Positions 1-64,000 of a stretch of 64,000 nt of DNA are shown here, piece after piece. The DNA is from Bacteriovorax stolpii. Lineage in GTDB: Bacteria; Bdellovibrionota; UBA1018. The stretch is from contig CAMAQA010000001.1 in the NCBI GenBank assembly GCA_945860415.1, positions 29,304-93,303 on the forward strand, in the 5' to 3' direction. The position numbers and the translations under genes are program-made. The notes beneath the pieces are model-generated. The model was not told the DNA's origin. It searched no databases and worked only from the letters and a program-made list of their open reading frames with translations. Each line of letters starts with the position of its first letter. Positions within the stretch are counted from its first letter, which is position 1.

Positions 1-85
1 CGAAGCCCCGAACGGTGGTTCATTTTCGGTCGTCAGAACGGGGGGCGATTATCGGGACGATGGAGATTTTGCTCTGACCAGCGGC

Positions 86-1108
86 ATGGTGGGCACTGCC
101 TACTCCACGCCGGACGTCTCCTTCCTGCTTTCAGATGGCGCAATCGATTTCGTACGTGGTGATCGGTTCAGCTTCACCATCACCGCTGACGAGCTACCGA
201 ACGGTCTGTCGGAGGGCACCTCCTACACCGTCACTACACGGACATCGACTTCGGTTGTAATCAGTCCGGCGTCCGGCGGCACGACCTTGAACGACAATTT
301 AGCCGTAGGCACTTTTGTGTTTGGCCTTGCGCCATCGGATGGGATCACCCTGAACACGGGCGCAGCCATCCATCCGGTTTCAGGCGCCGCTACCTGCGAC
401 TACGATTACTCGACCGCGGGCGGCCTGAACTGCTGCTCGGGTAGCTACACGCTCTACAACGAGACCGTGGGACAAGCTTCGCGTCCGGCGGGTTCGGTGC
501 AGGCTTGGGGCGGCCGATCCGCCAACTGCCTCGCAGGCCCGGCCATGGACTCGCAGTCGAAAACCGCATCGGGCTTTCCGCTGGGATCGCTGTTTGATGT
601 GGCCGACACCGGAAAGAACGACGTCTACTCGATCAACCCGAGCAGCCCGATCGACGGCAAGAGCTTGCGGCAGGCAAACTACACCCGGATCACCTTGACC
701 GGAGACAGCGATGGGCCGGTCGGGATGCAGAAATTCGAAGGCTATCGTCCGACTCGCCACTACGAATTCATCTGCTACGACAGCGCGCAGGAGCAGAAGG
801 CGAAGATCCGGGTGCAGATTCGTGAGTGGAACGACTCGACGAAGCTGGCCAACTATCAGGCTTGCGTCACGGCCGATACGGCGGGCACGAACTGTGACGG
901 ACTCCATCCTGATAACAACGGCGATGCCGGTCCCGACACGACCACCGGCGATGTGGCCGGATGTCCGCTCAACGACTCGCACGATTGGGACGATATCAGC
1001 GCGCTCTTTCCGGATGAGGCTTCTGGCGCATCGGCCTGCACGATGTCGCTCAAGGGCTGGCTGAAGTCGGTGAAGGCGCAGGGCTTCTTGAAGGACTACC
1101 TGAAGTAA
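86..1108 (+). CDS. Hypothetical Thr/Gly/Cys-rich protein; the frame is open back to base 2, so the gene may start upstream of the window
   Basis: Long ORF with no stop in-frame upstream to the window edge. Composition Thr/Gly/Asp-rich with a CC pair and about 10 Cys. No family motif recognised. Confidence 0.35.
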   Translation: MVGTAYSTPDVSFLLSDGAIDFVRGDRFSFTITADELPNGLSEGTSYTVTTRTSTSVVISPASGGTTLNDNLAVGTFVFGLAPSDGITLNTGAAIHPVSGAATCDYDYSTAGGLNCCSGSYTLYNETVGQASRPAGSVQAWGGRSANCLAGPAMDSQSKTASGFPLGSLFDVADTGKNDVYSINPSSPIDGKSLRQANYTRITLTGDSDGPVGMQKFEGYRPTRHYEFICYDSAQEQKAKIRVQIREWNDSTKLANYQACVTADTAGTNCDGLHPDNNGDAGPDTTTGDVAGCPLNDSHDWDDISALFPDEASGASACTMSLKGWLKSVKAQGFLKDYLK

Positions 1109-1145
1109 TCGGGCAGGCGCCGCCCGGCTGTGCCGGGGCGGGCGC

Positions 1146-2126
1146 TTACTCGAGCGCCATCAGGCTCAGGAATTCGAACACAAGCGCCGCGCCCAGGAGC
1201 GACGTCAGCTCGGCGTGGTCATACGGAGGCGAAATCTCGACCACGTTGGCGCCGCAGATCGATAGTCCGCGGAGCTTGCGCACGCTCTCAAGAGCCTCGC
1301 GCGAGGTCATTCCTCCCACGACTGGAGTTCCTGTGCCCGGAGCGTAGGCTGGATCCACGCCGTCGACATCGAAGGTGAGGTAAACGGGGCGTCGCTTTCC
1401 TTTCCCGCCTTTTGACGCCTTCGAATGGATCAGGTGGAAGAACTGCTCGCGTTTTTTCAGGTCGTAGAACGCATCGATGTCGAGGATATTGATCTTCTGC
1501 TCGCGACAGTACTCCTCCTGGTCGGCCGCGGTCAGTGGGCCGCGAATACCGATCTGGTAGATGTCGCTTCCGCTGAGCAGTCCTTCTTCGATCGCACGCC
1601 GAACCGGCGTGCCGTGATGGTATTTTTCTCCCCAGGCACCATCGGCCGTGTCCGTGTGGGCGTCGAACTGCACCAGAATCGGTTTACCGAACTTTTCGTG
1701 GATGGCGCGAAGCTCTGGAAGCAGGATCGAATGATCGCCGCCCACGAGGATGGCGCGAGCCCCCGCCTCGTGCACCTCGCGAACTCGCTTTTCGATGTTC
1801 TTGAAGGTGGCCTGGAGGTTCAAGGGGTTGACCGAGATGTCACCCCCATCTACCACGTTCAACTGGTCGTAGACCTGGACTCCGAGGGTCGGGTGAAAAT
1901 TGCGGTTCAGGGCCGAGGCTTCACGGACGGCCCGAGGTGCGAAGCGGGCTCCGGGACGGTAGCTGGTGCCTCCGTCGAACGGCACTCCGAGAATCGCCAC
2001 ATCGACCTGCTTTCCTTTCAAATCAGGCAGATACGGGAGCCGATTGAACGTGGCCACATCGCCGAAACGGGGGCTCACCAGGGGGTTCTTGGGGCGATAG
2101 TCGGCCGGGCTCGAGGAGGGTTTCAT
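1146..2126 (-). CDS. speB: Agmatinase / arginase-family ureohydrolase
   Basis: Mn-binding ureohydrolase motifs GGDHS, DAHTD and DVDGVDP. The N-terminal region LGVPFDGGTSYRPGARFAPRAVREAS is typical of agmatinase. Confidence 0.8.
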   Translation of the reverse strand: MKPSSSPADYRPKNPLVSPRFGDVATFNRLPYLPDLKGKQVDVAILGVPFDGGTSYRPGARFAPRAVREASALNRNFHPTLGVQVYDQLNVVDGGDISVNPLNLQATFKNIEKRVREVHEAGARAILVGGDHSILLPELRAIHEKFGKPILVQFDAHTDTADGAWGEKYHHGTPVRRAIEEGLLSGSDIYQIGIRGPLTAADQEEYCREQKINILDIDAFYDLKKREQFFHLIHSKASKGGKGKRRPVYLTFDVDGVDPAYAPGTGTPVVGGMTSREALESVRKLRGLSICGANVVEISPPYDHAELTSLLGAALVFEFLSLMALE

Positions 2127-2192
2127 GTGCCCGAGATCATAGGTGAAAAACCCGTTGACTTCAACTTGGCCATCTTATAGTTCCAGCCGTCT

Positions 2193-2708
2193 ATGTTGCA
2201 GAAGAAGACGTACCAAGGAAAGCAGAAGGGCCCTCATTATTTCGAGAATAAGGGGCCGAACGCGCCCAAGTGGTATGTGGTGGACGCCAAGGACCAGGTC
2301 CTCGGCCGCCTCGCTACCGTCATTGCGCGTGCCATCATCGGCAAGACCAAGACGACCTACACCCGTCATGCAGATACGGGCGATTTCGTCGTTGTGCTGA
2401 ACGCCGACAAGATCGTGCTCACCGGAAACAAGGAAACCGGCAAGCTTTATCGCCGTCATACCGGCTACGTGGGCGGACTCAAGACCGCTACCGCTGCTCA
2501 GATGCGCGCACGTCACCCGGATGAAATCATTCGCCTGGCTGTGTGGGGCATGACGAACAAGTCGAGCCTCGCCCGTCACCAGATGAAGAAGCTGAAGGTG
2601 TTCGCTGGAGCCGAGCATCCGCACGCCGCCCAGAACCCGCAGCCGCTGCCGATGGGCACTGTCCGTCGCACGAACCTGGCCAAGGCGACGAAGGCCGCTG
2701 CCAAGTAA
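2193..2708 (+). CDS. rplM: 50S ribosomal protein L13
   Basis: WYVVDAKDQVLGRLA...VVLNADKI is the L13 signature. It lies 17 nt upstream of rpsI, the conserved rplM-rpsI pair. The annotated start may carry a short N-terminal extension; the true start is uncertain. Confidence 0.9.
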   Translation: MLQKKTYQGKQKGPHYFENKGPNAPKWYVVDAKDQVLGRLATVIARAIIGKTKTTYTRHADTGDFVVVLNADKIVLTGNKETGKLYRRHTGYVGGLKTATAAQMRARHPDEIIRLAVWGMTNKSSLARHQMKKLKVFAGAEHPHAAQNPQPLPMGTVRRTNLAKATKAAAK

Positions 2709-2725
2709 TTTAAAAGGAAGTATTC

Positions 2726-3124
2726 ATGGAAAAGCAGACCCACAAAGTTGGTAAGAGAAAGACGGCGGTTGCCCGCGTCTACATCCGCCCCCGCGCGGGC
2801 GAAGAAGGTGTGATCCTGGTCAATGGCCGTGAATTCGCCGAGTACTTTCCGCGCCCGACCAGCCGCATGATGATCATGCAGGCTCTCGAAATGACCTCGC
2901 TGGTTGGCCGTTATGACATCAAGATCAACGTCAAGGGCGGCGGTAAGTCTGGCCAGGCAGGAGCTGTTCGTCACGGCATCTCCCGCGGCCTGATCCGCAT
3001 CGACCCGGCGCTCCGTCCGATCCTGAAGAAGGCCGGATTCCTGACTCGCGACAGCCGCGAAGTCGAGCGCAAGAAGTACGGTCTCGCCGGCGCTCGCCGT
3101 CGTTACCAGTACTCGAAGCGTTAA
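2726..3124 (+). CDS. rpsI: 30S ribosomal protein S9
   Basis: C-terminal [17 protein letters not shown] and [10 protein letters not shown] are canonical S9 motifs. Confidence 0.95.
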
Positions 3125-3186
3125 TTCTTGCTGGGTGGCTCGCGCCACCCCGGCAAGACTCTTACGACTCTGCAACATCGACGGCT

Positions 3187-3215
3187 CGGCGAGAAATCGC
3201 CGGGCCGTTTTTTTT
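3187..3215 (+). terminator. Rho-independent terminator after rpsI
   Basis: Perfect stem CGGCGA-gaaa-TCGCCG followed by a T8 run. Confidence 0.55.
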
Positions 3216-3236
3216 GATTCCCGGAGACGGCCCGCC

Positions 3237-3887
3237 TCACGCCGCGGGCGCGTCCAACTGCTCTTCGGCTTCCATCGCGAGCAGGTAGTACTCGAGGATT
3301 CGCCCGTACTCGTGAGCCGCCTTGATGTGCTCGGCGTGGAGCAGTTCATTTTCGACCGGCGTGGAGGCGAGGTGAGCCAGATGGCTCCTGCCGCGCTCTA
3401 GAAGACGTAGCGGCTCAGAAGGGGTGCTCTTGCCATGCTGCCTGCGGAGTTTCTGTGCCGCTGAGTCGAGAAGAGCCTGTGCCGTTTCTCGAGTCTCGGC
3501 GTGCAGATGAAACTCCGTCCGGGCATGAGGGAGGCAGGGCAGGACCTCGGAATGAGGTTCGAGGTAATCGATCTTCGCCTCGTGCCAGCAGGCCAGCGCC
3601 AAATGCTTGACGACTCGGGCCCAGCGCTCCGCCGCCAATCGTGCCTGGGGCGTGTTGCGTTGATAGTAGCTGAGGGCTTTTTGATACAGGGCAAAGACCA
3701 GGGATGAGTCCACTCCAGGAATGGGGCGGCGCTCCCACTCATGCGTCACGCCTGTCTCGATGCAGCTGTTGTAGGCGCGCTTCAATTCGACTTCAGCGTT
3801 GTCGGGCAGGAGGCTCTCTTCATCCATGGGCTCGGGTGGTGCAAGGGGCTCGCCCGGCCCGGCGCGGTCGCAAAAGCGATAGGTCAC
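3237..3887 (-). CDS. Hypothetical His-rich protein. The track start is a GTG at 3887; an ATG 20 codons in (about 3827) is an alternative
   Basis: Minus-strand ORF divergent from the DUF1704 gene. Multiple His/Glu clusters (HEWE, WHEAK, HLHAE, HAEH). No family assigned. Confidence 0.4.
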   Translation of the reverse strand: MTYRFCDRAGPGEPLAPPEPMDEESLLPDNAEVELKRAYNSCIETGVTHEWERRPIPGVDSSLVFALYQKALSYYQRNTPQARLAAERWARVVKHLALACWHEAKIDYLEPHSEVLPCLPHARTEFHLHAETRETAQALLDSAAQKLRRQHGKSTPSEPLRLLERGRSHLAHLASTPVENELLHAEHIKAAHEYGRILEYYLLAMEAEEQLDAPAA

Positions 3888-3898
3888 GCGCTGCCCCT

Positions 3899-5206
3899 AT
3901 GTCATCCTTGGAGAACATGGTCTGGGTCACCACGAAGGAGAAGATCAAGCGGCTTTCGCGGCGCCTAGTCGAGGCGCAGAAGCCGATTCGCATCCTTGAC
4001 TCCATCAAGTGGGATTCCTCGATCGAAGAGGTGCTGCGCAAGGGCAAGTTCCGGCAAATGCCGAAGATCGGCCCTGACCACTACCAGAAGCGTCCGCTGT
4101 CGTTTGATCCGGAAAAGAAGATCGAGGAATTCGCCGACATCATTCAGGACATTCGGCTGAGCCTGGGCAAGGACGACGAGCTGGCTCCGCTCCTGATCTC
4201 GATCTGCGAGCAGTACCAGGATGTGGTCCGGATGCTCCAGTCTCGCGGAACGAAGCAGTTCTGGGAGTACAGCCGCAAGCTCTACGGCTCACCGAAAGAT
4301 CCTCTGGTCGGCGAGAAAACCCGTGTCTGCGATCTGGGAAAAGTTCTCTACGAGATCCTGTCGGGGCTGGATGATTCACTGGGGGCGGATTACCCCAAGG
4401 AGCTCCAGGCCCAGGAAGTGGTCGACGAGTTGAATCGCCGCTTTGCGGTGTACTTCAAGGGCGAGAGTGTCCAGGCGAAGATTTCAGACGGCATCCTGGC
4501 CGATGCCGCCGCCGGGGGCGATACCGTCAAGATCAAGGAAGGGGCGCTCTTTTCAAAGCGTGAGATCGACATCCTCGAGGTCCACGAGGGATGGGTGCAT
4601 GTCGGTACGACGATCAACGGCAATTCGCAGCATCTGGCAAGCTGGCTATCCAAGGGACCGCCCCGCTGCTCGGCCACCCAGGAGGGGCTTGCCGTGCTCC
4701 TCGAGATCTTCACGTTCAGGAGCTATCCTCGGCGCGCGCGGCAGATCAACGACCGGATCCTCGGCATCGACAAGGCCGAGGACGGAGCCAATATCCTCGA
4801 GTTGATCGAGTTCTACCGTGTGGAAGGCTACTCCGAGGACGAGTGCCTGTTCAATGCCCTCAGGGTCTACCGGGGGGGGCTGGTCGAGGGGGGGGCTCCC
4901 TTCACCAAGGACATCTCCTACTGCAAGGGTTTCGTCGAAAACTACAATTTCATTCGGGCGGCCATTCGCGCAGGGCACCCGGAGTTGATTCCCTTCCTCT
5001 TTGTTGGCAAACTTTCCGTGGACGATGTTCCGCTGCTGTATCGCAAGCACAAGGAGGGAATCGTGGATTCTCCACTCTTCCTTCCTCCGCAGTTTGCGGA
5101 CTTGAACGGAATCGCCGTCTGGATGAGTTTTTCAAGCTTCCTGAGCCGAGTGGATCTGGCCAAGGTTCAGGACCATTACAACAAGCTTTTCCAGCAGTAC
5201 GTCTGA
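3899..5206 (+). CDS. DUF1704 'flavohemoglobin expression-modulating QEGLA motif' family protein (putative Zn carboxypeptidase, MATCAP-like)
   Basis: Contains the literal QEGLA motif and a VHEGWVHVGT (HExxxH) metal-binding motif. The ATG at 3899 lies 65 codons into the longer track ORF (3704), giving a normal-sized protein with a 71-nt divergent intergenic region. Confidence 0.7.
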   Translation: MSSLENMVWVTTKEKIKRLSRRLVEAQKPIRILDSIKWDSSIEEVLRKGKFRQMPKIGPDHYQKRPLSFDPEKKIEEFADIIQDIRLSLGKDDELAPLLISICEQYQDVVRMLQSRGTKQFWEYSRKLYGSPKDPLVGEKTRVCDLGKVLYEILSGLDDSLGADYPKELQAQEVVDELNRRFAVYFKGESVQAKISDGILADAAAGGDTVKIKEGALFSKREIDILEVHEGWVHVGTTINGNSQHLASWLSKGPPRCSATQEGLAVLLEIFTFRSYPRRARQINDRILGIDKAEDGANILELIEFYRVEGYSEDECLFNALRVYRGGLVEGGAPFTKDISYCKGFVENYNFIRAAIRAGHPELIPFLFVGKLSVDDVPLLYRKHKEGIVDSPLFLPPQFADLNGIAVWMSFSSFLSRVDLAKVQDHYNKLFQQYV

Positions 5207-5269
5207 CCCGAAAGGGAATGACGCCAGGAAAAGCAGCCAGGCAGCCCAACGATCGAAAGGACGGTTGGC

Positions 5270-6088
5270 ATGAGAAAGTTCCACATGAAGGCGGTACTCG
5301 CAGTGACCTTCGGACTCCTTGCGGGAGGAGTGGCCAGTGCGGCGGTAATCGCCACGGTGAACCAGAAGCAGCTGACCGACGGAGACTTGAAGTCTGCCCT
5401 GGGCCAGTTCAATGAAGGCCAGCGCAACAACATCCTCAAGGATCCTACGAATCGCCGCCAGCTGCTGCTGAGCATGATCGACCAGGAGCTCCTGAACCAG
5501 GAAGCCGAGAAGCAGAAGATCGGCGAAGACGAGCAGATCAAGATGGCAGTCGACGCTTTTCGTCGCCAGCAGATGGTGGCCCGCCTACTTGAAAAGAATC
5601 TCGCCAGCCGCGTGACCCAGGCGGCAGCACGCAAGTTCTACGACCAGAACAAGCTGCTCTTCAATACGGACCAGGTGCGTGCGCAGCACATCCTCGTCTC
5701 GACCGATACTGAAGCTCGCGAGGTCCTGAAGAAGGCCAATGATCCGAAGGCCGATTTCCAGAAGCTTGCCGAACAACTCTCCAAGGATCCTTCGGCGAAG
5801 AATAACCGTGGCGAGCTGGGCTTCTTTGCGCGCGACCAGCTGGATCCGGAATTCACGAAGGCGGCCTTCGGTGCGAACGCAGGTGCGATCGTCGGACCGA
5901 TCAAGACCGTCTACGGCTATCACCTGATCAAGGTGCTGGAAAAGAAGCCGGGCAAGACCCTGAGCTTCGAGGAGGCCGAAATGAAGGCCACCGGATTGGT
6001 CCGCCAGAAGCTGGGCCAGGAGTACCTGACCAAGCTCCGCGATCAGGCCAAGATCCAGATCGAAGAAAAGACCCTGGAAAAGCTCTGA
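5270..6088 (+). CDS. Parvulin-type peptidyl-prolyl cis-trans isomerase (PpiC/SurA-like), secreted
   Basis: Signal peptide followed by a PpiC domain (HILV...GELGFF...GYHLIKV). Confidence 0.8.
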   Translation: MRKFHMKAVLAVTFGLLAGGVASAAVIATVNQKQLTDGDLKSALGQFNEGQRNNILKDPTNRRQLLLSMIDQELLNQEAEKQKIGEDEQIKMAVDAFRRQQMVARLLEKNLASRVTQAAARKFYDQNKLLFNTDQVRAQHILVSTDTEAREVLKKANDPKADFQKLAEQLSKDPSAKNNRGELGFFARDQLDPEFTKAAFGANAGAIVGPIKTVYGYHLIKVLEKKPGKTLSFEEAEMKATGLVRQKLGQEYLTKLRDQAKIQIEEKTLEKL

Positions 6089-6101
6089 TTTTGGAACGAA
6101 A

Positions 6102-6143
6102 GAGCCCGCCCTGGCTTGCGCCGGGGCGGGCTCTTTTTATTTT
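6102..6143. terminator. Rho-independent terminator in a convergent intergenic region
   Basis: GAGCCCGCC...GGCGGGCTC stem followed by TTTTTATTTT; an A-run precedes the stem, so it could act in both directions. Confidence 0.6.
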
Positions 6144-6161
6144 GACCTGGGGATTCCGAGA

Positions 6162-7694
6162 TCAGGATCCAGGATTGCTCGAGGCAGGGTCGGCCTTCCC
6201 CGTGAACTGGCGGGCATTGATTCCGTATTTCTCGAGCTTTCGAAGCAGCGTCTTTTTCGGAATGTTCGCGTGAAGGGCGGTCTGGTTGATCCGTCCCTTG
6301 AAGGCCTTCAGGGCGCTGATCAGGAACTGCCGTTCGAACTCCTCCTTGCTCGCCTGGAAGTCGAGCTTCTGGACCGAAAGCTTGAAGCCCACGTCGATGG
6401 TCGACGGAGTATCGGAGTCGAGCACGGACTCGTCCGAGTCATCCGCATCGGTGCCGGTCACGTCATCTGGAGAGTCCATGAGCCGTCGTCCCGTGATGCT
6501 CGCCGGCATGCTGTCACGAGAGATCTGGTTGCCGGTTTCGATGACAAAAGCATGCTCGATGACGTTCTCGAGCTCGCGGATGTTGCCAGGCCAGGAGTGC
6601 GACTTCAGCAGCTCGAGAGCATCAGCTTCGACGCCGAGGATCATCTTGAGCCCGGGACGGCGTTCGGTTGAAACACCCGAAGCCTGCCGGTGCTGCTGGT
6701 TGAACTTCTCGATGAAGTACTTGATGAGATGTTCGATGTCATTCCGCCTCTCGCGAAGCGGCGGAAGCTGCACTGGAAGCACGTTGAGCCGGTAGAACAG
6801 GTCTTCGCGGAACTGGCCCTGCCGGATCATCTCCTCGAGGTTGCGGTTGGTCGCTGCCACTATCCGAACATCGACTTCGATTTCGCGATTTGCTCCGACC
6901 GGAGTGAATCGCTTGGTCTGCAGGGCGCGCAGGAGCTTGACCTGCATTCCCGCCGAGATGTCGCCGATTTCATCAAGGAACAGGGTGCCGCCGTCGGCAT
7001 ACTGGAACTTGCCGATTTTGCGCTGGTCCGCACCGGTGAACGCCCCCTTCTCGTGTCCGAAAAACTCGCTTTCAATCAGATTCTCGGGAATCGCCGAGCA
7101 GTTCACGGTGACAAACCGGTTATCCTTGCGCGGACTGTTGTAGTGCAGAGCCTGTGCAACGAGCTCCTTGCCCGTGCCGCTCTCGCCCCGGATCAGCACG
7201 GCGGTTTCGACTCGCGACAGCTTGTCGATGACCGAGAACACGCGCTTCATTTCGGAACTCTGGCCCACGAACTCCGTGCCGTTCGGCATCTTGAAGACTG
7301 GCGCAGAGAGGGCGACTCCCTTGACCAGATTGTGAGCCTTGAGCGCCTTGTCGACCATGTAGACCAGGTTCTCGGCCTTGATCGGCTTCTCGAGATAGTT
7401 GTAAGCGCCCTGCCGCGTGGCTTCGATGGCATCGCGCACATTCGCGAAAGCGGTCAGGATGATGACAATGATCGATGGATCATAGGCCTTGATCTCGCGA
7501 AGCGCCTCGATTCCGGATAGGCGTGGCATGTTCACGTCCATCAGTACGAGGTTGTAGCGCCCCGCCTGCACCTTGTTCACGGCCTCCTCGCCATCCGAGG
7601 CCTGGTCGACCGTGTAGTCGCTCTCGGAGAGCGCTGAGGTCACCGATAACCGAAGATCGGCATCGTCATCGACGACAAGAACCTTGAACTTCAT
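6162..7694 (-). CDS. Sigma-54-dependent Fis-family response regulator (NtrC-like)
   Basis: Receiver domain with DDD...D...K. AAA+ domain with GESGTGKE, the GAFTGA sigma-54 contact motif and an Arg finger. C-terminal Fis-type HTH. The 4-nt ATGA overlap with the upstream kinase indicates an operon. Confidence 0.9.
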   Translation of the reverse strand: MKFKVLVVDDDADLRLSVTSALSESDYTVDQASDGEEAVNKVQAGRYNLVLMDVNMPRLSGIEALREIKAYDPSIIVIILTAFANVRDAIEATRQGAYNYLEKPIKAENLVYMVDKALKAHNLVKGVALSAPVFKMPNGTEFVGQSSEMKRVFSVIDKLSRVETAVLIRGESGTGKELVAQALHYNSPRKDNRFVTVNCSAIPENLIESEFFGHEKGAFTGADQRKIGKFQYADGGTLFLDEIGDISAGMQVKLLRALQTKRFTPVGANREIEVDVRIVAATNRNLEEMIRQGQFREDLFYRLNVLPVQLPPLRERRNDIEHLIKYFIEKFNQQHRQASGVSTERRPGLKMILGVEADALELLKSHSWPGNIRELENVIEHAFVIETGNQISRDSMPASITGRRLMDSPDDVTGTDADDSDESVLDSDTPSTIDVGFKLSVQKLDFQASKEEFERQFLISALKAFKGRINQTALHANIPKKTLLRKLEKYGINARQFTGKADPASSNPGS

Positions 7695-9742
7695 GAGGTT
7701 TCTCCCTTTGCTTGGATCGAAGTTTTCCGGCTGGAAATCAGCAGGCCCGGCGCCTTGCCGGTGCGTGCGTGACTCTGTGGAGTTGCCGGGGCCGCGAGAT
7801 CAGTTCGGAGGCGAATGGTGAAGGTGCTTCCCTGGCCAAGCTCGCTGGCCACCTGCACTTCTCCGGCATGTGCTTCAATGAAGTATTTCGTGAGGTACAG
7901 GCCCAGTCCCGATCCACCGACCTTGGCGGTGGCCTCGTTCTTGGCGCGGAAGAACTTCTTGAAGACGTTTTCAAGGTCGGCCGGGCTCATGCCGACTCCC
8001 TGGTCTCGGACGCGGATTTCGACCCAGTCTCCAAGATCGCGTGTCTCGAGATAGATGGTCGACCCTGATGGGCTGTACTTGACCGCATTGTCCACGAGGT
8101 TGTGCAGGACCTTCTGGATGAGCGAAGGATCGAGCCGTATCGGAAAGAGCGGCTCGAGCTCAAGCTCGATCCTGCAGTTCTTTGCTCGCGCCGGAGCCTT
8201 GAAAGTCTCGGCGCATTTTTCAATCAGCTGGTTGACATCCTTGGACTCGAGTCGCGGCAGGAGCTTCGAGCTTTCAATCTTCGCGAGCTCGAGGATGCTC
8301 GAGATGAATCGATTGAGCTCGTCCGTGGATCCGATGATGTGACGAAGGCTTTCCTGGTCGCGCTCGGTCAGGCGAATGGAGGCCTTCATCAGCAACACTT
8401 CAGCCAGTCCCTGGATGCGCGCTACAGGAGTTTTCAGGTCATGCGTCACCAGTGAAAGGAAGTTCGTCTTGAGTTCCTCGACCTGGACGAGCAGCTCATT
8501 CTTGCGCTGGTACTCCCAGCGCTTCCGGTACTCGCGGATCAGGCGATAAGGAACGGCAATGTAGTACGAGATCAGGATTCCGAGAGAAGGGTGCGCGGTG
8601 TCTAGCCAGATGCCGAGCGAGCCCGCCCAGCCATTGAAAAGGAGGAGCGAGGCCAGCCAGAGCAGGCCGATGGCCGCAAAGCTTGCAGCCACTCCGACCA
8701 GCGGCGTGGAATTCATCACCCAGGCAATGACGGTGGCCGAGGCGGCGAAGGTCGTCGCCACCTTCATCCATTCGGGAAGGCGCTCGAGGCCGTCATTCCT
8801 GACCACCGAATCGAAGATCGTGGCGTGGATGGCGAGCTTGGGAGTGGTGAACGAGTCGCTCGAGTAGGGAGTAAAGGCGAAGTCCGAGGAGTCTTCACGT
8901 ACCGACGTACCGACGAGCACCACCTTGTCCTGGAGCGCGGCAGCGGCGACGCGCCCTTCGATCACGTCCTCGAAAGACAGCGTGAGATACGGCATTTCGG
9001 ATTTGGCACGATTTCGCGGCATCGCCGGGTTGCCATGATAACGAAAGTAGAAGTACTGCGCGTCGATCTCTGGAAGCTCGAAGCTGCCGCGTGGAGCGAA
9101 ATCATGCGGGGCAAGACCTGCCTCCGCGGCCAGAAGCGAATGGAATACCGGCCGATCGTACAGCGAGGTGAGCGCACGACGCGTGACCTTGTCTCCTGCG
9201 AAGACATTTCCATCCTTGTGGATCAGCGCGAGTCCATGGGGAAGGGTGCTCAACGGATACGGTGGGACCACTTCTCCGGTGACGTCAAACGGAGTGCCGA
9301 CAACCACCGGAATGGATCGCGCCCGGAGGGCTTCGAAGGCCCTCACCATCCTCTGAGAGGAGTCGAGGCGTGCCGCACCGGACTCGAGCTGCGCCGCGCG
9401 CGACAGATTCGCGAGATAGCCGACGGCCCTGGGGCGGTAGCGTTCGAGCGCCTCGAGGAAGCGGGCATGCGAGCGCAGGCTCAGGGGTGAAATTTCCTGG
9501 AACGCCGAAAGAGTGGAGTCGTCGATCGTGACGAGCACGATGTCGCGCGAGGGCTCGGACTGCCAGCCGTGCCGGACCCGGAGATCCAGCATCGCGGCTT
9601 CTATCGCGTGAAAATCAAAATGGACGAGCACGCCCGTGATGCAGGTGGAGGCCAGCGTCGTGATGACCACGACCTCGCGGGCACGCGCCAGTCGAAGGCC
9701 CCGACGCAGGAATCTGGCAATGGTCTCGCTGAATACACTCAT
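7691..9742 (-). CDS. CHASE2-domain sensor histidine kinase
   Basis: N-terminal TM segment, a periplasmic-type domain of about 300 aa, three clustered TM helices, then HisKA (H-box LVTHDLKTP) and HATPase (DNAVKY...GGSGLGL). Confidence 0.8.
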   Translation of the reverse strand: MSVFSETIARFLRRGLRLARAREVVVITTLASTCITGVLVHFDFHAIEAAMLDLRVRHGWQSEPSRDIVLVTIDDSTLSAFQEISPLSLRSHARFLEALERYRPRAVGYLANLSRAAQLESGAARLDSSQRMVRAFEALRARSIPVVVGTPFDVTGEVVPPYPLSTLPHGLALIHKDGNVFAGDKVTRRALTSLYDRPVFHSLLAAEAGLAPHDFAPRGSFELPEIDAQYFYFRYHGNPAMPRNRAKSEMPYLTLSFEDVIEGRVAAAALQDKVVLVGTSVREDSSDFAFTPYSSDSFTTPKLAIHATIFDSVVRNDGLERLPEWMKVATTFAASATVIAWVMNSTPLVGVAASFAAIGLLWLASLLLFNGWAGSLGIWLDTAHPSLGILISYYIAVPYRLIREYRKRWEYQRKNELLVQVEELKTNFLSLVTHDLKTPVARIQGLAEVLLMKASIRLTERDQESLRHIIGSTDELNRFISSILELAKIESSKLLPRLESKDVNQLIEKCAETFKAPARAKNCRIELELEPLFPIRLDPSLIQKVLHNLVDNAVKYSPSGSTIYLETRDLGDWVEIRVRDQGVGMSPADLENVFKKFFRAKNEATAKVGGSGLGLYLTKYFIEAHAGEVQVASELGQGSTFTIRLRTDLAAPATPQSHARTGKAPGLLISSRKTSIQAKGETS

Positions 9743-9848
9743 CCGTTGCTCATTTAGAGCAACCGGCGTTCCAGCGCTTCAAGGTATGATTTTTCAGGGC
9801 ATTTCGGCTCGGTGCCGAATCGCCACTGTCCAAGGTTTTGACACCTGC

Positions 9849-10640
9849 CTAGAACGAGCGTTCAGAGGACAGCGTGAACTCAATGCGGCGGTTCTTGGCC
9901 CGGCCCTCGGCAGACTGGCTGCTGGTGTAGGGCTTGCGCGGGCCGACCCCGGCAGGGAGGATTCGCTCCTCCGTCACGAAGTCCTTTTGCACGAGGTATT
10001 TCATCACGGTCACGGCACGCGTGAGCGCGAACTCGAACTGCGAGCCTGCTCCCTTGCCCTCGATCGGCTGGTCGTCGGTATGGCCTTCGATCTTCACGTA
10101 ACCAGGATAGCTCTCGAGAATCTTTCCCAGTCTCGTGAGGTACTTTTGCGAACCTGGCTTGAGCTCGGTCGATCCCGGATTGAAAAGCAGATCCTCCGGC
10201 ACTGAAAATCGAAGCGTGTCGATGCTCACGTCCAGCCCATAGAGCTGGTCCTCCATGACTTCCTGGGTGAGCTCGCCGAGCTTTTCGTGCGAAACGCGCT
10301 GCTGCTCGACAGGACGAATGGGCTTGTCCACCAGTGCTGCCGGAACATCTCCTTCGGCCCCCTTGAGCAGGCTGTCGCCTGCGCCGGGTTTTTCTCCGAG
10401 CGGATTGACCGTCTCGGAGGAGGGATCTCGGCCGGCCTTGTAGGGAGTATTCGGGTGATTGAAGTAATGCGATACTGACTGCTTCGTCTCCTCGTCCGCT
10501 CCGAGAAGCCACATCACCATGAAGAAGCACATCATCGCGGTCACGAAGTCGGCGTAGGCCACCTTCCATGCGCCGCCATGGGCGCCACCGTGGCCTCCGC
10601 CTTTCTTCTTTTTGATGACGATGACTGGTGCGTCTGCCAT
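9849..10640 (-). CDS. motB: Flagellar motor stator protein MotB (OmpA-like C-terminus)
   Basis: AYADFVTAMMCFFMVMWLL plug/TM region with the conserved Asp. C-terminal OmpA-like peptidoglycan-binding domain. Directly downstream of motA. Confidence 0.85.
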   Translation of the reverse strand: MADAPVIVIKKKKGGGHGGAHGGAWKVAYADFVTAMMCFFMVMWLLGADEETKQSVSHYFNHPNTPYKAGRDPSSETVNPLGEKPGAGDSLLKGAEGDVPAALVDKPIRPVEQQRVSHEKLGELTQEVMEDQLYGLDVSIDTLRFSVPEDLLFNPGSTELKPGSQKYLTRLGKILESYPGYVKIEGHTDDQPIEGKGAGSQFEFALTRAVTVMKYLVQKDFVTEERILPAGVGPRKPYTSSQSAEGRAKNRRIEFTLSSERSF

Positions 10641-10665
10641 TTCCGTTCTTTCCGCTGGTCAGTCG

Positions 10666-11532
10666 TTAAGCTGCAGCCTTGCCAGCGCCCGAGGTGGCCT
10701 TATCGACTTCCTCGAACGAAGGACGGTATTCGGCCGGAATGGTCCGTCGTGCGAACTCGACGCAGACTTTCGGCGAACAGTTCTTGGCGTAGGCGAGCAG
10801 CGCTGCCTTGATCACGCTCATCAGTTTTCCGGATTCAGCGTTGTTCAGCTCCATCTTGGCAGCCAGGGGCTGAAGGAATCCGTAGGAGATCAGGATGCCC
10901 AGGAACGTTCCGACGAGTGCGGCGGCCACGGAGTTACCCACGGCCTCCTTGCCCTCGGACAGCTTGCCCATCGTGTGGACGACGCCGAGCACGGCGGCCA
11001 CGATGCCGAGGCCGGGCATGGCGTCACCGGTCTTCTGGACCAGTGATGGTGCGCGTGCCTCTTCTTCATGCACGGTCTGGATGTCGGCATCCATCAGCTC
11101 CTCGAGATCGTAGGGGCTCATGGGAGAGCTGATCTGCACCTTGAGCGTGTCGCAGATGAATTCAATGGCGTGGTGGTTGTGGAGGATCGACGGATACTTC
11201 TTGAAGATTTCCGAGGTCTCCGGCTTTTCGACGTGGGGTTCGAGCGAAAGCGGGTTGGCCTTCGCCGTCTTGGTCAGTTCGAAGAGCAGCATCAGAGCCT
11301 GGAGGTAGATCGACTTGGAGACCGGGGGGCCCTTCAGTGAGGCCAGAACCTGGTGCAGCAGGGCCTTGAGGCCGCCGGCGCTTGTCGAGGTCAGAAGGCC
11401 GCCGATGCCGGCTCCCCCGATGATGATGTATTCCGAAGGCTGCCAGATGACGTCCAGGTGGCCGCCGCCAACGAAGGCGTAACCGCCGAAGACGCAAACC
11501 GTAACGATGATGGCACCAACAATGACGAGCAT
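10666..11532 (-). CDS. motA: Flagellar motor stator protein MotA
   Basis: Collinear similarity to E. coli MotA throughout (GGYAFVGG..., SEIFKKYP, PGLGIVAAVLGVVHTMG, VGTFLGILISYGF). Confidence 0.9.
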   Translation of the reverse strand: MLVIVGAIIVTVCVFGGYAFVGGGHLDVIWQPSEYIIIGGAGIGGLLTSTSAGGLKALLHQVLASLKGPPVSKSIYLQALMLLFELTKTAKANPLSLEPHVEKPETSEIFKKYPSILHNHHAIEFICDTLKVQISSPMSPYDLEELMDADIQTVHEEEARAPSLVQKTGDAMPGLGIVAAVLGVVHTMGKLSEGKEAVGNSVAAALVGTFLGILISYGFLQPLAAKMELNNAESGKLMSVIKAALLAYAKNCSPKVCVEFARRTIPAEYRPSFEEVDKATSGAGKAAA

Positions 11533-11684
11533 GGTTTGTCCCCGTTCCTCTCACCGGCGTATCGCCTGAAAGTGCGGGAAGCCTGAGGAAAAACTGGTGA
11601 TGCGATCGCGGCCGACAGAAACCTGACGCGTTCGGGTGCTGAAACGCCCGCCCGCTCAAGTTCGGACGGATGAGTTCCGAAGAG

Positions 11685-14129
11685 TCACTCTTCGGTCGCT
11701 GCGCGAATCGAGGTCGGAAACTCTGGAGAGCAGGATTCCTCCGAGGGCTCGTGGCCCTGAATGTACCTTTCGCTGATGATTTGCTCGAGTGGACAATTCG
11801 GCGCGGCGCGATTTCCGGATTTGCGGTCCACGCGAACCTCTACCAGGTGGGGGCTGACCGGGAACGGGGTGACCGGCTCTCCGCGGTGCGCCTCCTTCAT
11901 GAACGCCGTCCAGATCGGAAGTGCAGCCACGGCGCCCGTGAGCTTGGGCAGCTTCTTGGTTTCCGGAAGGACCTGGTCCCAGCCCACCCAGACCACTGCC
12001 GTCAACTGGGGCGTGAAGCCGGCGAACCAGCTGTCGCGGTGCAGGCTCGTCGTTCCCGTCTTGCCGGCAGACGGCCTGTTCCAGCCCCAGGCTTTGGCGG
12101 GAGCCGCGGTTCCCTCGGTAAATACGGAGCCCATCAAGTCGATCAGGAGGTCGACGGACGCAGGATCTGCGACCCACTGAGGACGGTGCACATAGCGGGC
12201 TACCGGAGTTCCGTCGTCTTCGGTGATCGCACGGATGACGGTGAGATCATCCGATTGTCCGTGGTTGGCGATGGTGGCGTAGGTTTTCAGGAGTTCGACC
12301 GGAGAAAGCTCCGCCACTCCGAGCGCCAGTGAGGGCACCTCGGGAAGTTCGCTCGTCACGCCCAGCGCTCGTGCAGTGTTGATGACCTCGCGGATTCCGA
12401 CCTCATGTCCGATTCGTGCGGCGGCGGTGTTGATGGAATTGGCCACGGCCTGCCTGAGGCTGATCCAACCCCGAAACTGAGGATCGTAATTTTTCGGCGT
12501 CCAGTTCTGGCGACCGCGATCGTAGCTGAGCGTGAACGGGGCATCTTCAACGGGGTAGCCCGGACCCAATGCCACGCCGTTCTGGTCCTTGCGCCTTTGA
12601 ATCGCCGCAAGAAAAAGGAGTGGCTTGAACGTGGAGCCGACCTGTCGCCTCATGTTCAGGATGCGGTTGAACGTGGATTCGGAGTAGTTCTTTCCGCCCA
12701 CCAGCGCACGGATGTACCCAGTCGACTGCTCGACTGCGGCAAGCGCGCCCTCGAGTCGCTGCCCGCTCGCAGTCGCGCCGAGCTTCAGGTCCTTTTCGAG
12801 CCTGGCCACACCGCTCGCCACGGCACGCTGGGCGGCAGTATTCACTTCCGGATTGAGGGTCGTGTACACGCGCAGTCCGAGGTCCGGTATCTCCTGTTCG
12901 GAGTAACGATCCGAAAGCTTCTGCTGGAGCATGGCCTTCACGTAATCGATGAAGAACGGAGCCTTGAGGTTCGAGGCGGTCTGAGACGGCGCAAGGCGGA
13001 TGGGGTCGCGAAGCGCATCGTCAAGTTCGCCCCGGGCGATGTGACCGGTCTCGTTCATCTTCCTGAGCACGAGCTTTTGACGCTCCATTGCCCGCTCGCG
13101 ATAGCGGTACGGCGAATAGTAGCTCGGCCCGCGGATCAGGGCGGCCATCAGGGCCGCTTCGTGAATCTCGACCTCCTCGAGGCGCTTTCCGAAAAAGTAC
13201 TTCGCGCCCTCGGATACTCCATGGATTTCGAGGCTGCCGATCTGGCCGAGGTACACTTCATTCAGATATCGCTCCAGGATGGCTTCCTTCGAGAAGCGGA
13301 GCTCGAGAAGCAGGGCAAGGAAGACCTCGTTGGCCTTCTTGAAGAGATCCTTGTCATGCCTCTGCATGAGATTCTTGACGAGCTGCTGGGTGATCGTGCT
13401 GCCGCCCTGCGCGAATCTCATCTGCCGAATGTTCACCCACATCGCACGCGCAAGGCCCCTCCAGTCGAGTCCGATGTGCTCGAGGAAGTGCTGATCTTCT
13501 ATGGCCAGGATGGCCTGCCAGATGGAGGGTGGAATCTCCGACAGGGGCACCCACTCGCGGACCTGCCGCGTCGTGGAGCCTCCGGACTGGAGAGCGCCGA
13601 TGAACTCCGGCTCCAGGTAGATTTCAGGTATCTCTTCGTCTCCCGCGCGAATCGCCTCCAGCTCGGCATCAGCCTTGGTTCCTTCGAACTCGAGCCGGAG
13701 TGGCACCTGCGATTCTGCAAGCTTCCATGTCGCATGGTCTGTCGGAATCAGATTCTCGGGATAACGGATCGGATGAAGCTTCAGCTCGATCACTGCGCCG
13801 TGTGATTGGTGCGAGTAGCCGAGTGCACGCAGCCGCTCTTCCATGTCGGCTCTCGGCATTCCCGGGGCCACTCGCGTGACATCCGAATAGAGACGAGTGG
13901 GAATCCACTGTTGCTGCTGCTGGAAGCTCGTCTCGAGCTGTCGGAAGAGCACGCCCAGGTAAATGGCAAGGGCAACCCAGGGGGCCAAGAGGATGAGCAT
14001 CAGTCTGACAATGCGGTGCATCGGCCCGGGAATCTCCTTGACGGAGAAAATAGCCGTCCATAGAACCAACATCAATGGCAGGAGACTCCAAGCAGATGAA
14101 AAAAATCGGGTTTTGCGTTGGCTTTGCAC
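11685..14129 (-). CDS. Class A penicillin-binding protein (bifunctional transglycosylase/transpeptidase, PBP1A type)
   Basis: Transglycosylase motifs EDQHF and GGSTITQQ. Transpeptidase motifs STFKP, SxN and KTGT. The start could be the internal Met at about 14021, which would begin a TM helix. Confidence 0.85.
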   Translation of the reverse strand: MQSQRKTRFFSSAWSLLPLMLVLWTAIFSVKEIPGPMHRIVRLMLILLAPWVALAIYLGVLFRQLETSFQQQQQWIPTRLYSDVTRVAPGMPRADMEERLRALGYSHQSHGAVIELKLHPIRYPENLIPTDHATWKLAESQVPLRLEFEGTKADAELEAIRAGDEEIPEIYLEPEFIGALQSGGSTTRQVREWVPLSEIPPSIWQAILAIEDQHFLEHIGLDWRGLARAMWVNIRQMRFAQGGSTITQQLVKNLMQRHDKDLFKKANEVFLALLLELRFSKEAILERYLNEVYLGQIGSLEIHGVSEGAKYFFGKRLEEVEIHEAALMAALIRGPSYYSPYRYRERAMERQKLVLRKMNETGHIARGELDDALRDPIRLAPSQTASNLKAPFFIDYVKAMLQQKLSDRYSEQEIPDLGLRVYTTLNPEVNTAAQRAVASGVARLEKDLKLGATASGQRLEGALAAVEQSTGYIRALVGGKNYSESTFNRILNMRRQVGSTFKPLLFLAAIQRRKDQNGVALGPGYPVEDAPFTLSYDRGRQNWTPKNYDPQFRGWISLRQAVANSINTAAARIGHEVGIREVINTARALGVTSELPEVPSLALGVAELSPVELLKTYATIANHGQSDDLTVIRAITEDDGTPVARYVHRPQWVADPASVDLLIDLMGSVFTEGTAAPAKAWGWNRPSAGKTGTTSLHRDSWFAGFTPQLTAVVWVGWDQVLPETKKLPKLTGAVAALPIWTAFMKEAHRGEPVTPFPVSPHLVEVRVDRKSGNRAAPNCPLEQIISERYIQGHEPSEESCSPEFPTSIRAATEE

Positions 14130-15505
14130 TGGGGATGGTCGTAGCCGGCATGCCTGCCGTGGCGCACGCGTTGGATCTCGACTGGGCGGGCGACTTCCGG
14201 GCCGAAAATCACTGGATCAGCAACTACCGGATGGATGCGGCCAACGCATCGAGCGGCGGCTACTCTGTTTCGGGAACCGACGGCAAGGCCCAGTTCCAGA
14301 CGCTGTTTTTGCGCCTGAAGCCGCGCGCTGTCATCAACGACAACGTCTATCTCCGCAGCGAGCTCTGGTTTGGCACTCCCGCATACGGGTTTTTCGGTGA
14401 TGCACCTGCTGCAGGTGATCTTGCTTCTTACAACTCCACTTTTTCGGGCGGCGGCACCGTCACTGCCCAGCGCTTCTGGGCTGAGGTCCTGACGGACGTC
14501 GGAAACGTCCATGTGGGGCGCGCGCCGCTGAACTGGGGCCTGGGACTGGTGTGGAGTGCGGGTGACGGACTCTATGATCGCTTTCAATCGACAGGTGACG
14601 TGATCCGAATGGTGTCCAAGTTCGGCGCATTTTCGTTCAGTCCGGCTGCAGTCAAGTACCGGACATCAGGATCAGTCAGTGGGGGCGGAACTTCAGAATA
14701 TGCCGTGGCCCTCAAGTATGAAAACCCCGACGAGGATTTCGAAGGCGGAGTGAATTTCATTCGCCGAGTGGGTGGAGGGTTTCAGGCCTTCGGCAATAGT
14801 CCGGGCCTTTCCGGAGACATCAATTCGACCACCTGGGACATCTTCACCCGCAAGAAGCTGGGAAGATTTGATCTCGCAGCCGAGGCCCCTGTGACGAGCG
14901 GAAAGATCTCGGGTGTCGAAGCAAGCACCTATGCCATTGCGGCAGAAGCCAGGTATGCGGCCAGCGATGTGTGGAACTTTTCGGCCAAGGCAGGGCATGT
15001 TCCCGGCCAGACGGGTGACGCATCCAAGATTCGCGGGTTTTTTCTGCATCCCAACTACAAGCTGGGCCTGATTTTGTTCAATTATCAGCTGGCGAATCTC
15101 AGTGGGTCGAATGTTGGGGCAGGAGCTACGGGCGGATCCGTTTTCAATTCGCCGATCACCAATACGAACTATCTGCATCTGGCCGGGGCCTACACGCTGA
15201 GCAAGTGGCAGTTTCGCGGATCGTGGACCTACGCGCGGGCAGTTGAGGCGGCGGGAACGAGCGGCACCTACTTCAACCAGTGGACGCGGGGATTCGAGTC
15301 GGCCGGAGGGCCGGTCGCGCAGTCGAATTCTCTGGGCTGGGAGCTCGACGGAGGTGCGACGTTTCAGTGGGATGACCAGTTTGAGTTCAAGGCAGATGCA
15401 GGGCTGTTCATGCCGGGCGATTTCTTCAAGTACACTGCCACAACCCCCGAAAACCAGACCGGCACCATCCTGGCTGTCGTGCTGGGCATCGGCGCGAAGT
15501 TCTAA
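14075..15505 (+). CDS. Outer-membrane beta-barrel protein (porin-like, unknown family). Probable start is the Met at about 14096 (MKKIGF...)
   Basis: Signal peptide. Alternating amphipathic beta-strand pattern, Gly/Ser/aromatic-rich. C-terminal ...GIGAKF ending in Phe, as in beta-barrel OMPs. Confidence 0.5.
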   Translation: MAGDSKQMKKIGFCVGFALGMVVAGMPAVAHALDLDWAGDFRAENHWISNYRMDAANASSGGYSVSGTDGKAQFQTLFLRLKPRAVINDNVYLRSELWFGTPAYGFFGDAPAAGDLASYNSTFSGGGTVTAQRFWAEVLTDVGNVHVGRAPLNWGLGLVWSAGDGLYDRFQSTGDVIRMVSKFGAFSFSPAAVKYRTSGSVSGGGTSEYAVALKYENPDEDFEGGVNFIRRVGGGFQAFGNSPGLSGDINSTTWDIFTRKKLGRFDLAAEAPVTSGKISGVEASTYAIAAEARYAASDVWNFSAKAGHVPGQTGDASKIRGFFLHPNYKLGLILFNYQLANLSGSNVGAGATGGSVFNSPITNTNYLHLAGAYTLSKWQFRGSWTYARAVEAAGTSGTYFNQWTRGFESAGGPVAQSNSLGWELDGGATFQWDDQFEFKADAGLFMPGDFFKYTATTPENQTGTILAVVLGIGAKF

Positions 15506-15535
15506 TTCGGTATCCGGTACCTTTTGCAGGACCGA

Positions 15536-16078
15536 TTACTGGACCACGAATTCGGTGAAGTAGACGTCCGTGACCAGCGCTTCCTTGGCGAGCTGGTTGG
15601 CGGATTCGCGGAGCTGGCTCCGAAGCAGATACCGGCCCTGGACTGAGATGAGGTCCTGGTAGCTGCGCCGTCCGACCAGGGTCAGGAGCTTGTCCTCGAT
15701 CAGGGGACGAACCTCCTGGAGCTTGGCCTGCGCCTCCTGGTCCACTGTCGACATCGTGAAGCCAATCGTGGCGTAGTGAATTTTCTTCTGTCCTCCGGAG
15801 TCGGCAGGGGCAGGGTCGAGATTCACCGTCACGGAAGGAAACGCCAGTGATCCGGGAGGACCCACGGGTTTTTTCTTTTCCATTTTCCGCGCAATCTTTT
15901 CGCGCTCGGCGCTCTCGGTGATTGGCGGGCGCTTGTAGAGAATCTTGGTGTAGACCAGCATTCCGATGGCGCCGAGGGCTGCCAGCAGGTTCACTCCGAG
16001 CAGAATGACCATCAACGGGGGCTTGGCCTTCGGAGCCTTGCCTTCGGCGGCAGCACCTTCCTGTTTTTTCTCGGACAT
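15536..16078 (-). CDS. fliL: Flagellar basal-body-associated protein FliL
   Basis: Single N-terminal TM helix. A VTVNL...HYATIGFTM...L core resembling the FliL domain. Lies in a motility neighbourhood. Confidence 0.65.
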   Translation of the reverse strand: MSEKKQEGAAAEGKAPKAKPPLMVILLGVNLLAALGAIGMLVYTKILYKRPPITESAEREKIARKMEKKKPVGPPGSLAFPSVTVNLDPAPADSGGQKKIHYATIGFTMSTVDQEAQAKLQEVRPLIEDKLLTLVGRRSYQDLISVQGRYLLRSQLRESANQLAKEALVTDVYFTEFVVQ

Positions 16079-16114
16079 ATCAAAAGTGTAACGCGCAAGG
16101 GGCGGGGCGGAGGC

Positions 16115-16149
16115 AAAAAAAAGCCCCGGCTCCTCGCAGGAACCGGGGC
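16115..16149 (-). terminator. Rho-independent terminator after ald (minus strand)
   Basis: On the minus strand, GCCCCGG-ttcctgcgagga-CCGGGGC followed by a U8 run. Confidence 0.6.
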
Positions 16150-16171
16150 TCGAAAGTCCACTTCGAGGGAT

Positions 16172-17278
16172 TTAGAGACGGACCGGCTCAAACGGCAGGC
16201 CGAGATCGTCGGCGACCTGCTTGTAGGCCACTTTTCCGTTCAAAATATTGACGCCCTTGAGGAGGGCTTCGTCCTTCGCGACGGCAGCCTTCCAGCCCAT
16301 GTTGGCGAGCATCACGGCATACTTCATCGTGACGTTCGTTAGGGCGTAAGTGGAGGTGCGCGGCACGGCTCCCGGCATGTTTGGAACGGCGTAATGGATC
16401 ACGCCGTCGACTGTGTAAGTGGGATGCTCATGGCTGGTCGGTCGGCAGGTCTCGACCGAACCGCCCTGGTCGACGGCCACGTCCACGACCACGGATCCAG
16501 GCTGCATGCGCGAAATCATGTCGCGGGTGACGAGCTTCGGTGCCTTGGCTCCGGTCACGAGCACTGCGCCGATCACGAGGTCGGCATTCAGCACGGCCTT
16601 CTCGATCTGCTCGCTGTTCGAGTACAGGGTCGTGATTTCGTTTCCGAAGATGTCCGAGAGGTAATCGAGGCGGTGCACGTTCACGTCGAGGATCGTGACG
16701 TTCGCGCCGAGTCCCACCGCCATCTTGGCCGAGTTGATGCCAACGACGCCGCCGCCGAGGACGACGACATTCGCACGGTTCACACCCGTGACGCCGCCAA
16801 GGAGCATTCCTTTGCCACCATGATCGTGCTGCAGGTAGGTGGCGCCGATCTGGGTTGCCATGCGCCCGGCAACTGCCGACATCGGAGCCAGCAGTGGAAG
16901 CGAACCATCTGCAGGCTGGATGGTTTCGTAGGCGATACCGACGATCTTTCGTTCCATGAGGGCCTTGGTGAGGCGCTCGTCAGCGGCGAGGTGCAGGTAG
17001 GTGTAGAGAATCTGGTTTTCGCGGAGGAGCGGGTACTCCTCAGGCAGAGGCTCCTTCACCTTCACGATCATGTCGGCCTTTTCATAGACCTCTTTGGCGC
17101 TTTCGATGATGGTCGCGCCCGCCTTGCGGTAATCGTCATCGGAAATTCCAGCGCCGACACCGGCGTTGTGCTGGATCAGGACCTTGTGTCCGGCCTGGGT
17201 CAGTGCGCGAACTCCGGCGACGACCATGCCTACACGGTTTTCCTTGTTCTTAATTTCCTTCGGGACACCGACGATCAT
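16172..17278 (-). CDS. ald: Alanine dehydrogenase
   Basis: MIVGVPKEIKNKENRVG N-terminus and a VLGGGVVG NAD-binding fold. Typical AlaDH length. Confidence 0.9.
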   Translation of the reverse strand: MIVGVPKEIKNKENRVGMVVAGVRALTQAGHKVLIQHNAGVGAGISDDDYRKAGATIIESAKEVYEKADMIVKVKEPLPEEYPLLRENQILYTYLHLAADERLTKALMERKIVGIAYETIQPADGSLPLLAPMSAVAGRMATQIGATYLQHDHGGKGMLLGGVTGVNRANVVVLGGGVVGINSAKMAVGLGANVTILDVNVHRLDYLSDIFGNEITTLYSNSEQIEKAVLNADLVIGAVLVTGAKAPKLVTRDMISRMQPGSVVVDVAVDQGGSVETCRPTSHEHPTYTVDGVIHYAVPNMPGAVPRTSTYALTNVTMKYAVMLANMGWKAAVAKDEALLKGVNILNGKVAYKQVADDLGLPFEPVRL

Positions 17279-17312
17279 GAGGACCTCGTGATTGAGCTGA
17301 TGGGCGGCGTGC

Positions 17313-18182
17313 CTACCAGCGGATTTTCATTCCATCGTGGGCCAGGACGACCCTCCCGTTTCCGAATTCACGAGAGAGCTTCCGGTTCCACATGGCGTTA
17401 TCAAAGTCATGCCCAAGATGCGTCAGAATGGTTTTCTTCGGACGCAATGCCCGGACCGTTTCAAGCGCCTGATCCAGGTGAAAGTGCGTTCCGTGCCGCT
17501 CGAGCCTCAGGCAATCGAGGATGAGGACGGAAAGCCCCTTCAATCGGTCAAACGATTGCTTCGGTATATAGCTACAATCCGTAACGTAGGCAACGGAGTC
17601 GATCCGGAAGCCCAGCACCTGTTTCGAGCCGTGTTTTACGGGAATGGGAAGGATGGGAACGCCTTGAATAGCGAGGGAATCTCCGGATTCCAGCTGCTCG
17701 TTCGTGATCAGGTGAGGAATCAGGCGGGCGGTGCCTCCACCTTCGTCGTAGGCAGGAGTGGTCGCAAAAATGTACGGAAATCGCGAGCGGAGCTCCGAAA
17801 CCGTCCAGTCATTGCCGTAAACCGGAAGGTCCTGCTGCTGGAGGTAGTTATAGCTTCGAAGATCGTCCACGCCCCCGATATGGTCGGCGTGGGGATGGGT
17901 GTAGAGGACGGCATCGACATGCAGCAGCTTTTCGCGCAGGGCCTGCTGGCGGAGGTCGATGGACGAATCGACCAGGAGGCTCCTGCCTCGTGTGCGGATC
18001 CAGACGGAGGCACGAGTGCGCTTGTTCTTGGGGTCACGCGACCTGCAGACCCTGCACCGGCAACCGATCAGCGGAACCCCGGAAGAGGTGCCGCAGCCGA
18101 GGATCGTGAGGAGATTCTCCGCCTTTTTCATGTGCTTCCAGATATTCCATGGCCCGAAACTGGGGTAAACGCTGAAAAGCAT
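17313..18182 (-). CDS. MBL-fold metallo-hydrolase (PhnP/GPMC-like phosphodiesterase family)
   Basis: HxHxDH motif (THPHADHIGG) and a CxxC pair near the N-terminus. About 290 aa. Confidence 0.65.
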   Translation of the reverse strand: MLFSVYPSFGPWNIWKHMKKAENLLTILGCGTSSGVPLIGCRCRVCRSRDPKNKRTRASVWIRTRGRSLLVDSSIDLRQQALREKLLHVDAVLYTHPHADHIGGVDDLRSYNYLQQQDLPVYGNDWTVSELRSRFPYIFATTPAYDEGGGTARLIPHLITNEQLESGDSLAIQGVPILPIPVKHGSKQVLGFRIDSVAYVTDCSYIPKQSFDRLKGLSVLILDCLRLERHGTHFHLDQALETVRALRPKKTILTHLGHDFDNAMWNRKLSREFGNGRVVLAHDGMKIRW

Positions 18183-19188
18183 GATTCAGAACGTCCTGGT
18201 CACCGGAGCGAGCGGTTTTGTCGGAAGCCATGTCATCCGAGAGTTGAATCGTCGGGGAATTCGACCCTTTGCGCTGATGCGGGGCAGCTCCTCTTCGGGC
18301 GGACTACACGGAACCGACTACGAGGTTCGCCTCGGAAGCCTGGGCGATGGAGAATCTCTGCGCGAGGCCGTCCGCGGAATGGACGCAGTCATCCATGTGG
18401 CGGGGGTCGTCGCTGCTCCGTCTCGTGACCAATTCTTTGAGCACAATGCCGTGGGCACCCGGCGCCTGCTCGATGCCGTGGCTTCGAATGCGCCGAAGCT
18501 CCAGAGATTTCTTCTGGTGTCGAGCCTCGCGGCCTCAGGGCCAACCCTGGACGGTTCTCTTCGCAAAGAGTCCGACGAGCCTCGGATCGTTTCGGCCTAC
18601 GGTGAAAGCAAGCGGGCGGCCGAAGATCACGTTCGTGAGTTTGCGCCACGAATTCCGAGCCTGATCGTGCGCCCGCCGCTGGTCTATGGACCGCGCGATC
18701 GTGGCGTGCTGACGATTGCGCAGACCGCTGCCAGGGGTTGGATGGCGATATTACCGAGCGAGCCCCCGGTTCCATCAAAGCTTTATAGCCAGATTTACGG
18801 AGAGGATCTGGCACGCGGAATTGTTGAAATGACCTTGAGCCAGGCATCAGGCTGGAGCTCAGGAGAGGCGTTCTTCCTGGCAGGCCGTGAAATCGTGACC
18901 CAGGAACAGATCTTCGAAGCGATGGCGGCTGCGCTGGATCGCAAGCTCACGCGGATCTCGGTTCCCGCCTGGGTAATCCGCAGTGCAGCCTATGGACTGA
19001 ATGCGGTTAGCGCAGTGACCGGCAAGTCGTTTCCGCTCAACCCGGATAAGCTGGGAGAACTGCTTGCGCCAGCGTGGACCTGTTCTTCGGATCGGGCACG
19101 CCAGGTTTTCGGATTCGAGGCGGAAACGCCTTTTGCTGATGGCATTCGTTCGACGATGAAGTGGTATGCCGAGCAGGGATGGCTTTGA
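18181..19188 (+). CDS. NAD-dependent epimerase/dehydratase family protein (extended SDR)
   Basis: VLVTGASGFVGSH Rossmann motif and a YxxxK catalytic pair. Confidence 0.8.
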   Translation: MIQNVLVTGASGFVGSHVIRELNRRGIRPFALMRGSSSSGGLHGTDYEVRLGSLGDGESLREAVRGMDAVIHVAGVVAAPSRDQFFEHNAVGTRRLLDAVASNAPKLQRFLLVSSLAASGPTLDGSLRKESDEPRIVSAYGESKRAAEDHVREFAPRIPSLIVRPPLVYGPRDRGVLTIAQTAARGWMAILPSEPPVPSKLYSQIYGEDLARGIVEMTLSQASGWSSGEAFFLAGREIVTQEQIFEAMAAALDRKLTRISVPAWVIRSAAYGLNAVSAVTGKSFPLNPDKLGELLAPAWTCSSDRARQVFGFEAETPFADGIRSTMKWYAEQGWL

Positions 19189-19194
19189 CCGCTA

Positions 19195-19238
19195 GCGCCG
19201 CGCGGGCGGGGCATTTGGCTCTGGCGCCGCGCGGGCGG
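19195..19238. repeat. Two copies of a 15-bp GC-rich element (GCGCCGCGCGGGCGG), each holding a CCGCGCGG palindrome, in a convergent intergenic gap
   Basis: Read directly from the sequence: copies at 19195-19209 and 19224-19238. Confidence 0.5.
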
Positions 19239-19249
19239 CGCTGCTGCCC

Positions 19250-19639
19250 TTACTTCTTCTCCATCCGGCAATTGCCGTCGAAGTAGGCTCCCGGGTGGAT
19301 CTCGATCGAAGGGCTTTCGAGATCACCGATCACACGGGCCGTGGGTGACAACACGAGACGCGTCCGGGCGTGCACTCCGCCACGCACGAAGCCCTCGACC
19401 CAGATCGTGTCGGCATCGATCTCACCTTCGATGATTCCCGATTCACCGAGGATGATCAGGCTGCCTGGTTTTCCGGCAAGCCTTCCGCGCAAAGTGCCAT
19501 GGAATCGCGATACCGAGTCGAGCTCGAGTGTCCCCTCAAATCGACTTCCCTCGGAGATCAGCGTGACCTCCGATTCGTGGAGCCCCACGGAGAACTCGGG
19601 TGGAGATTTATCAACTTTCTTCGGGGCCTGCTGCTTCAC
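19250..19639 (-). CDS. Bactofilin family cytoskeletal protein
   Basis: About 130 aa with repeating G-x-hydrophobic beta-helix windings (EGTLELDSVSRFHGTLRGRLAG..., IEGEIDADTIWVEG...) typical of the DUF583/bactofilin domain. Confidence 0.7.
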   Translation of the reverse strand: MKQQAPKKVDKSPPEFSVGLHESEVTLISEGSRFEGTLELDSVSRFHGTLRGRLAGKPGSLIILGESGIIEGEIDADTIWVEGFVRGGVHARTRLVLSPTARVIGDLESPSIEIHPGAYFDGNCRMEKK

Positions 19640-20621
19640 GAGCTCCTCCTCGAGTCTGGGGCACCTTCAGGACTTCACGGACGAGCAGCTTCTGTGTCCC
19701 GTCGTTCCATGTTCCAAAAAGAAGGATTTCAATCGTCTGTATGGTCGAGTCCACCGCCGGAAACTCGACCTTGGTCTGGCGGAAGCGAGACACGGAAAAG
19801 AATTCACCTTTTTCGTGGTCGAACAGGAATGGTGAATCCATTCCACGGACGACCCCCGATGGATAGCCCAGCAGCACGTCCGGACCCCGAGCCAGCACGA
19901 TGATCCTGCCCTGCTGGTTGTCGCCCTCGCTTCCCGTGAAGCGGATATCGAATTGAAGCTTGAGCTTGCGGCCCTGCCACTGCGTGATGGGTGAACTGAT
20001 CTCGAGCGGAACGGAAGGACGAGCGATGATCGGAACCTCGCCAGAGACAGCAGCCGGAAATGAGCGGAAGGCCACGACTGCGGGGGCGGTCGAGACGGTC
20101 TTGGTCAGGACCGTGGGTACGCAGGGCGCGGCAACTGCCACGGGAAGCGGCGATGGTGCAGCACAGGTGACGGGTGCGGTGGTTGCCTGCGTGGCGCTGG
20201 TCGGCACCACCGAGGCAGCAGGGAAGGGGGCCGGGGGGGCGATCGGGATCGCCACTGCCGACTCTGCCTTCTGTTTCGCGACTCCCAGCAGTCGAATCTG
20301 TTGTTCGAGCTCGCGAAGACGCTCGGGTTGCGCCCGGTGGCTGAGGCGCCAGTAGTGAATCGTGGTCGCGACCGACAAAATCGTGACGAGAAGCGAGCCC
20401 CCAATGTACCAGCCCAGGCGCGAGATCCAGGCCAGCGGAACTTCGAAGTTTCGCGAAGCGAGTCCATCCTGGAAAACCAGGAGCTGGATGGCTTTCCTCA
20501 GAGATTTGGGTGCCTGAACCTTCATGGAAGTCCTGAAAGGGTATCGGCGTGAAAAATGGGTGTCAACTTTCAGGCCCGTCGTGCCGAAAGGTTTTTTGGG
20601 ATGAAGCTGCTTCTCGTACAT
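19611..20621 (-). CDS. Hypothetical single-pass membrane protein translationally coupled to bactofilin (probable start Met at about 20525)
   Basis: One TM helix, a coiled-coil segment, a Pro/Ala/Thr-rich linker and a C-terminal domain of about 150 aa of unknown fold. Its 3' end overlaps the bactofilin start by 29 nt. Confidence 0.5.
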   Translation of the reverse strand: MYEKQLHPKKPFGTTGLKVDTHFSRRYPFRTSMKVQAPKSLRKAIQLLVFQDGLASRNFEVPLAWISRLGWYIGGSLLVTILSVATTIHYWRLSHRAQPERLRELEQQIRLLGVAKQKAESAVAIPIAPPAPFPAASVVPTSATQATTAPVTCAAPSPLPVAVAAPCVPTVLTKTVSTAPAVVAFRSFPAAVSGEVPIIARPSVPLEISSPITQWQGRKLKLQFDIRFTGSEGDNQQGRIIVLARGPDVLLGYPSGVVRGMDSPFLFDHEKGEFFSVSRFRQTKVEFPAVDSTIQTIEILLFGTWNDGTQKLLVREVLKVPQTRGGAREAAGPEES

Positions 20622-22205
20622 CCAAGGCTGGGATCCGGTGACCCTCTGGTCCGTTCGCTCCAGGCGACGGGCGTGGTGGTCCTCCTTGCCAATACCGTTG
20701 TACAGGCAAAGCAGCTTCTTTCAGCACACGCGCTGACGCTCGAGGTGGCGGTGATCCATCGCGAGCCCCAGGGGCTGGAGCTCATTACCTTCATCAAGTC
20801 CTCCGCCTCGCTCTCGGATCTACCCTACATCGTCATCTCCTCCGAATGGACGGATGCCGATTTCGCCCGTCATCAGCAGTCCTCGGAAGGTGCCAATGCC
20901 TACCTGCGTGAAGAGCGATGCGCGCAGGATCTTCGATTCGTCATCGAGCAGGTTCTCGGTGCAGAGTTGTCGATGGCCCTCGCGGCACCCGCTGCGGCAA
21001 CGGGCTCGGCCCTTTCCGGTCTCTCATTGCCTCAGGAGCCTCTTTCGGGAGTAAGCGTCCGGATGGAGGATGCCAACAGCGTCTTCCAGCCCACTTCCAT
21101 GATTTCGCAGAACTTCTCGCTGGAGGTGGATTCCTCGGAATCACCGAAGAGTGCATCTCCTTCCATTGAAGGAGCCACACGGGTGGTATCGCGCGATCAG
21201 CTCGAGCCGGCTCCGATCGAGATTGCTCCTGTCCTGGATGTCGCGCCCGTTTCTCCGGAAATCTCGGTCGTGGAGCCAGTCCACTTTGATTCCGGTGTGA
21301 GCATCTCACAGATGCCGGAGCTGCCTGTCGAGTTGCTATCTCCTGTCGAGGGGCTACCTGCAGAGTCCTCGCCGGCCGTGGAAATTTCTCTGGTCGAAGC
21401 CGAGCGATCGAGTCCCGCCCATGAACCCGCCCCGGATCCGGTTGCCGAGCTGCCGTACCTGTTCAATCAGGCCGCCAGGCCGCGTCCTGCTCCGCTAGTC
21501 GGAGATGCCGTGGTGCCGGGCGGTGCGGCACAGTCTCCGGATATTGAAACATTGAAGCGTTATCTCGCACTTCGTGAGCAGGATGTGGCGGCTCTTTCCG
21601 CCCAGCTGCACGAGGCGCGACGCCAGATTCGGAACTTGGAGTCCGACCTCAGGCAGAGCCATGCCTTGATGGAGGAGCAGGGTTACCGGCTCGAAGGCAA
21701 GGAAAAGCGCGAGCAGGAGTTTGAGCGTGAGAAGGCGCTCCTGATCCAGGGACTGCAATCTGAAATGGATGAGCTGCGCTTCCAGATGAAGACGCGCTCG
21801 GATAAGGCCCGTTCGCTCGAATCACAGGTTCGAGAGACGGCCCAGGAGATGGAGCGGCTTCGCGAGCGAGTCCGAAACGACATCCGGAAGATCCGAGTCC
21901 GCGAAAAAGAGCTCGAGAATCGGCTGGAAATCGTGCGCAAGGACTCCGAGGCACTGCTCATGGCCCGCGAGGCAACCATCCTGGAACTCAAGCGCAAGCT
22001 CGACACGGCCGAGTTCAATCTCGACCTGATGCACGATCGCCTCGGACGCGAGAAGGAAAGTTCATCGGAGCTTCGCGAAAAGCTGCTGAGAGCATCGCAG
22101 GCAGTCCGTCTGGCAGGCGGCTTGCTTGACCCTGCGGACTCGGATGCAGGCACCCCTGAATCATCCGGCCGCTCCGCAGAGCGTACGGATCGAAAAGTCT
22201 CCTGA
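20556..22205 (+). CDS. FrzS/RomR-like protein: pseudo-receiver domain + Pro-rich linker + long coiled coil (probable start Met at about 20601)
   Basis: N-terminal CheY-like fold in which the acidic pocket residues and the phospho-Asp are replaced (LLLVHPRLG, AVIHRE). A P/V/E/S-rich repetitive linker. C-terminal heptad-repeat region of about 200 aa. Confidence 0.5.
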   Translation: MGVNFQARRAERFFGMKLLLVHPRLGSGDPLVRSLQATGVVVLLANTVVQAKQLLSAHALTLEVAVIHREPQGLELITFIKSSASLSDLPYIVISSEWTDADFARHQQSSEGANAYLREERCAQDLRFVIEQVLGAELSMALAAPAAATGSALSGLSLPQEPLSGVSVRMEDANSVFQPTSMISQNFSLEVDSSESPKSASPSIEGATRVVSRDQLEPAPIEIAPVLDVAPVSPEISVVEPVHFDSGVSISQMPELPVELLSPVEGLPAESSPAVEISLVEAERSSPAHEPAPDPVAELPYLFNQAARPRPAPLVGDAVVPGGAAQSPDIETLKRYLALREQDVAALSAQLHEARRQIRNLESDLRQSHALMEEQGYRLEGKEKREQEFEREKALLIQGLQSEMDELRFQMKTRSDKARSLESQVRETAQEMERLRERVRNDIRKIRVREKELENRLEIVRKDSEALLMAREATILELKRKLDTAEFNLDLMHDRLGREKESSSELREKLLRASQAVRLAGGLLDPADSDAGTPESSGRSAERTDRKVS

Positions 22206-23289
22206 ACCTTCGCAGCTTCGGCTTGTGGTGAGTGATTTCCACCTCGGGACGGGGCGGTATTTTGCGGACGGTTCCGTCAATATTCTCGAGGATTTCCTGT
22301 ATGACGACGAGTTCGCCGACTTCCTCGAGTTTTATTCCACTGAAAAGTACTGGGACACTCGAGTCGAGCTGGTACTCAACGGCGACATCCTGAACCTGCT
22401 TCAGGTTGACGATTTTGGAGTGCACACCCACCTGATCACCGAGCGGGCCACGATGCGCGCCGTAGAGCGAATCGCGGCCGGACATCCCTGCTTCTTCGGG
22501 GCACTGCGCAGGTTCTGCCAGGCTCCGGGGCACTCGATTACATATATTGTCGGCAATCATGACGCAGGAATGCTCTGGCCGGGGCCTCGACGCGTGTTCG
22601 AGCGTGCCGTCGGAACTTCGGTGAAATTCCATGATCAGGCGTATCGATTCGACGGCGTGCATATCGAGCATGGCCATCAGCTCGAGGATCTCTGCCGAAT
22701 GGAGATGTCATGCCCCTTCATCACCAAGGGCCTGCCCGAGCCGGTGCTGAACCTGCCCTGGGGCTCGATCTTCGTGGCCGTATGGCTCACCCGCATCAAG
22801 CTGGAGCGTCCTCATGTGGACAAGGTCAAGCCGTTCTCCTCGTTTCTGAGGTGGATGCTGATTCACGACACGGGCTGGGCGGTAATGACCATCCTGAGAA
22901 TGGGCAAGTTTCTCTGGGACACGATCCTGTGGAGGCCCCGCTACCATATCGTCGAAGGTGTTCGGGCCACCTGGGGCATGATCCAGCAGGCCACCGTTTA
23001 TCCGAGCTTCGACAAGATGGCCGCAAGAGTGCTTGGCGAGAACCCCGAAGCCCAGGTGGTGATCTTCGGCCACACCCACGTTCTTCGGTATCGAAAATTT
23101 GAAGGCGGAAGGGAGTACTTCAATGAGGGCTCGTGGAATGAGGTCACGAATCTCGAGCTGGGAGAGTTTGGCACTCAGACGAAGCTGACCTATGCGATGG
23201 TCGAGAGCGGCGCACCAGGGGCGCGTCCCCGGGTGCGCCTCAAGCGCTGGATGGGAACCTGGAAGCCCGAGATGGATTTGCTCGGGTAA
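22126..23289 (+). CDS. Calcineurin-like metallophosphoesterase (start uncertain: ATG 22126 overlaps the upstream gene; a GTG at about 22225 is an alternative)
   Basis: Motifs SDFHLG, NGDILN, GNHD and GHTH in canonical order. Confidence 0.7.
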   Translation: MTLRTRMQAPLNHPAAPQSVRIEKSPEPSQLRLVVSDFHLGTGRYFADGSVNILEDFLYDDEFADFLEFYSTEKYWDTRVELVLNGDILNLLQVDDFGVHTHLITERATMRAVERIAAGHPCFFGALRRFCQAPGHSITYIVGNHDAGMLWPGPRRVFERAVGTSVKFHDQAYRFDGVHIEHGHQLEDLCRMEMSCPFITKGLPEPVLNLPWGSIFVAVWLTRIKLERPHVDKVKPFSSFLRWMLIHDTGWAVMTILRMGKFLWDTILWRPRYHIVEGVRATWGMIQQATVYPSFDKMAARVLGENPEAQVVIFGHTHVLRYRKFEGGREYFNEGSWNEVTNLELGEFGTQTKLTYAMVESGAPGARPRVRLKRWMGTWKPEMDLLG

Positions 23290-23344
23290 TAATTTACTGC
23301 CCGCTCCTTGACCGCGATCAGCGCATTTTCTACGCTGAACTTCC

Positions 23345-24097
23345 ATGAAGGTTCCCACAGTTGCGACGGTGATTCCTGCGCGCTTTGCCGCGCAGCGCCT
23401 TCCTGGAAAGCCCCTTGCCGACATTCACGGAAAGCCCATGATCCAGCACGTCTACGAGCGCGCGGCACGCGCCCAGGGTATTGCGATCACGGGTGTCGCC
23501 ACGGACGATCCACGGATTGCGGAAGCCGTCGAGCGCTTCGGTGGCAAGGTCTGGATGACGTCTCCCGACCTGCAGAGTGGCACGGACCGTGTTGCGGCCG
23601 TGGCGCGTATGCATCCCGAGATCGACATTTTCGTGAACGTCCAGGGTGACGAGCCGCTCATGGACACGCGTGCGATCGAAGCCGGCGTGGCGCTCGTGCA
23701 CTCCGGCCGCTTTGAGATGGCGACCGTGATGACGCCGATGACCGAAATTGCCGATCTTTCGAATGCGGCGGTGGTGAAGGTCATTCCCGATGACCTCGGC
23801 CGCGCGATTTATTTTTCGAGGCATCCGATTCCTTACAGTCGCAAGGCGGCACCCGAAGCTGGCGAGGCGTTCGTCTGTCGAAGGCATGTCGGACTTTATG
23901 TCTACCGCCGAGAGACGCTCCTGCGCTTCAGCTCGCTTCCACCGACCCTGATGGAGCGGGCGGAAAGCCTCGAGCAGCTTCGCGCGCTGCAGGCGGGCAT
24001 TGCGATTGGAATTGCAGAGGTGGACTTCACGTCAATCGGCGTGGATACGCCCGAAGAGCTGGAGAAGGTCCGCCAGATTCTGGCATCATACCGATAA
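23345..24097 (+). CDS. kdsB: 3-deoxy-manno-octulosonate cytidylyltransferase (CMP-Kdo synthetase)
   Basis: VIPARFAAQRLPGKPL N-terminal signature. About 250 aa. Confidence 0.9.
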   Translation: MKVPTVATVIPARFAAQRLPGKPLADIHGKPMIQHVYERAARAQGIAITGVATDDPRIAEAVERFGGKVWMTSPDLQSGTDRVAAVARMHPEIDIFVNVQGDEPLMDTRAIEAGVALVHSGRFEMATVMTPMTEIADLSNAAVVKVIPDDLGRAIYFSRHPIPYSRKAAPEAGEAFVCRRHVGLYVYRRETLLRFSSLPPTLMERAESLEQLRALQAGIAIGIAEVDFTSIGVDTPEELEKVRQILASYR

Positions 24098-24109
24098 GGA
24101 AGACGGTTT

Positions 24110-25765
24110 ATGGCCAAGCAGAAAAAATTCATCTTCGTGACGGGCGGCGTTCTTTCGAGCATCGGCAAGGGCATCGCGTCTGCGTCTCTGGGAATGCTCA
24201 TGGAAAGCCGGGGCATCAAGGTGACGATGGTCAAGATGGACCCGTACCTGAACGTCGATCCGGGAACGATGAGTCCGTTTCAGCACGGTGAAGTGTTCGT
24301 GCTCGATGATGGTGCCGAGACCGATCTCGACCTGGGCCACTACTCGCGATTCGTGCAAAACGCCGTCTTTTCGCGCAAGAACAGCTTCACCACGGGCCGG
24401 ATCTACGACTCCGTCATTCGTCGCGAGCGTGCGGGGGGCTACCTCGGCAAGACCGTGCAGGTGATTCCGCACATCACCGATGAGATCAAGCGCCACATCG
24501 ACGAAGCGGCTGTCGACGCCGATCTTGCCATCGTGGAAGTGGGCGGAACGGTCGGTGACATCGAGAGCCTGCCGTTTCTCGAGGCTATCCGGCAGCTTCG
24601 GGTCGAGCGGGGCTCGGAAAACGTGCTCTTCGTGCACCTGACCCTGGTGCCGTACATTGCGGCCGCAGGAGAGCTGAAGACCAAGCCCACCCAGCACAGC
24701 GTCAAGGAGCTTCGAGAAATCGGCATCCAGCCCGATATCCTGCTCTGCCGGACGGACCGGGTGATTCCGCGCGATGTGCGCGAGAAGATCGGCCTGTTCT
24801 GCAACGTATCCGCCGAGCAGGTCTTCAGCGCGATCGACGTGTCGAGCATCTACGAGGTTCCGCTGTACTTCGCCGAAGAAGGTCTCGACGAGAAGGTGGT
24901 CGAAAAGCTCGGTATTTGGACCAGCAAGCCCGACATTTCAAAGTGGGCGGCGATGGTCGAGAAGATTCGCAAGCCCAAGCAGCAGGTCACCATCGGCATC
25001 GTCGGCAAGTACACGGACTGGCGCGACAGCTACAAGTCGCTAGCCGAGGCACTCGTGCACGGAGGCGTCGCGAACGACTGCCGTGTGAACATGCTCTACA
25101 TCGACTCCGAAGAGCTCGAAAAGGGCGTGGGTCGTGAGCTCCTCGACACAGTGGATGGCGTTCTCGTTCCGGGTGGATTTGGCGAGCGCGGCATCGAAGG
25201 CAAGATCCAGGCGGTCGAATACGCCCGCGTGAACAAGATTCCGTACTTTGGCATCTGCCTCGGAATGCAGCTGGCGGTCATCGAGTATGCGCGCCACGTG
25301 GCAGGGCTCAAGGACGCGCACTCGGAAGAGTTTCGTCCGGACGGACGTGAGAACGTCATCGCCCTGATGGAATCGCAAAAAGGGGTGAAGGATCTCGGTG
25401 GCACGATGCGCCTCGGCGCTTATCCCTGCTCGGTGCTTTCGAAGACCGCAGCAGGTCCGACGAAGGCTTACACTGCCTACAAGAAAGAGCAGATCACCGA
25501 GCGGCATCGCCATCGTTTCGAGGTGAACCCGAGGTTTCGTGGCCAGATCGAAGAAGCGGGTCTTCTCGTTTCCGGTCATCACGTGCACCGCGAGACCGGT
25601 ACCGATTTGGTGGAGATGGTCGAGATTCCCGGGCACCCCTGGTTTCTCGGATGCCAGTTCCATCCGGAGTTCCTGAGCAAGCCGATGGTGCCGCATCCGC
25701 TCTTTGCTGGATTCATCAAGGCGGCCACCCAGAGCGGGCGCAAGGGACAGGCGAAGCTGCTGTAG
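24110..25765 (+). CDS. pyrG: CTP synthase
   Basis: [19 protein letters not shown]-terminus and a glutamine amidotransferase domain (GICLGMQ). Confidence 0.95.
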
Positions 25766-25852
25766 CTGGCTCGGCGCGAGCCGAGCCTTCTGTGCGCACC
25801 GGCGTTGCTCCGCGCCAAGGCCCTGACATGGCGAAATCCGGAGTGATCGCGT

Positions 25853-27100
25853 ATGATGGTAGCCACCATGGCCCCATCCCTCACCTCCTTTCCGAAAGAC
25901 CAGATCAAGGTCCTGCTCCTCGAGAACATCCACCAGCTCGCGCACGAGATGTTTCGAGGCGAGGGCTATCAGGTCGAGGCGCTCTCGACGGCACTCGGAG
26001 AAGAGGCGCTCGCTGAACGGATCAAGGATGTCCACATCCTCGGAATACGAAGCAAGACCCAGGTCACTGAAGCGGTGCTCTCGAAGGCCAATCGACTGCT
26101 CACCATCGGCGCCTTCTGCATCGGAACGAATCAGATCGACCTGAAGTCGGCCAAGGCGCGAGGAATTGCGTGCTTCAACGCTCCATTCGGAAACACTCGA
26201 AGCGTCGCCGAGATGGTGCTCGCGGAAATCGTCATGCTCGCCCGTCGGTTCGGACAGCGGAGCAACGAGATGCACCAGGGTATCTGGCGCAAGGTTTCCG
26301 CCGATTGCCACGAGGTGCGTGGAAAGACGCTGGGAATCGTAGGTTACGGCAATATTGGAACTCAGGTCGGCGCACTCGCTGAACACTTTGGAATGCGGGT
26401 CATCTTCTATGATGTCGTTTCCAAGCTGCCACATGGCAACACCCGCGGCTGCAACACGCTCGGCGAGGTCCTGAAGAATTCCGACTTCCTGACGCTGCAC
26501 GTTCCCGCTACACCGACGACGAAGTGGATGATCGGTGCGAAGGAAATCGAGCAGATGAAGAAGGGTTCGCACCTGATCAATGCGAGCCGAGGAACCGTCG
26601 TGGTGATTCCTGCTCTCGTTGAGGCTCTCAAGTCCGGGCATCTCGCTGGAGCCGCCATTGACGTGTTTCCGGAGGAGCCCGAATCGAACATCAATGACTA
26701 CCAGTCGCCGCTTCAGGGCTTGGAAAACGTCATCCTCACTCCGCACATCGGGGGAGCGACTGAAGAGGCGCAGGCCAATATTGGTGAAGAGGTGCCGACA
26801 TCTCTCATTCGATACATCAACTCCGGGTCAACTCTCCGTTCGGTGAATCTGCCGGAAGTGAACCTGTCACCAACGGGTGAGACCCATCGCATCCTGAACA
26901 TCCACAAGAACGTTCCGGGCGTGCTCTCCGAAATCAATCGAATCGTCGCGGGTCTGGGTGCCAATATTCAGGCGCAGGCCCTCGCGACCGATGCTGATGT
27001 CGGCTATCTGGTGCTGGATACCGATCGCGCAGTTTCGAACGAGGTGAAGTCCGCCATCGAAGCGCTCAAGACCTCGATTCGGACTCGAATTCTCTACTGA
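25853..27100 (+). CDS. serA: D-3-phosphoglycerate dehydrogenase with C-terminal ACT domain
   Basis: 2-hydroxyacid dehydrogenase NAD-binding motif GIVGYGNIG with catalytic R/E/H, and a C-terminal ACT fold. Confidence 0.9.
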   Translation: MMVATMAPSLTSFPKDQIKVLLLENIHQLAHEMFRGEGYQVEALSTALGEEALAERIKDVHILGIRSKTQVTEAVLSKANRLLTIGAFCIGTNQIDLKSAKARGIACFNAPFGNTRSVAEMVLAEIVMLARRFGQRSNEMHQGIWRKVSADCHEVRGKTLGIVGYGNIGTQVGALAEHFGMRVIFYDVVSKLPHGNTRGCNTLGEVLKNSDFLTLHVPATPTTKWMIGAKEIEQMKKGSHLINASRGTVVVIPALVEALKSGHLAGAAIDVFPEEPESNINDYQSPLQGLENVILTPHIGGATEEAQANIGEEVPTSLIRYINSGSTLRSVNLPEVNLSPTGETHRILNIHKNVPGVLSEINRIVAGLGANIQAQALATDADVGYLVLDTDRAVSNEVKSAIEALKTSIRTRILY

Positions 27101-27258
27101 GCTGATTGAGATCGGTGCGTCGCGTCTTTTGACGTCCCATGAGTATCATCGTCTTGACGAACTCTTCACGGGTCGTTCTGCCGATTTTTTGAATTATTCT
27201 GTTTCCAAATTTCCTGCGATCCGTAGCCTGAATAAATCCATTTCAACGATCCGAAGCC

Positions 27259-30200
27259 ATGGAGGGTTTGTCCGTGATCGATTTCATGAAGAAGGGCCAT
27301 GGGCCCATGAAGCGCGTGGTGGCGGCTGCCTTGGCTGCCTCCATGTTTGCAGGTTGTGCCAAGGTCCAAGAAGCCATCAACTCGGTCAGCAACAAGATCA
27401 AACCGAATATCGTCGGCAAGGTGACCTCCTCAGGCGGGGCAACCATGATGAAGGCCGTCGCGCGCAAAGCCGCTTCGGGCAAGACCGTTCCGATCTTCGG
27501 CCGCAAGCTGCCGGTGGTCTCGCAGTCCGTCGAAGGCGATGGGGTTTCCGGTTGTACGGTCACGGCTCGTGACCTGCAGACGGGTGCCGTGATCGCCACG
27601 GGAACCTCGGGATCCGACGGTACCTACGTCATCGAGAGCGACAGCATTACCGCCGGGGATTCCTACCGAGTTGTTGCGACCTGTGGAACCGGACCCTCTG
27701 CGGTGAGCTTCGCGGCGGTGACCTCCGCTGATACGCAGGATCCAGATGAAAAGGAGCCTGTTTCGACGAATGCGCGCTCGACCCTGATCGCCGCGCAGAT
27801 CATCGAGGCGGTCCTCGAAGCGCTTGAAGCCGCCGTCCAGTCCATTCCTGGCGCAAGCGATGCGGTCAAGGATTCGATCAAGCAGGCAGTCCTTGAGGCG
27901 GTCGATACGATCATCGCGCAGGTTTCGGCGGTCATCGAAGAGGCCATCGAAAGCGGTGCGATGCAGGAGCCCTCCGATACGGTCGCCACCGAGATGACTG
28001 CCGCGGTGGATGATGCCACGACAGCGGCGGATGCAGATGATGCCGCTGCAGTGTACGAGGAAGATGTGGGCTCGATTCCGGAGTCCGTGGGCAATGCCAC
28101 CGCAGGTGCTGCGAAGGCGGCCTCTGCGCTTCCGGCTTGCGACTCGTCGCTGAACGCTGAAGGAGAGACCCCGATCGCCACCCAGGCTGGCTGCACGCAG
28201 GCTGTGGCCAAGCTGCTCTACTCGCTCGGCTTCAGCGTTGCTGTGAACACCGGTTCGGGCGGGTCATTTGACGGCGAAAGCTGCGCCTCCACCAATGCCG
28301 ACATGCTCAATGCATTTCCGGGCGCCGAATTCCAGGACCTGAGCGAACCGCCCGCAGACGGGGAGAATCGTCCTCAGATCGCCGGAGCGTGTTTCGTGAG
28401 ATCCAAGACCGCGAAGGTCAATCGCAACGAGGGCTACGATGACAAGGGTGGCGAGGAAGACGACACAGTCTTCGTCGAGTCCTTCTCATCTTCGGAGATT
28501 ACCGGACTTCTTTCGAAGATCGCGCAATCCATGCTGGCGAACTACCAGTACAGCCTGAACAACATCGACCAGATCCTCTTCTCGCATGATGCGGGCGCGC
28601 AGGCTGGCATGAACATGAAGCTGATTTTCCAGTCGAAGGAGTTCAACCAGGATTCCGCCGGCTTTGGCCAGAGCTACAAGTACCGCAATGCATCCGGCAG
28701 CTGGGTTGATATTCCCTGTGGTGAGGGCGGCTGCGCCCTCTGGCAGATGATGGAGGCAGGATTTGCAGACATGACCTGGGGAAGCTGCAATGCAGCCCTG
28801 GGAAGCCCGGCAAAGCTCCTGGCCACCAACATCGGTTCGGGTGATTTCGTAGGCGATGTGATGTCGGCCCAGTACTCAGGCCCGGTGCCGACGCAGTCGC
28901 AGCTGGAGAGCTTCTTCAACGAGCGCTCCTTCGTCGACAATAACCCGACCGGCGAGAAGGAGTTCCACGTCCTTTTTGAGAAGGATCCTCGCTGGGTGAA
29001 TCCGGGCGACGTTCTTCCTGCACCGGCAACGGGAACGGACACACGGCCGGCCTCCTGCACGGACGCCGAGCCCGAGAGCGGCACGCCTTGTCCAAACGGT
29101 TGTTTCGACAACGATCCTTCGACCAAGTGCTACGCCGTCGGATCAACTCTTGCCGAAGTGACGCCGGTCCAGGTGAATGTGCAACTCGGTGCTGCGATTA
29201 CGCTTTCGGGTGACAGCAAGGGATTCAGGCCGATGACCTCAATCACGGGAGCCCCCGGAACGGGAGCTTATTTCATTCGCCCCATCTTCGGTCCGTCAGG
29301 TTTTCTCGGAGCGGGCCAGTTGATCAGTGCATCGACGGGCAAGCTGCTTCGTGACGACTTCATGCGGCCGAGGACTTTCCTGGTCTATGACTCCGGCGTG
29401 GAATGCCCGTCCGGAATCTCTTGCGCAGACGGAAATGCCTATAACGTCGACCTCGAATGGAGTTGCGGTGGAGATGGGCCCTGCGAGCCGGAGATGAAGG
29501 CCATCACCGGAGCCACGTCCACGATCTCGATGTCTGAAATCAACGCCGAGGTGAAGTCGGAGTACCGGTCTCGCTGGGAGGAAATCCACGCGGATGAGGA
29601 CAAATTTGGTCATAGCGCAATCGTCGTTGGGCAGGGGGAATGGAAGGATCTCAGTGTGCTGACGGTGAAGGTCAATCCGGCTACCGCTCAAATCACCCTG
29701 ACTGGAAAAGCCTCCAGTCTCCCGGACGTCGAGGATGATCGTTATGCCGTTTCACCGGTCTGGAACTGCTCGAATGAAGGCTGCAGTGTTGGCGGCTTCT
29801 ACCTCGTGAACAAAAACGGTGTTCCATTCTCGCCACCCAGCGATTCTTTTGATGGGAAGAAATGGGAGCCGGGCAAGGTCTGCTGGGTCGAATCCGGCAA
29901 CTGGACCTGCGGCGCAGAAGTCATCCGCTTTGGCGTTGGGGACGATTCGACCTGGGTGAACCTGAACGCCGGGTCTCCCGATTACGACACCGAAACTGGA
30001 GGAGCCCAGTCCTTCGACGACGTCGCAGCCTCGATCCGGGTTCCGTCCGGACCGGCGGCGAACCCCAGCCACAAGTGCAGCTTCAATCCGTACTATGTGG
30101 AGACGGGCACTGCGAACGAAAAGCTGGACTGCAACGAGGGCGATGCGGCGGCCACCAGCGGGGACGTCTCGTTCTCCAATATGTGGGAGTTCGATCGCTG

Positions 30201-30564
30201 GAGGAATGATCCGGCAAATGCGGCGCATGCATCTGCCGAGCTCAAGAAGAACGCCAACGGCTACCGGTTCTCGAATCCGGCCGCCGTCAAGAACCTCATG
30301 AACACGGCATTTCCGGGCTGGTTCGATGGATCACACACCATCGATTCGTCGACCCGGTTCAATGCACTGCAGGTGTTCTCGCTGATCTACCTGTTTTTCG
30401 AAGGTAACGGCAGTGATGGCCTGCATGTCGAAGGACTCGCGCCCGACGGCGAGCAGGGCGGATTCATGCCGATGAGTCCGGTCATGAGTGGAGGCGACAA
30501 TGTTCCGAGCTTTAACAAGGCCTTCGGAAACGGCCTGACGACGTTCAAACAAGCGACCAATTGA
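27259..30564 (+). CDS. Very large (about 1090 aa) predicted surface lipoprotein, Cys-rich, family unknown (probable start MKRVVAAALAASMFAGC at about 27307)
   Basis: Lipoprotein signal peptide with a lipobox. A short N-terminal beta-sandwich-like segment (GCTVTARDLQTGAVIATGTSGSDGTYVI). More than 40 Cys, many in short-range pairs. Gly/Asp/Ser/Asn-rich with no catalytic motif recognised. Sits behind a relatively AT-rich promoter region and before a terminator. Confidence 0.6.
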   Translation: MEGLSVIDFMKKGHGPMKRVVAAALAASMFAGCAKVQEAINSVSNKIKPNIVGKVTSSGGATMMKAVARKAASGKTVPIFGRKLPVVSQSVEGDGVSGCTVTARDLQTGAVIATGTSGSDGTYVIESDSITAGDSYRVVATCGTGPSAVSFAAVTSADTQDPDEKEPVSTNARSTLIAAQIIEAVLEALEAAVQSIPGASDAVKDSIKQAVLEAVDTIIAQVSAVIEEAIESGAMQEPSDTVATEMTAAVDDATTAADADDAAAVYEEDVGSIPESVGNATAGAAKAASALPACDSSLNAEGETPIATQAGCTQAVAKLLYSLGFSVAVNTGSGGSFDGESCASTNADMLNAFPGAEFQDLSEPPADGENRPQIAGACFVRSKTAKVNRNEGYDDKGGEEDDTVFVESFSSSEITGLLSKIAQSMLANYQYSLNNIDQILFSHDAGAQAGMNMKLIFQSKEFNQDSAGFGQSYKYRNASGSWVDIPCGEGGCALWQMMEAGFADMTWGSCNAALGSPAKLLATNIGSGDFVGDVMSAQYSGPVPTQSQLESFFNERSFVDNNPTGEKEFHVLFEKDPRWVNPGDVLPAPATGTDTRPASCTDAEPESGTPCPNGCFDNDPSTKCYAVGSTLAEVTPVQVNVQLGAAITLSGDSKGFRPMTSITGAPGTGAYFIRPIFGPSGFLGAGQLISASTGKLLRDDFMRPRTFLVYDSGVECPSGISCADGNAYNVDLEWSCGGDGPCEPEMKAITGATSTISMSEINAEVKSEYRSRWEEIHADEDKFGHSAIVVGQGEWKDLSVLTVKVNPATAQITLTGKASSLPDVEDDRYAVSPVWNCSNEGCSVGGFYLVNKNGVPFSPPSDSFDGKKWEPGKVCWVESGNWTCGAEVIRFGVGDDSTWVNLNAGSPDYDTETGGAQSFDDVAASIRVPSGPAANPSHKCSFNPYYVETGTANEKLDCNEGDAAATSGDVSFSNMWEFDRWRNDPANAAHASAELKKNANGYRFSNPAAVKNLMNTAFPGWFDGSHTIDSSTRFNALQVFSLIYLFFEGNGSDGLHVEGLAPDGEQGGFMPMSPVMSGGDNVPSFNKAFGNGLTTFKQATN

Positions 30565-30586
30565 TCGCCTGACCTGAACTCAATGA

Positions 30587-30620
30587 GCCCCCGGTCGCCG
30601 CAAGGTGGCCGGGGTTTTTT
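30587..30620 (+). terminator. Probable rho-independent terminator after the giant lipoprotein gene
   Basis: Imperfect GC-rich hairpin CCCCGG..GCC-gcaaggt-GGC.CGGGG followed by TTTTTTCTTTT. Confidence 0.45.
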
Positions 30621-30634
30621 CTTTTCAGAGCAGA

Positions 30635-32050
30635 CTAAAAGATCTTCCCGGGATTCATGAGCCCCTGTGGATCCAGCAGCGTCTTCACTCCACGCAGGAT
30701 CGCGAGTTCATCGCTCGACTTCGAGTACTTCAGCGCGTCCTTCTTGAGGAGCCCGATGCCGTGCTCGGCCGAGACGCTGCCCCCATGCGACTGCACGAGC
30801 TCGAAGAGCGCCACGTCGGCTTGCTTGCACCTCGCAGTGAACTCCTCTTTCGACAGGCCTTCGGGCTTGAGCGTGTTGACGTGCAGGTTCCCGTCTCCGA
30901 TGTGTCCAAACAGGTAGATCTCGAAATCCGAGTGCCGCGACTCGAAAAGCGCATACATCTCTCCGATGAAGCGTTCGAGCGAGGCTATCGGAAGCGCGAT
31001 GTCGTTCTTGTGGACAAACGTGCCGGCCATGATGCTCTCGGCAATTCCCTCTCGAATCATCCACAGGTCTCGCGCCTCGCGAGGGTTTTGGGCCAGGGTG
31101 CCGTCCAGCACCAGGCCCTTCTCGAATAGTCCCGAGAGCCACGCATCCATCACTTCGCGCGCATCGGCTGAGCCCGGACGTTCGGCCTCGAGAAGAACAT
31201 ATGCTCCCGCTTGAGTTTCAAAGGGCGGCCGAAGTTTCAGGTGCGAGACGACCTTTTCGAGGCAGTTGTGGGTCAGCGTCTCAAAAGCCATCAGCGTGAA
31301 GGGTGCACGACGTGCCTCCAGGAAGAGCTGGAACACTGCCGCCATGTCCTTCACGGCGAAGAAGAACACATCGGCCTCTCCCTGGGCCCGCGTGAGCTTG
31401 AGCGTGGCTTCGGTGATCACGCCGAGTGTTCCTTCGGTTCCGATGAAGAAGTGACGAAGGTCCAGGCCCGTGTTGTTCTTTTCGAGCGCGCCATTCAGCT
31501 CCAGGATGCGTCCGTCCATCAGGACGACCTGCAGCCCGAGGACCCAGTTTCGAGTCATGCCGTAGTGGATGACCTTCACGCCACCGGCGTTGGTGGCGAT
31601 ATTGCCGCCCACATGGCTGGATCCTTTGGATGCAAAGTCCACCGGCCAGGTCAGTCCATGCGGCGCGCAGTGCCCGTGCACGGCTTCGGTGATGGCGCCG
31701 GCCTGCACGCGTAATGTCTGCGAGAGGACATCCACCGGACCCATCCGGTTCATGCGCTCGAGGCTCACGACGATTTCACCGTTCGCGGCCACGGCTCCGC
31801 CGGAGAGGCCCGTGCGTCCGCCGGATGGAACCACTGCCACATGATGTTGAGAGCAGAGCTTCAGGAGCCGGCTGACCTCCTCGGTCGTGCGAGGAAACGC
31901 CACTGCAGAAGGCTTCGGTGCATAGACTTTCGTCCAGTCCTTGCCATGCGATTCGAGGATCGCAGGAACACGGGAAAGAAAGTCGGCGGGAAAGTCCTTC
32001 TCGAGGACGGCAAGCAGCGCCTGGGGCAGTGTCGGAGTCGAGGTAGCCAT
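30635..32050 (-). CDS. FAD-binding oxidoreductase (GlcD / D-lactate dehydrogenase family)
   Basis: FAD_binding_4 (PCMH-type) N-terminal domain (VVPSGGRTGLSGGA) and a C-terminal FAD-linked oxidase domain. About 470 aa. Confidence 0.8.
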   Translation of the reverse strand: MATSTPTLPQALLAVLEKDFPADFLSRVPAILESHGKDWTKVYAPKPSAVAFPRTTEEVSRLLKLCSQHHVAVVPSGGRTGLSGGAVAANGEIVVSLERMNRMGPVDVLSQTLRVQAGAITEAVHGHCAPHGLTWPVDFASKGSSHVGGNIATNAGGVKVIHYGMTRNWVLGLQVVLMDGRILELNGALEKNNTGLDLRHFFIGTEGTLGVITEATLKLTRAQGEADVFFFAVKDMAAVFQLFLEARRAPFTLMAFETLTHNCLEKVVSHLKLRPPFETQAGAYVLLEAERPGSADAREVMDAWLSGLFEKGLVLDGTLAQNPREARDLWMIREGIAESIMAGTFVHKNDIALPIASLERFIGEMYALFESRHSDFEIYLFGHIGDGNLHVNTLKPEGLSKEEFTARCKQADVALFELVQSHGGSVSAEHGIGLLKKDALKYSKSSDELAILRGVKTLLDPQGLMNPGKIF

Positions 32051-32083
32051 GGCGCCAGTCTAGCGCCCAACGGCCTCGCTTGG

Positions 32084-33478
32084 CTAGCGCAGCCGGGCTT
32101 CGAGCTGTCCGGACCGGAAGCGCTGGCTCGAGAACTGCCTCAGCGCGTCGTCGTTTCCTGAAAGCCACGCTTCACCCTCGCTGAGGGCCGGCGCCACGGT
32201 GCCGGGTGCGGCCTTGGTGGGCTTGTCAGAATCGACGAAGAGGACGGCCTCATCGATGGAGCACGTTTCCGAGACGGGAAGGGCGGCCTCCGATCCATGG
32301 CCCCAGGAGTTCCTGAAAATGAAATGCGGGACGCCATTGATGTCCTGAAAGCCCTTGAGCGTCATCGCGTGGCCCTGACCCGGAGTATCGCCCGCCGATC
32401 CGGTCGGAGCGTAAGGAGCCCAGTTCTTCGAACGAAGCCCGCCCCGAAGCAGGAACTTGGACATGCTGGGTGTTCCGATCGAGACCGGAATTCCGGCGCA
32501 GAGTGCGCGCATCAGCTGCTGGCGTCGTTGTTCGGCCTTTTCAGGAGTGCAACTCGACTGGCCCAGCTCTGAGTACAGCACGAGGGGTTCGATTCCGGAG
32601 AGATTGACCGAACCGTATTTGCGGATGAGTTCTTTTTCGAATTGCTCGGCACTGCGCGGAATCGCGCATGAGAGTTGTCGGTCGCCTACGGTTCCGTCCT
32701 TCAAATGGTTCTTCAATGCTCGCGACTCCTTCGAGTTGGCTTCAATTCGAGTCACGACTTTTTCGAGGACCTGGTTCAGCTCGCGAATCTGTTCGAGCGG
32801 AGTCCTTCCTGTTTCATCGGGCTGGCGGCATCCGGAATCGAGCTTCTTGAAAAGCCCGTCCTGCTTGCTTTCGAGCAACTTGAACTGCTCCTGTAGCGAT
32901 GCATACTCGCGCTCCAGTTCTCCGATCTTCTGGTGGTCGGTTTCGCGCTCGTAGTATTGGCACGATGACTGGCCCACCAGGTCCTCCGAGAATTGCCGAT
33001 ACTCCACGAGGGCATCCCAGCTGTATTGGGGAACGATTCGATCCTCCTGCAAGCCCTTCCGGACTGCGGCAACCAGTCCACCCTCGAAGAAGCTGCGCGG
33101 AATGCGACCGATCGTGCCGGTGACTGCGTCGCCCTCCGAGGCCCGGAGAATGCGATCGAGGTTGAACTTCGGCTCTCGTGCCTGCCGAAGTGCGGGGAGG
33201 GTGGGCAGGATCTGCGTCGTCTTGCCGTGCTTTCGTGCATAGGCTGCCTCGGCCCCGGCAGTTGCCGCGTAGGAATAGCAGGTGCCGTCCAGCTGGAAGA
33301 GCTCATCCTCGAACTGGGGACTCGCCGAGATGGACTCGAAGGACTTGCCGTAGCACTGCAGGTCCGCGGAGGAGTCTGCGGTCTGCGCCGATGCCGGGAG
33401 CGCCAGGCTCGAAGTCATGGCGAAAATGCGGAAGAATAGAGCTGCCCGGTAGCGGTCCATCGACCGATGGGAGTGCAA
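32084..33478 (-). CDS. Papain-superfamily (C1, PepC/bleomycin-hydrolase-like spacing) cysteine peptidase with a predicted signal peptide
   Basis: Candidate catalytic residues: Gln/Cys block QLDGTCYSYAATAGAEAAY (cf. QGSCGSCWAF), His block GHAMTLKG and Asn block FRNSWGHG near the C-terminus. A large coiled-coil-like insertion separates the Cys and His blocks. A hydrophobic N-terminus suggests export. Confidence 0.4.
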   Translation of the reverse strand: MHSHRSMDRYRAALFFRIFAMTSSLALPASAQTADSSADLQCYGKSFESISASPQFEDELFQLDGTCYSYAATAGAEAAYARKHGKTTQILPTLPALRQAREPKFNLDRILRASEGDAVTGTIGRIPRSFFEGGLVAAVRKGLQEDRIVPQYSWDALVEYRQFSEDLVGQSSCQYYERETDHQKIGELEREYASLQEQFKLLESKQDGLFKKLDSGCRQPDETGRTPLEQIRELNQVLEKVVTRIEANSKESRALKNHLKDGTVGDRQLSCAIPRSAEQFEKELIRKYGSVNLSGIEPLVLYSELGQSSCTPEKAEQRRQQLMRALCAGIPVSIGTPSMSKFLLRGGLRSKNWAPYAPTGSAGDTPGQGHAMTLKGFQDINGVPHFIFRNSWGHGSEAALPVSETCSIDEAVLFVDSDKPTKAAPGTVAPALSEGEAWLSGNDDALRQFSSQRFRSGQLEARLR

Positions 33479-33630
33479 GGGCGGAGCCGGCCGGTCTCAC
33501 GTCAGTTCCAACCTGGAGCGGGCTGGGACGACAAATGGAGCCGCCCTCAGGGACCGATTGTCCAAGCTTTGGTCAGTGCCGGAGTCTCTCGACGATTGAC
33601 TCGGCCGCCATTCCGCGAAAAAGTGCGGCA

Positions 33631-34497
33631 ATGGAAAAGAGCCCCGTTTCTCCGATGACCCTGATTGCCGGCCCATGCGTGATCGAGAGCGAAGCCTTGT
33701 GTCTCGAGATCGCGCAGGAGCTGAAGCGCCAGCTTGCCGGTCTACCGGTGTCGCTCACCTTCAAGGCGTCTTTCGATAAGGCCAACCGCAGCTCCATCGA
33801 AGGCTTTCGCGGACCCGGCATGAAGGAAGGACTCAAGATCCTCTCTCGCGTTCGCGAGAAGACGGGCCTTCCCGTGTTGACGGATCTCCACACTCCCGAG
33901 CAGGCCGACCCGGTTGCCGAGGTCGTCGACTTTTTGCAGATTCCCGCATTTTTGTGCCGCCAGACCGATCTCGTGGTTTCCGCCGCCGAGGCCGCTCTTC
34001 GTCGCGGCCGGCGCCTCAACGTCAAGAAGGGCCAGTTCCTGGCTCCGTGGGACGCAAAAAACATCGTCGAGAAGGTGCGTGCCGTCGAGGTCCGCGAAGG
34101 CAAATCTTTCGCCAGCGATGGGTTCTTCCTCACCGAGCGTGGGGTGACCCACGGCTACAACACGCTGGTAGTCGACATGGTTTCATTCCAGACGATGCAG
34201 GGTTTCGGTGTTCCAGTGATTTACGACGCCACCCATTCCATCCAGATGCCGGGGGCAGGATCGGGCGGAAAAAGCACGGGAGGCAAGCGCGAGTACCTTG
34301 AAGTGCTCGCACGTGCCGCGATGGCAGCAGGCGCCAACGGGCTTTTCATGGAATGCCATCCGCGTCCGAACGAGGCAAAAAGTGACGGACCCAACGCGTT
34401 TTATCTCGAGCACGTCGGCACTTTCATCAAGCAGCTTTTGGCGATTCGCCAGCTCGTGGCATCGCAGCCCAAGCTCCTTCCTGAGGCGAGAAACTGA
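33631..34497 (+). CDS. kdsA: 3-deoxy-8-phosphooctulonate synthase (Kdo8P synthase)
   Basis: MTLIAGPCVIES N-terminus and a TIM-barrel DAHP/KDO8P synthase core. The ATG at 33631 lies 151 codons into the longer track ORF (33178); the upstream part is a high-GC open-frame artefact. Confidence 0.9.
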   Translation: MEKSPVSPMTLIAGPCVIESEALCLEIAQELKRQLAGLPVSLTFKASFDKANRSSIEGFRGPGMKEGLKILSRVREKTGLPVLTDLHTPEQADPVAEVVDFLQIPAFLCRQTDLVVSAAEAALRRGRRLNVKKGQFLAPWDAKNIVEKVRAVEVREGKSFASDGFFLTERGVTHGYNTLVVDMVSFQTMQGFGVPVIYDATHSIQMPGAGSGGKSTGGKREYLEVLARAAMAAGANGLFMECHPRPNEAKSDGPNAFYLEHVGTFIKQLLAIRQLVASQPKLLPEARN

Positions 34498-34499
34498 AC

Positions 34500-35054
34500 A
34501 TGATGCAGCCCCATTCCACGAATATCTCCGCAAAGCTCCTCGAAACGGCCGATCTCCAGGAGCGCCTGAAGAGGATCCGGCTGCTCATTCTCGATGTCGA
34601 CGGCGTGATGACCGATGGCCGAGTTTTCTGGCTCGAGGGTCACGGCTGGACCCGGCATTTCCACGTGCAGGATGGCTACGGATTGAAGGTGCTGATGAAC
34701 CATGGCGTGCAGGTTGCCGTGATCAGTGGTGGCGAGAGCGAGGACGTGCGGACTCGCATGAGTTTCCTCAAGATCGAGCACGTTTTTCTCGGCGACGAAG
34801 ACAAGGTCAAGGCTTTGGACAAGATTGTCACTGCGACCGGACTCAGCACCGAGCAGATGGCCTTCATGGGAGACGACCTCTTTGATATTCCGGTCATCGA
34901 GCGCGTCGGATTCAGTGCCACCGTTCCTCATGCCGTGGATGCCGTGAAGGCCCGTGCGCATTACATCACGCAAAAGCAGGGAGGCTGGGGCGCCGTGCGC
35001 GAAATCGCCGACGCCATCCGCAAGGCACAGGGACTCGGGCCTTACCTGACCTGA
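34500..35054 (+). CDS. kdsC: Kdo-8-phosphate phosphatase (HAD family)
   Basis: HAD motif I (ILDVDGVMTDG) and GDDLFD motif. 2 nt downstream of kdsA. Confidence 0.85.
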   Translation: MMQPHSTNISAKLLETADLQERLKRIRLLILDVDGVMTDGRVFWLEGHGWTRHFHVQDGYGLKVLMNHGVQVAVISGGESEDVRTRMSFLKIEHVFLGDEDKVKALDKIVTATGLSTEQMAFMGDDLFDIPVIERVGFSATVPHAVDAVKARAHYITQKQGGWGAVREIADAIRKAQGLGPYLT

Positions 35055-35061
35055 CAAATCC

Positions 35062-36174
35062 TTGGCACGTGCGACCAGGGCGGGCAGCAGGTACACTGGT
35101 CCAATGGGGTGGTCCTGCCTGGCCAAGACATTCCTGCCGGTGATTGCTGCGGTGTCGATTGCGCCATCGACGTTTGCAGCTCGGCGCCCTCACGTGGTCT
35201 CAATGCTGGACGTGGCACTCGAGCGATTCGCCGAATTCCAGGATCGGAACGTCTTCGTGGAGTCGGGTGGAGATGAGGCCGGTCGCTCTCCCGCATCGAC
35301 GCCTTCATTTCTACTCAATGCCGGAGAACGTGAGACGTCCGAATCCTGCAGTCGTGAACCTGCCTCTGGGTCGCTCGTTGAAGATCGATTGCAGGACACC
35401 GAGGGCACGTACGATTCACTGCGCTCTCTGACCGAGGGGCTCTCGGGTCGAGAGTGCCTTCAGGTGCTTCGGTGGGAGCTCAACCGTCCGGGGCGGCTCT
35501 GGTCGGACCTGAGTCTCGTCGAGCGTGCAGACCGAATTCGGGCGCATGCCATCCGGACGTATCGCCAGCTGGTCTCCATCCAGAAGGCAACTCGCAACCT
35601 AAAGAGCTCTGGTGATGCGCGCAGGGACATCTACAACCCGGACTACCTCGATCCGATCCTGTCGCCGGAGCTCGTGACCTGTGTCGCCCTCCAGGAGACC
35701 AAGGGGTTTGCCGACCTATCGCCGCACGCAGTGAACTATACGTTCTGCCTTTCTCCCGGTTCTGGAAAGTACGCGTCGAGTGCATCGGGCCTCGGCCAGA
35801 TGACCTGGACCACGATGTCCGGAGTCTCAGCCGTGCTGGTTCGTCCCAATGAAGCGCCCGCCGAGCTGCTGCCGATCAAGACCGTTCCAAGGCATGAAGG
35901 GCGTCCCGTGGAAGAACTCTTTTCGCTCATGAATGATGATGTTCCGCTCCAGATGGAAGTCATCTACCGGGTGATGAACTACAAGTTGAAGTTCGCACGA
36001 TTCAAGTACCCCGAGCTTTCCGCCACGCACGATGGACTGCTGCGAGCCGGAGTGGCGAGCTATGATCGGGATGACCAGAGCAGTTACCTGAAGAACGTCG
36101 TGCAGGCCTGCCTGCCGTGCATGGCGAGGCGTCGCAAGGGTGCGATTCTTTGCCTGGATGAGATGAGGAATTGA
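35062..36174 (+). CDS. Putative lytic transglycosylase (SLT-like domain) secreted protein (probable start Met at about 35104)
   Basis: QETKGF...SPGSGKYASSASGLGQM resembles the SLT catalytic block ES.F...S..GA.GLMQ. Signal peptide present. Confidence 0.4.
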   Translation: MARATRAGSRYTGPMGWSCLAKTFLPVIAAVSIAPSTFAARRPHVVSMLDVALERFAEFQDRNVFVESGGDEAGRSPASTPSFLLNAGERETSESCSREPASGSLVEDRLQDTEGTYDSLRSLTEGLSGRECLQVLRWELNRPGRLWSDLSLVERADRIRAHAIRTYRQLVSIQKATRNLKSSGDARRDIYNPDYLDPILSPELVTCVALQETKGFADLSPHAVNYTFCLSPGSGKYASSASGLGQMTWTTMSGVSAVLVRPNEAPAELLPIKTVPRHEGRPVEELFSLMNDDVPLQMEVIYRVMNYKLKFARFKYPELSATHDGLLRAGVASYDRDDQSSYLKNVVQACLPCMARRRKGAILCLDEMRN

Positions 36175-36686
36175 GAGGGGAGAGGACGATGAGAGTACTC
36201 GGACTGATCGCGATGCTTGCACCGCTGGTTGCATTGGCCAGCCAGCCTCAGGGCTCAGACCCCTACCGTTCGCTGCAAAAGGAAGGCGTGAAGTTCTTTG
36301 CGCGTTTCTCCGTGGTGGATGATTCCGCATGGAAGGTGCTCGTCAAGCAGCAGGACGGCGAGGATCTGTTGACAGTGCTCGACGACCGCACCGCACGCGT
36401 GTTGCTTTCTGCGGCGGGAAATTCCGAGCGATTTCTTTCGGCCGAGGCAGTGCAGCTGGGCAATCGCTCGGACCCGTTCCTGGTCACCCGGTGGACCAAG
36501 GGTGCGCATGGAGAGGAGATCCGCATCTATGACCCGAAAACCACCCAGGGAAAGCCGCTGGTTTTTTCCAAGGCATCGAGCTGGACGATTGGCTATCAGC
36601 AGTCCAACGGCAAGTTGAAGATCACGGGCCGCGCGGACGGCCGGGTAAATTCGAGCGATGGAGCCTTTGAAGTCTCCTGGCCCTAG
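36171..36686 (+). CDS. Small secreted hypothetical protein (start probably Met at about 36189)
   Basis: Signal peptide (MRVLGLIAMLAPLVALA), about 165 aa. ATGA-type overlap with the upstream gene. Confidence 0.4.
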   Translation: MRGERTMRVLGLIAMLAPLVALASQPQGSDPYRSLQKEGVKFFARFSVVDDSAWKVLVKQQDGEDLLTVLDDRTARVLLSAAGNSERFLSAEAVQLGNRSDPFLVTRWTKGAHGEEIRIYDPKTTQGKPLVFSKASSWTIGYQQSNGKLKITGRADGRVNSSDGAFEVSWP

Positions 36687-37816
36687 TGGCCCACGCCGGC
36701 GAGCGCATAAATGATCTCGAAGGCAATCAGCACGATGATGATGATCTCGAGCAGCATGCTTCGCTGCGTGTTTACCTCTCCCTGGAGAAGTTCGGAAACC
36801 TGGGCGAGGATGTTCATCTTGCGGCTGATACTGCCCTGCCAGTCTGCGACTCGGAATCTTCGTATTGCACCTCGAAAGGCCCTGGCGAGGTAGAAGTCGC
36901 CGACGACCTTCAGCGAGTTTTCCACTCGTCCAAGAAATTCCGAGAATTCGATGAACCTGGTGCTCGCCTCGTGCGACAGTTTCCAGAACGGCAGCCGGCC
37001 CTTGTTCCTTCGTCGTGCCTCGATGCTGTCATAGAGCAGGCCGAGGCGACGGTCGATGAGGTCGTCATAGTAGCGCATCTCAAGCAGGTGAGTGACGGCA
37101 AACTCCAGCACGTCCGGAATGTCACGCATTCCGCTCGGCTCCCAGACTAGGGCGCTATTCCAGTCGATGACCGCAAGGTCGTTGTCGCGGTAGGAGTACG
37201 TGTATTCCGCGAGCGCCTCGCGATTTTCCTTCGACAGGTTTCGATCCGTCTCTCCGAGCATCAGCGCGGGAATGTCAGCGCGTTCCGAAAACTCGACGGC
37301 GTTTCGGGCGCCTTCAACGTGTTCGAGGAAATAAATCGTGTAGTCCTCGAGGCCCTCCCATTCAGAAGGCTGTTGCAACGCATCCTGCAGGCGTCCGGTG
37401 AGTTCCTTGGCACGCTTGCGCGCGAAAGCGTCAATCTCGCTGTTGGCCTCGATGGCCGCCGACTTGCCCAGTAGCTGGTTCCAGTCAGTTCCTTCAGGAA
37501 TCGTCAGTTGGAACAGGATGGAGAGCACGCCGTAATCCCAGATCCTCGCCGTGGTCTCTGCTGCGTACTCCCGGTTCATGATCGTGATCGATGTTTCACC
37601 GAGCGAAATCGTGATCGGCGCATTCTTGATCACCACGGCCTGTCCGGTGGGGCGTGACAGGCGAAGCCGCTCCTTGGGGCTGGCCTCCTGGGTCAGGATC
37701 TGTTCGACCTTCGACAGGTTCACCTCTTCGGCGATGTCGAAACAGCGGTAGAGCATGATCGTGCCCTTGCGGATCTTGATCGTTTCGCCGGAATACGTCT
37801 CGGGCTTCGGGTTCAT
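36683..37816 (-). CDS. DUF155 / RMD1-YagE-like family protein with a C-terminal TM anchor (tentative)
   Basis: About 377 aa, soluble body plus a single C-terminal TM helix (LLEIIIIVLIAFEIIYALAG), the topology typical of DUF155. A 4-nt overlap with upstream ykgJ indicates an operon. Confidence 0.35.
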   Translation of the reverse strand: MNPKPETYSGETIKIRKGTIMLYRCFDIAEEVNLSKVEQILTQEASPKERLRLSRPTGQAVVIKNAPITISLGETSITIMNREYAAETTARIWDYGVLSILFQLTIPEGTDWNQLLGKSAAIEANSEIDAFARKRAKELTGRLQDALQQPSEWEGLEDYTIYFLEHVEGARNAVEFSERADIPALMLGETDRNLSKENREALAEYTYSYRDNDLAVIDWNSALVWEPSGMRDIPDVLEFAVTHLLEMRYYDDLIDRRLGLLYDSIEARRRNKGRLPFWKLSHEASTRFIEFSEFLGRVENSLKVVGDFYLARAFRGAIRRFRVADWQGSISRKMNILAQVSELLQGEVNTQRSMLLEIIIIVLIAFEIIYALAGVGH

Positions 37817-38250
37817 GGTCGATCCTTTCGTGGCGTCGCCTTCAGAGGATTCGCGGGACAGAACCCCGGCCGAGGTCCGATGGCCGGAAATGTCCTGCAG
37901 ACCTCCGGACGCTTGTCATACACGCCGCATCGCCGGTCGGCGCCAAGATAGCGGCAAACCCCCGACTCCGTCTGCCGGAGAATGAAGGACCGTGAGTTTT
38001 CGATGGCCGCCTCGATAACGCTCCGCTCCAGAAGAAGGCGAGTGATCTGGCGATAGGGCAGCTGCGACTGCTCGAGAGTCAACAGATCCAGTTGAGTGAG
38101 GTCGGTGAGGCTGACCTCGACGGGGAGGGTACAGCAAAGAGCCTGGCACCCCTCGCAGAGCCCGTCCTGATAGGACGTCCACGTCGACGGTCGGCCGGGA
38201 TCCCTTCGGGCGCTCAGGGCTAAACTCTTAAAATCCAATGATTTAGTCAT
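37813..38250 (-). CDS. YkgJ-family cysteine-cluster protein (CxxCxxCC Fe/Zn-chelating domain)
   Basis: CEGCQALCC cluster and a second Cys group (CRYLGADRRCGVY...C) as in the UPF0153/YkgJ family. Confidence 0.55.
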   Translation of the reverse strand: MTKSLDFKSLALSARRDPGRPSTWTSYQDGLCEGCQALCCTLPVEVSLTDLTQLDLLTLEQSQLPYRQITRLLLERSVIEAAIENSRSFILRQTESGVCRYLGADRRCGVYDKRPEVCRTFPAIGPRPGFCPANPLKATPRKDRP

Positions 38251-38401
38251 GCTTGGCTGGTGGCGAAAGAGCGACTGCTGCTCCTATGATAACAGGAAGC
38301 GGCTCAACTTTGGAGTAACTCGGATATTCAAGGTCCGATATAATCAGATTGAAGTCGGAGTCGGAAAATCGTAGTTACCGCCCTGCTCCAAGGACCATTG
38401 A

Positions 38402-38869
38402 ATGCTGAAGCTGAATCGTACGACCGAGTATGGCCTGATCGCTCTTCGCCACCTCAGCCAGAGGCAGGCCGGAGATGCGTCGTCTGCCCGCGAGATCGCG
38501 GATGTCTATGGTCTTCCGTTCGATATCCTGGCCAAGACCCTCCAGCGTCTCAAGGAGTCCGGAATCATTCAGTCCGCGCAGGGGGCTCGAGGCGGCTACA
38601 TGCTTCGGCGTCCGCTCGACCAGGTGACCCTGGCGGAATTCCTCGAACTCATGGAAGGCGCGAATGGCGTCGTGGCTTGTGCCGAAAAACCGGAACACGA
38701 GACGGCCTGCGAGTTTCAATCGAAATGCCAGATTCACGGAATGATGCGCGGATTGAACACGCGACTGAAGGCTTTCCTGTCAGGCATCCGCCTCTCGGAG
38801 TTCACGGCCGAAAAGATTTCTCCTGAACCGATCCAGCTCGAAAACTTCTCCAGACAGGTGAACTCATGA
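38402..38869 (+). CDS. iscR: Rrf2-family transcriptional regulator IscR
   Basis: Rrf2 HTH at the N-terminus and three Cys (C..C.....C) plus His as cluster ligands. First gene of the isc operon. Confidence 0.85.
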
Positions 38870-40083
38870 AACTTCCGATCTTCCTCGATTATCATTCGAC
38901 GACACCCATGGACCCTGCGGTCCTGGAAACGATGCTGCCGTATTTCACGCAGACCTTCGGCAACGCCGCGAGCCGGAATCACGAGTACGGATGGACTGCG
39001 GAAGCGGCGGTCGAAAAGGCACGCACGCAGGTTGCTTCGCTGATTGGCGCGAGCGACAAGGAAATCATTTTCACGAGCGGCGCCACCGAGAGCAACAACC
39101 TGGCGATCCAGGGCGTGGCACAGATGTACAAGGAAAAGGGCCGCCACATCATCACTTCGCCGATCGAGCACAAGGCAGTCCTGGATACCTGCCAGTACCT
39201 CGAGAGCATCGGCTTCGAGCTCACCACGCTTCCAGTCGACCAGTACGGCCGAGTCTCGGCCGAGGATGTCGTGAAGGCCATTCGTCCCGACACGATCCTG
39301 GTGAGCGTGATGTTCGCCAACAACGAAATCGGCTCGATCAATCCGATCGCCGAGATCGGCAGGGTGTGCAAGGAACGCGGAGTCGTCTTCCACACGGACG
39401 CCGTCCAGGCCTGTGGCAAGATTCCGGTCGACGTCGAGAAGATGGGCATCGACCTGCTCTCGCTGACGGCACACAAGATGTACGGACCCAAGGGCGTTGG
39501 CGCCCTTTATGTCCGCCGGCGCAATCCGCGCGTGCGCCTCTCTCCGATCGTCCACGGTGGCGGCCACGAGCGCGGGATGCGCTCCGGCACCCTGAACGTC
39601 CCGGGAATCGTCGGCTTCGGCAAGGCGGCGGAGATCGCCAAGGCTCGCCTGCAGCTCGACACCGAGCACTCGTCGCGCCTGCGCGACAAGCTCTGGAATG
39701 CGATCCGTTCTCGCGTGGACGAGGTCCACCTGAACGGCCATCCGACCGAGCGCCTGCCGCACAACCTCAACGTCAGCTTTGCGTATGTCGAAGGCGAGTC
39801 GCTGATGATGGGAATCAAGGAACTGGCCGTCTCGAGCGGTTCAGCCTGCACCTCGGCAAGCCTTGAGCCGTCGTACGTACTCAAGAGCATCGGCGTGGGC
39901 GACGAACTCGCGCACTCGAGCATCCGCTTCAGCGTTGGACGGAACACGACGGACGAGGAGATTGATTTCGCGATCGAGCGCGTCGTCGCGACCGTGAAGA
40001 AACTTCGTGAGTTGTCGCCCCTTTACGAAATGGTGAAGGAAGGCGTGGATTTGAAATCGGTCGTCTGGACCGGACATCACTGA
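38866..40083 (+). CDS. iscS: Cysteine desulfurase IscS
   Basis: Class V aminotransferase fold with a PLP-binding Lys, catalytic loop SSGSACTS and C-terminal SVVWTGHH. Confidence 0.95.
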
Positions 40084-40100
40084 GAACCTCAGGAGGTACC

Positions 40101-40499
40101 ATGGCATACACCCAGAAAGTCATCGATCACTACGAGAACCCCCGGAACGTCGGCTCGCTCGACAAAACCGCGAAGGATGTCGGCACCGGACTGGTCGGCG
40201 CCCCGGAATGCGGCGACGTGATGAAGCTGCAGATCCAGGTCGACGAGAAGACCCGCGTCATCACCGATGCGAAGTTCAAGACCTTCGGCTGCGGCAGCGC
40301 GATCGCCAGCTCCTCGCTCGCCACCGAGTGGGTGAAGGGAAAGACGGTCGAGGAGGCCCTGCAGATCAGGAACACGGACATCGTCGAGGAGCTCTCGCTT
40401 CCGCCGATCAAGATCCACTGCTCGGTCCTTGCCGAAGACGCGATCAAGGCCGCGATCCAGGACTACATCAAGAAGAACGACGGAGAGAACAAGTCATGA
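40101..40499 (+). CDS. iscU: Fe-S cluster assembly scaffold IscU
   Basis: Three conserved Cys plus the LPPVK-type motif (LPPIKIHCSVLAEDA). Confidence 0.95.
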   Translation: MAYTQKVIDHYENPRNVGSLDKTAKDVGTGLVGAPECGDVMKLQIQVDEKTRVITDAKFKTFGCGSAIASSSLATEWVKGKTVEEALQIRNTDIVEELSLPPIKIHCSVLAEDAIKAAIQDYIKKNDGENKS

Positions 40500-40942
40500 G
40501 TGAAGCCATGCAGGACCAGGGCATGCAGGACCAGGGCATGCAGGACCAGGGCATGCAGGACCAGGGCATGCAGGACCAGGGCGCTGCCGGCGTTCCGGCG
40601 GCGAAGCCGACCTCGCTCACGATCAGCGACAAGGCCGTGACCGAAATCAAGCGCATCCAGGCCAGTGACCCGACCGCGGTCAATGCGAACCTCCGCGTGA
40701 TGGTGGTCGGCGGCGGATGCTCGGGCATGAGCTACAAGCTGGGCTTCGATGCGCAGCCACTCGCGGCCAGCGACAAGACGTTCGAGAAGGACGGCGTGAA
40801 GGTCGTGTGCGACGCCAAGTCGTTCCTGTACCTTGCCGGCACGGAGCTCGATTTCACCGACGGCCTGAATGGCACCGGATTCGTGTTCAAGAACCCGAAC
40901 GCGAAGCGCACCTGTGGCTGCGGTTCCAGCTTCTCCGCCTAA
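40496..40942 (+). CDS. iscA: Fe-S cluster insertion protein IscA (A-type carrier) with an N-terminal (MQDQG)x5 repeat extension
   Basis: HesB/IscA core with the C-x42-CGCG motif (CGCGSSFS). The start overlaps the iscU stop (ATGA). Confidence 0.85.
   Translation: MSEAMQDQGMQDQGMQDQGMQDQGMQDQGAAGVPAAKPTSLTISDKAVTEIKRIQASDPTAVNANLRVMVVGGGCSGMSYKLGFDAQPLAASDKTFEKDGVKVVCDAKSFLYLAGTELDFTDGLNGTGFVFKNPNAKRTCGCGSSFSA
40508..40582 (+). repeat. Perfect 15-bp x 5 tandem repeat (ATGCAGGACCAGGGC) inside the 5' end of iscA, encoding (MQDQG)x5
   Basis: Read directly from the sequence: five identical in-frame units. Confidence 0.9.
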
Positions 40943-41582
40943 GGCGTGCGTCCACTGCGGGGCGGGGCCTTCCGGAGCGCTTGCTCCTCACGCATGTGCG
41001 GCCTGCGGAGCTCCGCAGCCGCTGCCGTCTGAGGCTAGCCGCGATCCGTTCGAGGTCTTCAGCGTGCCACGGCGTTTTGCGCAGGATCGGGCCGCGCTCC
41101 AGAAGCGCTTCCTTGACCTGAGCCGGGCCCTGCACCCGGATCGCTTCGCCCGCGCCCCTGAGGGGGTCCGGCAGGCGTCGCTGGAGCGGATGGGGCTGGT
41201 GAATGAAGCCTATCGCCTCCTGACGGATCGAAATGCCGTGCGAGACTACCTCCTGGCCGAGGCGGGAATTGCGGGAAAACCGGTTCGGAGCATGGATGAC
41301 CTGGAGCTCGCCGAGCGCTGGTTTGAGCTGCAGGAACAGGTCATGGAGCTCGATGACCCGCGCGAACCGGTCGAGAAGTTCGCGGGCGAGCTTCAGCTGC
41401 TGATCGTCTCGTCGCAGGAGCGGATGCAGGAGTTGGAGAAGAAGTTTGATGCCGGAGAGGAGTCCGGCAGCGAAGCGGCGGAAACGCTTCGTGAAATGTC
41501 GGCGGCGGCGCAGAGGGGCAACACGCTCCGATCGATGCTCCGGGATGTGGAGCGCTTGAAGGCCCGAGTGGGCCTGGGCTAA
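40869..41582 (+). CDS. hscB: Fe-S co-chaperone HscB with an N-terminal tetracysteine (CxxC...CxxC) zinc-finger module (start uncertain: ATG 40869 or in-frame GTG at about 40914; either overlaps the iscA 3' end)
   Basis: J-domain-like region with HPD (LHPDRF) and a C-terminal helical HscB domain. CVHCG-x11-CAACG lies upstream of the J-domain. Confidence 0.7.
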   Translation: MAPDSCSRTRTRSAPVAAVPASPPKACVHCGAGPSGALAPHACAACGAPQPLPSEASRDPFEVFSVPRRFAQDRAALQKRFLDLSRALHPDRFARAPEGVRQASLERMGLVNEAYRLLTDRNAVRDYLLAEAGIAGKPVRSMDDLELAERWFELQEQVMELDDPREPVEKFAGELQLLIVSSQERMQELEKKFDAGEESGSEAAETLREMSAAAQRGNTLRSMLRDVERLKARVGLG

Positions 41583-41594
41583 TAAGGACGCGAA

Positions 41595-43442
41595 ATGACT
41601 TTCCAGATCGGAAAATTCGAAGCTCCCGCGCAGGAGCCGATCGTCGGAATCGACCTCGGCACCACGCATAGCCTCGTGGCGATCGTCCGCAATGGACAGC
41701 CCGAGGTGCTGCCGTCGCGCGAGGGCAAGCGCCTGCTCCCGTCCGTGGTCGCGGTCGATGCCGAAGGTTCCGAGCCCGTGCTGGGCTATGAGGCTCGGAA
41801 GCACCAGATTCGTGATGCGCGGCATACTGCCTTTTCGGTCAAGCGACTGCTGGGCCGGAGCTATGAGGACGTGAAGGCGAAAGCCTCGGAGTTTCCTTAC
41901 GAACTGGTTCCGCCTCCTGCCGATGATCCTTCGGGCCTGGTCCGCATCCGACTCGGCTACTGCGTGTTCACGGCCATCGAAATTTCCGCGATGATCCTCA
42001 AGGAGCTCCGGCTTTCCGCGGAAGCCGCCCTGGGGCAGCCGGTTCACAAGGCCGTCATCACGGTTCCCGCTTATTTCAACGATGCCCAGAGGCAGGCGAC
42101 GCGCACGGCGGGAAGGCTTGCCGGACTCGACGTCCTCCGCATCATCAACGAGCCGACGGCAGCCTCGCTCGCCTACGGCCTCGACAAGAAGAAGCAGGGA
42201 ACGATCGCCGTCTATGACATCGGTGGTGGTACGTTCGATATTTCGATCCTGCGCCTGCACGATGGCGTGTTTGAAGTCCTGTCCACGCATGGCAATACCC
42301 AGCTCGGCGGCGACGACCTCGACCAGGCCATCGCACAGTGGTTCCTGGCCGATGGATTGTCGATGAACGAGCTCTCCCTGGAAGATCGTGCTGCGCTGAT
42401 CGAAGGCGCAGAGCGCGCGAAAAAGGCCATCGGTTCGAGCGGTGAGGAGCAGGCCATCGAGCTCGAGCTCAGGGGCGAGCGCAAGCGCAAGGTGCTGACC
42501 GTCGAGACCTTCAACCAGCTCTGTCGTCCCATCCTGGAAAAGACCCGCGTGAGCTGCGAGCAGGCGTTGAAGGACGCCGGGCTGTCGCGCGAGGAGCTGA
42601 CGGACCTTGTTCTCGTGGGCGGTCCGACGCGGCTTCCGATCGTCCAGCAGGTTGCCTCCGAGATCTTCGGACGCACTCCGAATACGTCGGTTCATCCGGA
42701 TGAAGTCGTCGCCCAGGGGGCCGCCATTCAGGCCGACATCCTGGCCGGCAACACGACCGATCTCCTCCTGCTGGATGTCGTGCCACTCTCGCTGGGCATC
42801 GAAACCTACGGCGGACTGATGAATGTGCTGATTCCGCGCAACACGAAGGTGCCCGCGACGGCTCGTGAAGTGTTCACGACGTTTGCCGACAAGCAGACCG
42901 GCGTCGACATCCACGTTTTTCAGGGCGAGCGCGACCAAGTGAGCGAGAATCGTTCTCTGGCGCGCTTCAAGCTGCGTGGCATTCGTCCCGCTCCCGCCGG
43001 CATTCCGCGAATCGAGGTGTCGTTCCTCGTGGATGCCGACGGCATTCTGCAGGTGAGTGCCCGCGACATGGAGACCAGCCAGGTCCAGAGTGTCGAAGTT
43101 CGCCCCAGCTTTGGACTTTCCGATGCCGAGGTGGAGCGCATGCTCAGCGCCGGGCTGGAGAACAAGGACGGCGATAAGGCGTTCAAGCGACTGGTGGATG
43201 CTCGCAATGAGGCCGAGCCGATCCTTCGAGCGACGGAGAGGAATCTTCCTGATGCCGATGAGCTGATTGGCCGCGAGCAGGCTGATGTCGTCCGAGCAGC
43301 CGTTCGAGAGCTGCAGGACGCCATGGCCGGCACCGATCCGGTTCGTATCCGCCAGACTCGTGACCAGGTGAACCGAGTGACGATCGTGCTCGCAGAAAAA
43401 GTTCTGGCTCGGACACTGGCCCGCGCGTCCAGCACGCGGTAA
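41595..43442 (+). CDS. hscA: Fe-S chaperone HscA (Hsp70 family)
   Basis: IGIDLGTTHSLVA, DLGGGTFD and IVLVGG actin-fold ATPase motifs. About 615 aa. Confidence 0.9.
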   Translation: MTFQIGKFEAPAQEPIVGIDLGTTHSLVAIVRNGQPEVLPSREGKRLLPSVVAVDAEGSEPVLGYEARKHQIRDARHTAFSVKRLLGRSYEDVKAKASEFPYELVPPPADDPSGLVRIRLGYCVFTAIEISAMILKELRLSAEAALGQPVHKAVITVPAYFNDAQRQATRTAGRLAGLDVLRIINEPTAASLAYGLDKKKQGTIAVYDIGGGTFDISILRLHDGVFEVLSTHGNTQLGGDDLDQAIAQWFLADGLSMNELSLEDRAALIEGAERAKKAIGSSGEEQAIELELRGERKRKVLTVETFNQLCRPILEKTRVSCEQALKDAGLSREELTDLVLVGGPTRLPIVQQVASEIFGRTPNTSVHPDEVVAQGAAIQADILAGNTTDLLLLDVVPLSLGIETYGGLMNVLIPRNTKVPATAREVFTTFADKQTGVDIHVFQGERDQVSENRSLARFKLRGIRPAPAGIPRIEVSFLVDADGILQVSARDMETSQVQSVEVRPSFGLSDAEVERMLSAGLENKDGDKAFKRLVDARNEAEPILRATERNLPDADELIGREQADVVRAAVRELQDAMAGTDPVRIRQTRDQVNRVTIVLAEKVLARTLARASSTR

Positions 43443-43452
43443 GAGGTTCCTG

Positions 43453-43746
43453 ATGCCAAAAGTCACTTTCCTTCCCTTGAAGCAGACCGTCGAAGCCCGT
43501 GCCGGAGACAGCATCCTTGAAACGGCGCTTGCCCATGACATTCCCCTGCACCATGCCTGCGGCGGTTACTGCGCCTGCACGACCTGCCAGATTCGCGTGG
43601 TCGAGGGGGCCCAAAATCTTTCGGCCATGGAAGAGGAAGAAACGGAGCGCCTCGAGCGCGCCGATGACGTCTTGCCCCAGTCACGCCTCGGCTGCCAGGC
43701 CAAGGTCAACGGCGATGTCATCGTTGAAATGGTCCACGTCGACTGA
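43453..43746 (+). CDS. fdx: [2Fe-2S] ferredoxin (isc-type Fdx)
   Basis: Cys ligand pattern C-x5-C-x2-C...C (HACGGYCACTTCQ...GCQ). About 97 aa. Confidence 0.8.
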   Translation: MPKVTFLPLKQTVEARAGDSILETALAHDIPLHHACGGYCACTTCQIRVVEGAQNLSAMEEEETERLERADDVLPQSRLGCQAKVNGDVIVEMVHVD

Positions 43747-43759
43747 GAGCAGGAACACC

Positions 43760-44149
43760 ATGTCGGAAAACAATTCTCCCGCACGACCCTTCAAGATCAC
43801 GTTTGTTTCTCCGACCGGAGACTCCCAGGTCATCGACGTCGACGCTGCTGCACGTCCCAGCTGCGGAACGGGAGAACCCGGAAGCATCCTGGACATCGCT
43901 CTGGCGCAGGGCGTTGAGATTGATCATGCCTGTGGTGGAGTTTGCGCCTGCTCCACTTGTCACGTTAAGATCAAGGCCGGCCTCGCTTCGTGCAATGAGA
44001 GCACGGAGGATGAAGAGGACCAGCTGGACAAGGCGCCCGGAGTCACCAGCCAGTCACGACTGGCCTGTCAGTGCATCCCGAGCGGACAACAGGACCTTGT
44101 TGTCGAAATTCCCGGCTGGAATCGCAATCGAGTTCGGGAAGGAGCCTGA
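43760..44149 (+). CDS. Second [2Fe-2S] ferredoxin (paralog)
   Basis: HACGGVCACSTCH...LACQ repeats the same ligand pattern. About 129 aa. The ATG at 43760 lies 87 codons into the longer track ORF (43499), which overlaps fdx in another frame. Confidence 0.7.
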   Translation: MSENNSPARPFKITFVSPTGDSQVIDVDAAARPSCGTGEPGSILDIALAQGVEIDHACGGVCACSTCHVKIKAGLASCNESTEDEEDQLDKAPGVTSQSRLACQCIPSGQQDLVVEIPGWNRNRVREGA

Positions 44150-44155
44150 TTTCGC

Positions 44156-45094
44156 ATGCGGCAATCAAGGGGGGGCGGAGGCAGCCTGAAGAGGCTGGTG
44201 CTCCTTGCTGCGCTTTTTGGAGCGACAGTCGGCGGAGTCATGATCGAATCGGCACAGGCAGGCGGACAGGGCGAGTTGATCTATTATGTTTTTCCTTCGC
44301 CCAAAGGAATCGACTGGTCCTCGCCGCGTCGTCTGGCCTGGTCTTCGATCGTCAACCTGCTTCGCTTCAAGTTCGAGCGTGAGCACAACATCGGACATGT
44401 GAATGTCGAAGTCCGCTGCACTTTCGATGATGGTCGGCGTGAGTCCTTCCTGACGGGAATGACCTCAGAGACAAAAGGTGAGACCACGAAGGCCGTCCTG
44501 TGGGACCAGCGCGGGCTAGGTTCTCTTTTCTATAATTTCAGGGGACGTCTCGAGTCTCGCGAAGAGGTGGAGCGCCAGTGGCCGGAACGCAAGAAGCACG
44601 GAGAGCTGGCGGTGATTCGTTACGCCATCTCGGAGTCCACCTGCGAACGCCTGCTCCAGTTTGAGCGTGAGTACCGTGAAAGCGGAGCACAGGTGAACTA
44701 CGGACTTCCACGCCGCCCGCGCCATGGCGAAGGCGGTGGCTGCTCGGCATACGCTGTGAGCTATCTTGAACTTGCGGGGCTGCTCACGGACGAGATGCGC
44801 AAGCACTGGAGTCGGACCATCCTCGTGCCTGAAGATCTGATCGGTGAGCCCGAGAACCACAAACACGTATCGATCGGCACCCTTCTGCTATCCTTTTGGA
44901 GAAAATGGGCGAAACCGGAGCATCCACACCGACCGATTTTTTTCTGGGATCCCGATGCGATGTACCGCTGGATTGCCTCGGTTCATGCCTCCGATCGCGC
45001 CGATTTCGGGCGCCAGCAGGTCGTAGCAGTTCCGGTGCTGACCCAGGATGCCACCTCTGTTCCGACTCCCGTCGAGCCGATCTGGTTGAACTAG
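44156..45094 (+). CDS. Hypothetical secreted protein directly appended to the isc operon
   Basis: Signal-peptide-like N-terminus (LVLLAALFGATVGGVMIESAQA) and no recognised domain. Starts 6 nt after fdx2 and ends 7 nt before the next gene. Confidence 0.4.
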   Translation: MRQSRGGGGSLKRLVLLAALFGATVGGVMIESAQAGGQGELIYYVFPSPKGIDWSSPRRLAWSSIVNLLRFKFEREHNIGHVNVEVRCTFDDGRRESFLTGMTSETKGETTKAVLWDQRGLGSLFYNFRGRLESREEVERQWPERKKHGELAVIRYAISESTCERLLQFEREYRESGAQVNYGLPRRPRHGEGGGCSAYAVSYLELAGLLTDEMRKHWSRTILVPEDLIGEPENHKHVSIGTLLLSFWRKWAKPEHPHRPIFFWDPDAMYRWIASVHASDRADFGRQQVVAVPVLTQDATSVPTPVEPIWLN

Positions 45095-45101
45095 GAGTTT
45101 T

Positions 45102-46694
45102 ATGATGCAGATTCTTCGACTCTCCCTCCTGATTCGCCTGGCAGCCTCCGCAGTGATCTGCGCCCTCGGCGTTACTTCGGTCGGTTCAGTGCAAGCGGCG
45201 GATTCGCAGGCCACGACCTTTACCTTTCGACTCCAGGGAGAGCCCGAGACTCTGGACTGGAATCGTGCGTACACGACGGGTGAAACCTACCTGCTGATGA
45301 ATCTCATGGAGGGCCTCATCGAGCTGAATGCGCAGCTCAAGGTGGAGCCTCGCCTCGCCGAGCGGTATACGATCAGTCCCGACGGAAAGACGTACACGTT
45401 TTTCCTGCGCAAAGGAGTCAAGTGGCAGGACGGCGTGCCCTTGAAGGCTGCAGACTTCGTCTACAGCTGGAAGCGACTGCTTTCGCCGCTTACTGCGGCC
45501 TCCTATGCCTACCTGCTTTTCGATGTGGCAGGTGCGAGAGAATTCTACGAAGGAAAAAATCGCGACTTCTCGAAGGTCGGCATCAGGGCCATCAATGATT
45601 CCACCCTGGAAGTGAAACTCCACCGGCCGGTTGCCTACTGGATCTACATTCCCACGTTCTGGGTCACGTTTCCGCTGCGGCAGGATGTGGTCGAGACGCA
45701 TGGCGAATCGTGGAGCATGCCTGGAAAGATGGTCACCCTTGGGCCCTACACCCTGTCTTCGCGTGAGCTCGAGAGCAAGGTCGTGCTCCAGGCCAATCCG
45801 AACTACTGGGGCAGGCGCGGCAACGTCCAGAAAGTCGTGGCCCAGATCGTTCGCGATGACCAGACTGCGCTGACGCTTTTTGAGACCGGTGCCATTGACT
45901 TCATGTCGGAGATTCCGATTCTCGAGATGAAGCGGATGTCCTCGCGTCCTGAGCTGAAGACCTTTCCGTATCTCAAGACCTCCTTTCTCGGATTCAACGT
46001 GACGAAGTTTCCGATGAGCTCGGCGAAGCTGCGGCGGGCCATTGCCATGGCCATCGACAAGAAGAAGCTCGTCGAGGCCGTCGGAGGAAAATTCACAGTC
46101 GCATCCAGCTTCCTGCCTCCGGGAATCGCGGGCCACGATCCGAAAGAGGGTCTCCCTTTCGACCTGCTGCGTGCTCGAAGTGAATTCAGGATGTCCGGTG
46201 TCGACGTGAGTTCCGGACGACTTTCGCTCGACCTGCTGGCCTATAATCTCGACAAGAACAAGATGATGGCCGAGGTGCTCCAGGCCCAGCTCCAGCAGAA
46301 TCTCGGAATCCAGGTCAATATCGAGCTTTATGATCCCAAGGCATTCTGGGCGCAGATTGATCTCGGTGTTTATCCGATGTGGCAGGGAATGTGGGGTGCG
46401 GACTATCCCGATCCGGACAACTTTCTGGGCATTTTTCTCTCGGGCTCGGGAAACAACCGGACAGGCTGGAAGAATGCTGCCTATGACCAATGGATCGACG
46501 ATGCGCGCACGAAGCAGTCGGTTTCTGAGCGCCAGAAGCTCTATGCCCAGGCCGAAACACTCTTGATCGAGCGCGAAGCCGCCATTGTTCCGCTTTTTTA
46601 CGAGCCCCTGATTGTACTCGTGAGTCGCCGGACGAAGGGCATCGAGCTGAATCCGCTGAACTACCTCTACCTTCGCGGAGTGAATCTGAACTAG
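45102..46694 (+). CDS. ABC transporter substrate-binding protein, family 5 (Opp/Dpp/Nik-type)
   Basis: Signal peptide, about 530 aa, cluster-5 SBP features (binds peptides or nickel). Confidence 0.8.
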   Translation: MMQILRLSLLIRLAASAVICALGVTSVGSVQAADSQATTFTFRLQGEPETLDWNRAYTTGETYLLMNLMEGLIELNAQLKVEPRLAERYTISPDGKTYTFFLRKGVKWQDGVPLKAADFVYSWKRLLSPLTAASYAYLLFDVAGAREFYEGKNRDFSKVGIRAINDSTLEVKLHRPVAYWIYIPTFWVTFPLRQDVVETHGESWSMPGKMVTLGPYTLSSRELESKVVLQANPNYWGRRGNVQKVVAQIVRDDQTALTLFETGAIDFMSEIPILEMKRMSSRPELKTFPYLKTSFLGFNVTKFPMSSAKLRRAIAMAIDKKKLVEAVGGKFTVASSFLPPGIAGHDPKEGLPFDLLRARSEFRMSGVDVSSGRLSLDLLAYNLDKNKMMAEVLQAQLQQNLGIQVNIELYDPKAFWAQIDLGVYPMWQGMWGADYPDPDNFLGIFLSGSGNNRTGWKNAAYDQWIDDARTKQSVSERQKLYAQAETLLIEREAAIVPLFYEPLIVLVSRRTKGIELNPLNYLYLRGVNLN

Positions 46695-47524
46695 TCGACG
46701 GCTCCGAGACGACCCTGGCCGCTCACGCGATCACGAAGCCAGTCGCCGAGGTACTGGCTTGCCAGGAGTACCACGAAGAGCGCCACGGACGGAAACGCCA
46801 GAAGGTGCGGATGGCTGCGAAGCGCGCGCGATCCTTCCGAGGCGAGAGTTCCCCAGCTGGCGTGAGGCGGCTGCAGGCCGAGGCCCAGGAACGAGAGAAA
46901 ACTCTCGGCCATGATGTTGGACGGAATCTGCGCCGAAACCGAGACGAGGATCGGTCCCCAGAGGTTGGGCAGCACGTGCTGCCGGAGAATCCTGAAGTTC
47001 GACACGCCCAGTGCCCGAGCCGCTTCGATGTAGGGTTGTTCGGAAGCTTGCATCACCTGCGCGCGAACGAGCCGGGCGTGCTGGACCCAGGCCACGATCC
47101 CGATGGACAGGAAGATTCCCGCGACTCCCCGACCAAAAAGCAGCGAAAATAAAATGGCTAGCAGCAGCGATGGAAAAATCGAGAAAAAGTCGATGAACCC
47201 GGTGAGGATCCGGTCCGTCCAGCCGCGATAATACCCTGCCAATGCTCCGGTGATGGTTCCGATCACGAGCGAAAAGAGGGCCGTTGCAATTCCAATCGAC
47301 AGCGAGAGGCGAGCGCCGAACAAAAGACGGGTAAAAAGATCGCGTCCGAGGCTGTCGGTGCCGAGCCAGTATTTCGCGGCGGGGCCGCTCAGTCTGTCCG
47401 AGATGTTCTGTGCGTTCGGATCATGCGGAGCAATCCAAGGAGCCAAGAAGGCGAGGGCGACCAGGCCGAGCAACGCCACCAGAAGTCCGAGTGCGATTCG
47501 ATCGTTGCGGAGGGAGGCCTTCAC
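46691..47524 (-). CDS. ABC transporter permease (OppC/DppC-like)
   Basis: Six TM segments and the binding-protein-dependent permease EAA-loop region (EAARALG). Confidence 0.8.
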   Translation of the reverse strand: MKASLRNDRIALGLLVALLGLVALAFLAPWIAPHDPNAQNISDRLSGPAAKYWLGTDSLGRDLFTRLLFGARLSLSIGIATALFSLVIGTITGALAGYYRGWTDRILTGFIDFFSIFPSLLLAILFSLLFGRGVAGIFLSIGIVAWVQHARLVRAQVMQASEQPYIEAARALGVSNFRILRQHVLPNLWGPILVSVSAQIPSNIMAESFLSFLGLGLQPPHASWGTLASEGSRALRSHPHLLAFPSVALFVVLLASQYLGDWLRDRVSGQGRLGAVD

Positions 47525-48447
47525 GGCGAGCTCCGTGTTCGTAACCGAGGATCAGCCCACGCCAGGAGCAGCTCCGTGGCCGCGTTGAATAGAACGAGCA
47601 ACAGGCCGAACACGAGCGTCGTGCCCATCACCAGCGGGTAATCGCGATTCAGTACCGCTGACACAAAGTAGCGTCCCATGCCTGGAATCTGGAAGAGCGT
47701 CTCGACGAGGAAGGACCCGGTCAGGAGGTGTGCTGCCACCGGACCGAGAAGTCCGATGCATGGAATCCACGCGTTGCGAAGGGCGTGTCGCCACAGGACG
47801 GCATCCCGGGAGAGTCCTTTTGCATGCGCCGTGCGGATGTAGTCCTGTCCCAGAACATCCATCACGCTTCCTCTCATGAGACGAGTGATCAGGGCCATGG
47901 GTCGCAGCATCAGAGTGAAGGCGGGCAGAATCCAGTGTGACGGCCCCTCCCAGAGAGCCGGCGGAAGCCAGCTCAATTGTATGGAAAAGAGCCAGACGAG
48001 CAGGCTTGCCACGAGAAATCCGGGCAGACTCACCGATGAAAGCAGGATCAGCCGGATCCAGCGGTCCCAGAGCGCGTTCCGGCTCGCGCCCGAATAGATG
48101 CCGAGGGGAACTCCGATCAGCAGGGCGGCAAGCAGGGCAATTCCGCCGAGAGCGAGCGAGTGCGGCAGCGCAGTCGACAGAATCTCGGATACCGAGCGAT
48201 CCGGATGCTGAAACGAGGTTCCGAGATCCCCCGATAGCGATGCCCATGCCCATCTTCCAAACTGATGCGTGATCGGAGCATCGAGGCCGTAGCGACGCTC
48301 GATCTGGAGCTGCACTTCTGCCGGAAGCACGCGATCGGTGTCGAATGGGCCTCCAGGCGCAAAGCGCACGAGAAAGAAGACCGCCATCATCAGGAGTGAA
48401 AGCACCAGCAGTGAGTGCAGCAGGCGTTTGAGCGAGAGTTCCAGCAT
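47521..48447 (-). CDS. ABC transporter permease (OppB/DppB-like). The track ORF runs to 48549; the Met at 48447 shares 1 nt with the upstream stop (TGATG)
   Basis: Typical OppB N-terminus (LKRLLHSLLVLSLLMMAVFFLVRFAPGGPF) and an EAA loop. Confidence 0.8.
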   Translation of the reverse strand: MLELSLKRLLHSLLVLSLLMMAVFFLVRFAPGGPFDTDRVLPAEVQLQIERRYGLDAPITHQFGRWAWASLSGDLGTSFQHPDRSVSEILSTALPHSLALGGIALLAALLIGVPLGIYSGASRNALWDRWIRLILLSSVSLPGFLVASLLVWLFSIQLSWLPPALWEGPSHWILPAFTLMLRPMALITRLMRGSVMDVLGQDYIRTAHAKGLSRDAVLWRHALRNAWIPCIGLLGPVAAHLLTGSFLVETLFQIPGMGRYFVSAVLNRDYPLVMGTTLVFGLLLVLFNAATELLLAWADPRLRTRSSP

Positions 48448-49310
48448 CAGCTCTCCCTCGGAAACTCCACCCAGCCGGAAGCCACAGGAAATCCTCGGGG
48501 CGGCTTCTCGCATTTTCCGAGATGCGACAGCAGCGCGGTGTAAGCGCACAGGAATGAGTCAAATGCCGTCAGGCTCGAGGAAAGCTTCCGCAGATCGCGG
48601 TCATAGATGAAGACTCCGCGCTGGGCGACGAGCTGCTCAAGAAAGACGAGACGTGCGTGGGCGCCCTCCTCGAGCTTGCGATAGCGCGACAGGAATCGTC
48701 GATCGAGCCCCAGCTGCAGGCAGAGCCTGAGAGCCGTCAGTTTCGGTAGTGCTTCGACGAGTTTCTTGCGATCCAGCATGCGCTGGAGAAAGTGCATGCG
48801 CGCTGTCAGGGGCGCGCGATTTCCGCCGAAGGCCTCGTCGACTTCAAACTGCATGGCCTTTGGAAGCGAGGCGAGGACGTGCTGGCGAAGCCAGAGCTCG
48901 ACCGGTCTCTGCGTGTAGGAGGTGAATTCGACGGCCGCGCCCCGGCGTTCCCTGGCCAGCTTCTTTGAAAAACGCGCCATCCACTCGACCGCCGTCTGTT
49001 CAGCCTTGTGGGCGAGAAATGCGGGAGGAAGCGTCAACGGGACGTTCACCGCCATGCGCGTGAATTTTTCGTCCGTGTCATCAAGCTCTTCCAGCAGTGC
49101 CTGATCTCCGGAGGTCAGGCCTTCGGAATGCGGCGATTCATGCCTCGATCCGCGCGGACCGGCTATCCGGTCACGGATATCGAGCAGGAAGATTTTCTGC
49201 TCCTTCGGGTAGAACTCCAGGATCGAGAGCGCGGTCTTGTTGTTCTTGGCGCCCGCAAGCTCCAGGCCGAGGTATCGCTCACGCACGAGTGACCTTGACC
49301 TCCAGGCCAC
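48447..49310 (-). CDS. Hypothetical protein, possibly DUF429-like (RNase H-like fold); weak call
   Basis: N-terminal YLGLELAGAKNNKTALSIL resembles the DUF429 / YqgF-like beta-hairpin. No strong motif otherwise. Confidence 0.3.
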   Translation of the reverse strand: MAWRSRSLVRERYLGLELAGAKNNKTALSILEFYPKEQKIFLLDIRDRIAGPRGSRHESPHSEGLTSGDQALLEELDDTDEKFTRMAVNVPLTLPPAFLAHKAEQTAVEWMARFSKKLARERRGAAVEFTSYTQRPVELWLRQHVLASLPKAMQFEVDEAFGGNRAPLTARMHFLQRMLDRKKLVEALPKLTALRLCLQLGLDRRFLSRYRKLEEGAHARLVFLEQLVAQRGVFIYDRDLRKLSSSLTAFDSFLCAYTALLSHLGKCEKPPRGFPVASGWVEFPRES

Positions 49311-50367
49311 GCGCGACTGCCTTGAACGGCAGATGCCTCACTCCGAGCGATTCGAGTTTCGTGCGAATCTGCTGGCGCTGCTCCGCACCCTTCGGGGTGT
49401 CGGACGATTCCGGAAGGTAGAGGAAGAAGCATCCGCCACCGCCTGCACCGCAGACCTTGCCGGCGACTGCGCCGAGCCGTGCCGCTTCGGCGAAGGCCTG
49501 GTCCATCTGTTCGGTGGTGATTCCTTGGGCAAGCGTGCGGCGGAATTCCCACTCGCGCGCGATGGCCGCGCCGACGCCGTTCCAGTCCTGGACGCCCAGG
49601 GCCTGGTGCAGCTTGCGCGTGGCTTCGGCAATTCCGGTAAAGCCGTACTTCGTGGCGGAGTCGCCATCGATGAGCTGCTTGAAGAGCGCCCAGTTGTTGA
49701 TTCCTGAGTTCCGCGACTGGCCCGAGTAGAAGAGCAGGAGCCGCTTCTCAAGCTCCTTCATCGTCGCTTCAAGGAGGCCCTCTCGCGAGTGCTTTCCGGG
49801 ATTCCACTGCAGGGCCTGAAGGCCGCCGAACATGGCGCCGTAATAATCCTGCACGCCTGCCGGAACCTTGATGACGGTGGTTTCAATGTCGCGAACGATC
49901 GCGATGAGGTCTTCGCCTTCGAGGGCGACATTCGGGGCATCGCCCTCGCGCGACCAGGCCGCGAGCGCGCCTGCGAGCGACACGGAAAGCGTGGAGCTTC
50001 CGCCGAGGCCTGCTCCGGCAGGGCTTCTGGCCTGCGTCTGCACGAGGAGCGATCCCTGCGGCGGGGTCTTTCGTTTTTTGGCGAAAAACCGCAGGAGCTT
50101 GCCATGCAGTTCGAGCTGCGGCGGAAGCTTGAGCGGCTCATCGCCGAGGATGACGTTCCACGGCACCTTCTGTTCGAACTTTTGGTCTTCCGCGCGGAGC
50201 ACGGCGTTCGGAGTGCCGCTGATGACGGCCTCGAGGTGAGTCTGTGCCCAGAGGTCGATGCCCAGATTGACGGTCATCGGCTGGTCGAAGAACAGGTGGA
50301 GCGGCCAGAGATCCAGCGTGCCGCCCGCGAGGTCGATCCGGGTCGGGGCGCGCGAATCAATGATCAT
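49279..50367 (-). CDS. GHMP-family sugar kinase (COG2605, HddA/fucokinase-like). The track ORF runs to 50469; the start at 50367 overlaps the hpt 3' end by 11 nt
   Basis: GHMP motif 1 RIDLAGGTLD, motif 2 PAGAGLGGSSTLSVSLAGAL and motif 3 GKVCGAGGGGCFFL. Confidence 0.65.
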   Translation of the reverse strand: MIIDSRAPTRIDLAGGTLDLWPLHLFFDQPMTVNLGIDLWAQTHLEAVISGTPNAVLRAEDQKFEQKVPWNVILGDEPLKLPPQLELHGKLLRFFAKKRKTPPQGSLLVQTQARSPAGAGLGGSSTLSVSLAGALAAWSREGDAPNVALEGEDLIAIVRDIETTVIKVPAGVQDYYGAMFGGLQALQWNPGKHSREGLLEATMKELEKRLLLFYSGQSRNSGINNWALFKQLIDGDSATKYGFTGIAEATRKLHQALGVQDWNGVGAAIAREWEFRRTLAQGITTEQMDQAFAEAARLGAVAGKVCGAGGGGCFFLYLPESSDTPKGAEQRQQIRTKLESLGVRHLPFKAVARGLEVKVTRA

Positions 50368-50902
50368 GTTCGAGCATCCCGATGTACGGAAGGCCGCGGT
50401 GCTTGCCTTCATAGTCGATGCCGTAACCGACGACGAATTCCTTACCGAGCTTGAATCCCCAGTAATCAATCGGAGGAGTGATCTTCAGGCGCTCTTCCTT
50501 GACCAGCAGCGCGCAGCTCTTGAGCGAGGCTGGCCGGCGGGCACGGAGCATGTTCAGGATGTAATTCAGAGTCAGTCCGCTATGCACCACGTCTTCGATG
50601 ACAAGCACGTGCTTGCCTTCGAGCGGCTCATTGATGTCGAGCGTGACCTTCACTTCGCCCGAAGTGACGGAGCGGTGGTAGGCCTTCACGCCCAGGAACT
50701 CGGTCGTGAGCGTCATGTCGAGCTGTCGGATCAGATCCGTGAAGAAAATGAAGCTGCCCTTGAGCACGCAAACGGCAACGATTTCCTTGCCGGCGTAATC
50801 CTGGCGGATCTCGCGGGCGAGCTCGGCGATCCTTTCCTTGAGCTTGGGTTCGGAAATCAGGATCCGGGGAAGCTTGCTGGCGAAATCATCAGTCGTCGAC
50901 AC
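50357..50902 (-). CDS. hpt: Hypoxanthine-guanine phosphoribosyltransferase
   Basis: PRPP-binding motif VLVIEDVVHSGLT. About 180 aa. Confidence 0.9.
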   Translation of the reverse strand: MSTTDDFASKLPRILISEPKLKERIAELAREIRQDYAGKEIVAVCVLKGSFIFFTDLIRQLDMTLTTEFLGVKAYHRSVTSGEVKVTLDINEPLEGKHVLVIEDVVHSGLTLNYILNMLRARRPASLKSCALLVKEERLKITPPIDYWGFKLGKEFVVGYGIDYEGKHRGLPYIGMLEHDH

Positions 50903-50914
50903 GGGCGGTTCTCC

Positions 50915-51493
50915 TTACTTTTGACCGTGCGTTTCGGGCTCGTGGCAGAAGCGGCAGCGCGCTTCGTACATTTCCTTGGCCCCGACGGCGACGGTGGAAT
51001 TCGGTTCCAAGTTTCCCACGGTCCGCTGGGTTCTGGAAGCGGGAGAACCGCAAACCACGCAAACGGCGGAAAGTTTCGTCACGGCTTCCGCGACGGCCAG
51101 GAGCTTGGGCATCGGACCGAAGGGCTGGCCGCGGAAATCCATATCGAGGCCTGCGACGATCACGCGCATGCCGCGGTAGGCGAGCTTGTTGGCCACTTCG
51201 ACGACTCCATCATCGAAGAACTGGGCTTCGTCGATGCCAACGACCCGGGTATTGTCGTCCACGAGATCCAGGATTTGACGCGAGTTGTCGACTGCGATCG
51301 AGGGCAGCCGATTGGCATCGTGGCTCTGGACATGGTCCTTGGAGTAGCGGTCGTCGATGCGGGGCTTGAAGACCTGGACCTTCTGGCGGCCGATCTGGGC
51401 CCGCTTGCAGCGCCGGACCAGCTCCTCGGTCTTTCCGCTGAACATGCTCCCACACACGACCTCGATGAACCCCTGCAGCGCACGATGAAACAT
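50915..51493 (-). CDS. tdk: Thymidine kinase
   Basis: P-loop GSMFSGKT and a C-terminal Zn ribbon (CVVCG...CRFCH). Confidence 0.9.
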   Translation of the reverse strand: MFHRALQGFIEVVCGSMFSGKTEELVRRCKRAQIGRQKVQVFKPRIDDRYSKDHVQSHDANRLPSIAVDNSRQILDLVDDNTRVVGIDEAQFFDDGVVEVANKLAYRGMRVIVAGLDMDFRGQPFGPMPKLLAVAEAVTKLSAVCVVCGSPASRTQRTVGNLEPNSTVAVGAKEMYEARCRFCHEPETHGQK

Positions 51494-51519
51494 GAAAGTT
51501 CAGTACACTCGAACCCGGA

Positions 51520-52542
51520 TTATTCCAAGCTGCAGGCAGGAACTGATGCGGAGCATCCAAGATAAGCCCTGATCTCAGGATCGGTTCCGAGAATCTTCTC
51601 GATGCGGACCCGAGGTGAGGGGTGGGTTCCAGCCTCATCCGAGAGGTGGTCCTCTTCGCAGAGATCACGGATGCTGTTGCCGACCGCCGCCCAGCGCTGG
51701 GGTTCCGGGTATTCGCCTCCCCATCGCTGGAGCGCACGTGAGGAGATCCTCACGGCCACCCAGTCGGCGAAGGCCTCGGAGAGCTGGTCGTTTCGGCGGC
51801 ACTCGACCCGTGATCGGGGGGTTGCCGCAAGTCCGGCAGTGATGAAGCAGGCACCGAGCCGATCGAAGGCGGGGATGGCCCAGCCGGTGCTGCGGAGCTC
51901 GCAGGGATCAATCGCATGCGCCAGCTCGTGGGCGATCGTGAACACGAGATTGAAACGTGAGCTGGTACCCAGCACATAGGCTCCACCGAAGCGCAGTCGT
52001 CGGGGACTTTGAGGATCGTTTTCCAGGCGTTCGTAAGTGGCCTGCGAGGTCAGCAGCAGCTCGGGCTCATCGGGGTACCCGAGCTGGGGAGACGGAAAGT
52101 CCAGCCGCGTCGTCTGGATTCTTGCCAGGAGCTCTCGCCGGTCTCGCGGAAGAAATGCGGCCTGTTGTTCGATCCAGCGCGAGAGTTCAGCCTTCACCCA
52201 GCGTTCGATCTCCACAATCCGGGCCTTGCGACCTTCTGAAAAAACAGAGGCGATCCAGTCCGGCTGTGCCGCCCGGACTTCGCGGATGGCCGCCTCGGAT
52301 TCGGAGTCGAGCCACACTTCGCCGGTAGGATCCGTGAAGGTACCGATTCCGAAGTCGGGTCGAGTCCTGCAGAATTCCTCGAAAAGCATGCGGCAGCGCT
52401 TTTCGATCCTTCGTGAATGCTGGAGCGATTTTCCTGCGCCCGGCACCCATCGGGGGCGCGTCGAGGTTCGCCACAGGTCCCAAGCCACCAGCACCAGGAG
52501 CGCGATGGCGATCGGCATGAGGATCCGAAGCTTTCGATTCAT
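51520..52542 (-). CDS. Membrane-anchored HExxH (zincin-like) putative metallopeptidase. The track ORF runs to 52959; Met 52542 gives an ATGA overlap with Yip1
   Basis: N-terminal signal anchor (ILMPIAIALLVLVAW) and an FTIAHELAHAIDP zincin motif. The upstream part of the track ORF overlaps the Yip1 gene in another frame and is discounted. Confidence 0.5.
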   Translation of the reverse strand: MNRKLRILMPIAIALLVLVAWDLWRTSTRPRWVPGAGKSLQHSRRIEKRCRMLFEEFCRTRPDFGIGTFTDPTGEVWLDSESEAAIREVRAAQPDWIASVFSEGRKARIVEIERWVKAELSRWIEQQAAFLPRDRRELLARIQTTRLDFPSPQLGYPDEPELLLTSQATYERLENDPQSPRRLRFGGAYVLGTSSRFNLVFTIAHELAHAIDPCELRSTGWAIPAFDRLGACFITAGLAATPRSRVECRRNDQLSEAFADWVAVRISSRALQRWGGEYPEPQRWAAVGNSIRDLCEEDHLSDEAGTHPSPRVRIEKILGTDPEIRAYLGCSASVPACSLE

Positions 52543-53267
52543 GAGACTCCGAAGAGCGCCGACAAAGTACGAAAGGCAACCCAGCTGATGGCAATCACGC
52601 CGCTGATGACCAGCAGGACAAACGCAATCTTTGGAAAGATGGCAATCGTCAGTGCCCGGAAGAAGCTCGTCTTGTAGACCTCGGCCAGGGCAATGGTCAG
52701 GGTGGCAATCATGGCGATTGGCGCCACGAGTGCGCCGACGACCGGAACCACTGTCCAGAGTGCCGCAGCTGAAGAAAAGCAGACGATCCGAATCAAGGTC
52801 CTGAACCGGATGGGTCGCTCCGAGTCCACCAGCACGCGCGCTGCCACGAACACCAGGATGGAAGTGGTGAAGACGCCGGCAAGAGTGGTGAATGGATCCA
52901 GCAGAACCGAGGAGGCTCCCCAGAACCAGGGCAGTACGAGCTCCTTGAATTTCACCCACGCTTCAGCTGCAATCGAGCTCTCCGCATGCCTTCCTGGAGA
53001 GTCGATCGAGGAGAGGTCGCCCGCGAAGTCATTCCATAGCCCAGCGCCCTCCCGGTAGCCGCGCTGAAGGTGCTGGAAAAGCGGTACCTTCCAGAAAAAC
53101 GAAATGGCGGCAGCAAGCCAGTTCGTGACCACTGCGAAGAGCAACGGCATCATCATTCCGCCGTCTCGCGGCATGGTCGCAAAAAATCTTCCCGGATGGA
53201 TGAGCAGCCGGGACGTGGTCCGGAAGTAATGGCCGATGTACCGGACCGGCATCCCGGTCTTGCTCAC
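52539..53267 (-). CDS. Yip1-domain integral membrane protein
   Basis: Five hydrophobic helices with the Yip1/DUF1282-like layout. About 242 aa. ATGA overlaps on both sides. Confidence 0.45.
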   Translation of the reverse strand: MSKTGMPVRYIGHYFRTTSRLLIHPGRFFATMPRDGGMMMPLLFAVVTNWLAAAISFFWKVPLFQHLQRGYREGAGLWNDFAGDLSSIDSPGRHAESSIAAEAWVKFKELVLPWFWGASSVLLDPFTTLAGVFTTSILVFVAARVLVDSERPIRFRTLIRIVCFSSAAALWTVVPVVGALVAPIAMIATLTIALAEVYKTSFFRALTIAIFPKIAFVLLVISGVIAISWVAFRTLSALFGVS

Positions 53268-54718
53268 AGTTTTTCCCAGGGAAGAGCCGAATCCAGTACA
53301 GGATCGAGCTCCAGGATTTCGTGACGGTTCGAAAGCGCATCGCGCCCCAGCACCTTGCCGCCTTCCTTCCAGAACTCGAGCCTTCGCAGCACCTGCGCCT
53401 TGTCGTCCTTGAGTGAAACCTCGAGGGCATCCTTGCCGGGCTTTCGCTCGGGCAGGAACGCCTTCACCTTGTTTCCGCTCAGCCGATCGAGGATCGAGCT
53501 GACCTTGGAGTCCTCATCCTGCGTCGAGGCACCATCGCGAGCCCACTTGCCCTCTTTCTTGGTGAACACGACCGCAGTGGCGCCGAGCGATGCCGATCGG
53601 AACGTGACCTCGCGTGCGTTGAAGCGATCCATGGAGCCGAGTAGACGCGAGAGCCGCAGATCCTGGATCGACTTCGCGAGCCTCTGCCGAGCCGTGCCCT
53701 CCAGCTCATAGACCGGGTCCAGGTTGGAGGCCGTGAGGAAGAGTTTTTCCATCTGCGACGACTTCTTCTCGAAGAGCTGAAGGGCAATCGGTTTTTCTCC
53801 CTGCTTGGCGAGCATGATCTCGATTACGGGTTTTGCTCCAGCAAGGGCCTTTCGTCCCTCGGGCGAGTTCTTCCGTTCCGCAGCGAATTCGCGGGCCGAC
53901 AGGTAGGCCACTGCCGAGGTCCAGTTGTCGATGTTCTCGATGTCGCCCGGCAGTCCCGAGTAGGTCATGCCGTTTTCACGGCCATTGAGTGTCCACTGCA
54001 GGTCCTTCTTCGACGCTTCGAAGGTCGACTTCGCGCTCTTGTAGCGAATGCTCGAAATCTCTCCCGAATGAAGAGTCAGGATCTTCTTGTCGCGCCAGTG
54101 CGTGAGCGGCTTGGAGATCGCCTCCTTGAACGAGGTGGGAATCATGAGAACCCGGGCGTCCGGTGCAGGCACTTCGCCCTTCTTCATGCGCTCGACCAGC
54201 GCGAAGCGCGAATCACCGAGCGGATGCAGATCACCGAGGACGATTGCGATCCGGTTTCCGGAATCATCCGTGACCTCCACCCGCTGCGCGAATTTCCTCT
54301 GCTCGTCCGAAAGGCCATACTCGGCGAGAAGCCTCGTGCGCTTCTCGGGAGTTTCCGAGGACAGGTCTACGGAGTCCGTGGGCAGGAGATTATTCAGCGA
54401 CGACAGCAGCGACTGCACGTTCACTTCATCCGCTCGGAGCTTCGAGGGCGAGCGCACCTCCCACTTCGAATTGGTGCCGGCGAGACACTGCCTGGCTGCA
54501 AGATCGAGGCATCCGAGGCTCACCAGTGATGCTCCCTGGATCAGGGTCACTTCGGCCACCTGGTTCTCGTCCAGGAGGAAGACCTTCTTTTCCTGTGCCT
54601 TCTGCTTTTCGGTATCAGGCTTCTTCTTGAACTCTAGCCAATACACGGCCGTGCTGAGCACCGTCAGTACTCCTGCGAGCGCGACCGGCCGGGTCCAGCT
54701 CGGACTCTTGGTTGACAT
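53264..54718 (-). CDS. DUF4340-domain protein (accessory component of Gld-type ABC systems)
   Basis: N-terminal TM anchor, about 480 aa, in the conserved position downstream of the GldG-like gene. Confidence 0.55.
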   Translation of the reverse strand: MSTKSPSWTRPVALAGVLTVLSTAVYWLEFKKKPDTEKQKAQEKKVFLLDENQVAEVTLIQGASLVSLGCLDLAARQCLAGTNSKWEVRSPSKLRADEVNVQSLLSSLNNLLPTDSVDLSSETPEKRTRLLAEYGLSDEQRKFAQRVEVTDDSGNRIAIVLGDLHPLGDSRFALVERMKKGEVPAPDARVLMIPTSFKEAISKPLTHWRDKKILTLHSGEISSIRYKSAKSTFEASKKDLQWTLNGRENGMTYSGLPGDIENIDNWTSAVAYLSAREFAAERKNSPEGRKALAGAKPVIEIMLAKQGEKPIALQLFEKKSSQMEKLFLTASNLDPVYELEGTARQRLAKSIQDLRLSRLLGSMDRFNAREVTFRSASLGATAVVFTKKEGKWARDGASTQDEDSKVSSILDRLSGNKVKAFLPERKPGKDALEVSLKDDKAQVLRRLEFWKEGGKVLGRDALSNRHEILELDPVLDSALPWEKL

Positions 54719-54734
54719 GGCTTTACTCCTCCAT

Positions 54735-56285
54735 TTAAAGGCGCTTGCGATAAGCCCAGAACCCGATGCCGCCCGAAGCGATCAGAAGCGGCATGGCGAT
54801 CACGGAAACCAGGAATATCAGGGTTCCCTGCTTCTGCGAGAGCTCGATCTTTCCGATGGTCGCATCCTTGGGACGGATGGAGATCATGTTCTCATCCTCC
54901 ATCACCCAGGAGGCGGCATTCAGAAAAAGATCCGCATTACCCACGAGCCGCGAAAAATTGTTGTTGGCGAAAAGCGAGCTCGCGAAAACGACCAGCCGGG
55001 TGTTGCGTGAAGCCTTGGAGTCCTTCAGCTTGCCCTCAACGGCCACCATCGCGTTCAAGGGGCCGGCCTTGTCGGTCGGGTTCTGCTGAACCTTGCCTTC
55101 GGCGAGTTCCTTGAAGTTGCCTTCAGCCCAGGCCTTGGGAGTCGACTGCGCCAGCCACTGGACATTTAGTGTGGCGGGTGCACCCGGAACGATGTCGATC
55201 GGACGCGCAAAGGGCATCGCGGCGTTGAGCGCGAAGTCTCTGGTGATCGCGTTGTCCTTGGAGAACGTGGGCAGGATCACGACCGAGGGGTCAAGATTCA
55301 GAACGCGCGAGAACGGATCGACCAGCATCGCCTTGCCCGGCTGGACGTGCCAGGACGCCAGTACCGGAAACAGCTCGGCAGCCGGCTCGCCGCCCTTCAT
55401 GTCGATGTCGAGGGCAACGAGCGCGCGACCCCCGTTGGCAAGATAGTCGCGGATCAGCGGAACTTCCTGCGGAAAGAAGGCCTTCTGTCCTCCCCAGATC
55501 GCCACGGCATTGCAGCTTTCCGGAATCCTTCCTTCTGTCACGAGATTCAGATCACGGATCTCATACGCCTGGTTGGTCAGGCCCTTGCGAACGGCATCGA
55601 AGCCCTCGGCGTCGGTGGCGGTGAACGACTTCTCGCCGTGGCCGGTCAGGACGCAGAGCTGCTGTGAGGAATCCTTATTGAGCTTGATCAGCGCGTTCGT
55701 CACCTTCTCTTCCGTGAGCTCGGTCACCTGGCTGTCGCGGGCGCCCGAGATGATCTGGAGCGTTCCGTAGGTTCGGATTCCCGCCTGCTTGGTGCGAATG
55801 GGTTCCTTGTTCGGGTCGACGATTTCGATTTCGATCTTCGACGGATTCAGCGCGCGGTAGTTTTCGAGGAACGACCGACTGGTTTCCGCCTGTTCGACTT
55901 TTCCGAAATAGACGAACTTGATCGATGACCGGAGCTCGCGCGCGAGCTTTTTCGTCTGGTCCGAAAGCGTGTGGAGCTGGTCCTTCGTGAGGTCCACCTT
56001 GCCGGGGTTGCGATGGCCCAGGAAATTGATCACCCCGAGGATGGCGATCACGAGGAGCGTCGTCATCATCGAGTGCGAGCCATAGGCGACTGCCCTCCCC
56101 TGCAGCTTCCTGCGATTGAGCACGATGAATCCGGCGAGATCGGCGATGAGCAGGATGCCGAGCAGGATGTTGAGCCACGCGTATTCCGGAAAAAGGCTCA
56201 CGGTAAACAGCAGCGTGAACGCCAGGATGCCTGCCCCGATGCCGAGCATTGTCGTCGTTTCCATCTTCTTCTTGGAATTTTCCAT
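54735..56285 (-). CDS. GldG-family ABC transporter auxiliary protein
   Basis: TM helices at both termini flanking a large periplasmic domain of about 450 aa. Follows an ABC-2 permease and an ATPase. Confidence 0.65.
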   Translation of the reverse strand: MENSKKKMETTTMLGIGAGILAFTLLFTVSLFPEYAWLNILLGILLIADLAGFIVLNRRKLQGRAVAYGSHSMMTTLLVIAILGVINFLGHRNPGKVDLTKDQLHTLSDQTKKLARELRSSIKFVYFGKVEQAETSRSFLENYRALNPSKIEIEIVDPNKEPIRTKQAGIRTYGTLQIISGARDSQVTELTEEKVTNALIKLNKDSSQQLCVLTGHGEKSFTATDAEGFDAVRKGLTNQAYEIRDLNLVTEGRIPESCNAVAIWGGQKAFFPQEVPLIRDYLANGGRALVALDIDMKGGEPAAELFPVLASWHVQPGKAMLVDPFSRVLNLDPSVVILPTFSKDNAITRDFALNAAMPFARPIDIVPGAPATLNVQWLAQSTPKAWAEGNFKELAEGKVQQNPTDKAGPLNAMVAVEGKLKDSKASRNTRLVVFASSLFANNNFSRLVGNADLFLNAASWVMEDENMISIRPKDATIGKIELSQKQGTLIFLVSVIAMPLLIASGGIGFWAYRKRL

Positions 56286-56291
56286 GTCAGC

Positions 56292-57056
56292 TTACCTCCA
56301 GCGGAACGAGTCCAGGACTCGGTGCGTGAGAAACAGTCCCAGGCCGATGAACGACAGATAATAGATGATGTCCGTCGAGTTCAGGACGCCCTGGCTGAAG
56401 TTGTTGTAGTGATTGATGAGCGACAGGTAGTTCAGGATGTCTCCCCAGGTCGATCCCACGGACTGGGCGGCCCAGTTGATGAGCCAGAAGAACAGTCCGA
56501 ACGCAAACGTCAGCGCGCCTGCCACGATCTGGTTTTCGGTCATCGCCGAGAAGAGTAGCCCGAACGCAAGGTAGCAGCCCACCAGGAGTGCCGTTCCGAG
56601 GTACGACATCAGGATCGGACCCGGATCCGGGTTGCCGAACAGGAAGAGCACCGCCGGATATGTTGCAGTAAGTGCCAGCATCACCAGCACGAGCAGGAAC
56701 GAGGACAGGAACTTGCCCAGGATGATCTCGGCCAGCGAAACCGGAGCCGTGAGCAGCAGCTGGATCGTGCTGTTCTTTCGCTCCTCGGCAAGAAGCCTCA
56801 TCGTGATGAATGGCACGAGGAACAGGAAGATCACATTCATGTTGCCGTAGAGCGGGCGAATGATGCCGTCGGTGATCGAGACCCCCTTGCCCAGGTTCAT
56901 CTGCAGCGCCTGCATGTTCTGCATGTTGAAGTAGGACAGGTTGAAGAAGAACATCCACCCCATGATGGCCAGGAATCCGGCGATCAGGATGTAGGCGATC
57001 GGAGAGGTGAAGTAGGATTTGAAATCGCGGCTGGCGATGGTCCAGATGTTTTTCAC
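56292..57056 (-). CDS. ABC-2 type transporter permease (GldF-like)
   Basis: Six TM helices, about 254 aa. A 4-nt overlap with the upstream ATPase. Confidence 0.7.
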   Translation of the reverse strand: MKNIWTIASRDFKSYFTSPIAYILIAGFLAIMGWMFFFNLSYFNMQNMQALQMNLGKGVSITDGIIRPLYGNMNVIFLFLVPFITMRLLAEERKNSTIQLLLTAPVSLAEIILGKFLSSFLLVLVMLALTATYPAVLFLFGNPDPGPILMSYLGTALLVGCYLAFGLLFSAMTENQIVAGALTFAFGLFFWLINWAAQSVGSTWGDILNYLSLINHYNNFSQGVLNSTDIIYYLSFIGLGLFLTHRVLDSFRWR

Positions 57057-58024
57057 AGGTTTTCCTCCGTGGTGAGCTGCAGGAAGATCTCCTCGAGGCT
57101 CAGCTTTTCAGCGACAAATTCAAGAAGTCCCATGCGATGCGAGACGACCGTTTCGGTGATGCGGTCGCGCACTTCGCCCGCTTCCGGAAGGATCTCGACC
57201 GTGAGCCGGGATTCGGCAGTCGAGGCCGAGTCGGATACGGCCTTGATTCCCGGAATCGCACGGATCGCGGCGATGCCATCCGGAGTCAGATTGCGGACGG
57301 CCAGGCTGTAGATCCGGCCCTGCTGGATCCGCGTGGTGAGCCGATCGAGGGTGTCCTGTGCGGCAATCCGTCCCTTGTTGATCACGATCACTCGGTCGCA
57401 GGTGGCCGTCACTTCCGGAAGGATGTGCGTGCTCAGGATGATGGTGTGCTCTCCGGCAAGCTCCTTGATGAGCTTGCGGATCTCGATGATCTGCTTTGGA
57501 TCGAGGCCGACGGTCGGCTCGTCCAGGATCAGCACCTGCGGATTGTGGGCAATGGCCTGGGCGATGCCGACTCGCTGGCGGTAGCCCTTCGAGAGATTGC
57601 CGATCAGGCGTTTTCGAACATCCCCGAGCACGGTCTTTTCAATCGCAGTGGTCACTGCGGACTCGATCCTGGACTTCTCGACACCATGGAGCCGGGTCGT
57701 GAAGCGGAGGTAATCCTCCACCGACATCTCGGTGTAGACGGGGGGATTCTCCGGCAGGAATCCGATGTTGCGTTTGACCTCGATGGGTGAGTCGAAGACG
57801 TCGAAGCCTGCAACCGTGGCGGTACCTTCGGTTGCGGGCATGAAGCCTGTCAGGATCTTCATCGTGGTGCTCTTGCCTGCGCCGTTCGGCCCCAGGAATC
57901 CCACGATTTCCCCGCGCCTGACCTCAAAATTCAGGCTGTCGACCGCCGTGCGGGGACCATATCGCTTCGTCAAGTTCTGTACCTGGATCATGCGTCGATC
58001 TCCGTTTGTCTGAAGTTTTCCCAA
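57053..58024 (-). CDS. ABC transporter ATP-binding protein (GldA-like)
   Basis: Walker A GPNGAGKST, signature LSKGYRQR and Walker B ILDEPT. Confidence 0.9.
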   Translation of the reverse strand: MGKLQTNGDRRMIQVQNLTKRYGPRTAVDSLNFEVRRGEIVGFLGPNGAGKSTTMKILTGFMPATEGTATVAGFDVFDSPIEVKRNIGFLPENPPVYTEMSVEDYLRFTTRLHGVEKSRIESAVTTAIEKTVLGDVRKRLIGNLSKGYRQRVGIAQAIAHNPQVLILDEPTVGLDPKQIIEIRKLIKELAGEHTIILSTHILPEVTATCDRVIVINKGRIAAQDTLDRLTTRIQQGRIYSLAVRNLTPDGIAAIRAIPGIKAVSDSASTAESRLTVEILPEAGEVRDRITETVVSHRMGLLEFVAEKLSLEEIFLQLTTEENL

Positions 58025-58053
58025 ATAATGAAAATGGAGCAGGGTTTGTCAAG

Positions 58054-59280
58054 TCATGGAAGGTCGAGACGGTACGCGGATATCACGCCGTCATCGGTTC
58101 CCAGCACCAGCATGCCGGGAGAGTGGGCGACTCCGCGAGAGTACAGGTAGGCACCCTCATCCGCCAGGATTGGAATGTGTACCTGCATGGTGCCCTGCCG
58201 ATCGAGCGCCACCACGTGGCTGTACCTCGTCCGATCGTTGATGCTTTCAAACCCCAGCATCGTCCAGTTCGAGACGATGTCCATGCTCAGGTTGTAGTCG
58301 GCATACCGGGGCGAGTGATAGCTCCACTTTTCCTGAAGCTGGGGTTCAGTGTCGTATTGCGCGACCGCCTGCCCGCGGGGGCCATTGCCGTAAACCGAAA
58401 GCCACTTGCCGTCATCCGACAGCTCCAGCTGCTGAAACGGAATGTGCTGGCGCACCTCCTGGCGGCTGCGTCCCTTGTCCGCCAGCGTTACGATGGATTG
58501 TCCGAACTCGAGGTGATTCAGCAGGAGTGCGTTTTCGATGAACGCGCCTTTTTCGGAAGGTGAAGAAATCGCGGCATCGACGATTTCTCCGTCAAGCTGC
58601 TTTTCCCAGATCTTCTTGAAATCAGGGCCGAGTACCCAGATCCGCCCCTTCACAAAGCCGACGAGAATCCTCGATTCATCGGCTGATACCTTGAGCAGGA
58701 GCGAGTCATGAGGAGCCTTCTGCTCGAAAGTCCTCCTTCCCTCTGCATCAAAAACCTGGAACACGAGCCCCGGCGAGGCATCATCGTCATGATGGCAGAG
58801 CACCTGCGAGGATTTTTCGAGCACCAGTGGCCTGCACATGCCTGTATCCTTTGCCCTCCAGAGCACCTTGCCGGATCCGGAGTCCAGGCGAAGCAGCTCC
58901 TCCTGGTAGGTGCTGAGAAGGATCCAGTCGCCCGATTTCGAGATTGCCTGCGAGCGGACGGGGGCATCGATGATCGACTTCCAGAGACGCTTTCCCGAAG
59001 CGTTGAACAGGCTCACCTGGGTTCGGTTTTCAGAAATGCTTTCCAGGATCTCGGAGACGAGAGTCTGTCCGGAGATGTGTGCGACGGAGAGATCGGTCAG
59101 CTTTCCATCAAGCGAGTCCTTCCACGCAACCGTTGGAACCATCACCGGCGTTGGACCTTTCGAAAACGGAAGATGCTCGGCCCTCCCGACGGATCGACCC
59201 GTGGTCGAGCACCCGCTGCAGGAAACCAAAGAGCCAACGACGGCGATGATCGCCAATGGAAGCAGCGGGCGTTTGACCAT
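58054..59280 (-). CDS. Lipoprotein with PQQ-like beta-propeller repeats (BamB-like); weak call
   Basis: Lipobox LVSCSGC and recurring G-[KR]-x-LW-[KR] propeller-blade motifs. Confidence 0.4.
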   Translation of the reverse strand: MVKRPLLPLAIIAVVGSLVSCSGCSTTGRSVGRAEHLPFSKGPTPVMVPTVAWKDSLDGKLTDLSVAHISGQTLVSEILESISENRTQVSLFNASGKRLWKSIIDAPVRSQAISKSGDWILLSTYQEELLRLDSGSGKVLWRAKDTGMCRPLVLEKSSQVLCHHDDDASPGLVFQVFDAEGRRTFEQKAPHDSLLLKVSADESRILVGFVKGRIWVLGPDFKKIWEKQLDGEIVDAAISSPSEKGAFIENALLLNHLEFGQSIVTLADKGRSRQEVRQHIPFQQLELSDDGKWLSVYGNGPRGQAVAQYDTEPQLQEKWSYHSPRYADYNLSMDIVSNWTMLGFESINDRTRYSHVVALDRQGTMQVHIPILADEGAYLYSRGVAHSPGMLVLGTDDGVISAYRLDLP

Positions 59281-59322
59281 GATGTGCTCGATGTTACAGT
59301 AGGACTTCAGGCGGGATCAACC

Positions 59323-60225
59323 ATGCGGCTTGCAGTACTCACACGGAATCGAAATCTCCACAGCATCCGACGGCTCCTGCAGGAGGCGAGCAAGCTCGGC
59401 GTGCAGCTGGATACCATCAATCCGGTCGAGTGCCAGATGATCGTCGATGGGTCGACCAGTCGGATCGTCGTTGGGGCGCAGGAGATTTCTCGCTACGACG
59501 CCGTGCTTCCGCGGATAGGTGCCTCCATCACGCAGTATGGGCTGGCAGTCGTGAAGCAGTTCGAGATGCTCGGCATGTTCACCGTCAATAGTTCGTTGGC
59601 CATCGCCGAGTCGCGCGACAAGTTCCGCGCGCTCCAGATGCTGAACCAGGCCGGTATTCGTGTTCCCGCCACGGTGCTGACCCGTTCGCAGCGGAGCCTC
59701 CGTTCGACGTCGCGAGCCGTCGGGGGCATGCCGGTCATCGCCAAGCTTCTCCAGGGCACCCAGGGGGTTGGCGTGATGCTGCTGCATACTCCCGCCTCAT
59801 TCCAGTCTGTCGTCGAGACGCTTTGGGACTTCGGAGTCGATGTCTTCGTACAGCAGTTCCTGAAGGAGGGGGCCGGCAGCGATTACCGGGCCTTTGTTGT
59901 CGGAAATCGAGTCGTGGCCGCGATGCAGAGAACCGCATCTCGCGGAGAGTTCCGTTCGAATATCCACCGGGGAGGCGAGGGAGCGCTGGTGCGCCTGCCC
60001 AGGGCCTATGAGCGAGCTGCCGTCAAGGCCGCCCAGGTCTTCGGACTGGAGATCGCCGGAGTCGACCTCATGGCTAGCAAGAATGGACCTGCGGTGCTCG
60101 AGGTAAACAGCTCGCCGGGGTTCGAGGGAATCGAACGCGCCACCGGACTCAACATCGCGGGCGAGATCGTTGCCCACATGGTGAAGCTGGCGCAAAAGGA
60201 GAAAGGCCGGAGGCGGAAGCGCTGA
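59323..60225 (+). CDS. rimK: Ribosomal protein S6--L-glutamate ligase RimK (ATP-grasp)
   Basis: Collinear with E. coli RimK over 300 aa (RLAVLTRN..., VIAKLLQGTQGVGVML, FRSNIHRGG, LEVNSSPGFEGIE). The ATG at 59323 lies 205 codons into the longer track ORF (58708), which is antisense to the upstream lipoprotein gene. Confidence 0.9.
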   Translation: MRLAVLTRNRNLHSIRRLLQEASKLGVQLDTINPVECQMIVDGSTSRIVVGAQEISRYDAVLPRIGASITQYGLAVVKQFEMLGMFTVNSSLAIAESRDKFRALQMLNQAGIRVPATVLTRSQRSLRSTSRAVGGMPVIAKLLQGTQGVGVMLLHTPASFQSVVETLWDFGVDVFVQQFLKEGAGSDYRAFVVGNRVVAAMQRTASRGEFRSNIHRGGEGALVRLPRAYERAAVKAAQVFGLEIAGVDLMASKNGPAVLEVNSSPGFEGIERATGLNIAGEIVAHMVKLAQKEKGRRRKR

Positions 60226-60573
60226 TCAGCCGACCATGCGCTGGTAGCGCTGGCGAGCCCGCTTCTTTCGCGTCTTCGGAATGCCGCGAGTGAAGTCCTC
60301 GATGGTGGGGCATCCATAGATCTTCTTCGTCAGCATGATGTTCACCTGCTCCGCCAATTCTTCAACGATCGCGGGCTCGAGAGACTTCGGGACGGCGATG
60401 TTTTTTTGACGAAGAAATCCGAGGTAATCTGCGACGATGCCGCAGATAAATGTCTTGCGGTCAGAGTCTGAATCTTGAAAGTTATAAAGATGCTGCTCGA
60501 AAATCACGTAAAGCGGATCCGTCTTGCCTGATTTCGAGTCTGAGCTGGAGGAGGAGGTTGCCTTGGCTTTCAT
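60226..60573 (-). CDS. Small hypothetical protein with a Ser-rich N-terminus and a strongly basic C-terminus
   Basis: 115 aa. C-terminal KTRKKRARQRYQRM. Its stop directly abuts the rimK stop (convergent). No family assigned. Confidence 0.35.
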   Translation of the reverse strand: MKAKATSSSSSDSKSGKTDPLYVIFEQHLYNFQDSDSDRKTFICGIVADYLGFLRQKNIAVPKSLEPAIVEELAEQVNIMLTKKIYGCPTIEDFTRGIPKTRKKRARQRYQRMVG

Positions 60574-60609
60574 GCGTGGATCTCACCTTCACACCAACCA
60601 TCGGAAGGG

Positions 60610-61701
60610 ATGGGCACAAGCTTGAGCACGAGCAAGGGTTCCAAGGGCGCCACGAAGGCGCCGCGCGTGGAGCTGTCGAAATCCAAGGAATTCGTCAAGT
60701 TTCGCGAGGCAATCGACGGCGCCAAGCGCGTACTCATCTCGACGCATCAATTGCCTGACGGCGATGGTCTTGGTGCAGAGACAGCGCTGTTCCACTACCT
60801 CAAGCGCGCCCGCAAGGCCTGCCGCGTCTACAATCCTGATCCGCTTCCGAAGCGTTACCGCTTTCTGGATCCGAAAGGCCAAATTCTCCTCGGACCGGGG
60901 CAGGTCGAGCTGTGGGATACCTGCGATCTCTGGATCATCGTGGACACGAATGATCCTCGTCGGCTGGGCAAGCTCTGGCAGGAGATGTCGCTTCGTGCGC
61001 GCAAGATCGTGTTTCTTGACCACCATCCCGAAATCGCGGGCGTGGGCGAGATCGCCTATCCGCCGCATGCTTCGGTGCTTGCAGACGTGCAGTCGAGTTC
61101 GATCGGAGAAATGCTCCATCATGTCTTCCAGGAGCTGAATCTGGTGAAGCTCAACCAGGATATCGCCCTTGGGCTTTACGTTTCGATCATGACCGACACG
61201 AACAGCTTTCGATATGCCCGCACGACGCCTCAGGCGCATCGCATCGCTGCCGAGATGATCGAGGCGGGAGTGAATCCGGAAGAGATCTACCAGAACATCT
61301 ACTCGTCAAAAGAGCTCTCGCATCTCCATCTTCTGGGAAACATGCTCCAGAACGTGAAGGTCACGGCTGGCGGCAAGGTGGCCTGGCTCGAGATGGCGCT
61401 CGATCTTCGCAAGCGCCACCAGGCGAGTGCCGATGATACGCAATCGTTCCTGAACCAGCTGCTCCTGCTCAAGGACGCTGAAGTGGTCTGCTTCTTCCGC
61501 GAGGAGGACGACAACCAGGTGCGCGTCTCGATCAAGTCGAAGGGCAAGGTCGTCATCAACAAGGTGGCGATGGAGCTCGGTGGCGGAGGCCACGACTATT
61601 CGGCCGGACTGGCGCTCTCGGCGCCGATCGAAAAGACCGTCGAGGCCGTGATCAAGCGCCTCGAGACGGTCGTCGCGCACTACGAGAAGTTTGGTAAATA
61701 A
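60610..61701 (+). CDS. nrnA: DHH-family oligoribonuclease / pAp phosphatase NrnA
   Basis: DHH motifs (HQLPDGDGLGAE, DHH at VFLDHHPE) and a DHHA1 GGGH motif. Confidence 0.8.
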   Translation: MGTSLSTSKGSKGATKAPRVELSKSKEFVKFREAIDGAKRVLISTHQLPDGDGLGAETALFHYLKRARKACRVYNPDPLPKRYRFLDPKGQILLGPGQVELWDTCDLWIIVDTNDPRRLGKLWQEMSLRARKIVFLDHHPEIAGVGEIAYPPHASVLADVQSSSIGEMLHHVFQELNLVKLNQDIALGLYVSIMTDTNSFRYARTTPQAHRIAAEMIEAGVNPEEIYQNIYSSKELSHLHLLGNMLQNVKVTAGGKVAWLEMALDLRKRHQASADDTQSFLNQLLLLKDAEVVCFFREEDDNQVRVSIKSKGKVVINKVAMELGGGGHDYSAGLALSAPIEKTVEAVIKRLETVVAHYEKFGK

Positions 61702-61735
61702 TCCTGCATTTTCAAGAACTTAAGGCGTCGTCGGA

Positions 61736-62347
61736 GTGCTTATGGTTTTTTTGCTGCAATGCGCCATTCGTGATAAACGCCTGTCCATCAGGAGTATCCC
61801 CATGAAGCATTCCCTCGTTGTCGCCCTCATTTTGTCCAGTCTGGTCGCAGGTGTCTCGCACGCCGACACAGCCACCGAATCCTCGAAGCGCATTGCTGAA
61901 GCCGTCGAGGCCTTCAAGCCCCTCGCAGGTTCCGGCGTCGACGTTTACGAAGTGAAGCCCGGATCAGCAAAGCAGATGCTGCTCGCACTCGCGCTGAAGG
62001 AACAAATCGTCGAGTCCGCAAAGGACTTTGAATTGGTCTCGACGAAGGAAGCCTGGCAGGGCGACTCCGGAAACTGGGGTCTCGAAACGATGAAGGGGGC
62101 TTTCAGTTACATTCTGTCCGTCGATCAGGACGCGCTGAAGGAAATGTCTTCGAAGGACCGGGCCCAGTTGGAGAAGAATCTCCAAGCTGCCAAGGCAGCC
62201 TTTCCTCTGCTGATGAATACGGGAGTGCAGTTCGGAGTCGTTCCGCTGGGTGCCGTGCAATGCGGTTACCGCTACGCGGGCCTCGCGATTCTCGATACGC
62301 AATACGGCAAGATCTATGTTTTTGCGAAGGAACCCAGCGGCTGCTGA
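61736..62347 (+). CDS. Secreted hypothetical protein (probable start MKHSLVVALIL... at about 61802)
   Basis: Signal peptide and a Lys/Glu-rich helical body of about 180 aa, followed by a terminator. Confidence 0.4.
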   Translation: MLMVFLLQCAIRDKRLSIRSIPMKHSLVVALILSSLVAGVSHADTATESSKRIAEAVEAFKPLAGSGVDVYEVKPGSAKQMLLALALKEQIVESAKDFELVSTKEAWQGDSGNWGLETMKGAFSYILSVDQDALKEMSSKDRAQLEKNLQAAKAAFPLLMNTGVQFGVVPLGAVQCGYRYAGLAILDTQYGKIYVFAKEPSGC

Positions 62348-62373
62348 GAACATCGCAGTGCTGAAATGAAGAA

Positions 62374-62409
62374 GGGCGATCCTCTCGCGAGGACCGCCCT
62401 TTTTAATTT
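62374..62409 (+). terminator. Rho-independent terminator
   Basis: GGGCG-aTCCTC-tcgc-GAGGAc-CGCCC hairpin followed by TTTTTAATTTT. Confidence 0.6.
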
Positions 62410-62519
62410 TGCTCGGTCCGAGCTGATCTCGTGGCCCACGTGCTCGCTCAAACGCGCATCACGCGCGTTTGGGGTCCACTGGACCCACGCTTCGCCCGCG
62501 TATCATCGACTCCTGCCGA

Positions 62520-62852
62520 TTATTCTTCGTCTACGGGCAGCTTCTCATGGTTCGCCGCATGAAGGTGATCGCGGACGATCTCCTTGTGCTTGCGGACCTG
62601 GCGCTCGATCTTCTCGATGACGAGGTCGATTGATGCAGGAAGCGATTCGGCCTGGCTCTCGCCGAAGTAGTCGATGTTCTTGCCGACGACATGGCAGTGG
62701 GCGATGGCCACGTCCTTCTCGAAAGTGAAGTTCCAGGAGACCGAAATTCGCCCGTCGAAGAACTTGTTCAGCTTCTCCGACTTTTCCTTCGCATAGGACT
62801 TCACGTTCTCGTTCGGCTGCATGTGCTTGAAGGTCAGTTGCAGGCTGTTCAT
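62520..62852 (-). CDS. hpf: Ribosome hibernation promoting factor (sigma-54 modulation protein family)
   Basis: About 110 aa RaiA/HPF fold. Positioned immediately downstream of rpoN, as is widely conserved. Confidence 0.85.
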   Translation of the reverse strand: MNSLQLTFKHMQPNENVKSYAKEKSEKLNKFFDGRISVSWNFTFEKDVAIAHCHVVGKNIDYFGESQAESLPASIDLVIEKIERQVRKHKEIVRDHLHAANHEKLPVDEE

Positions 62853-62872
62853 GGCGTCTCCTCCGGCTCCGT

Positions 62873-64000
62873 TTAGATGATCTTCTTGCGCTTGCCCGAG
62901 GACAGGATGCCGAGCATGTCGCGGTACTTTGCGACGGTACGCCGGGCGATCTCGATGTTCTCGTTGCGAAGGAGCTCCACGATCTTCTGGTCGGAAAGGG
63001 GATTCTTCACGTCCTCCTTCGTGACCATTTGACGGATCTTCTCCTTCACGGCTTCGCTCGCAAGGGCATCAGTCCCATCGGCTGCGCTGATGCTGGAGTT
63101 GAAGAAATACTTCAGCTCGAAGATGCCCACCGGAGTGTGGACGTACTTGTTGGTCGTGACGCGCGAGATCGTGGACTCGTGCATGCCGATGTCATTCGCG
63201 ACGTCCTTGAGGATCATGGGCTTGAGGTGCTGCACGCCCTTCTCGAAGAAGTCGCGCTGGCGCTTCACGATCGCATCCGTGACCTTGTAGATCGTCTTCT
63301 GGCGGTTGTGGATCGAGCGGATCAGCCACACGGCGGAGCGCAGCTTTTCCTGCACGTATTCCTTCGTGGTCTTGCCATCGCTGCTCTTGCCGATGCCGGC
63401 CAGGATGTTCTTGTAGTAGGGCGAGATGCGCAGCTTCGGCATGCCGTCCTCGTTCAGCACGATCACGAACTCATCGCCGACCTTGTACACGTAGATGTCG
63501 GGCGTGATGTAGTGCGTGTCGTTCGTCATGAAGCTGCGGCCGGGCTTCGGCTCGAGCTCCATGATCAACTTGGTGGCTTCGACGACCTTTTCGTAGGGAA
63601 TCTGAAGTGCCTTCGAGATGCCCTGGTAGTTGCGGCGCTCCAGGTCGGAAAGATGCTTCTCAATGATCGTCTCGACCAGGGGCTGGCGCGGCTGCATGAA
63701 CTTGGCCTGGATCGACAGGCACTCTTGCAAATTGCGCGATCCGACGCCGACCGGATCGAAATTGTGCACGATCTTGAGAACCTCTTCGGCATCCTCCATC
63801 TCGATGCCGGCCTCGCGCGCCAGATCCTCAAGGTTGGCGATCAGGTAGCCGTCATCCGAAAGATTGCCGATCACCAGCTCGCCGAGCTTCTGCTCTTCCG
63901 GACGCAGCGCAGTCATCGAAAGCTGCCACATCAGGTGGTCTTCGAGCGAGGTGGTCTTCGTCAGGGCATTTTCGAAACTCGGAAGGTCTTCGTTGATCTC
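62873..64000 (-). CDS. rpoN: RNA polymerase sigma-54 factor (3' part; gene continues beyond the window end)
   Basis: C-terminal RpoN box ARRTVAKYR, an HTH and core-binding region. The frame is open to position 64000. Confidence 0.85.
   Translation of the reverse strand, partial: EINEDLPSFENALTKTTSLEDHLMWQLSMTALRPEEQKLGELVIGNLSDDGYLIANLEDLAREAGIEMEDAEEVLKIVHNFDPVGVGSRNLQECLSIQAKFMQPRQPLVETIIEKHLSDLERRNYQGISKALQIPYEKVVEATKLIMELEPKPGRSFMTNDTHYITPDIYVYKVGDEFVIVLNEDGMPKLRISPYYKNILAGIGKSSDGKTTKEYVQEKLRSAVWLIRSIHNRQKTIYKVTDAIVKRQRDFFEKGVQHLKPMILKDVANDIGMHESTISRVTTNKYVHTPVGIFELKYFFNSSISAADGTDALASEAVKEKIRQMVTKEDVKNPLSDQKIVELLRNENIEIARRTVAKYRDMLGILSSGKRKKII

Follow-up and report, generated by a model that had tools for sequence, protein, structure and literature searches.

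The region is best explained as two conserved transcription units lying back-to-back, one encoding a bactofilin with its own membrane anchor and the other a degenerate receiver protein followed by a metallophosphoesterase. Taken as a whole, both units and their link included, this explanation seems to us evenly poised between right and wrong. The host group is one uncultured set of Bdellovibrio-like bacteria, in which bactofilin and anchor are encoded together.

Gene layout and putative intergenic promoters

All four genes were confirmed where the sequence-only reading had placed them, with likely true lengths of 129, 304, 534 and 381 aa. On the minus strand lie the bactofilin gene (19250..19639, 129 aa, from its PF04519 match and start context) and the gene for a bitopic membrane protein, MEM (19611..20525, 304 aa, from homologue starts and an AF2 model). 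On the plus strand lie PR, a pseudo-receiver/disordered linker/coiled-coil protein (20601..22205, 534 aa, from homologues, alignment and AF2), and MPE, a calcineurin-like metallophosphoesterase (22144..23289, 381 aa, from PF00149). The 336-aa MEM ORF (19611-20621) and the 549-aa PR ORF are maximal readings. Homologues and gene callers start MEM at MKVQ (20525), and an alignment of 54 homologues sets the PR start at MKLLLV (20601), which leaves 75 nt, and no overlap, between the divergent genes.

Pattern matching places a putative promoter for each unit in this interval. The σ70-like promoter of MEM–bactofilin (TTGACA-N17-TACCCT; 20538..20566, minus strand) ends 12 nt before the MEM ATG and is conserved in 48/53 loci; it is the sole such match in the window, the whole 64-kb stretch analyzed, where 0.08 would be expected by chance. 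The σ28 (FliA)-like promoter of the PR operon (TCAAC-N16-CCGAAA; 20563..20589, plus strand) is found in 46/53 loci, with a 16-nt spacer in 45 and the −10 element 9 nt from the ATG in 39 of the 46. The mRNA of this unit is probably leaderless. In B. bacteriovorus, FliA has an attack-phase role and the consensus TTAAG-N16-CCGATA (PMC3627812). The −35 element in the window fits this consensus at 3/5 positions and its −10 reads CCGAAA against CCGATA; no positive-control σ28 promoter was found in the window, and the assignment is a consensus match only.

The −35 elements of the two sites overlap on opposite strands, so occupancy by the two holoenzymes would be competitive. Since the two units apparently depend on different sigma factors, they would be regulated differently and not co-expressed. 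Even where protein identity is only 35–50%, the length of the interval and both motifs are preserved to the nucleotide. Where the units are separated, MEM keeps only the σ70-like motif and PR only the σ28-like one.

A bactofilin coupled to a bitopic membrane protein

The bactofilin matches Pfam PF04519 (E=9e-22; 77.6 bits, cut-off 27.9). Its GTG start, preceded by GGAGGAG, overlaps the end of the MEM ORF by 29 nt, as read directly. Bactofilin adjoins MEM in 60/60 loci found from PR and in 33/35 found from MEM, which bears out the tightly coupled pair first proposed from the window. The bactofilin start and MEM stop share an ATGA overlap in 40 of 65 loci, with another short overlap or gap in the rest; judged from these junctions, bactofilin is translationally coupled to MEM in essentially every relative examined. 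A membrane-targeting consensus of the MFSKKKK type was not found at the short N-termini of the window bactofilin and its 65 orthologues. Membrane-bound clients are able to supply a bactofilin's membrane attachment (PMC12448750).

MEM has no family match in Pfam or NCBIfam. Its AF2 model (mean pLDDT 82.7) predicts, in order, an N-terminal β-hairpin, a transmembrane helix, a coiled coil, a Pro/Ala/Thr linker and an Ig-like β-sandwich. The hairpin (residues 12–30, VLVFKDxLASRxFxVPL; 20436..20492, minus strand) lies directly before the transmembrane helix and is modeled as strands 12–19 and 22–30, with pLDDT about 90. At least 90% of sequences conserve Val17, Phe18, Arg25, Phe27 and Trp33, and by analogy with a known system discussed below we propose the hairpin as a candidate bactofilin-binding element. 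Residues 33–91 (20253..20429, minus strand), delimited by hydrophobicity scan and AF2, run from the transmembrane helix (about 33–59) into a charged helix/coiled coil with the sequence PERLRELEQQI; AF2 places helices at 31–64 and 67–91. The Pro/Ala/Thr linker, residues 96–148, is predicted to be disordered and leads to the β-sandwich (residues 156–288, modeled by AF2 as 160–287; 19662..20060, minus strand; fold search), whose signatures are QQGRIIVLARGP and GExFSVSRFR. This C-terminal domain had been called unassignable, but the fold search returned generic Ig-like domains, albeit without a functional clue.

A pseudo-receiver protein and its operon partners

PR has more than 315 homologues. 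Pfam Response_reg does not match the single PR sequence; the family profile matches CheY structures (E=3.5e-8). For residues 1–120 (20601..20960, plus strand), AF2 gives a (βα)5 fold with pLDDT 96–97, and Foldseek aligns it to receiver structures with target-normalized TM-scores of 0.74–0.85. The acidic pair is replaced by N/H-P and the conserved Lys by W or E. The phospho-Asp site is occupied by Glu55 of an H-R-E motif, in which Glu55 is invariant and His53 and Arg54 nearly so across the 54-homologue alignment. Model and alignment thus indicate that the CheY fold is genuine and that the receiver is non-phosphorylatable.

AF2 predicts disorder for the linker that follows (128–311, about 180 residues). 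At its end, the alignment reveals a near-invariant short motif, (E)LPYLF...GDAVVPGGAAQSPDxET (residues 285–317; 21453..21551, plus strand), in which Gly301, Pro306, Gly307, Gly308, Pro313, Asp314 and Thr317 are invariant. Its pLDDT is around 50, so the motif is not folded by itself. Residues 315–505 (21543..22115, plus strand) are modeled as one helix, about 190 residues long and strongly conserved, with pLDDT 92–97 and many invariant positions in the alignment; it is presumably a dimeric coiled coil. Alignment, profile, AF2 and Foldseek therefore agree with the degenerate receiver, linker and long coiled coil described by the sequence-only reading.

MPE scores 30.6 bits against PF00149 (cut-off 21.5). 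The five metallophosphatase motifs (DxH, GD, GNHD, H, GHxH) are all invariant in 14 orthologues, and motifs IV and V are separated by an insertion, hydrophobic and conserved, that spans about 130 residues. Only ATG 22144 and TTG 22126 are available as in-frame starts before the conserved RLVVSDFH; MPE must therefore overlap the 3′ end of PR by 62–80 nt, the 381-aa form corresponding to ATG 22144 and a 62-nt overlap. The neighbor upstream of MPE is PR or a receiver-GGDEF gene in 43/44 loci. With the PF00149 match, these data uphold the earlier assignment of a calcineurin-like phosphoesterase overlapping PR, and they place MPE in the PR operon.

The receiver-GGDEF gene, part of the PR operon in most relatives, was invisible from the window alone. 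It lies directly after PR in 46/57 loci; MPE lies directly after PR in 5/57, as in the window, and at most 3.5 kb away in 37/52. All 47 of 47 receiver-GGDEF proteins retain the GGDEF motif and I-site and carry Thr or Ser at the equivalent of PleD D344. Following the published meaning of this residue (PMC9140294), these putative enzymes carry the Hypr, or cGAMP-synthase, signature. The window itself lacks this gene, so that in this organism the locus may have no cyclic-dinucleotide link.

Proposed roles and alternative explanations

In the explanation that we favor, the σ70-like promoter drives a unit consisting of a bactofilin without a targeting peptide and a dedicated bitopic adaptor, MEM, with translational coupling keeping the two in fixed proportion. 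The MEM N-terminus would be cytoplasmic, and its hairpin would dock on the bactofilin polymer much as the hairpin of LmdC binds the bactofilin BacA, an interaction shown experimentally (PMC10945521). The transmembrane helix would then tether the polymer to the inner membrane, while the coiled coil, Pro/Ala/Thr spacer and cysteine-free Ig-like domain would reach into the periplasm and join the scaffold to an envelope partner. If so, this unit most likely contributes to the shape of these vibrioid cells or to the architecture of their poles. The other unit, under the σ28-like promoter, would encode a dimeric coiled-coil scaffold with a non-phosphorylatable receiver, followed by an MPE that is catalytically intact by its motifs; in most relatives a receiver-GGDEF cyclase of Hypr signature stands between them. 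It may be a motility/attack-phase signaling unit in which the PR scaffold positions or regulates its operon partners.

Two alternatives concern single proteins. MEM could have a ZipA-like topology, with its N-terminus outside and the hairpin periplasmic, so that everything from the charged helix through the linker to the Ig-like domain lies in the cytoplasm, and that last domain, instead of the hairpin, binds the bactofilin polymer on a flexible tether. The succession of a transmembrane helix, a charged helix, a Pro-rich linker and a globular domain at the C-terminus recalls that of ZipA, and more Lys/Arg residues flank the transmembrane helix on its C-terminal side than on its N-terminal side (3.1 vs 2.1), which makes the positive-inside rule ambiguous for MEM. 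However, the N-terminal tail of about 40 residues carries about 5.4 Lys/Arg, which disfavors its export. The conserved hairpin next to the membrane also resembles the cytoplasmic hairpin of LmdC, and 116 β-sandwich domains contain 1 Cys between them, whereas in these genomes Cys makes up 0.55–0.8% of the PR receiver and the bactofilin, both cytoplasmic. We consider the inverted topology unlikely and the Ig-like domain probably periplasmic. As for MPE, it might be a lipid A enzyme similar to LpxH/LpxG, with its link to kdsB, downstream, and not to PR. LpxH has a cap, which the hydrophobic insertion between the metallophosphatase motifs recalls, and kdsB follows MPE in the window. Yet kdsB adjoins MPE in only 14/37 loci, far from the constancy of its upstream neighbors; the reading frames of MPE and PR overlap; NCBIfam gives no LpxH match; and neither LpxH nor any close solved structure is among the PDB sequence/profile matches. 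A lipid A role is thus very improbable.

The remaining alternatives concern the link between the units, which are divergently adjacent in 60/63 loci found from PR and 14/15 found from MEM (about 95%). The sequence-only reading had hung on conserved linkage in related genomes, and the arrangement is indeed conserved there. Its further proposal, one module, fares less well. Unrelated neighbors are equally syntenic (alanine dehydrogenase/metallo-β-lactamase-fold gene, 92%; kdsB–pyrG, 97%), so adjacency alone is no proof of a functional module, and the sigma factors apparently differ. A single polar landmark, in which the MEM-anchored bactofilin scaffold directly recruits PR, and thereby MPE or the cyclase, to the cell pole, would suit the common promoter region, the invariant unstructured PR motif as a docking element and the scaffolding of polar clients by bactofilins in other bacteria. 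Against it, the likeness of PR to FrzS is architectural only, and the units are cleanly separated in at least five loci: PR occurs without MEM in L022, L051 and L054, and MEM without PR in L009 and L099. The FG-1 genome has PR and MEM on separate contigs (L022 and L004). We therefore hold the polar module to be improbable. A better prospect, if still a doubtful one, is that the units are functionally unrelated and adjacent only through promoters interlocked within 70 nt in a generally syntenic segment. Housekeeping pairs have a background adjacency of 88–97%, the overlap of the −35 elements would make any break between the units harmful to both, and after the rare separations each unit is served by its own motif. 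The nucleotide-exact spacing and motifs imply more constraint than neutral synteny needs, although shared function is not thereby proven. The link that emerges from these sequences is regulatory and positional; one at the protein level, from PR scaffold to bactofilin, is possible.

Comparison with known systems

Like FrzS and AglZ of Myxococcus xanthus, PR begins with a receiver fold that has no phospho-Asp and has a long coiled coil further on. An architecture of this type, as suggested earlier, therefore stands. Specific homology to FrzS was not found: its receiver, with a target-normalized TM-score of about 0.8, ranks only 8–13 by fold and is no nearer to PR than canonical receivers are, and the 60 best sequence matches do not include FrzS. 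PR also differs in its disordered linker of about 180 residues, invariant GDAVVPGGAAQSPD motif, genomic context and σ28-type promoter. The other suggested relative is RomR of M. xanthus, which is Bd2761 in B. bacteriovorus; in it, too, a Pro-rich stretch of low complexity comes after the receiver. Its architecture does not fit, however: the tail of RomR is Glu-rich and there is no long coiled coil, whereas PR ends in a 190-residue helix. The receiver-GGDEF proteins of the relatives resemble, by sequence, the Hypr GGDEF enzymes GacA of Geobacter and Bd0367/DgcA of B. bacteriovorus in their Ser/Thr specificity position and intact GGDEF and I-site (PMC9140294). Given their length of 450–570 aa and an additional central region, they are not obviously orthologous to Bd0367.

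For MEM, ZipA, the FtsZ membrane tether, offers a similar order: an N-terminal transmembrane anchor, then a charged region, a Pro-rich linker and a globular part with a presumed role in binding a cytoskeletal polymer. In ZipA the tail before the anchor is almost missing and the C-terminus is cytoplasmic; the tail of MEM, about 32 residues long, carries the conserved hairpin, and the C-terminal domain of MEM is cysteine-free. In Caulobacter crescentus, the membrane client PbpC binds the bactofilin BacA by a cytoplasmic N-terminal peptide and can replace the bactofilin's targeting sequence (PMC12448750); MEM might do likewise. Unlike MEM, which has no enzymatic domain, PbpC belongs to the class A penicillin-binding proteins, and its cytoplasmic tail is long and unstructured. 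A close parallel is BacA–LmdC of Hyphomonas neptunium and Rhodospirillum rubrum. LmdC, encoded beside bacA, has a cytoplasmic β-hairpin that binds BacA, a transmembrane helix and a periplasmic coiled coil (PMC10945521), and MEM is likewise predicted to be bitopic, with a hairpin directly preceding and a coiled coil following the transmembrane helix, and its gene adjoins that of the bactofilin. The bactofilin of the window differs from BacA in lacking a membrane-targeting peptide, and where LmdC carries an M23/LytM peptidase domain, MEM has an Ig-like β-sandwich with no Pfam match. The MEM–bactofilin unit may thus represent the bactofilin/LmdC morphogenetic pair in a form without an enzyme.

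A bactofilin gene is coupled to an unannotated membrane protein gene

All four open reading frames described in the sequence-only reading are present in the region as reported. The bactofilin gene (19250–19639, minus strand, 129 aa) matches PF04519 at E=9e-22, scoring 77.6 bits (cut-off 27.9) over profile positions 1–97 of 98. Its GTG start is preceded by the Shine–Dalgarno sequence GGAGGAG and lies within a 29-nt overlap with the upstream gene, MEM, which encodes a bitopic membrane protein. The tight pairing of the two genes extends to relatives. Bactofilin comes next after MEM in all 60 of 60 loci retrieved with PR, the divergently transcribed pseudo-receiver gene, and in 33/35 of an independent set retrieved with MEM itself. 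An ATGA stop/start overlap joins the two genes in 40 of 65 loci.

An N-terminal membrane-targeting sequence with the consensus MFSKKKK is common among bactofilins, without defining them. The window bactofilin begins with MKQQAPKKVDK and lacks this consensus, which is also absent from 65 bactofilin orthologues, all with short N-terminal tails. The bactofilin already known from B. bacteriovorus, Bd3904, is encoded in the parAB operon, a different context, and a connection to it was rejected. In relatives, an M16-family peptidase gene pair is convergent with bactofilin (e.g. L007 8307–11017; L017 5830–8726), and an M16-family gene lies immediately beside bactofilin in 31 of 49. The pair is absent from the window, whose lineage either lost it or never had it.

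Architecture and topology of MEM

The 336-aa membrane protein first described is the maximal reading of its frame; homologues and gene callers instead start MEM at 20525, giving 304 aa (19611–20525, minus strand). Neither Pfam nor NCBIfam gave a family match for MEM, yet its own family comprises 851 hits at E≤0.001 among 50%-identity cluster representatives. The AF2 model, built with 46 homologues (mean pLDDT 82.7), places a β-hairpin at residues 12–30 directly before the transmembrane helix, which continues as helix to residue 91. Residues 96–148, rich in Pro/Ala/Thr, are modelled as disordered and lead to a β-sandwich (residues 160–287, pLDDT >95). The hairpin, transmembrane helix and next helix are predicted at pLDDT ~85–98. 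The coiled coil and Pro/Ala/Thr linker are thus as originally claimed, while the C-terminal domain, then called unassignable, is an Ig-like β-sandwich by fold search. No Pfam or NCBIfam match to an M23/LytM peptidase domain was found in this C-terminal region.

The orientation of MEM was ambiguous by the positive-inside rule, and a cysteine-depletion comparison was used in its place. The β-sandwich has a single cysteine in 116 homologous domains, compared to 0.55% cysteine in the PR receiver and 0.79% in bactofilin, both cytoplasmic proteins of the same genomes. Such a shortage is consistent with a periplasmic location. The first ~40 residues, by comparison, carry ~5.4 Lys/Arg, which should keep this tail cytoplasmic. 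The rival arrangement is an inverted, ZipA-like topology, which would place the depleted domain and the basic tail on the opposite sides. Weighing these composition data, we favor an N-terminus inside the cell as the likely orientation, with the inverted form less likely. The linker holds exactly two cysteines (VTCAAPSP...AAPCVPT; 20070–20130, minus strand) both in the window and in P0003, a close relative in the alignment (78% identical). Next to an essentially cysteine-free β-sandwich family, these two residues are compatible with a periplasmic disulfide.

PR is a pseudo-receiver/coiled-coil protein

PR was likewise first read at its maximal length of 549 aa; an alignment of 54 homologues starts it at 20601, giving 534 aa (20601–22205, plus strand). 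The family profile matches CheY structures (E=3.5e-8), the residues preceding the linker adopt a (βα)5 CheY fold at AF2 pLDDT 96–97, and Foldseek comparison with receiver structures gave target-normalised TM-scores of 0.74–0.85. The fold is therefore genuine, and the receiver is degenerate, as had been proposed. In the homologue alignment, the acidic Asp pair is replaced by N/H-P, the conserved Lys by W or E, and the phospho-acceptor site by H-R-E, in which H53-R54 are nearly invariant and E55 invariant. Only the Thr/Ser is kept of the catalytic residues. Because these residues are replaced, PR is classed from its aligned sequence as a pseudo-receiver in the published sense, in which Glu commonly stands in place of Asp (PMC12632262).

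Downstream of the receiver, AF2 predicts disorder across residues 128–311, a Pro/Glu/Val-rich linker, and a single 190-residue helix at residues 315–505, in agreement with the linker and long coiled coil noted earlier. The near-invariant motif (E)LPYLF...GDAVVPGGAAQSPDxET, ahead of an unusually conserved helix, looks like a candidate docking motif.

The likeness of PR to known polarity proteins was weighed at the level of both architecture and relatedness. RomR consists of a receiver, a Pro-rich region and a Glu-rich C-terminal tail. PR shares the Pro-rich character of the linker but ends in the 190-residue helix, and the proposed RomR architecture does not hold. FrzS, which localises to the pole and binds SgmX via its α3–β4–α4 surface (PMC12632262), resembles PR in that its pseudo-receiver leads into a long coiled coil at the C-terminus. 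Specific homology was rejected: the FrzS receiver ranks 8–13 among the Foldseek hits, scoring like canonical receivers, and is absent from the best 60 PDB sequence matches. The likeness is therefore architectural, and the earlier comparison survives as one of layout, with no FrzS-specific relatedness beyond the generic receiver fold. On its predicted structure, PR represents a new family in which a pseudo-receiver is joined to a coiled coil, an architecture of the FrzS/AglZ type. This family is large (>315 members), unannotated and carries the invariant H-R-E at its active site.

The PR operon encodes a phosphoesterase and, in relatives, a GGDEF protein

The calcineurin-like phosphoesterase MPE (22144–23289, plus strand, 381 aa) matches PF00149 with 30.6 bits against a cut-off of 21.5. 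Its DxH, GD, GNHD/E, H and GHxH motifs are all present, and D31, H33, G80, D81, G137, N138, H139, D140, H176, G309, H310 and H312 are invariant; the protein also has a conserved hydrophobic insertion of ~130 residues. Ahead of the conserved RLVVSDFH the frame offers just two starts, ATG 22144 and TTG 22126, so the overlap with the 3′ end of PR, correctly noted before, amounts to 62–80 nt. An LpxH identity was rejected, with no NCBIfam LpxH hit and no LpxH among PDB sequence or profile matches. The same PDB searches for a known enzyme turned up nothing beyond weak Vps29-type matches, and none of the solved structures is close.

Operon counts are based on 75 species-level loci retrieved with PR as the query. 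A receiver-GGDEF gene directly follows PR in 46/57 loci, and MPE lies within 3.5 kb downstream of PR in 37/52; the window arrangement, with MPE directly after PR, occurs in 5/57. The GGDEF motif and RxxD I-site of the receiver-GGDEF protein are intact in 47/47. At the residue equivalent to PleD D344, located by counting back from the PleD GGEEF motif, 40 have Thr and 7 have Ser. Ser/Thr at this position is the Hypr-GGDEF signature, which is linked to cGAMP synthesis and reported in only 0.17% of GGDEF domains (PMC9140294), and in most relatives the PR family is linked to this rare GGDEF subtype. Orthology to Bd0367/DgcA was rejected, as the Hypr signature alone is shared and size and domain layout differ. 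The gene lies between PR and MPE in related loci L014–L084 (e.g. L018 6971–8452). No receiver-GGDEF gene was found in the window, where the sole match to the query is weak (6165–7799, minus strand, E=2.8e-10) and probably stems from the receiver domain of another response regulator.

Interlocked promoter-like elements separate MEM and PR

With starts at 20525 and 20601, MEM and PR are free of overlap, with 75 nt between them. This intergenic length is tightly conserved across the loci compared, at a median of 73 nt and exactly 69 nt in ten. The intergenic alignment contains an almost invariant GTGTCAACTT core. Toward MEM, on the minus strand, a promoter-like TTGAC[A/T]-N16-18-TAnnnT pattern is present in 48/53 loci, with a 17-nt spacer in 45 and its −10 element mostly 5–12 nt from the start codon. 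This sigma-70-like pattern occurs once in the 64-kb window, against 0.08 expected by chance. Toward PR, on the plus strand, the pattern is TCAA[C/T/A]-N15-17-CCGAnn, present in 46/53 loci with a 16-nt spacer in 45. The two −35 elements, on opposite strands, overlap by 4 bp.

In B. bacteriovorus, the FliA consensus TTAAG-N16-CCGATA drives two-thirds of mapped attack-phase promoters (PMC3627812). The plus-strand pattern shares its spacing and −10 element and agrees with its −35 at 3/5 positions, making the site toward PR a candidate sigma-28 (FliA) promoter. Its −10 element stands 9 nt from the PR start codon in 39/46 loci, a distance too short and constant to accommodate a Shine–Dalgarno sequence, so the PR mRNA probably has no leader or almost none. 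In the window (20526–20600), the −10 elements lie 9–12 nt from the start codons, which suggests leaderless or nearly leaderless mRNAs, with predicted transcription starts at about 20598–20601 (plus strand) and 20526–20532 (minus strand).

Loci in which the two genes have separated provide a natural control. Where PR is apart from MEM (L022, L051, L054), only the sigma-28-like site is kept, at the same position, and where MEM is apart from PR (L004, L009), only the sigma-70-like site is kept, supporting both assignments. A relaxed scan for a positive-control sigma-28 promoter in the window gave scattered, uninterpretable hits, and no RNA families or riboswitches were found in 14–28 kb of the window. 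If functional, the interlocked elements would be a simple candidate, open to testing, for how predatory bacteria switch between growth phase and attack phase.

A second sigma-28-like match, TCAAG-N16-CCGAAA (15426–15452, plus strand), has no suitable downstream ORF and is probably due to chance. It falls inside the 3′ end of a 476-aa gene (14075–15505, plus strand) that has no Pfam hit and is flanked by fliL and a gene for a class A PBP. The same placement recurs in two related loci, making three with the window (L001, L006, L009), and the gene product has 493–513 aa in two relatives.

The MEM–PR junction is conserved and its two units are separable

MEM and bactofilin are divergently adjacent to PR in 60/63 informative loci. 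Starting from MEM, PR is the neighbor in 14/15 metagenome loci and in 5/6 loci of the first set, bearing out a conserved neighborhood. Unrelated neighbors are just as stable: alanine dehydrogenase lies beside a metallo-β-lactamase-fold gene in 92%, fliL beside alanine dehydrogenase in 88%, and kdsB beside pyrG in 97%. With this background equally high, and with interlocked promoters that would themselves resist separation, what the data show between MEM and PR is a conserved regulatory junction, and cooperation of PR with bactofilin at the protein level is hypothetical. The proposal of a single module with bactofilin thus keeps its conserved adjacency, but housekeeping neighbors at 88–97% deprive that adjacency of discriminating force. 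In the genome of the magnetotactic Bdellovibrionota bacterium FG-1, the PR/receiver-GGDEF/MPE unit (L022) and the MEM/bactofilin unit (L004) lie on different contigs, indicating that the two units are separable.

The window sits within a 115-kb metagenomic contig. MEM and PR homologues with a source name are all from Bdellovibrionota or Oligoflexia metagenome-assembled genomes, and loci from GTDB class UBA1018 (‘Bdellonasia’) include FG-1, FG-2, UBA1018, JAMPXJ01 and CAIRTR01. None of the 75 loci in the genome scan, which used exact-word patterns and may miss distant orthologues, belongs to a cultured Bdellovibrio; all are from uncultured Bdellovibrionota. As every carrier found is uncultured, tests are necessarily heterologous.

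Described members of the UBA1018 class are vibrioid; a single thick flagellum sits at one pole, and the other pole is pointed. Some are magnetotactic despite having no mamK, and in FG-type cells, which also lack mamK, the magnetosomes are aligned along the inner curve (PMC13200544). One could join MEM, bactofilin and PR into a lineage-specific cytoskeletal system, in a lineage including UBA1018. A bactofilin ribbon, with a non-enzymatic adaptor of LmdC layout anchoring it through the envelope, would determine cell curvature or shape the unusual ‘bottlenose’ pole, and in magnetotactic members without mamK could serve as the track aligning magnetosomes along the inner curve. On passing between growth and attack phase, the overlapping sigma-70/sigma-28 promoters would switch this system and a cGAMP/c-di-GMP signalling scaffold in opposite directions. 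We regard this joint reading as improbable.

Comparison with known bactofilin clients

The original observation is confirmed, and its interpretation as a cell-pole or cytoskeletal module is partly supported. The individual parts are of known kinds. What is new, and open to testing, is the way they are combined, the lack of an enzyme domain, the association with a Hypr-GGDEF gene in relatives and the interlocking of sigma-70-like and sigma-28-like promoters.

Membrane-bound clients can provide membrane attachment for a bactofilin (PMC12448750), and the well-characterised examples, LmdC and PbpC, are cell-wall enzymes. LmdC binds BacA via a conserved cytoplasmic β-hairpin, followed by a transmembrane helix and a periplasmic coiled coil (PMC10945521). 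MEM resembles LmdC in its gene being immediately adjacent to bactofilin and in the predicted N-terminal order of hairpin, transmembrane helix and coiled coil, a likeness of layout. A profile of 33 MEM N-terminal segments, covering hairpin, transmembrane helix and coiled coil, was uninformative on LmdC homology, as it hit just 4 short fragments and not one M23 protein. Unlike LmdC, MEM has an Ig-like domain in place of the M23 domain. With the N-terminal layout of LmdC present and the M23 domain absent, the architecture suggests that MEM is a non-enzymatic adaptor, a client layout carrying only an Ig-like domain beside a bactofilin without its own membrane anchor. If MEM binds in this way, the bactofilin scaffold would be wired to the envelope by a purely structural adaptor, and a family of 850 or more sequence clusters, at present unannotated, would be defined. 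The bactofilin/MEM pair is thus best described as a new, putatively non-enzymatic variant of the bactofilin-client theme represented by LmdC and PbpC.

Follow-up and report, generated by a model that had tools for sequence, protein, structure and literature searches.

The isc operon and its A-type carrier

The window, by which we mean the whole 64-kb stretch of DNA that was analysed, contains an isc operon with the gene order iscR (Rrf2), iscS, iscU (NifU_N), iscA, hscB (DnaJ-type), hscA and fdx (ferredoxin), which is the same in relatives and gives the gene studied here the genomic context of an IscA-type protein. The NifU_N scaffold gene iscU (Pfam, E = 6.1e-55) occupies positions 40101-40499 of the + strand directly 5' of iscA, an ORF for an A-type Fe-S cluster carrier of 148 amino acids plus stop codon at 40496-40942 on the same strand. 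The iscA product consists of MSEA-(MQDQG)x5-AAGVPAAKPTSL followed by the HesB/IscA core, and reads from its tail to its end MSEA(MQDQG)5AAGVPAAKPTSLTISDKAV...CGCGSSFSA.

The assignment of the gene to iscA, already made in a preliminary description of this DNA, is borne out by its Pfam match, by three cysteines and by its position in the operon. The core domain (40613-40924, +), which PDB matches and an alignment also delimit, corresponds to Pfam Fe-S_biosyn (PF01521) over residues 40-143, with E = 3.4e-20 and 72.7 bits (cut-off, 26.3), and the match spans positions 2-109 of the 110 in the profile, i.e., the full-length domain. In a 40-sequence alignment, C75 (codon at 40718-40720), C140 (40913-40915) and C142 (40919-40921), all on the + strand, are invariant and form the C-x(n)-C-x-C pattern of the cluster ligands. 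Sequence matches in the PDB to A-type carriers—1NWB, 2APN, 1S98/1R94 and SufA 2D2A, with E from 2e-26 to 4e-11—all run from query residue 40-41 onward. The protein shares PF01521 and a C-x64-C-x-C motif with IscA from E. coli (1S98, 1R94), aq_1857 from Aquifex aeolicus (1NWB) and HI1723 from Haemophilus (2APN), and the operon slot between iscU and hscB is the same. The main difference is that the aligned stretch of these solved carriers starts at their own residues 2-10, whereas the window protein adds 40 N-terminal residues, 25 of which are a perfect pentapeptide repeat. On sequence grounds, we regard the window protein as an IscA that is orthodox apart from 40 residues added at its N-terminus, and its Fe-S binding and transfer are predicted.

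Other parts of the locus have peculiarities of their own. Two consecutive 2Fe-2S ferredoxin (Fer2) genes lie 3' of hscA, at 43453-43746 and ~43760-44149 (+), where a classical isc operon would have just one fdx; a Fer2 pair is also called in the related loci L001, L003 and L006. Divergently upstream of iscR, a gene for a small Cys-rich protein is found at 37813-38250 (-), and the gene at the same place in L003 (315-755, -, 146 amino acids) is annotated PF03692 (CxxCxxCC). This Cys-rich protein may be a conserved accessory of the isc locus. As for hscB, gene callers let it start in relatives with MPQPL, for a product of 190 amino acids, at a position where the window lacks a start codon. Upstream of the called start, an in-frame peptide C[V/A/E]HCG...APH[A/C]C[A/T/P][A/S]CG shows amino-acid-level conservation between the window (hscB region 40869-41582, +, and especially 40947-41010) and five relatives (L001, L002, L003, L005 and L006). 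The true start of hscB is probably further upstream than called in relatives, and the conserved peptide suggests an N-terminal CxxC...CxxC module of zinc-ribbon-like type, comparable to that of eukaryotic HSC20. By the same evidence, hscB may begin within the 3' end of iscA, where the window offers ATG 40869 and GTG 40914 as candidate starts.

A perfect coding array in a tail predicted to be disordered

Five copies of ATGCAGGACCAGGGC lie head to tail, without a mismatch, at 40508-40582 (+), where they encode (MQDQG)x5 as iscA codons 5-29; the copies start at 40508, 40523, 40538, 40553 and 40568, and the last one ends at 40582. Direct reading, an exact search and TRF all confirm the five identical in-frame 15-nt copies that had been claimed. 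TRF reports 40507-40582 with a period of 15, 5.1 copies, 100% matches and a score of 152, against a score of 61 for the runner-up tandem repeat in the 64-kb window. With five 15-nt units of 100% identity in the iscA frame, the array is an in-frame coding tandem repeat. The claim that iscA begins with the repeat holds insofar as the array is near the start, but four non-repeat codons come before it: the gene opens with the MSEA codons GTGAAGCC, and the array begins 12 nt after the iscA start, at 40508. Outside the array, the unit does not occur in the 64-kb window with up to two mismatches; at this tolerance, 0.21 matches are expected by chance and 0/100 shuffles reach five. Every unit junction creates the palindrome GCATGC. 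Two ORFs in other frames, (CRTRA)x5 at 40500-40640 (+) and (PWSCM)x5 at 40468-40728 (-), were rejected as by-products of the repeat that are absent from relatives, although naive ORF callers could report these spurious ORFs.

The array lies in a 40-residue N-terminal tail (40496-40615, +) that is predicted to be disordered ahead of the carrier fold, on the evidence of AlphaFold and of homologue tails. In an AlphaFold2 model built on the 40-sequence alignment, residues 1-41 have no secondary structure, and the mean pLDDT is 63, 53, 45 and 63 in the four successive 10-residue blocks of the tail, as opposed to ~90 in the core. No tail column is conserved in this alignment. Our protein homologue search covered 5.8 billion proteins, and tails were surveyed in the best 120 homologues, 119 of which could be measured: the overhang is 1-2 residues in 85/119 and 3 residues in 26, while polar low-complexity tails of 16-37 amino acids are found in 26 of the best 120, mostly the closest relatives. 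At 40 amino acids, the window tail is the longest among the homologues measured. Homologue tails consist to 85% of A/S/T/Q/P/G/E/N and are slightly acidic, and their differences in length keep the reading frame. The window tail, with five Met and five Asp at 5-residue spacing and a net charge of -5, has the properties of a disordered terminal extension, i.e., polar low complexity, pLDDT of 45-63, variable length and poor conservation. Judging from the model, from PDB carriers that align only from residue 40-41 and from the short overhangs of homologues, the tail would be dispensable for the fold. The preliminary description called the repeat unusual for IscA, which is true of the perfect repeat, since it is unique, but not of the polar tail, which is a feature of the clade. 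A literature search for IscA with repeat tails returned no relevant match. Met makes up 1% of the residues in homologues' tails, yet the amplified unit starts with Met after AGGA, which formally leaves some room for a translational or a metal effect.

The start of translation is most likely the conserved ATG at 40496, with coupling to the termination of iscU, as conservation and the Shine-Dalgarno (SD) sequence indicate. The end of iscU reads ...AAGTCATGA, and the iscA start codon at 40496 overlaps the iscU stop codon in an ATGA (40496-40499, +), a translational-coupling arrangement that is kept in relatives. Inside the end of iscU, 8 nt 5' of the iscA ATG, lies a GGAGAG Shine-Dalgarno (40482-40487, +) that is invariant in 7/7 aligned sequences (alignment columns 43-48). 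It pairs with the canonical anti-SD at -6.6 kcal/mol, within the span of the other operon genes (-3.8 to -11.6). In 7/7 sequences, conservation covers the SD, the ATGA overlap and the eight nucleotides that follow, although just the first three bases after the ATG are shared with iscU, and the ATGAGTGA[A/G]GC context before the repeat is likewise kept in 7/7. Of the "five alternative starts" proposed earlier, what stands is that there are formally five in-frame ATGs; compared with the conserved SD at 40496, they are weak. Ahead of the ATGs of units 2-5 lies AGGA, spaced by 7 nt (-5.0 kcal/mol), a value reached by 28% of all + strand ATGs, and that of unit 1 has a predicted SD pairing of -2.5 kcal/mol. 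At the corresponding unit position, ACC or ACG (Thr) replaces ATG in 4/5 closest relatives. Internal initiation at the unit ATGs is no more than a formal possibility, with an SD match that is weak and of a common value.

The homologous site in relatives and the age of the array

Related isc regions were fetched as DNA (87 loci), and the start region of iscA was aligned for seven sequences. Nucleotide identity in the isc region, measured over the 1.3-6.4 kb aligned per locus, is 83-87% between the window and loci L001-L005 and L007. The best value, 87%, is to L007, which belongs to a Lake Mendota MAG ('Bdellovibrionia bacterium'), and other GTDB matches are labelled Oligoflexia, Bacteriovoracaceae or Bdellovibrionota. 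We take L001-L005 and L007 to be different species in roughly one genus with the window. Outside the window itself, its species appears not to have been sampled: the protein collection, metagenome contigs and GTDB genomes, where the species genomes reach 85% at best, yielded no same-species sequence, and an exact look-up of the IscA protein gave no record. Exact DNA scans of JGI metagenome contigs with the left junction plus unit and with two units gave 0 matches. Among the 5.8 billion proteins, the best match has 89% identity, with one match of shorter coverage at 91%, and no near-identical IscA with another repeat number was present.

The five closest relatives at the DNA level encode proteins of 133 amino acids, 15 amino acids or exactly three units shorter than the window protein. 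In the DNA alignment, a single 45-nt gap lies opposite the window array in every relative, with colinear flanks. The tailed IscA proteins P0001-P0004 and L007, all from uncultured freshwater Bdellovibrionota and with a protein identity of 85-89%, share with the window the operon, the MSEA start and a Q/N/D-rich pentapeptide pair, but they have two diverged units (4-7/15 nt apart) where the window has five identical ones. The closest four proteins read MSEA-IQNQ[N/D]-[T/M]QDQA-G..., while P0004 instead reads MSEA-TQNQD-THEQT-G...; downstream, VPAAKPTSL of the window corresponds to AP..KPTSL in the closest relatives. In relatives, where the preliminary description proposed to look for Q/D-rich tails, the homologous site has a diverged Q/N/D-rich pentapeptide pair. 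In L007, whose tail is MSEA-IQNQG-TQDQA-TAGAPAAKPTSL, the two units ATCCAGAACCAGGGC and ACGCAGGACCAGGCC differ from each other at 4/15 positions and each from the window unit at 2/15, and TRF detects a 1.9-copy, 85% repeat at the homologous site. In L001-L005, the two units differ at 4-7/15 positions. The unit ATGCAGGACCAGGGC itself was not found in any of the 87 fetched loci. Copy number therefore differs between related genomes—five units in the window against two diverged units in five related species—and this is a difference between species only.

In 485 kb of related isc loci, TRF revealed no comparable array in another iscA, the only signals being the weak two-unit repeat of L007 and a duplication in a more distant locus (L087, Logan SRR30923182). 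The protein encoded there, P0115, has the tail METTNTNSNSNTNSN... with a tandem duplication of its own (L087 270-304; period 18, 1.9 copies, 94%, 6-nt sub-period) that encodes TNTNSNSNTNSN. This independent duplication implies that repeat-driven growth of the IscA tail is recurrent.

That perfect identity reflects a recent expansion, as first proposed, is supported by the five closest relatives, which have exactly two diverged units. Comparison with the relatives shows an old, decayed two-unit 15-nt duplication right after MSEA as the ancestral state, to which the window lineage has added three units, with all five becoming homogenised. The homogenised set includes the first and last unit, whose counterparts differ in every relative. 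Because these outer units are also identical, one triplication is insufficient, and their identity calls for concerted evolution through cycles of expansion and contraction, or else for additional point changes. Homogenisation of both outer units could also mean selection for the MQDQG unit. Divergence from L007 is ~13%, and 4/30 in the non-repeat part of the tail. Since the split, ~5 substitutions would be expected in the array along the window lineage and 0 are seen (P ~0.007 by a hand Poisson estimate), which implies that the species split long predates the array or its last homogenisation.

The sequence of events would be as follows. The ancestor of this genus-level clade already carried an imperfect two-unit 15-nt duplication after MSEA; misaligned pairing of units during replication (slipped-strand mispairing), or unequal recombination, may then have added three units. 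Repeated expansion and contraction would have homogenised all five, and the tail would have grown from 25 to 40 residues, remaining flexible, acidic and polar, with an outcome that is presumably neutral or nearly so. Replication slippage is most simply the origin. Since a unit is five codons long and the Fe-S-binding fold does not include the tail, the effect would be on length only and likely neutral, and a neutral or nearly neutral change is what we consider most likely. Overall, we think it quite probable that a tandem expansion in frame, young and confined to this lineage, gave rise to the array, as a coding minisatellite/VNTR in the disordered, fast-evolving tail of an orthodox IscA.

Length variation, rival readings and significance

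Haemophilus is among the genera with SSR contingency loci for phase variation. In the contingency loci of Neisseria and Campylobacter, slipped-strand mispairing takes place in perfect repeats (PMC5084427, PMC3025981), a process that they share with the window array; the switching logic, however, is not shared. Their units are of 1-7 nt, either non-multiples of three or located in promoters, and thereby produce on/off switching, of which a 15-nt unit in an ORF is incapable. The suggestion that the locus is phase-variable must therefore be withdrawn: as 15 nt are five codons, no change in copy number shifts the frame or silences the gene, and length alone can change, in steps of five amino acids. 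The array lies inside the ORF and contains no promoter-like or terminator-like site. Copy-number variation in length within the species is plausible. A closer parallel is provided by bacterial in-frame coding VNTRs, in which units are a multiple of three and slippage or unequal recombination changes length without breaking the frame, as in the window array. In the pe/ppe genes of M. tuberculosis, structural variants are biased towards in-frame ones (PMC12817950). Classical VNTRs are mostly in surface or secreted proteins, or are promoter repeats, whereas the window array is in a cytoplasmic housekeeping Fe-S carrier.

We consider it unlikely that five units are an assembly artefact or a wrong copy number, with the true units fewer or more and perhaps the ancestral two. 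In a short-k de Bruijn graph, a perfect tandem array of 75 nt does become a loop, the searches found no same-species sequence to confirm five units, and all five closest relatives are two-unit; arrays of this length are, however, normally spanned by single 150-nt reads. The outer units are 2-4 nt off the units of relatives, and a mis-traversed two-unit locus would not give five identical units with clean flanks. The ORF is also in frame, and the 64-kb sequence is otherwise contiguous with the operon intact. If the array is real, it might be functional in itself, as a length-tunable tail in which the number of MQDQG units sets the dosage or lifetime of IscA, either through engagement by an AAA+ protease (Lon) or through weak internal starts, where four extra weak SD+ATG sites would uncouple synthesis of IscA from that of IscU. 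Such a tail would fit what is known in E. coli, where proteolysis makes all four A-type carriers, IscA among them, unstable, and where a lon mutant stabilises IscA partly and ErpA fully (PMC12974527). Its predicted disorder, the AGGA 7 nt before the next ATG and the homogenisation of all units would also be in keeping with it. Nevertheless, we give it little credence, because the tail sequence is not kept in relatives, with the unit Met missing in 4/5 closest (ACC/ACG); because the internal SD strength is commonplace while strict conservation marks the upstream start with its SD; and because tail length is not known to affect stability in any A-type carrier. A slippage 'dial', in which tail length or weak internal starts would set IscA half-life or synthesis and provide heritable, reversible and stepwise Fe-S control, is distinctly improbable.

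Metal binding by the tail is a further idea, for which Met-rich 'Mets' motifs of copper proteins are an analogue, and IscA has itself been proposed as an iron binder. The regularly spaced Met and Asp of the negatively charged tail, together with Gln, might then form a low-affinity Fe or Cu tract feeding or protecting the carrier. This is very unlikely in our view, considering that neither Met nor the spacing is kept in any relative, that Thr is at the first codon of the unit in 4/5 closest relatives and Met accounts for only 1% of homologue tail residues, that Cys and His are lacking and that an array so young is no established functional module of the clade. Least credible of all, and extremely improbable, is a function of the DNA or RNA itself, be it an array of protein-binding sites, a regulatory RNA fold or a coding sequence in a different frame or strand. 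The junction palindromes and the existence of alternative-frame ORFs could be cited in its favour, but relatives are without the array, and the alternative ORFs owe their existence to the repeat and overlap a conserved gene. Moreover, the RNA fold of 40466-40625 is no better than that of shuffles (z = -1.1), the array folds no better than shuffles as single-stranded DNA (z = -1.5), and an Rfam scan of 39800-41400 found no family at E <= 1.

A young in-frame expansion thus being the reading that we prefer, the array joins the known in-frame coding repeats as a further case, located in a disordered tail and in a gene that is an unusual host, and is most likely an ordinary, harmless length variant. 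As such, it offers a datable case of how a disordered tail grows, in which an old imperfect duplication seeds slippage that is followed by homogenisation and expansion. It could also serve as a VNTR marker for typing strains in this uncultured freshwater lineage of Bdellovibrionota, and the five in-frame ATGs after the true iscA start are a warning for gene callers. The locus gains in importance only if tail length affects the stability or dosage of IscA, for which the Lon sensitivity of E. coli A-type carriers (PMC12974527) is the point of reference. Were the 'dial' to exist, it would give a predatory or freshwater bacterium stepwise, heritable control over how its Fe-S clusters are delivered.

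Follow-up and report, generated by a model that had tools for sequence, protein, structure and literature searches.

The region between positions 51,520 and 59,280 of the window, by which we mean the whole 64,000-nucleotide stretch of Bacteriovorax stolpii DNA analysed here, raises the question of whether neighbouring envelope genes on one strand form one machine. A first-pass annotation had read them as a Gld-type ABC cassette with a BamB-like lipoprotein, extended by translationally coupled genes for a Yip1-domain protein and an HExxH protein, and had suggested that the last two might process or quality-control the substrate of the transporter. We followed up this reading by comparing the genes, their junctions and their neighbourhoods across relatives, together with structure predictions.

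Gene content and packing of the region

All seven open reading frames were found on the minus strand, and the same seven genes had been called independently on the public contig from which the window comes, confirming the annotated map. The genes and motifs of the region, with the two genes that follow it, are listed below.

58054-59280, minus strand: BamB-like lipoprotein gene (PQQ_2, 30.6 bits)
58025-58052, minus strand: sigma-70-like promoter match TTGACA-16-CATTAT between the lipoprotein and ATPase genes, a consensus match only
57053-57991 (open reading frame to 58024), minus strand: ABC ATPase gene, GldA-like (ABC_tran, 106.9 bits)
56292-57056, minus strand: ABC-2 type permease gene, GldF-like (ABC2_membrane_2, 61 bits)
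54735-56285, minus strand: GldG-like auxiliary protein gene (ABC_transp_aux, 92 bits; DUF7088, 40.6 bits)
53264-54718, minus strand: DUF4340 protein gene (PF14238, 82.6 bits)
52539-53267, minus strand: Yip1-family five-helix membrane protein gene (PF04893, 27.2 bits)
51520-52542, minus strand: HExxH peptidase gene (zincin motif; M13-type fold prediction)
52474-52530, minus strand: predicted N-terminal transmembrane anchor of the peptidase, residues 5-23, after the basic stretch MNRK
51916-51930, minus strand: HELAH motif of the peptidase, followed by D212 (HELAHAID), from sequence and conservation
51763-51777, minus strand: EAFAD (ExxxD motif) of the peptidase, from the translation, with E256 and D260 invariant
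50915-51493, minus strand: thymidine kinase gene, tk (PF00265, 183.6 bits)
50357-50902, minus strand: hypoxanthine/guanine phosphoribosyltransferase-type gene, hpt (Pribosyltran, 91.4 bits)

The seven genes are tightly packed and belong to a co-directional run of 12 genes with gaps of -11 to +62 nt, unrelated genes included; a gap of 26 nt separates the peptidase gene from tk, the next gene downstream, and one of 12 nt separates tk from hpt. The ATGA overlaps that had been described held for one junction of two: the Yip1 and HExxH genes are joined by ATGA, whereas DUF4340 and Yip1 are joined by a GTGA overlap with a GTG start. Public gene calls place both starts at downstream ATGs, replacing the overlaps by gaps of 11 nt before Yip1 and 20 nt before the HExxH gene. 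For the latter, the upstream ATG is supported because the basic N-terminus is conserved in homologues (MNRKLRIL, MTRKLRIL, MNGKLRLIL).

The region contains two sigma-70-like sites, where chance alone would give 2.1. The internal promoter that might have separated the Yip1 and peptidase genes did not appear in the consensus scan of the region, so their co-transcription here is still likely. A terminator scan of the region gave sites no more numerous than in shuffled sequence, and neither Rfam families nor meaningful repeats were detected in positions 50000-60500.

The first gene of the region had been counted as part of the conserved cassette, which the comparison with relatives did not bear out. 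Its product carries an N-terminal lipobox (LVSC), and its match to the generic PQQ_2 propeller repeat lies above the Pfam gathering cut-off; a true BamB is ruled out by the score of 46.3 bits against TIGR03300, whose cut-off is 285.2. The gene is co-directional with the ATPase gene only in the window's own clade (L002, L003 and, weakly, L066), and stands on the opposite strand in at least eight other genome loci. Relative to locus L034, the segment comprising the lipoprotein, RimK, a small open reading frame and DHH is inverted, and the lipoprotein adjoins the cassette only because of this local inversion. It is a beta-propeller syntenic neighbour, not a conserved cassette gene.

The exporter cassette and its fifth gene

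The order ATPase, ABC-2 permease, ABC_transp_aux and DUF4340 on one strand, which the annotation had recognised as a cassette, is present in the window, in about 70 Bdellovibrionota loci and, identically, on plasmids of Bradyrhizobium and Subdoligranulum, and thus in other phyla too. The ATPase gene likely starts at the ATG at 57991, in agreement with the public-contig call of 312 aa, while its open reading frame reaches back to a TTG at 58024; it meets the permease gene in a GTGA overlap with a GTG start. The permease has six hydrophobic segments, and its gene a GGAGG ribosome-binding site. The GldG-like protein has transmembrane segments at each end, and the DUF4340 protein a single N-terminal one (residues 12-30). 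True GldA, GldF and GldG equivalogs are ruled out by NCBIfam scores under the cut-offs for all three: 323 bits against TIGR03522 (cut-off 402.6) for the ATPase, 141 bits against TIGR03518 (288.5) for the permease and 66.5 bits against TIGR03521, far under its cut-off of 389.85, for the GldG-like protein. The literature gave only passing mentions of DUF4340; in SAR11, a DUF4340 orthologous group (OG1814) has a conserved place beside ABC transporter genes and is a predicted transporter subunit.

The protein encoded after DUF4340 matches PF04893 with 27.2 bits (E 4e-6), 1.4 bits under the gathering cut-off of 28.6, and 11 of 19 relatives match the same family, with a best E of 7e-14. It has five predicted transmembrane helices and an all-helical AF2 model (pLDDT 82); the Pfam match together with this topology places it in the Yip1 family. 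Homologue searches retrieved 13 proteins with a single query and 18 with a profile, the sole distant one (P0116) lying in an unrelated gene context.

DUF4340 lies directly upstream of Yip1 in all 31 Yip1-anchored metagenome loci, the spacing is at most about 55 nt in 41 genome loci, and at least 18 of the genome loci share a stop/start overlap of 4 nt. Nothing was ever seen inserted between DUF4340 and Yip1 in the loci examined, whereas the junction between Yip1 and the peptidase is interrupted in some. Yip1 is a lineage-specific extension of the ATPase/ABC-2/GldG-like/DUF4340 cassette, and among the loci sampled it occupies the fifth position only in Bdellovibrionota, so that a widespread cassette gains a constant fifth gene in this group.

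It might be argued that Yip1, too, is merely carried along by synteny and does something in the membrane that has nothing to do with the ABC system. We hold this to be very improbable, given the unbroken and repeatedly overlapping junction with DUF4340. In addition, the Bradyrhizobium cassette also has a polytopic membrane protein after DUF4340, likewise with a 4-nt overlap, and there is a precedent in Bacillus, where the Yip1-family protein YknW modulates how the YknXYZ ABC pump is assembled (PMC4887032). By analogy with YknW, the protein may serve the exporter as a membrane-integral subunit with an accessory or assembly role, and it is a concrete candidate subunit for structural and genetic work on cassette transporters. 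The analogy for this role is a single one and comes from a different ABC class, MacB-type with a membrane fusion protein.

The HExxH peptidase and its genomic neighbours

The last of the seven genes encodes a protein of 340 aa, within a family of 290-405 aa. It had been described as signal-anchored with an intact zincin site, and both parts stood: an N-terminal transmembrane segment is predicted, and H205, E206, H209, D212, E256 and D260 do not vary among 37 homologues with identities down to 28%. Because of this invariance, HELAH is not a chance match. R313 is likewise invariant, and eight cysteines are conserved. A profile search gave 1,146 clusters at 50% identity, 53 of them close relatives; the family has many secreted paralogues in Bdellovibrionota, its named records come almost only from this group, and a cluster look-up returned no names for the larger paralogues. 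Searches of the protein against Pfam, NCBIfam and PADLOC yielded nothing usable, and its profile against all PDB sequences reached a best E of 0.85, with unrelated chains and no M13 chain.

The AF2 model of the protein (pLDDT 90) has a helix at residues 3-28, and the top 11 Foldseek matches were all M13 enzymes, with 253-263 of the 340 residues aligned to targets of 630-697 aa. The M48/M56-like fold that had been suggested earlier gave way to an M13 catalytic domain; M48/M56-type proteases were ruled out by far lower fold scores. Neither Peptidase_M13 (PF01431) nor Peptidase_M13_N (PF05649) matched the window protein or its close homologues at E up to 10, and one distant family member (P0185) gave a faint Peptidase_M13 match (16.5 bits, E 0.0066, cut-off 24.5).

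In M13 and thermolysin-type gluzincins, an ExxxD motif supplies the third zinc ligand. The M13 active site lies in a closed chamber whose second (lid) domain restricts substrates to peptides no longer than about 40 residues, and mammalian neprilysin and ECE carry an N-terminal type-II membrane anchor. We take three further features of the window protein to be M13 echoes: its HPxPxVRI stretch, resembling neprilysin H711...R717, its N-terminal C...C pair, resembling the start of M13_N, and a cysteine near the C-terminus. The motifs described for M13 are HExxH, ENxxD, VNAxx and Asp-His triads, and D591 of NEP is the aspartate that hydrogen-bonds a histidine ligand of the zinc site (PMC4701951). 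HExxH with the downstream aspartate is present here (HELAHAID). The putative counterpart of ENxxD is EAFAD, 47 residues from HExxH, with A, S or T at the asparagine position. VNAxx is missing; the candidate R-x-R-x-GGAY has glycine for asparagine, an equivalence judged by eye and not by structural alignment, and within it G186 is invariant and G187 and A188 are kept in at least 90% of sequences. Nor does the protein have the two-domain architecture of about 630-750 aa that encloses the active site in M13. It is half the M13 size because the second domain is missing. The model thus describes a type-II-anchored, cysteine-rich and lid-less zinc endopeptidase of predicted M13 catalytic-domain fold, which would be enzymatically active in the periplasm, and whose cleft, for want of the lid, should be open to larger substrates.

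The genomic link between this peptidase and the cassette is frequent but not obligate. The conservation expected for the Yip1/HExxH pair held for Yip1, which always accompanies DUF4340, and failed for the peptidase, which directly follows Yip1 in 18 of 24 Yip1-anchored loci and is missing there in six (L085, L091, L104, L106, L114 and L115). Counted from the HExxH side, it sits right behind Yip1 in 39 of 50 loci, again about three quarters, and this adjacency persists at peptidase identities as low as about 29%; in the other 11, mostly one clade and including five complete Bdellovibrio sp. HCB genomes, no cassette lies within 4.9-10 kb upstream. Three loci (L036, L038 and L041) carry an SDR/epimerase gene between Yip1 and the peptidase. 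The pair is not a unit, since Yip1 is always with DUF4340 and the peptidase is facultative. The L014 locus, which at first looked unlinked, is better explained by the insertion, upstream of the peptidase, of a defence or mobile island carrying AbiE-like and HicB-like genes.

Two side observations concern the pair itself. The 4-nt overlap of the Yip1 and peptidase genes in the window, L001, L002 and L044 fits co-translation, and in one lineage (L109-L111) a second Yip1 paralogue immediately 3' of the peptidase hints at a relationship between the two.

The suggestion that Yip1 and the peptidase form a processing or quality-control module, in which the anchored peptidase trims, matures or clears the cargo or the periplasmic GldG/DUF4340 scaffold on the outer side of the inner membrane, is possible, yet we consider it unlikely. 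The adjacency counts, the 4-nt overlaps, the missing promoter-like site, the second Yip1 paralogue and the predicted inner-membrane anchoring of both proteins speak for it. Against it, the six loci that pass from Yip1 straight to other genes make the peptidase dispensable for the cassette, the cassettes sampled in other phyla are without it, in 11 loci it occurs with no cassette in the upstream stretch covered, so that its location does not depend on the cassette, and in three loci unrelated genes are interposed between it and Yip1. Its commonest immediate neighbour is not Yip1 but a small lipoprotein, which directly follows it in 41 of 63 loci and in 10 of the 11 unlinked loci with both flanks readable; this lipoprotein has no copy in the window and no family in Pfam. 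Furthermore, tk and hpt equal the peptidase in synteny and in tightness of packing: hpt is syntenic in most loci, and tk lies downstream in 42 of 57 HExxH-anchored loci, follows in 29 of the 32 where the cassette precedes, and comes directly after Yip1 in L091, L104 and L106. Since unrelated genes further down the 12-gene run are also joined by short overlaps, adjacency and overlap are no argument for such a module, and in this compact genome they are no evidence of shared function.

A stronger form of the same idea makes the peptidase a dedicated periplasmic partner of the GldG/DUF4340/Yip1 system, docking via Yip1 and cleaving cargo or scaffold, with the unlinked copies merely relocated and the functional link unbroken. 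This appears decidedly unlikely to us; were it true, this would be the first case of an M13-type maturation protease built into an ABC-2 exporter.

A third possibility, to which we give little probability, is that the peptidase degrades peptides generally, as a periplasmic or secreted enzyme of nutrition or prey digestion, and that the oligopeptides are imported by Opp-type permeases encoded downstream. Bacterial M13 enzymes do degrade peptides for nutrition (PMC4701951), the family of more than 1,000 clusters is rich in secreted Bdellovibrionota paralogues, and genes for OppB-/OppC-like permeases and an SBP_bac_5 protein are located 2.5-5 kb farther downstream in the contig; in L115, Opp-like permeases come directly after Yip1. 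However, tk, hpt, a GHMP kinase and an unknown gene lie between peptidase and permeases here, and Opp genes are not near the unlinked peptidase loci of Bdellovibrio sp.

A probable composite region and its comparison with known systems

On balance, we think it probable, with moderate confidence, that the region is three things sharing a strand and probably a transcript, and not one seven-gene machine. First, the functional core would be a five-gene envelope ABC system of ATPase, ABC-2 permease, GldG-like protein, DUF4340 protein and Yip1, the last possibly serving the exporter as YknW serves YknXYZ. Second, the last gene would encode a zinc endopeptidase that a single N-terminal helix anchors in the membrane, with a disulfide-rich catalytic domain facing the periplasm and the HExxHxxD plus ExxxD site intact in the predicted M13 fold. 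This peptidase would be a facultative neighbour that may be split from Yip1, placed elsewhere in the genome or absent, and it is probably functionally independent of the exporter; the small lipoprotein gene that follows it in most relatives would have been lost here. Third, the BamB-like lipoprotein gene appears to stand upstream solely through the local inversion.

Among known systems, GldA, GldF and GldG of Flavobacterium johnsoniae give the best NCBIfam matches and share the subunit types; the host here belongs to Bdellovibrionota and not Bacteroidota, and the F. johnsoniae set is without the DUF4340 and Yip1 proteins present here. The cassettes of SAR11, Bradyrhizobium and Subdoligranulum share all four genes from ATPase to DUF4340, and their order. 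That Yip1 lies outside the described cassette, as the first-pass annotation had it, agrees with their fifth position, which holds a HupE/UreJ membrane protein on the Bradyrhizobium plasmid and is empty on that of Subdoligranulum, whereas here it holds Yip1.

For Yip1 itself, the YknWXYZ system of B. subtilis and B. amyloliquefaciens is alike in encoding a Yip1-family polytopic protein within an ABC exporter operon (PMC4887032). YknYZ, however, is a MacB/FtsX-type pump of a Gram-positive envelope that works together with a membrane fusion protein, in contrast to the ABC-2, GldG-like and DUF4340 proteins found here; the likeness to YknW is at the level of the Pfam family, and the coupling in the window is known from genomic adjacency and overlap.

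With regard to the peptidase, BepA (M48) and BlaR1 (M56) are similar in that their HExxH zincin core is positioned on the periplasmic side of the inner membrane. The M13 enzymes neprilysin, ECE-1, PepO and Zmp1 share HExxH with an aspartate three residues later and ExxxD, but they are about 630-700 aa long and have the lid domain, and they keep the asparagines of ENxxD and VNAxx where the window protein has EAFAD and GGAY. The eight conserved cysteines and the usual pairing with a small lipoprotein also set the peptidase apart. This previously unannotated family would thus consist of neprilysin/PepO-like zinc peptidases of half the usual size, lid-less but with the active site intact, and such a naturally open M13-like form would be of interest both for peptidase classification and for the envelope biology of predatory bacteria.

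Gene map and local context

All seven genes that the first-pass annotation had described were recovered on the minus strand with the boundaries it had assigned, and independent gene calls on the window's public contig (ENA ERZ27280289 k141_889037, 115 kb; L118 among our numbered loci) gave an identical map. The host is an uncultured Bdellovibrionota, with Bdellovibrionia and Bdellovibrionales MAGs as the closest named records.

Seven-gene cluster (window coordinates)
58054-59280, minus: BamB-like lipoprotein (PQQ_2 propeller repeat, 30.6 bits)
57053-57991, minus: ABC ATPase (ABC_tran; GldA the best model; ORF extendable to a TTG at 58024)
56292-57056, minus: ABC-2 permease (GldF the best model)
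54735-56285, minus: GldG-like protein (ABC_transp_aux and DUF7088)
53264-54718, minus: DUF4340 protein (PF14238, 82.6 bits)
52539-53267, minus: Yip1-family protein (PF04893, 27.2 bits)
51520-52542, minus: HExxH protein, the putative peptidase (without Pfam or NCBIfam match)

The ATPase and permease genes join at a GTGA, and spacers of 6 and 16 nt precede the GldG-like and DUF4340 genes, respectively. ATGA overlaps had been reported downstream of DUF4340; this held at the Yip1/HExxH junction, but the DUF4340/Yip1 junction is GTGA. Public gene calls place the Yip1 and HExxH starts at downstream ATGs, which would turn the overlaps into gaps of 11 and 20 nt. The upstream ATG is preferable for the peptidase, because a basic N-terminus then precedes the hydrophobic helix and homologues begin alike.

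A possible processing or quality-control module for the transporter's substrate had been suggested. Intergenic distances lie between -11 and +62 nt along a run of 12 co-directional genes on the window's contig (window ~45700-59280; L118:2239-14828), which takes in the lipoprotein, five cassette genes, peptidase, tk, hpt, GHMP kinase, an unknown gene, OppB-like and OppC-like. Functionally unrelated genes overlap too (hpt/GHMP kinase by 11 nt, GHMP kinase/unknown gene by 8 nt), and tk follows the peptidase in 29 of the 32 loci where the cassette precedes it. Conserved order and short overlaps are thus the norm in this region and cannot alone support a functional module. A promoter scan for sigma-70-like sites detected none between the Yip1 and peptidase genes and one between the lipoprotein and ATPase genes, but was no richer than shuffled sequence.

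The BamB-like lipoprotein, previously counted as a cassette gene, shares the cassette's orientation in the window's clade alone (L002, L003 and, weakly, L066). In other loci the lipoprotein-RimK-small ORF-DHH phosphoesterase segment lies the opposite way round; a local inversion accounts for the adjacency. The inverted segment (window 58054-61701; compare L034:567-4154) encodes the lipoprotein, a RimK-like ATP-grasp protein, a 115-aa ORF and a DHH-DHHA1 phosphoesterase; the inversion, relative to other Bdellovibrionota, sets the lipoprotein head-to-tail with the ABC ATPase gene.

Linkage of the peptidase to the cassette

In a HExxH-anchored sample of 80 species-level genome loci, with relatives of the window's genes placed by tblastn, upstream linkage was scored in the 50 close-family loci (L001-L068) where 3 kb or more was available upstream. 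The cassette preceded the peptidase in the window's order in 39 of these and was missing in 11, including five complete Bdellovibrio sp. HCB genomes; the unlinked loci fell mostly in one clade of a neighbour-joining tree. L014 (Bdellovibrionota bacterium FG-2), an apparent unlinked exception, has what looks like an inserted defence or mobile island ahead of the peptidase. This opposite-strand block (L014:372-4489) was read by eye as an AbiE-like toxin/antitoxin, a HicB-like gene and an ATPase; in the sister FG-1 (L008) the ABC cassette occupies its place.

A second sample comprised 34 metagenome-contig loci anchored on Yip1. The peptidase came next in 18 of the 24 loci with sufficient downstream sequence and was absent from six, where Yip1 was directly followed by tk (L091, L104, L106), hpt (L114), Opp-like permeases (L115) or small secreted ORFs (L085). 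Where both genes were present, spacing between Yip1 and peptidase was mostly 20-160 nt, rising to 300-750 nt in three loci, and in L036, L038 and L041, from the HExxH-anchored sample, the two were parted by 1.5-1.9 kb of unrelated genes, including an SDR/epimerase-like gene. This same-strand gene (L036:2297-3709, L038:8397-9779, L041:7856-8758) was assigned by eye from its sequence, and in L036 and L038 it has a C-terminal extension fused to it.

Yip1 and the peptidase do not form a constant pair: the cassette was not upstream of the peptidase in 11 of 50 loci, and the peptidase did not follow Yip1 in 6 of 24. The observation itself was confirmed and its interpretation only partly supported: the peptidase is probably an independent, facultative neighbour of the ABC system, and a dedicated role in processing its cargo appears unlikely.

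A gene for a lipoprotein of ~155 aa lies immediately 3' of the peptidase in 41 of the 63 loci with enough downstream sequence, among them 10 of the 11 unlinked loci that could be read on both sides. It matches no Pfam family. It is present with or without an ABC cassette nearby (e.g., L052:10928-11395, L014:5745-6218, L046:11019-11483, L047:10963-11457), with a conserved C-R-[ST]-P-F ... G-C-R pattern. The window has no copy, tk starting 26 nt past the peptidase stop codon; the gene has been lost several times, the window's clade included. The product may be an inhibitor, a surrogate for the lid (the domain closing the active site in M13 enzymes) or an outer-membrane partner. In one metagenomic lineage its usual slot holds a second, divergent Yip1 paralogue (L111:10243-10887, L109:6189-6767), leaving the peptidase between two Yip1 genes.

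Fold and family of the HExxH protein

Searches of Pfam, NCBIfam, PADLOC and PDB sequences gave no hit for the HExxH protein; a word-indexed search found ~96 homologues. When 37 homologues, as distant as 28% identity, were aligned, H205, E206, H209 and D212 (HELAHAID), E256 and D260 (SEAFADW), and R184, G186 and R313 were invariant, as were six of eight conserved cysteines (C50 and C58 in at least 90%). The zincin motif is intact, as first proposed. An AlphaFold2 model built on this alignment was confident (pLDDT 90, pTM 0.84). Its N-terminal helix (residues 3-28) coincides with the sole hydrophobic segment (residues 5-23), in agreement with the signal anchor described earlier.

Fold scores of the HExxH model (251-263 residues aligned to each M13 structure)
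PepO: 20.7
neprilysin: 20.3
Zmp1: 20.3
P. gingivalis PepO: 20.1
ECE-1: 15.9
nematode M13: 15.4
M48 BepA (outside M13): 8.9
thermolysin (outside M13): 6.5

Scores fell sharply outside M13, the neprilysin/PepO family, and Foldseek agreed, M13 structures filling all of its top 11. A gluzincin, M48- or M56-like fold had been suggested; the model points to a gluzincin of M13 type, but not to M48. The defining motifs of M13 enzymes are HExxH, ENxxD and VNAxx, and their substrates are limited to peptides of ~40 residues according to MEROPS (PMC4701951). The HExxH protein retains the zinc ligands and two supporting Asp residues but lacks both motif Asn residues, with EAFAD for ENxxD and a candidate counterpart, GGAY, for VNAxx, and by Pfam criteria falls outside M13. 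At 340 aa, against 630-700 aa in M13 enzymes, it has no room for a lid domain. We read the model as a type-II-anchored, disulfide-bonded, periplasm-facing gluzincin with an open cleft, either M13-derived or an M13 sister. The modelled protein has the fold and active site of a peptidase and is presumably enzymatically active.

Among 1.84 billion representatives, a profile search retrieved 1,146 clusters at E <=0.001, 53 of them at <=1e-30. In the second tier are cysteine-rich secreted proteins, 400-615 aa long, that combine HExxH with E[SA]F[AS]D and have no Pfam match except for one faint Peptidase_M13 hit; the whole superfamily appears to lack annotation. These proteins (P0158-P0258, e.g., P0160 on the L080 contig) have 10-18 cysteines and share with the window's peptidase a CxDLxxFxCAPGxYxDGTG N-terminal start as well as both motifs, which in them are separated by a long insertion. 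The named HExxH loci all belonged to Bdellovibrionota-type lineages or unclassified MAGs.

Yip1 and the ABC cassette among known systems

Yip1 is more tightly linked to the cassette than the peptidase is. DUF4340 lay directly upstream in all 31 Yip1-anchored loci with upstream sequence. In 41 genome loci the spacing between DUF4340 and Yip1 never exceeded ~55 nt, with a 4-nt overlap in at least 18. PF04893 matched 11 of 19 relatives (best E 7e-14) and the protein has five hydrophobic helices; on these sequence features the family assignment is sound. Its AlphaFold2 model had no informative PDB neighbour. Some orthologues (L036:1436-2263, L038:7529-8356, L085:1162-1983) are extended at the N-terminus by a zinc-ribbon-like feature, presumably cytoplasmic, that contains two CPNCG-type CxxC pairs; the window's Yip1 lacks it.

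Flavobacterium Gld models were the best matches for the ATPase, permease and GldG-like protein. All three scored under the equivalog cut-offs, so 'Gld-type' denotes resemblance rather than membership. The four-gene core of ATPase, ABC-2 permease, GldG-like and DUF4340 genes was found in other phyla too, and DUF4340 has been predicted to be a transporter subunit in a SAR11 preprint. In a Bradyrhizobium plasmid cassette the gene after DUF4340, overlapping it by 4 nt, encodes a HupE/UreJ membrane protein, whereas nothing follows DUF4340 in a Subdoligranulum plasmid cassette. The former, alphaproteobacterial copy (L117:7425-9052, Bradyrhizobium sp. 195 plasmid p195_1) has a short DUF4340 of 175 aa. 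Because the fifth position differs, Yip1 is a lineage-specific variant lying outside the described cassette, as originally noted. The Bradyrhizobium arrangement suggests that the polytopic membrane protein encoded after DUF4340 varies between lineages. The best-supported picture is a five-gene ABC system in which Yip1 would act as an accessory. The only characterised bacterial Yip1 precedent that we found is YknW, an assembly modulator of the YknXYZ ABC pump (PMC4887032).
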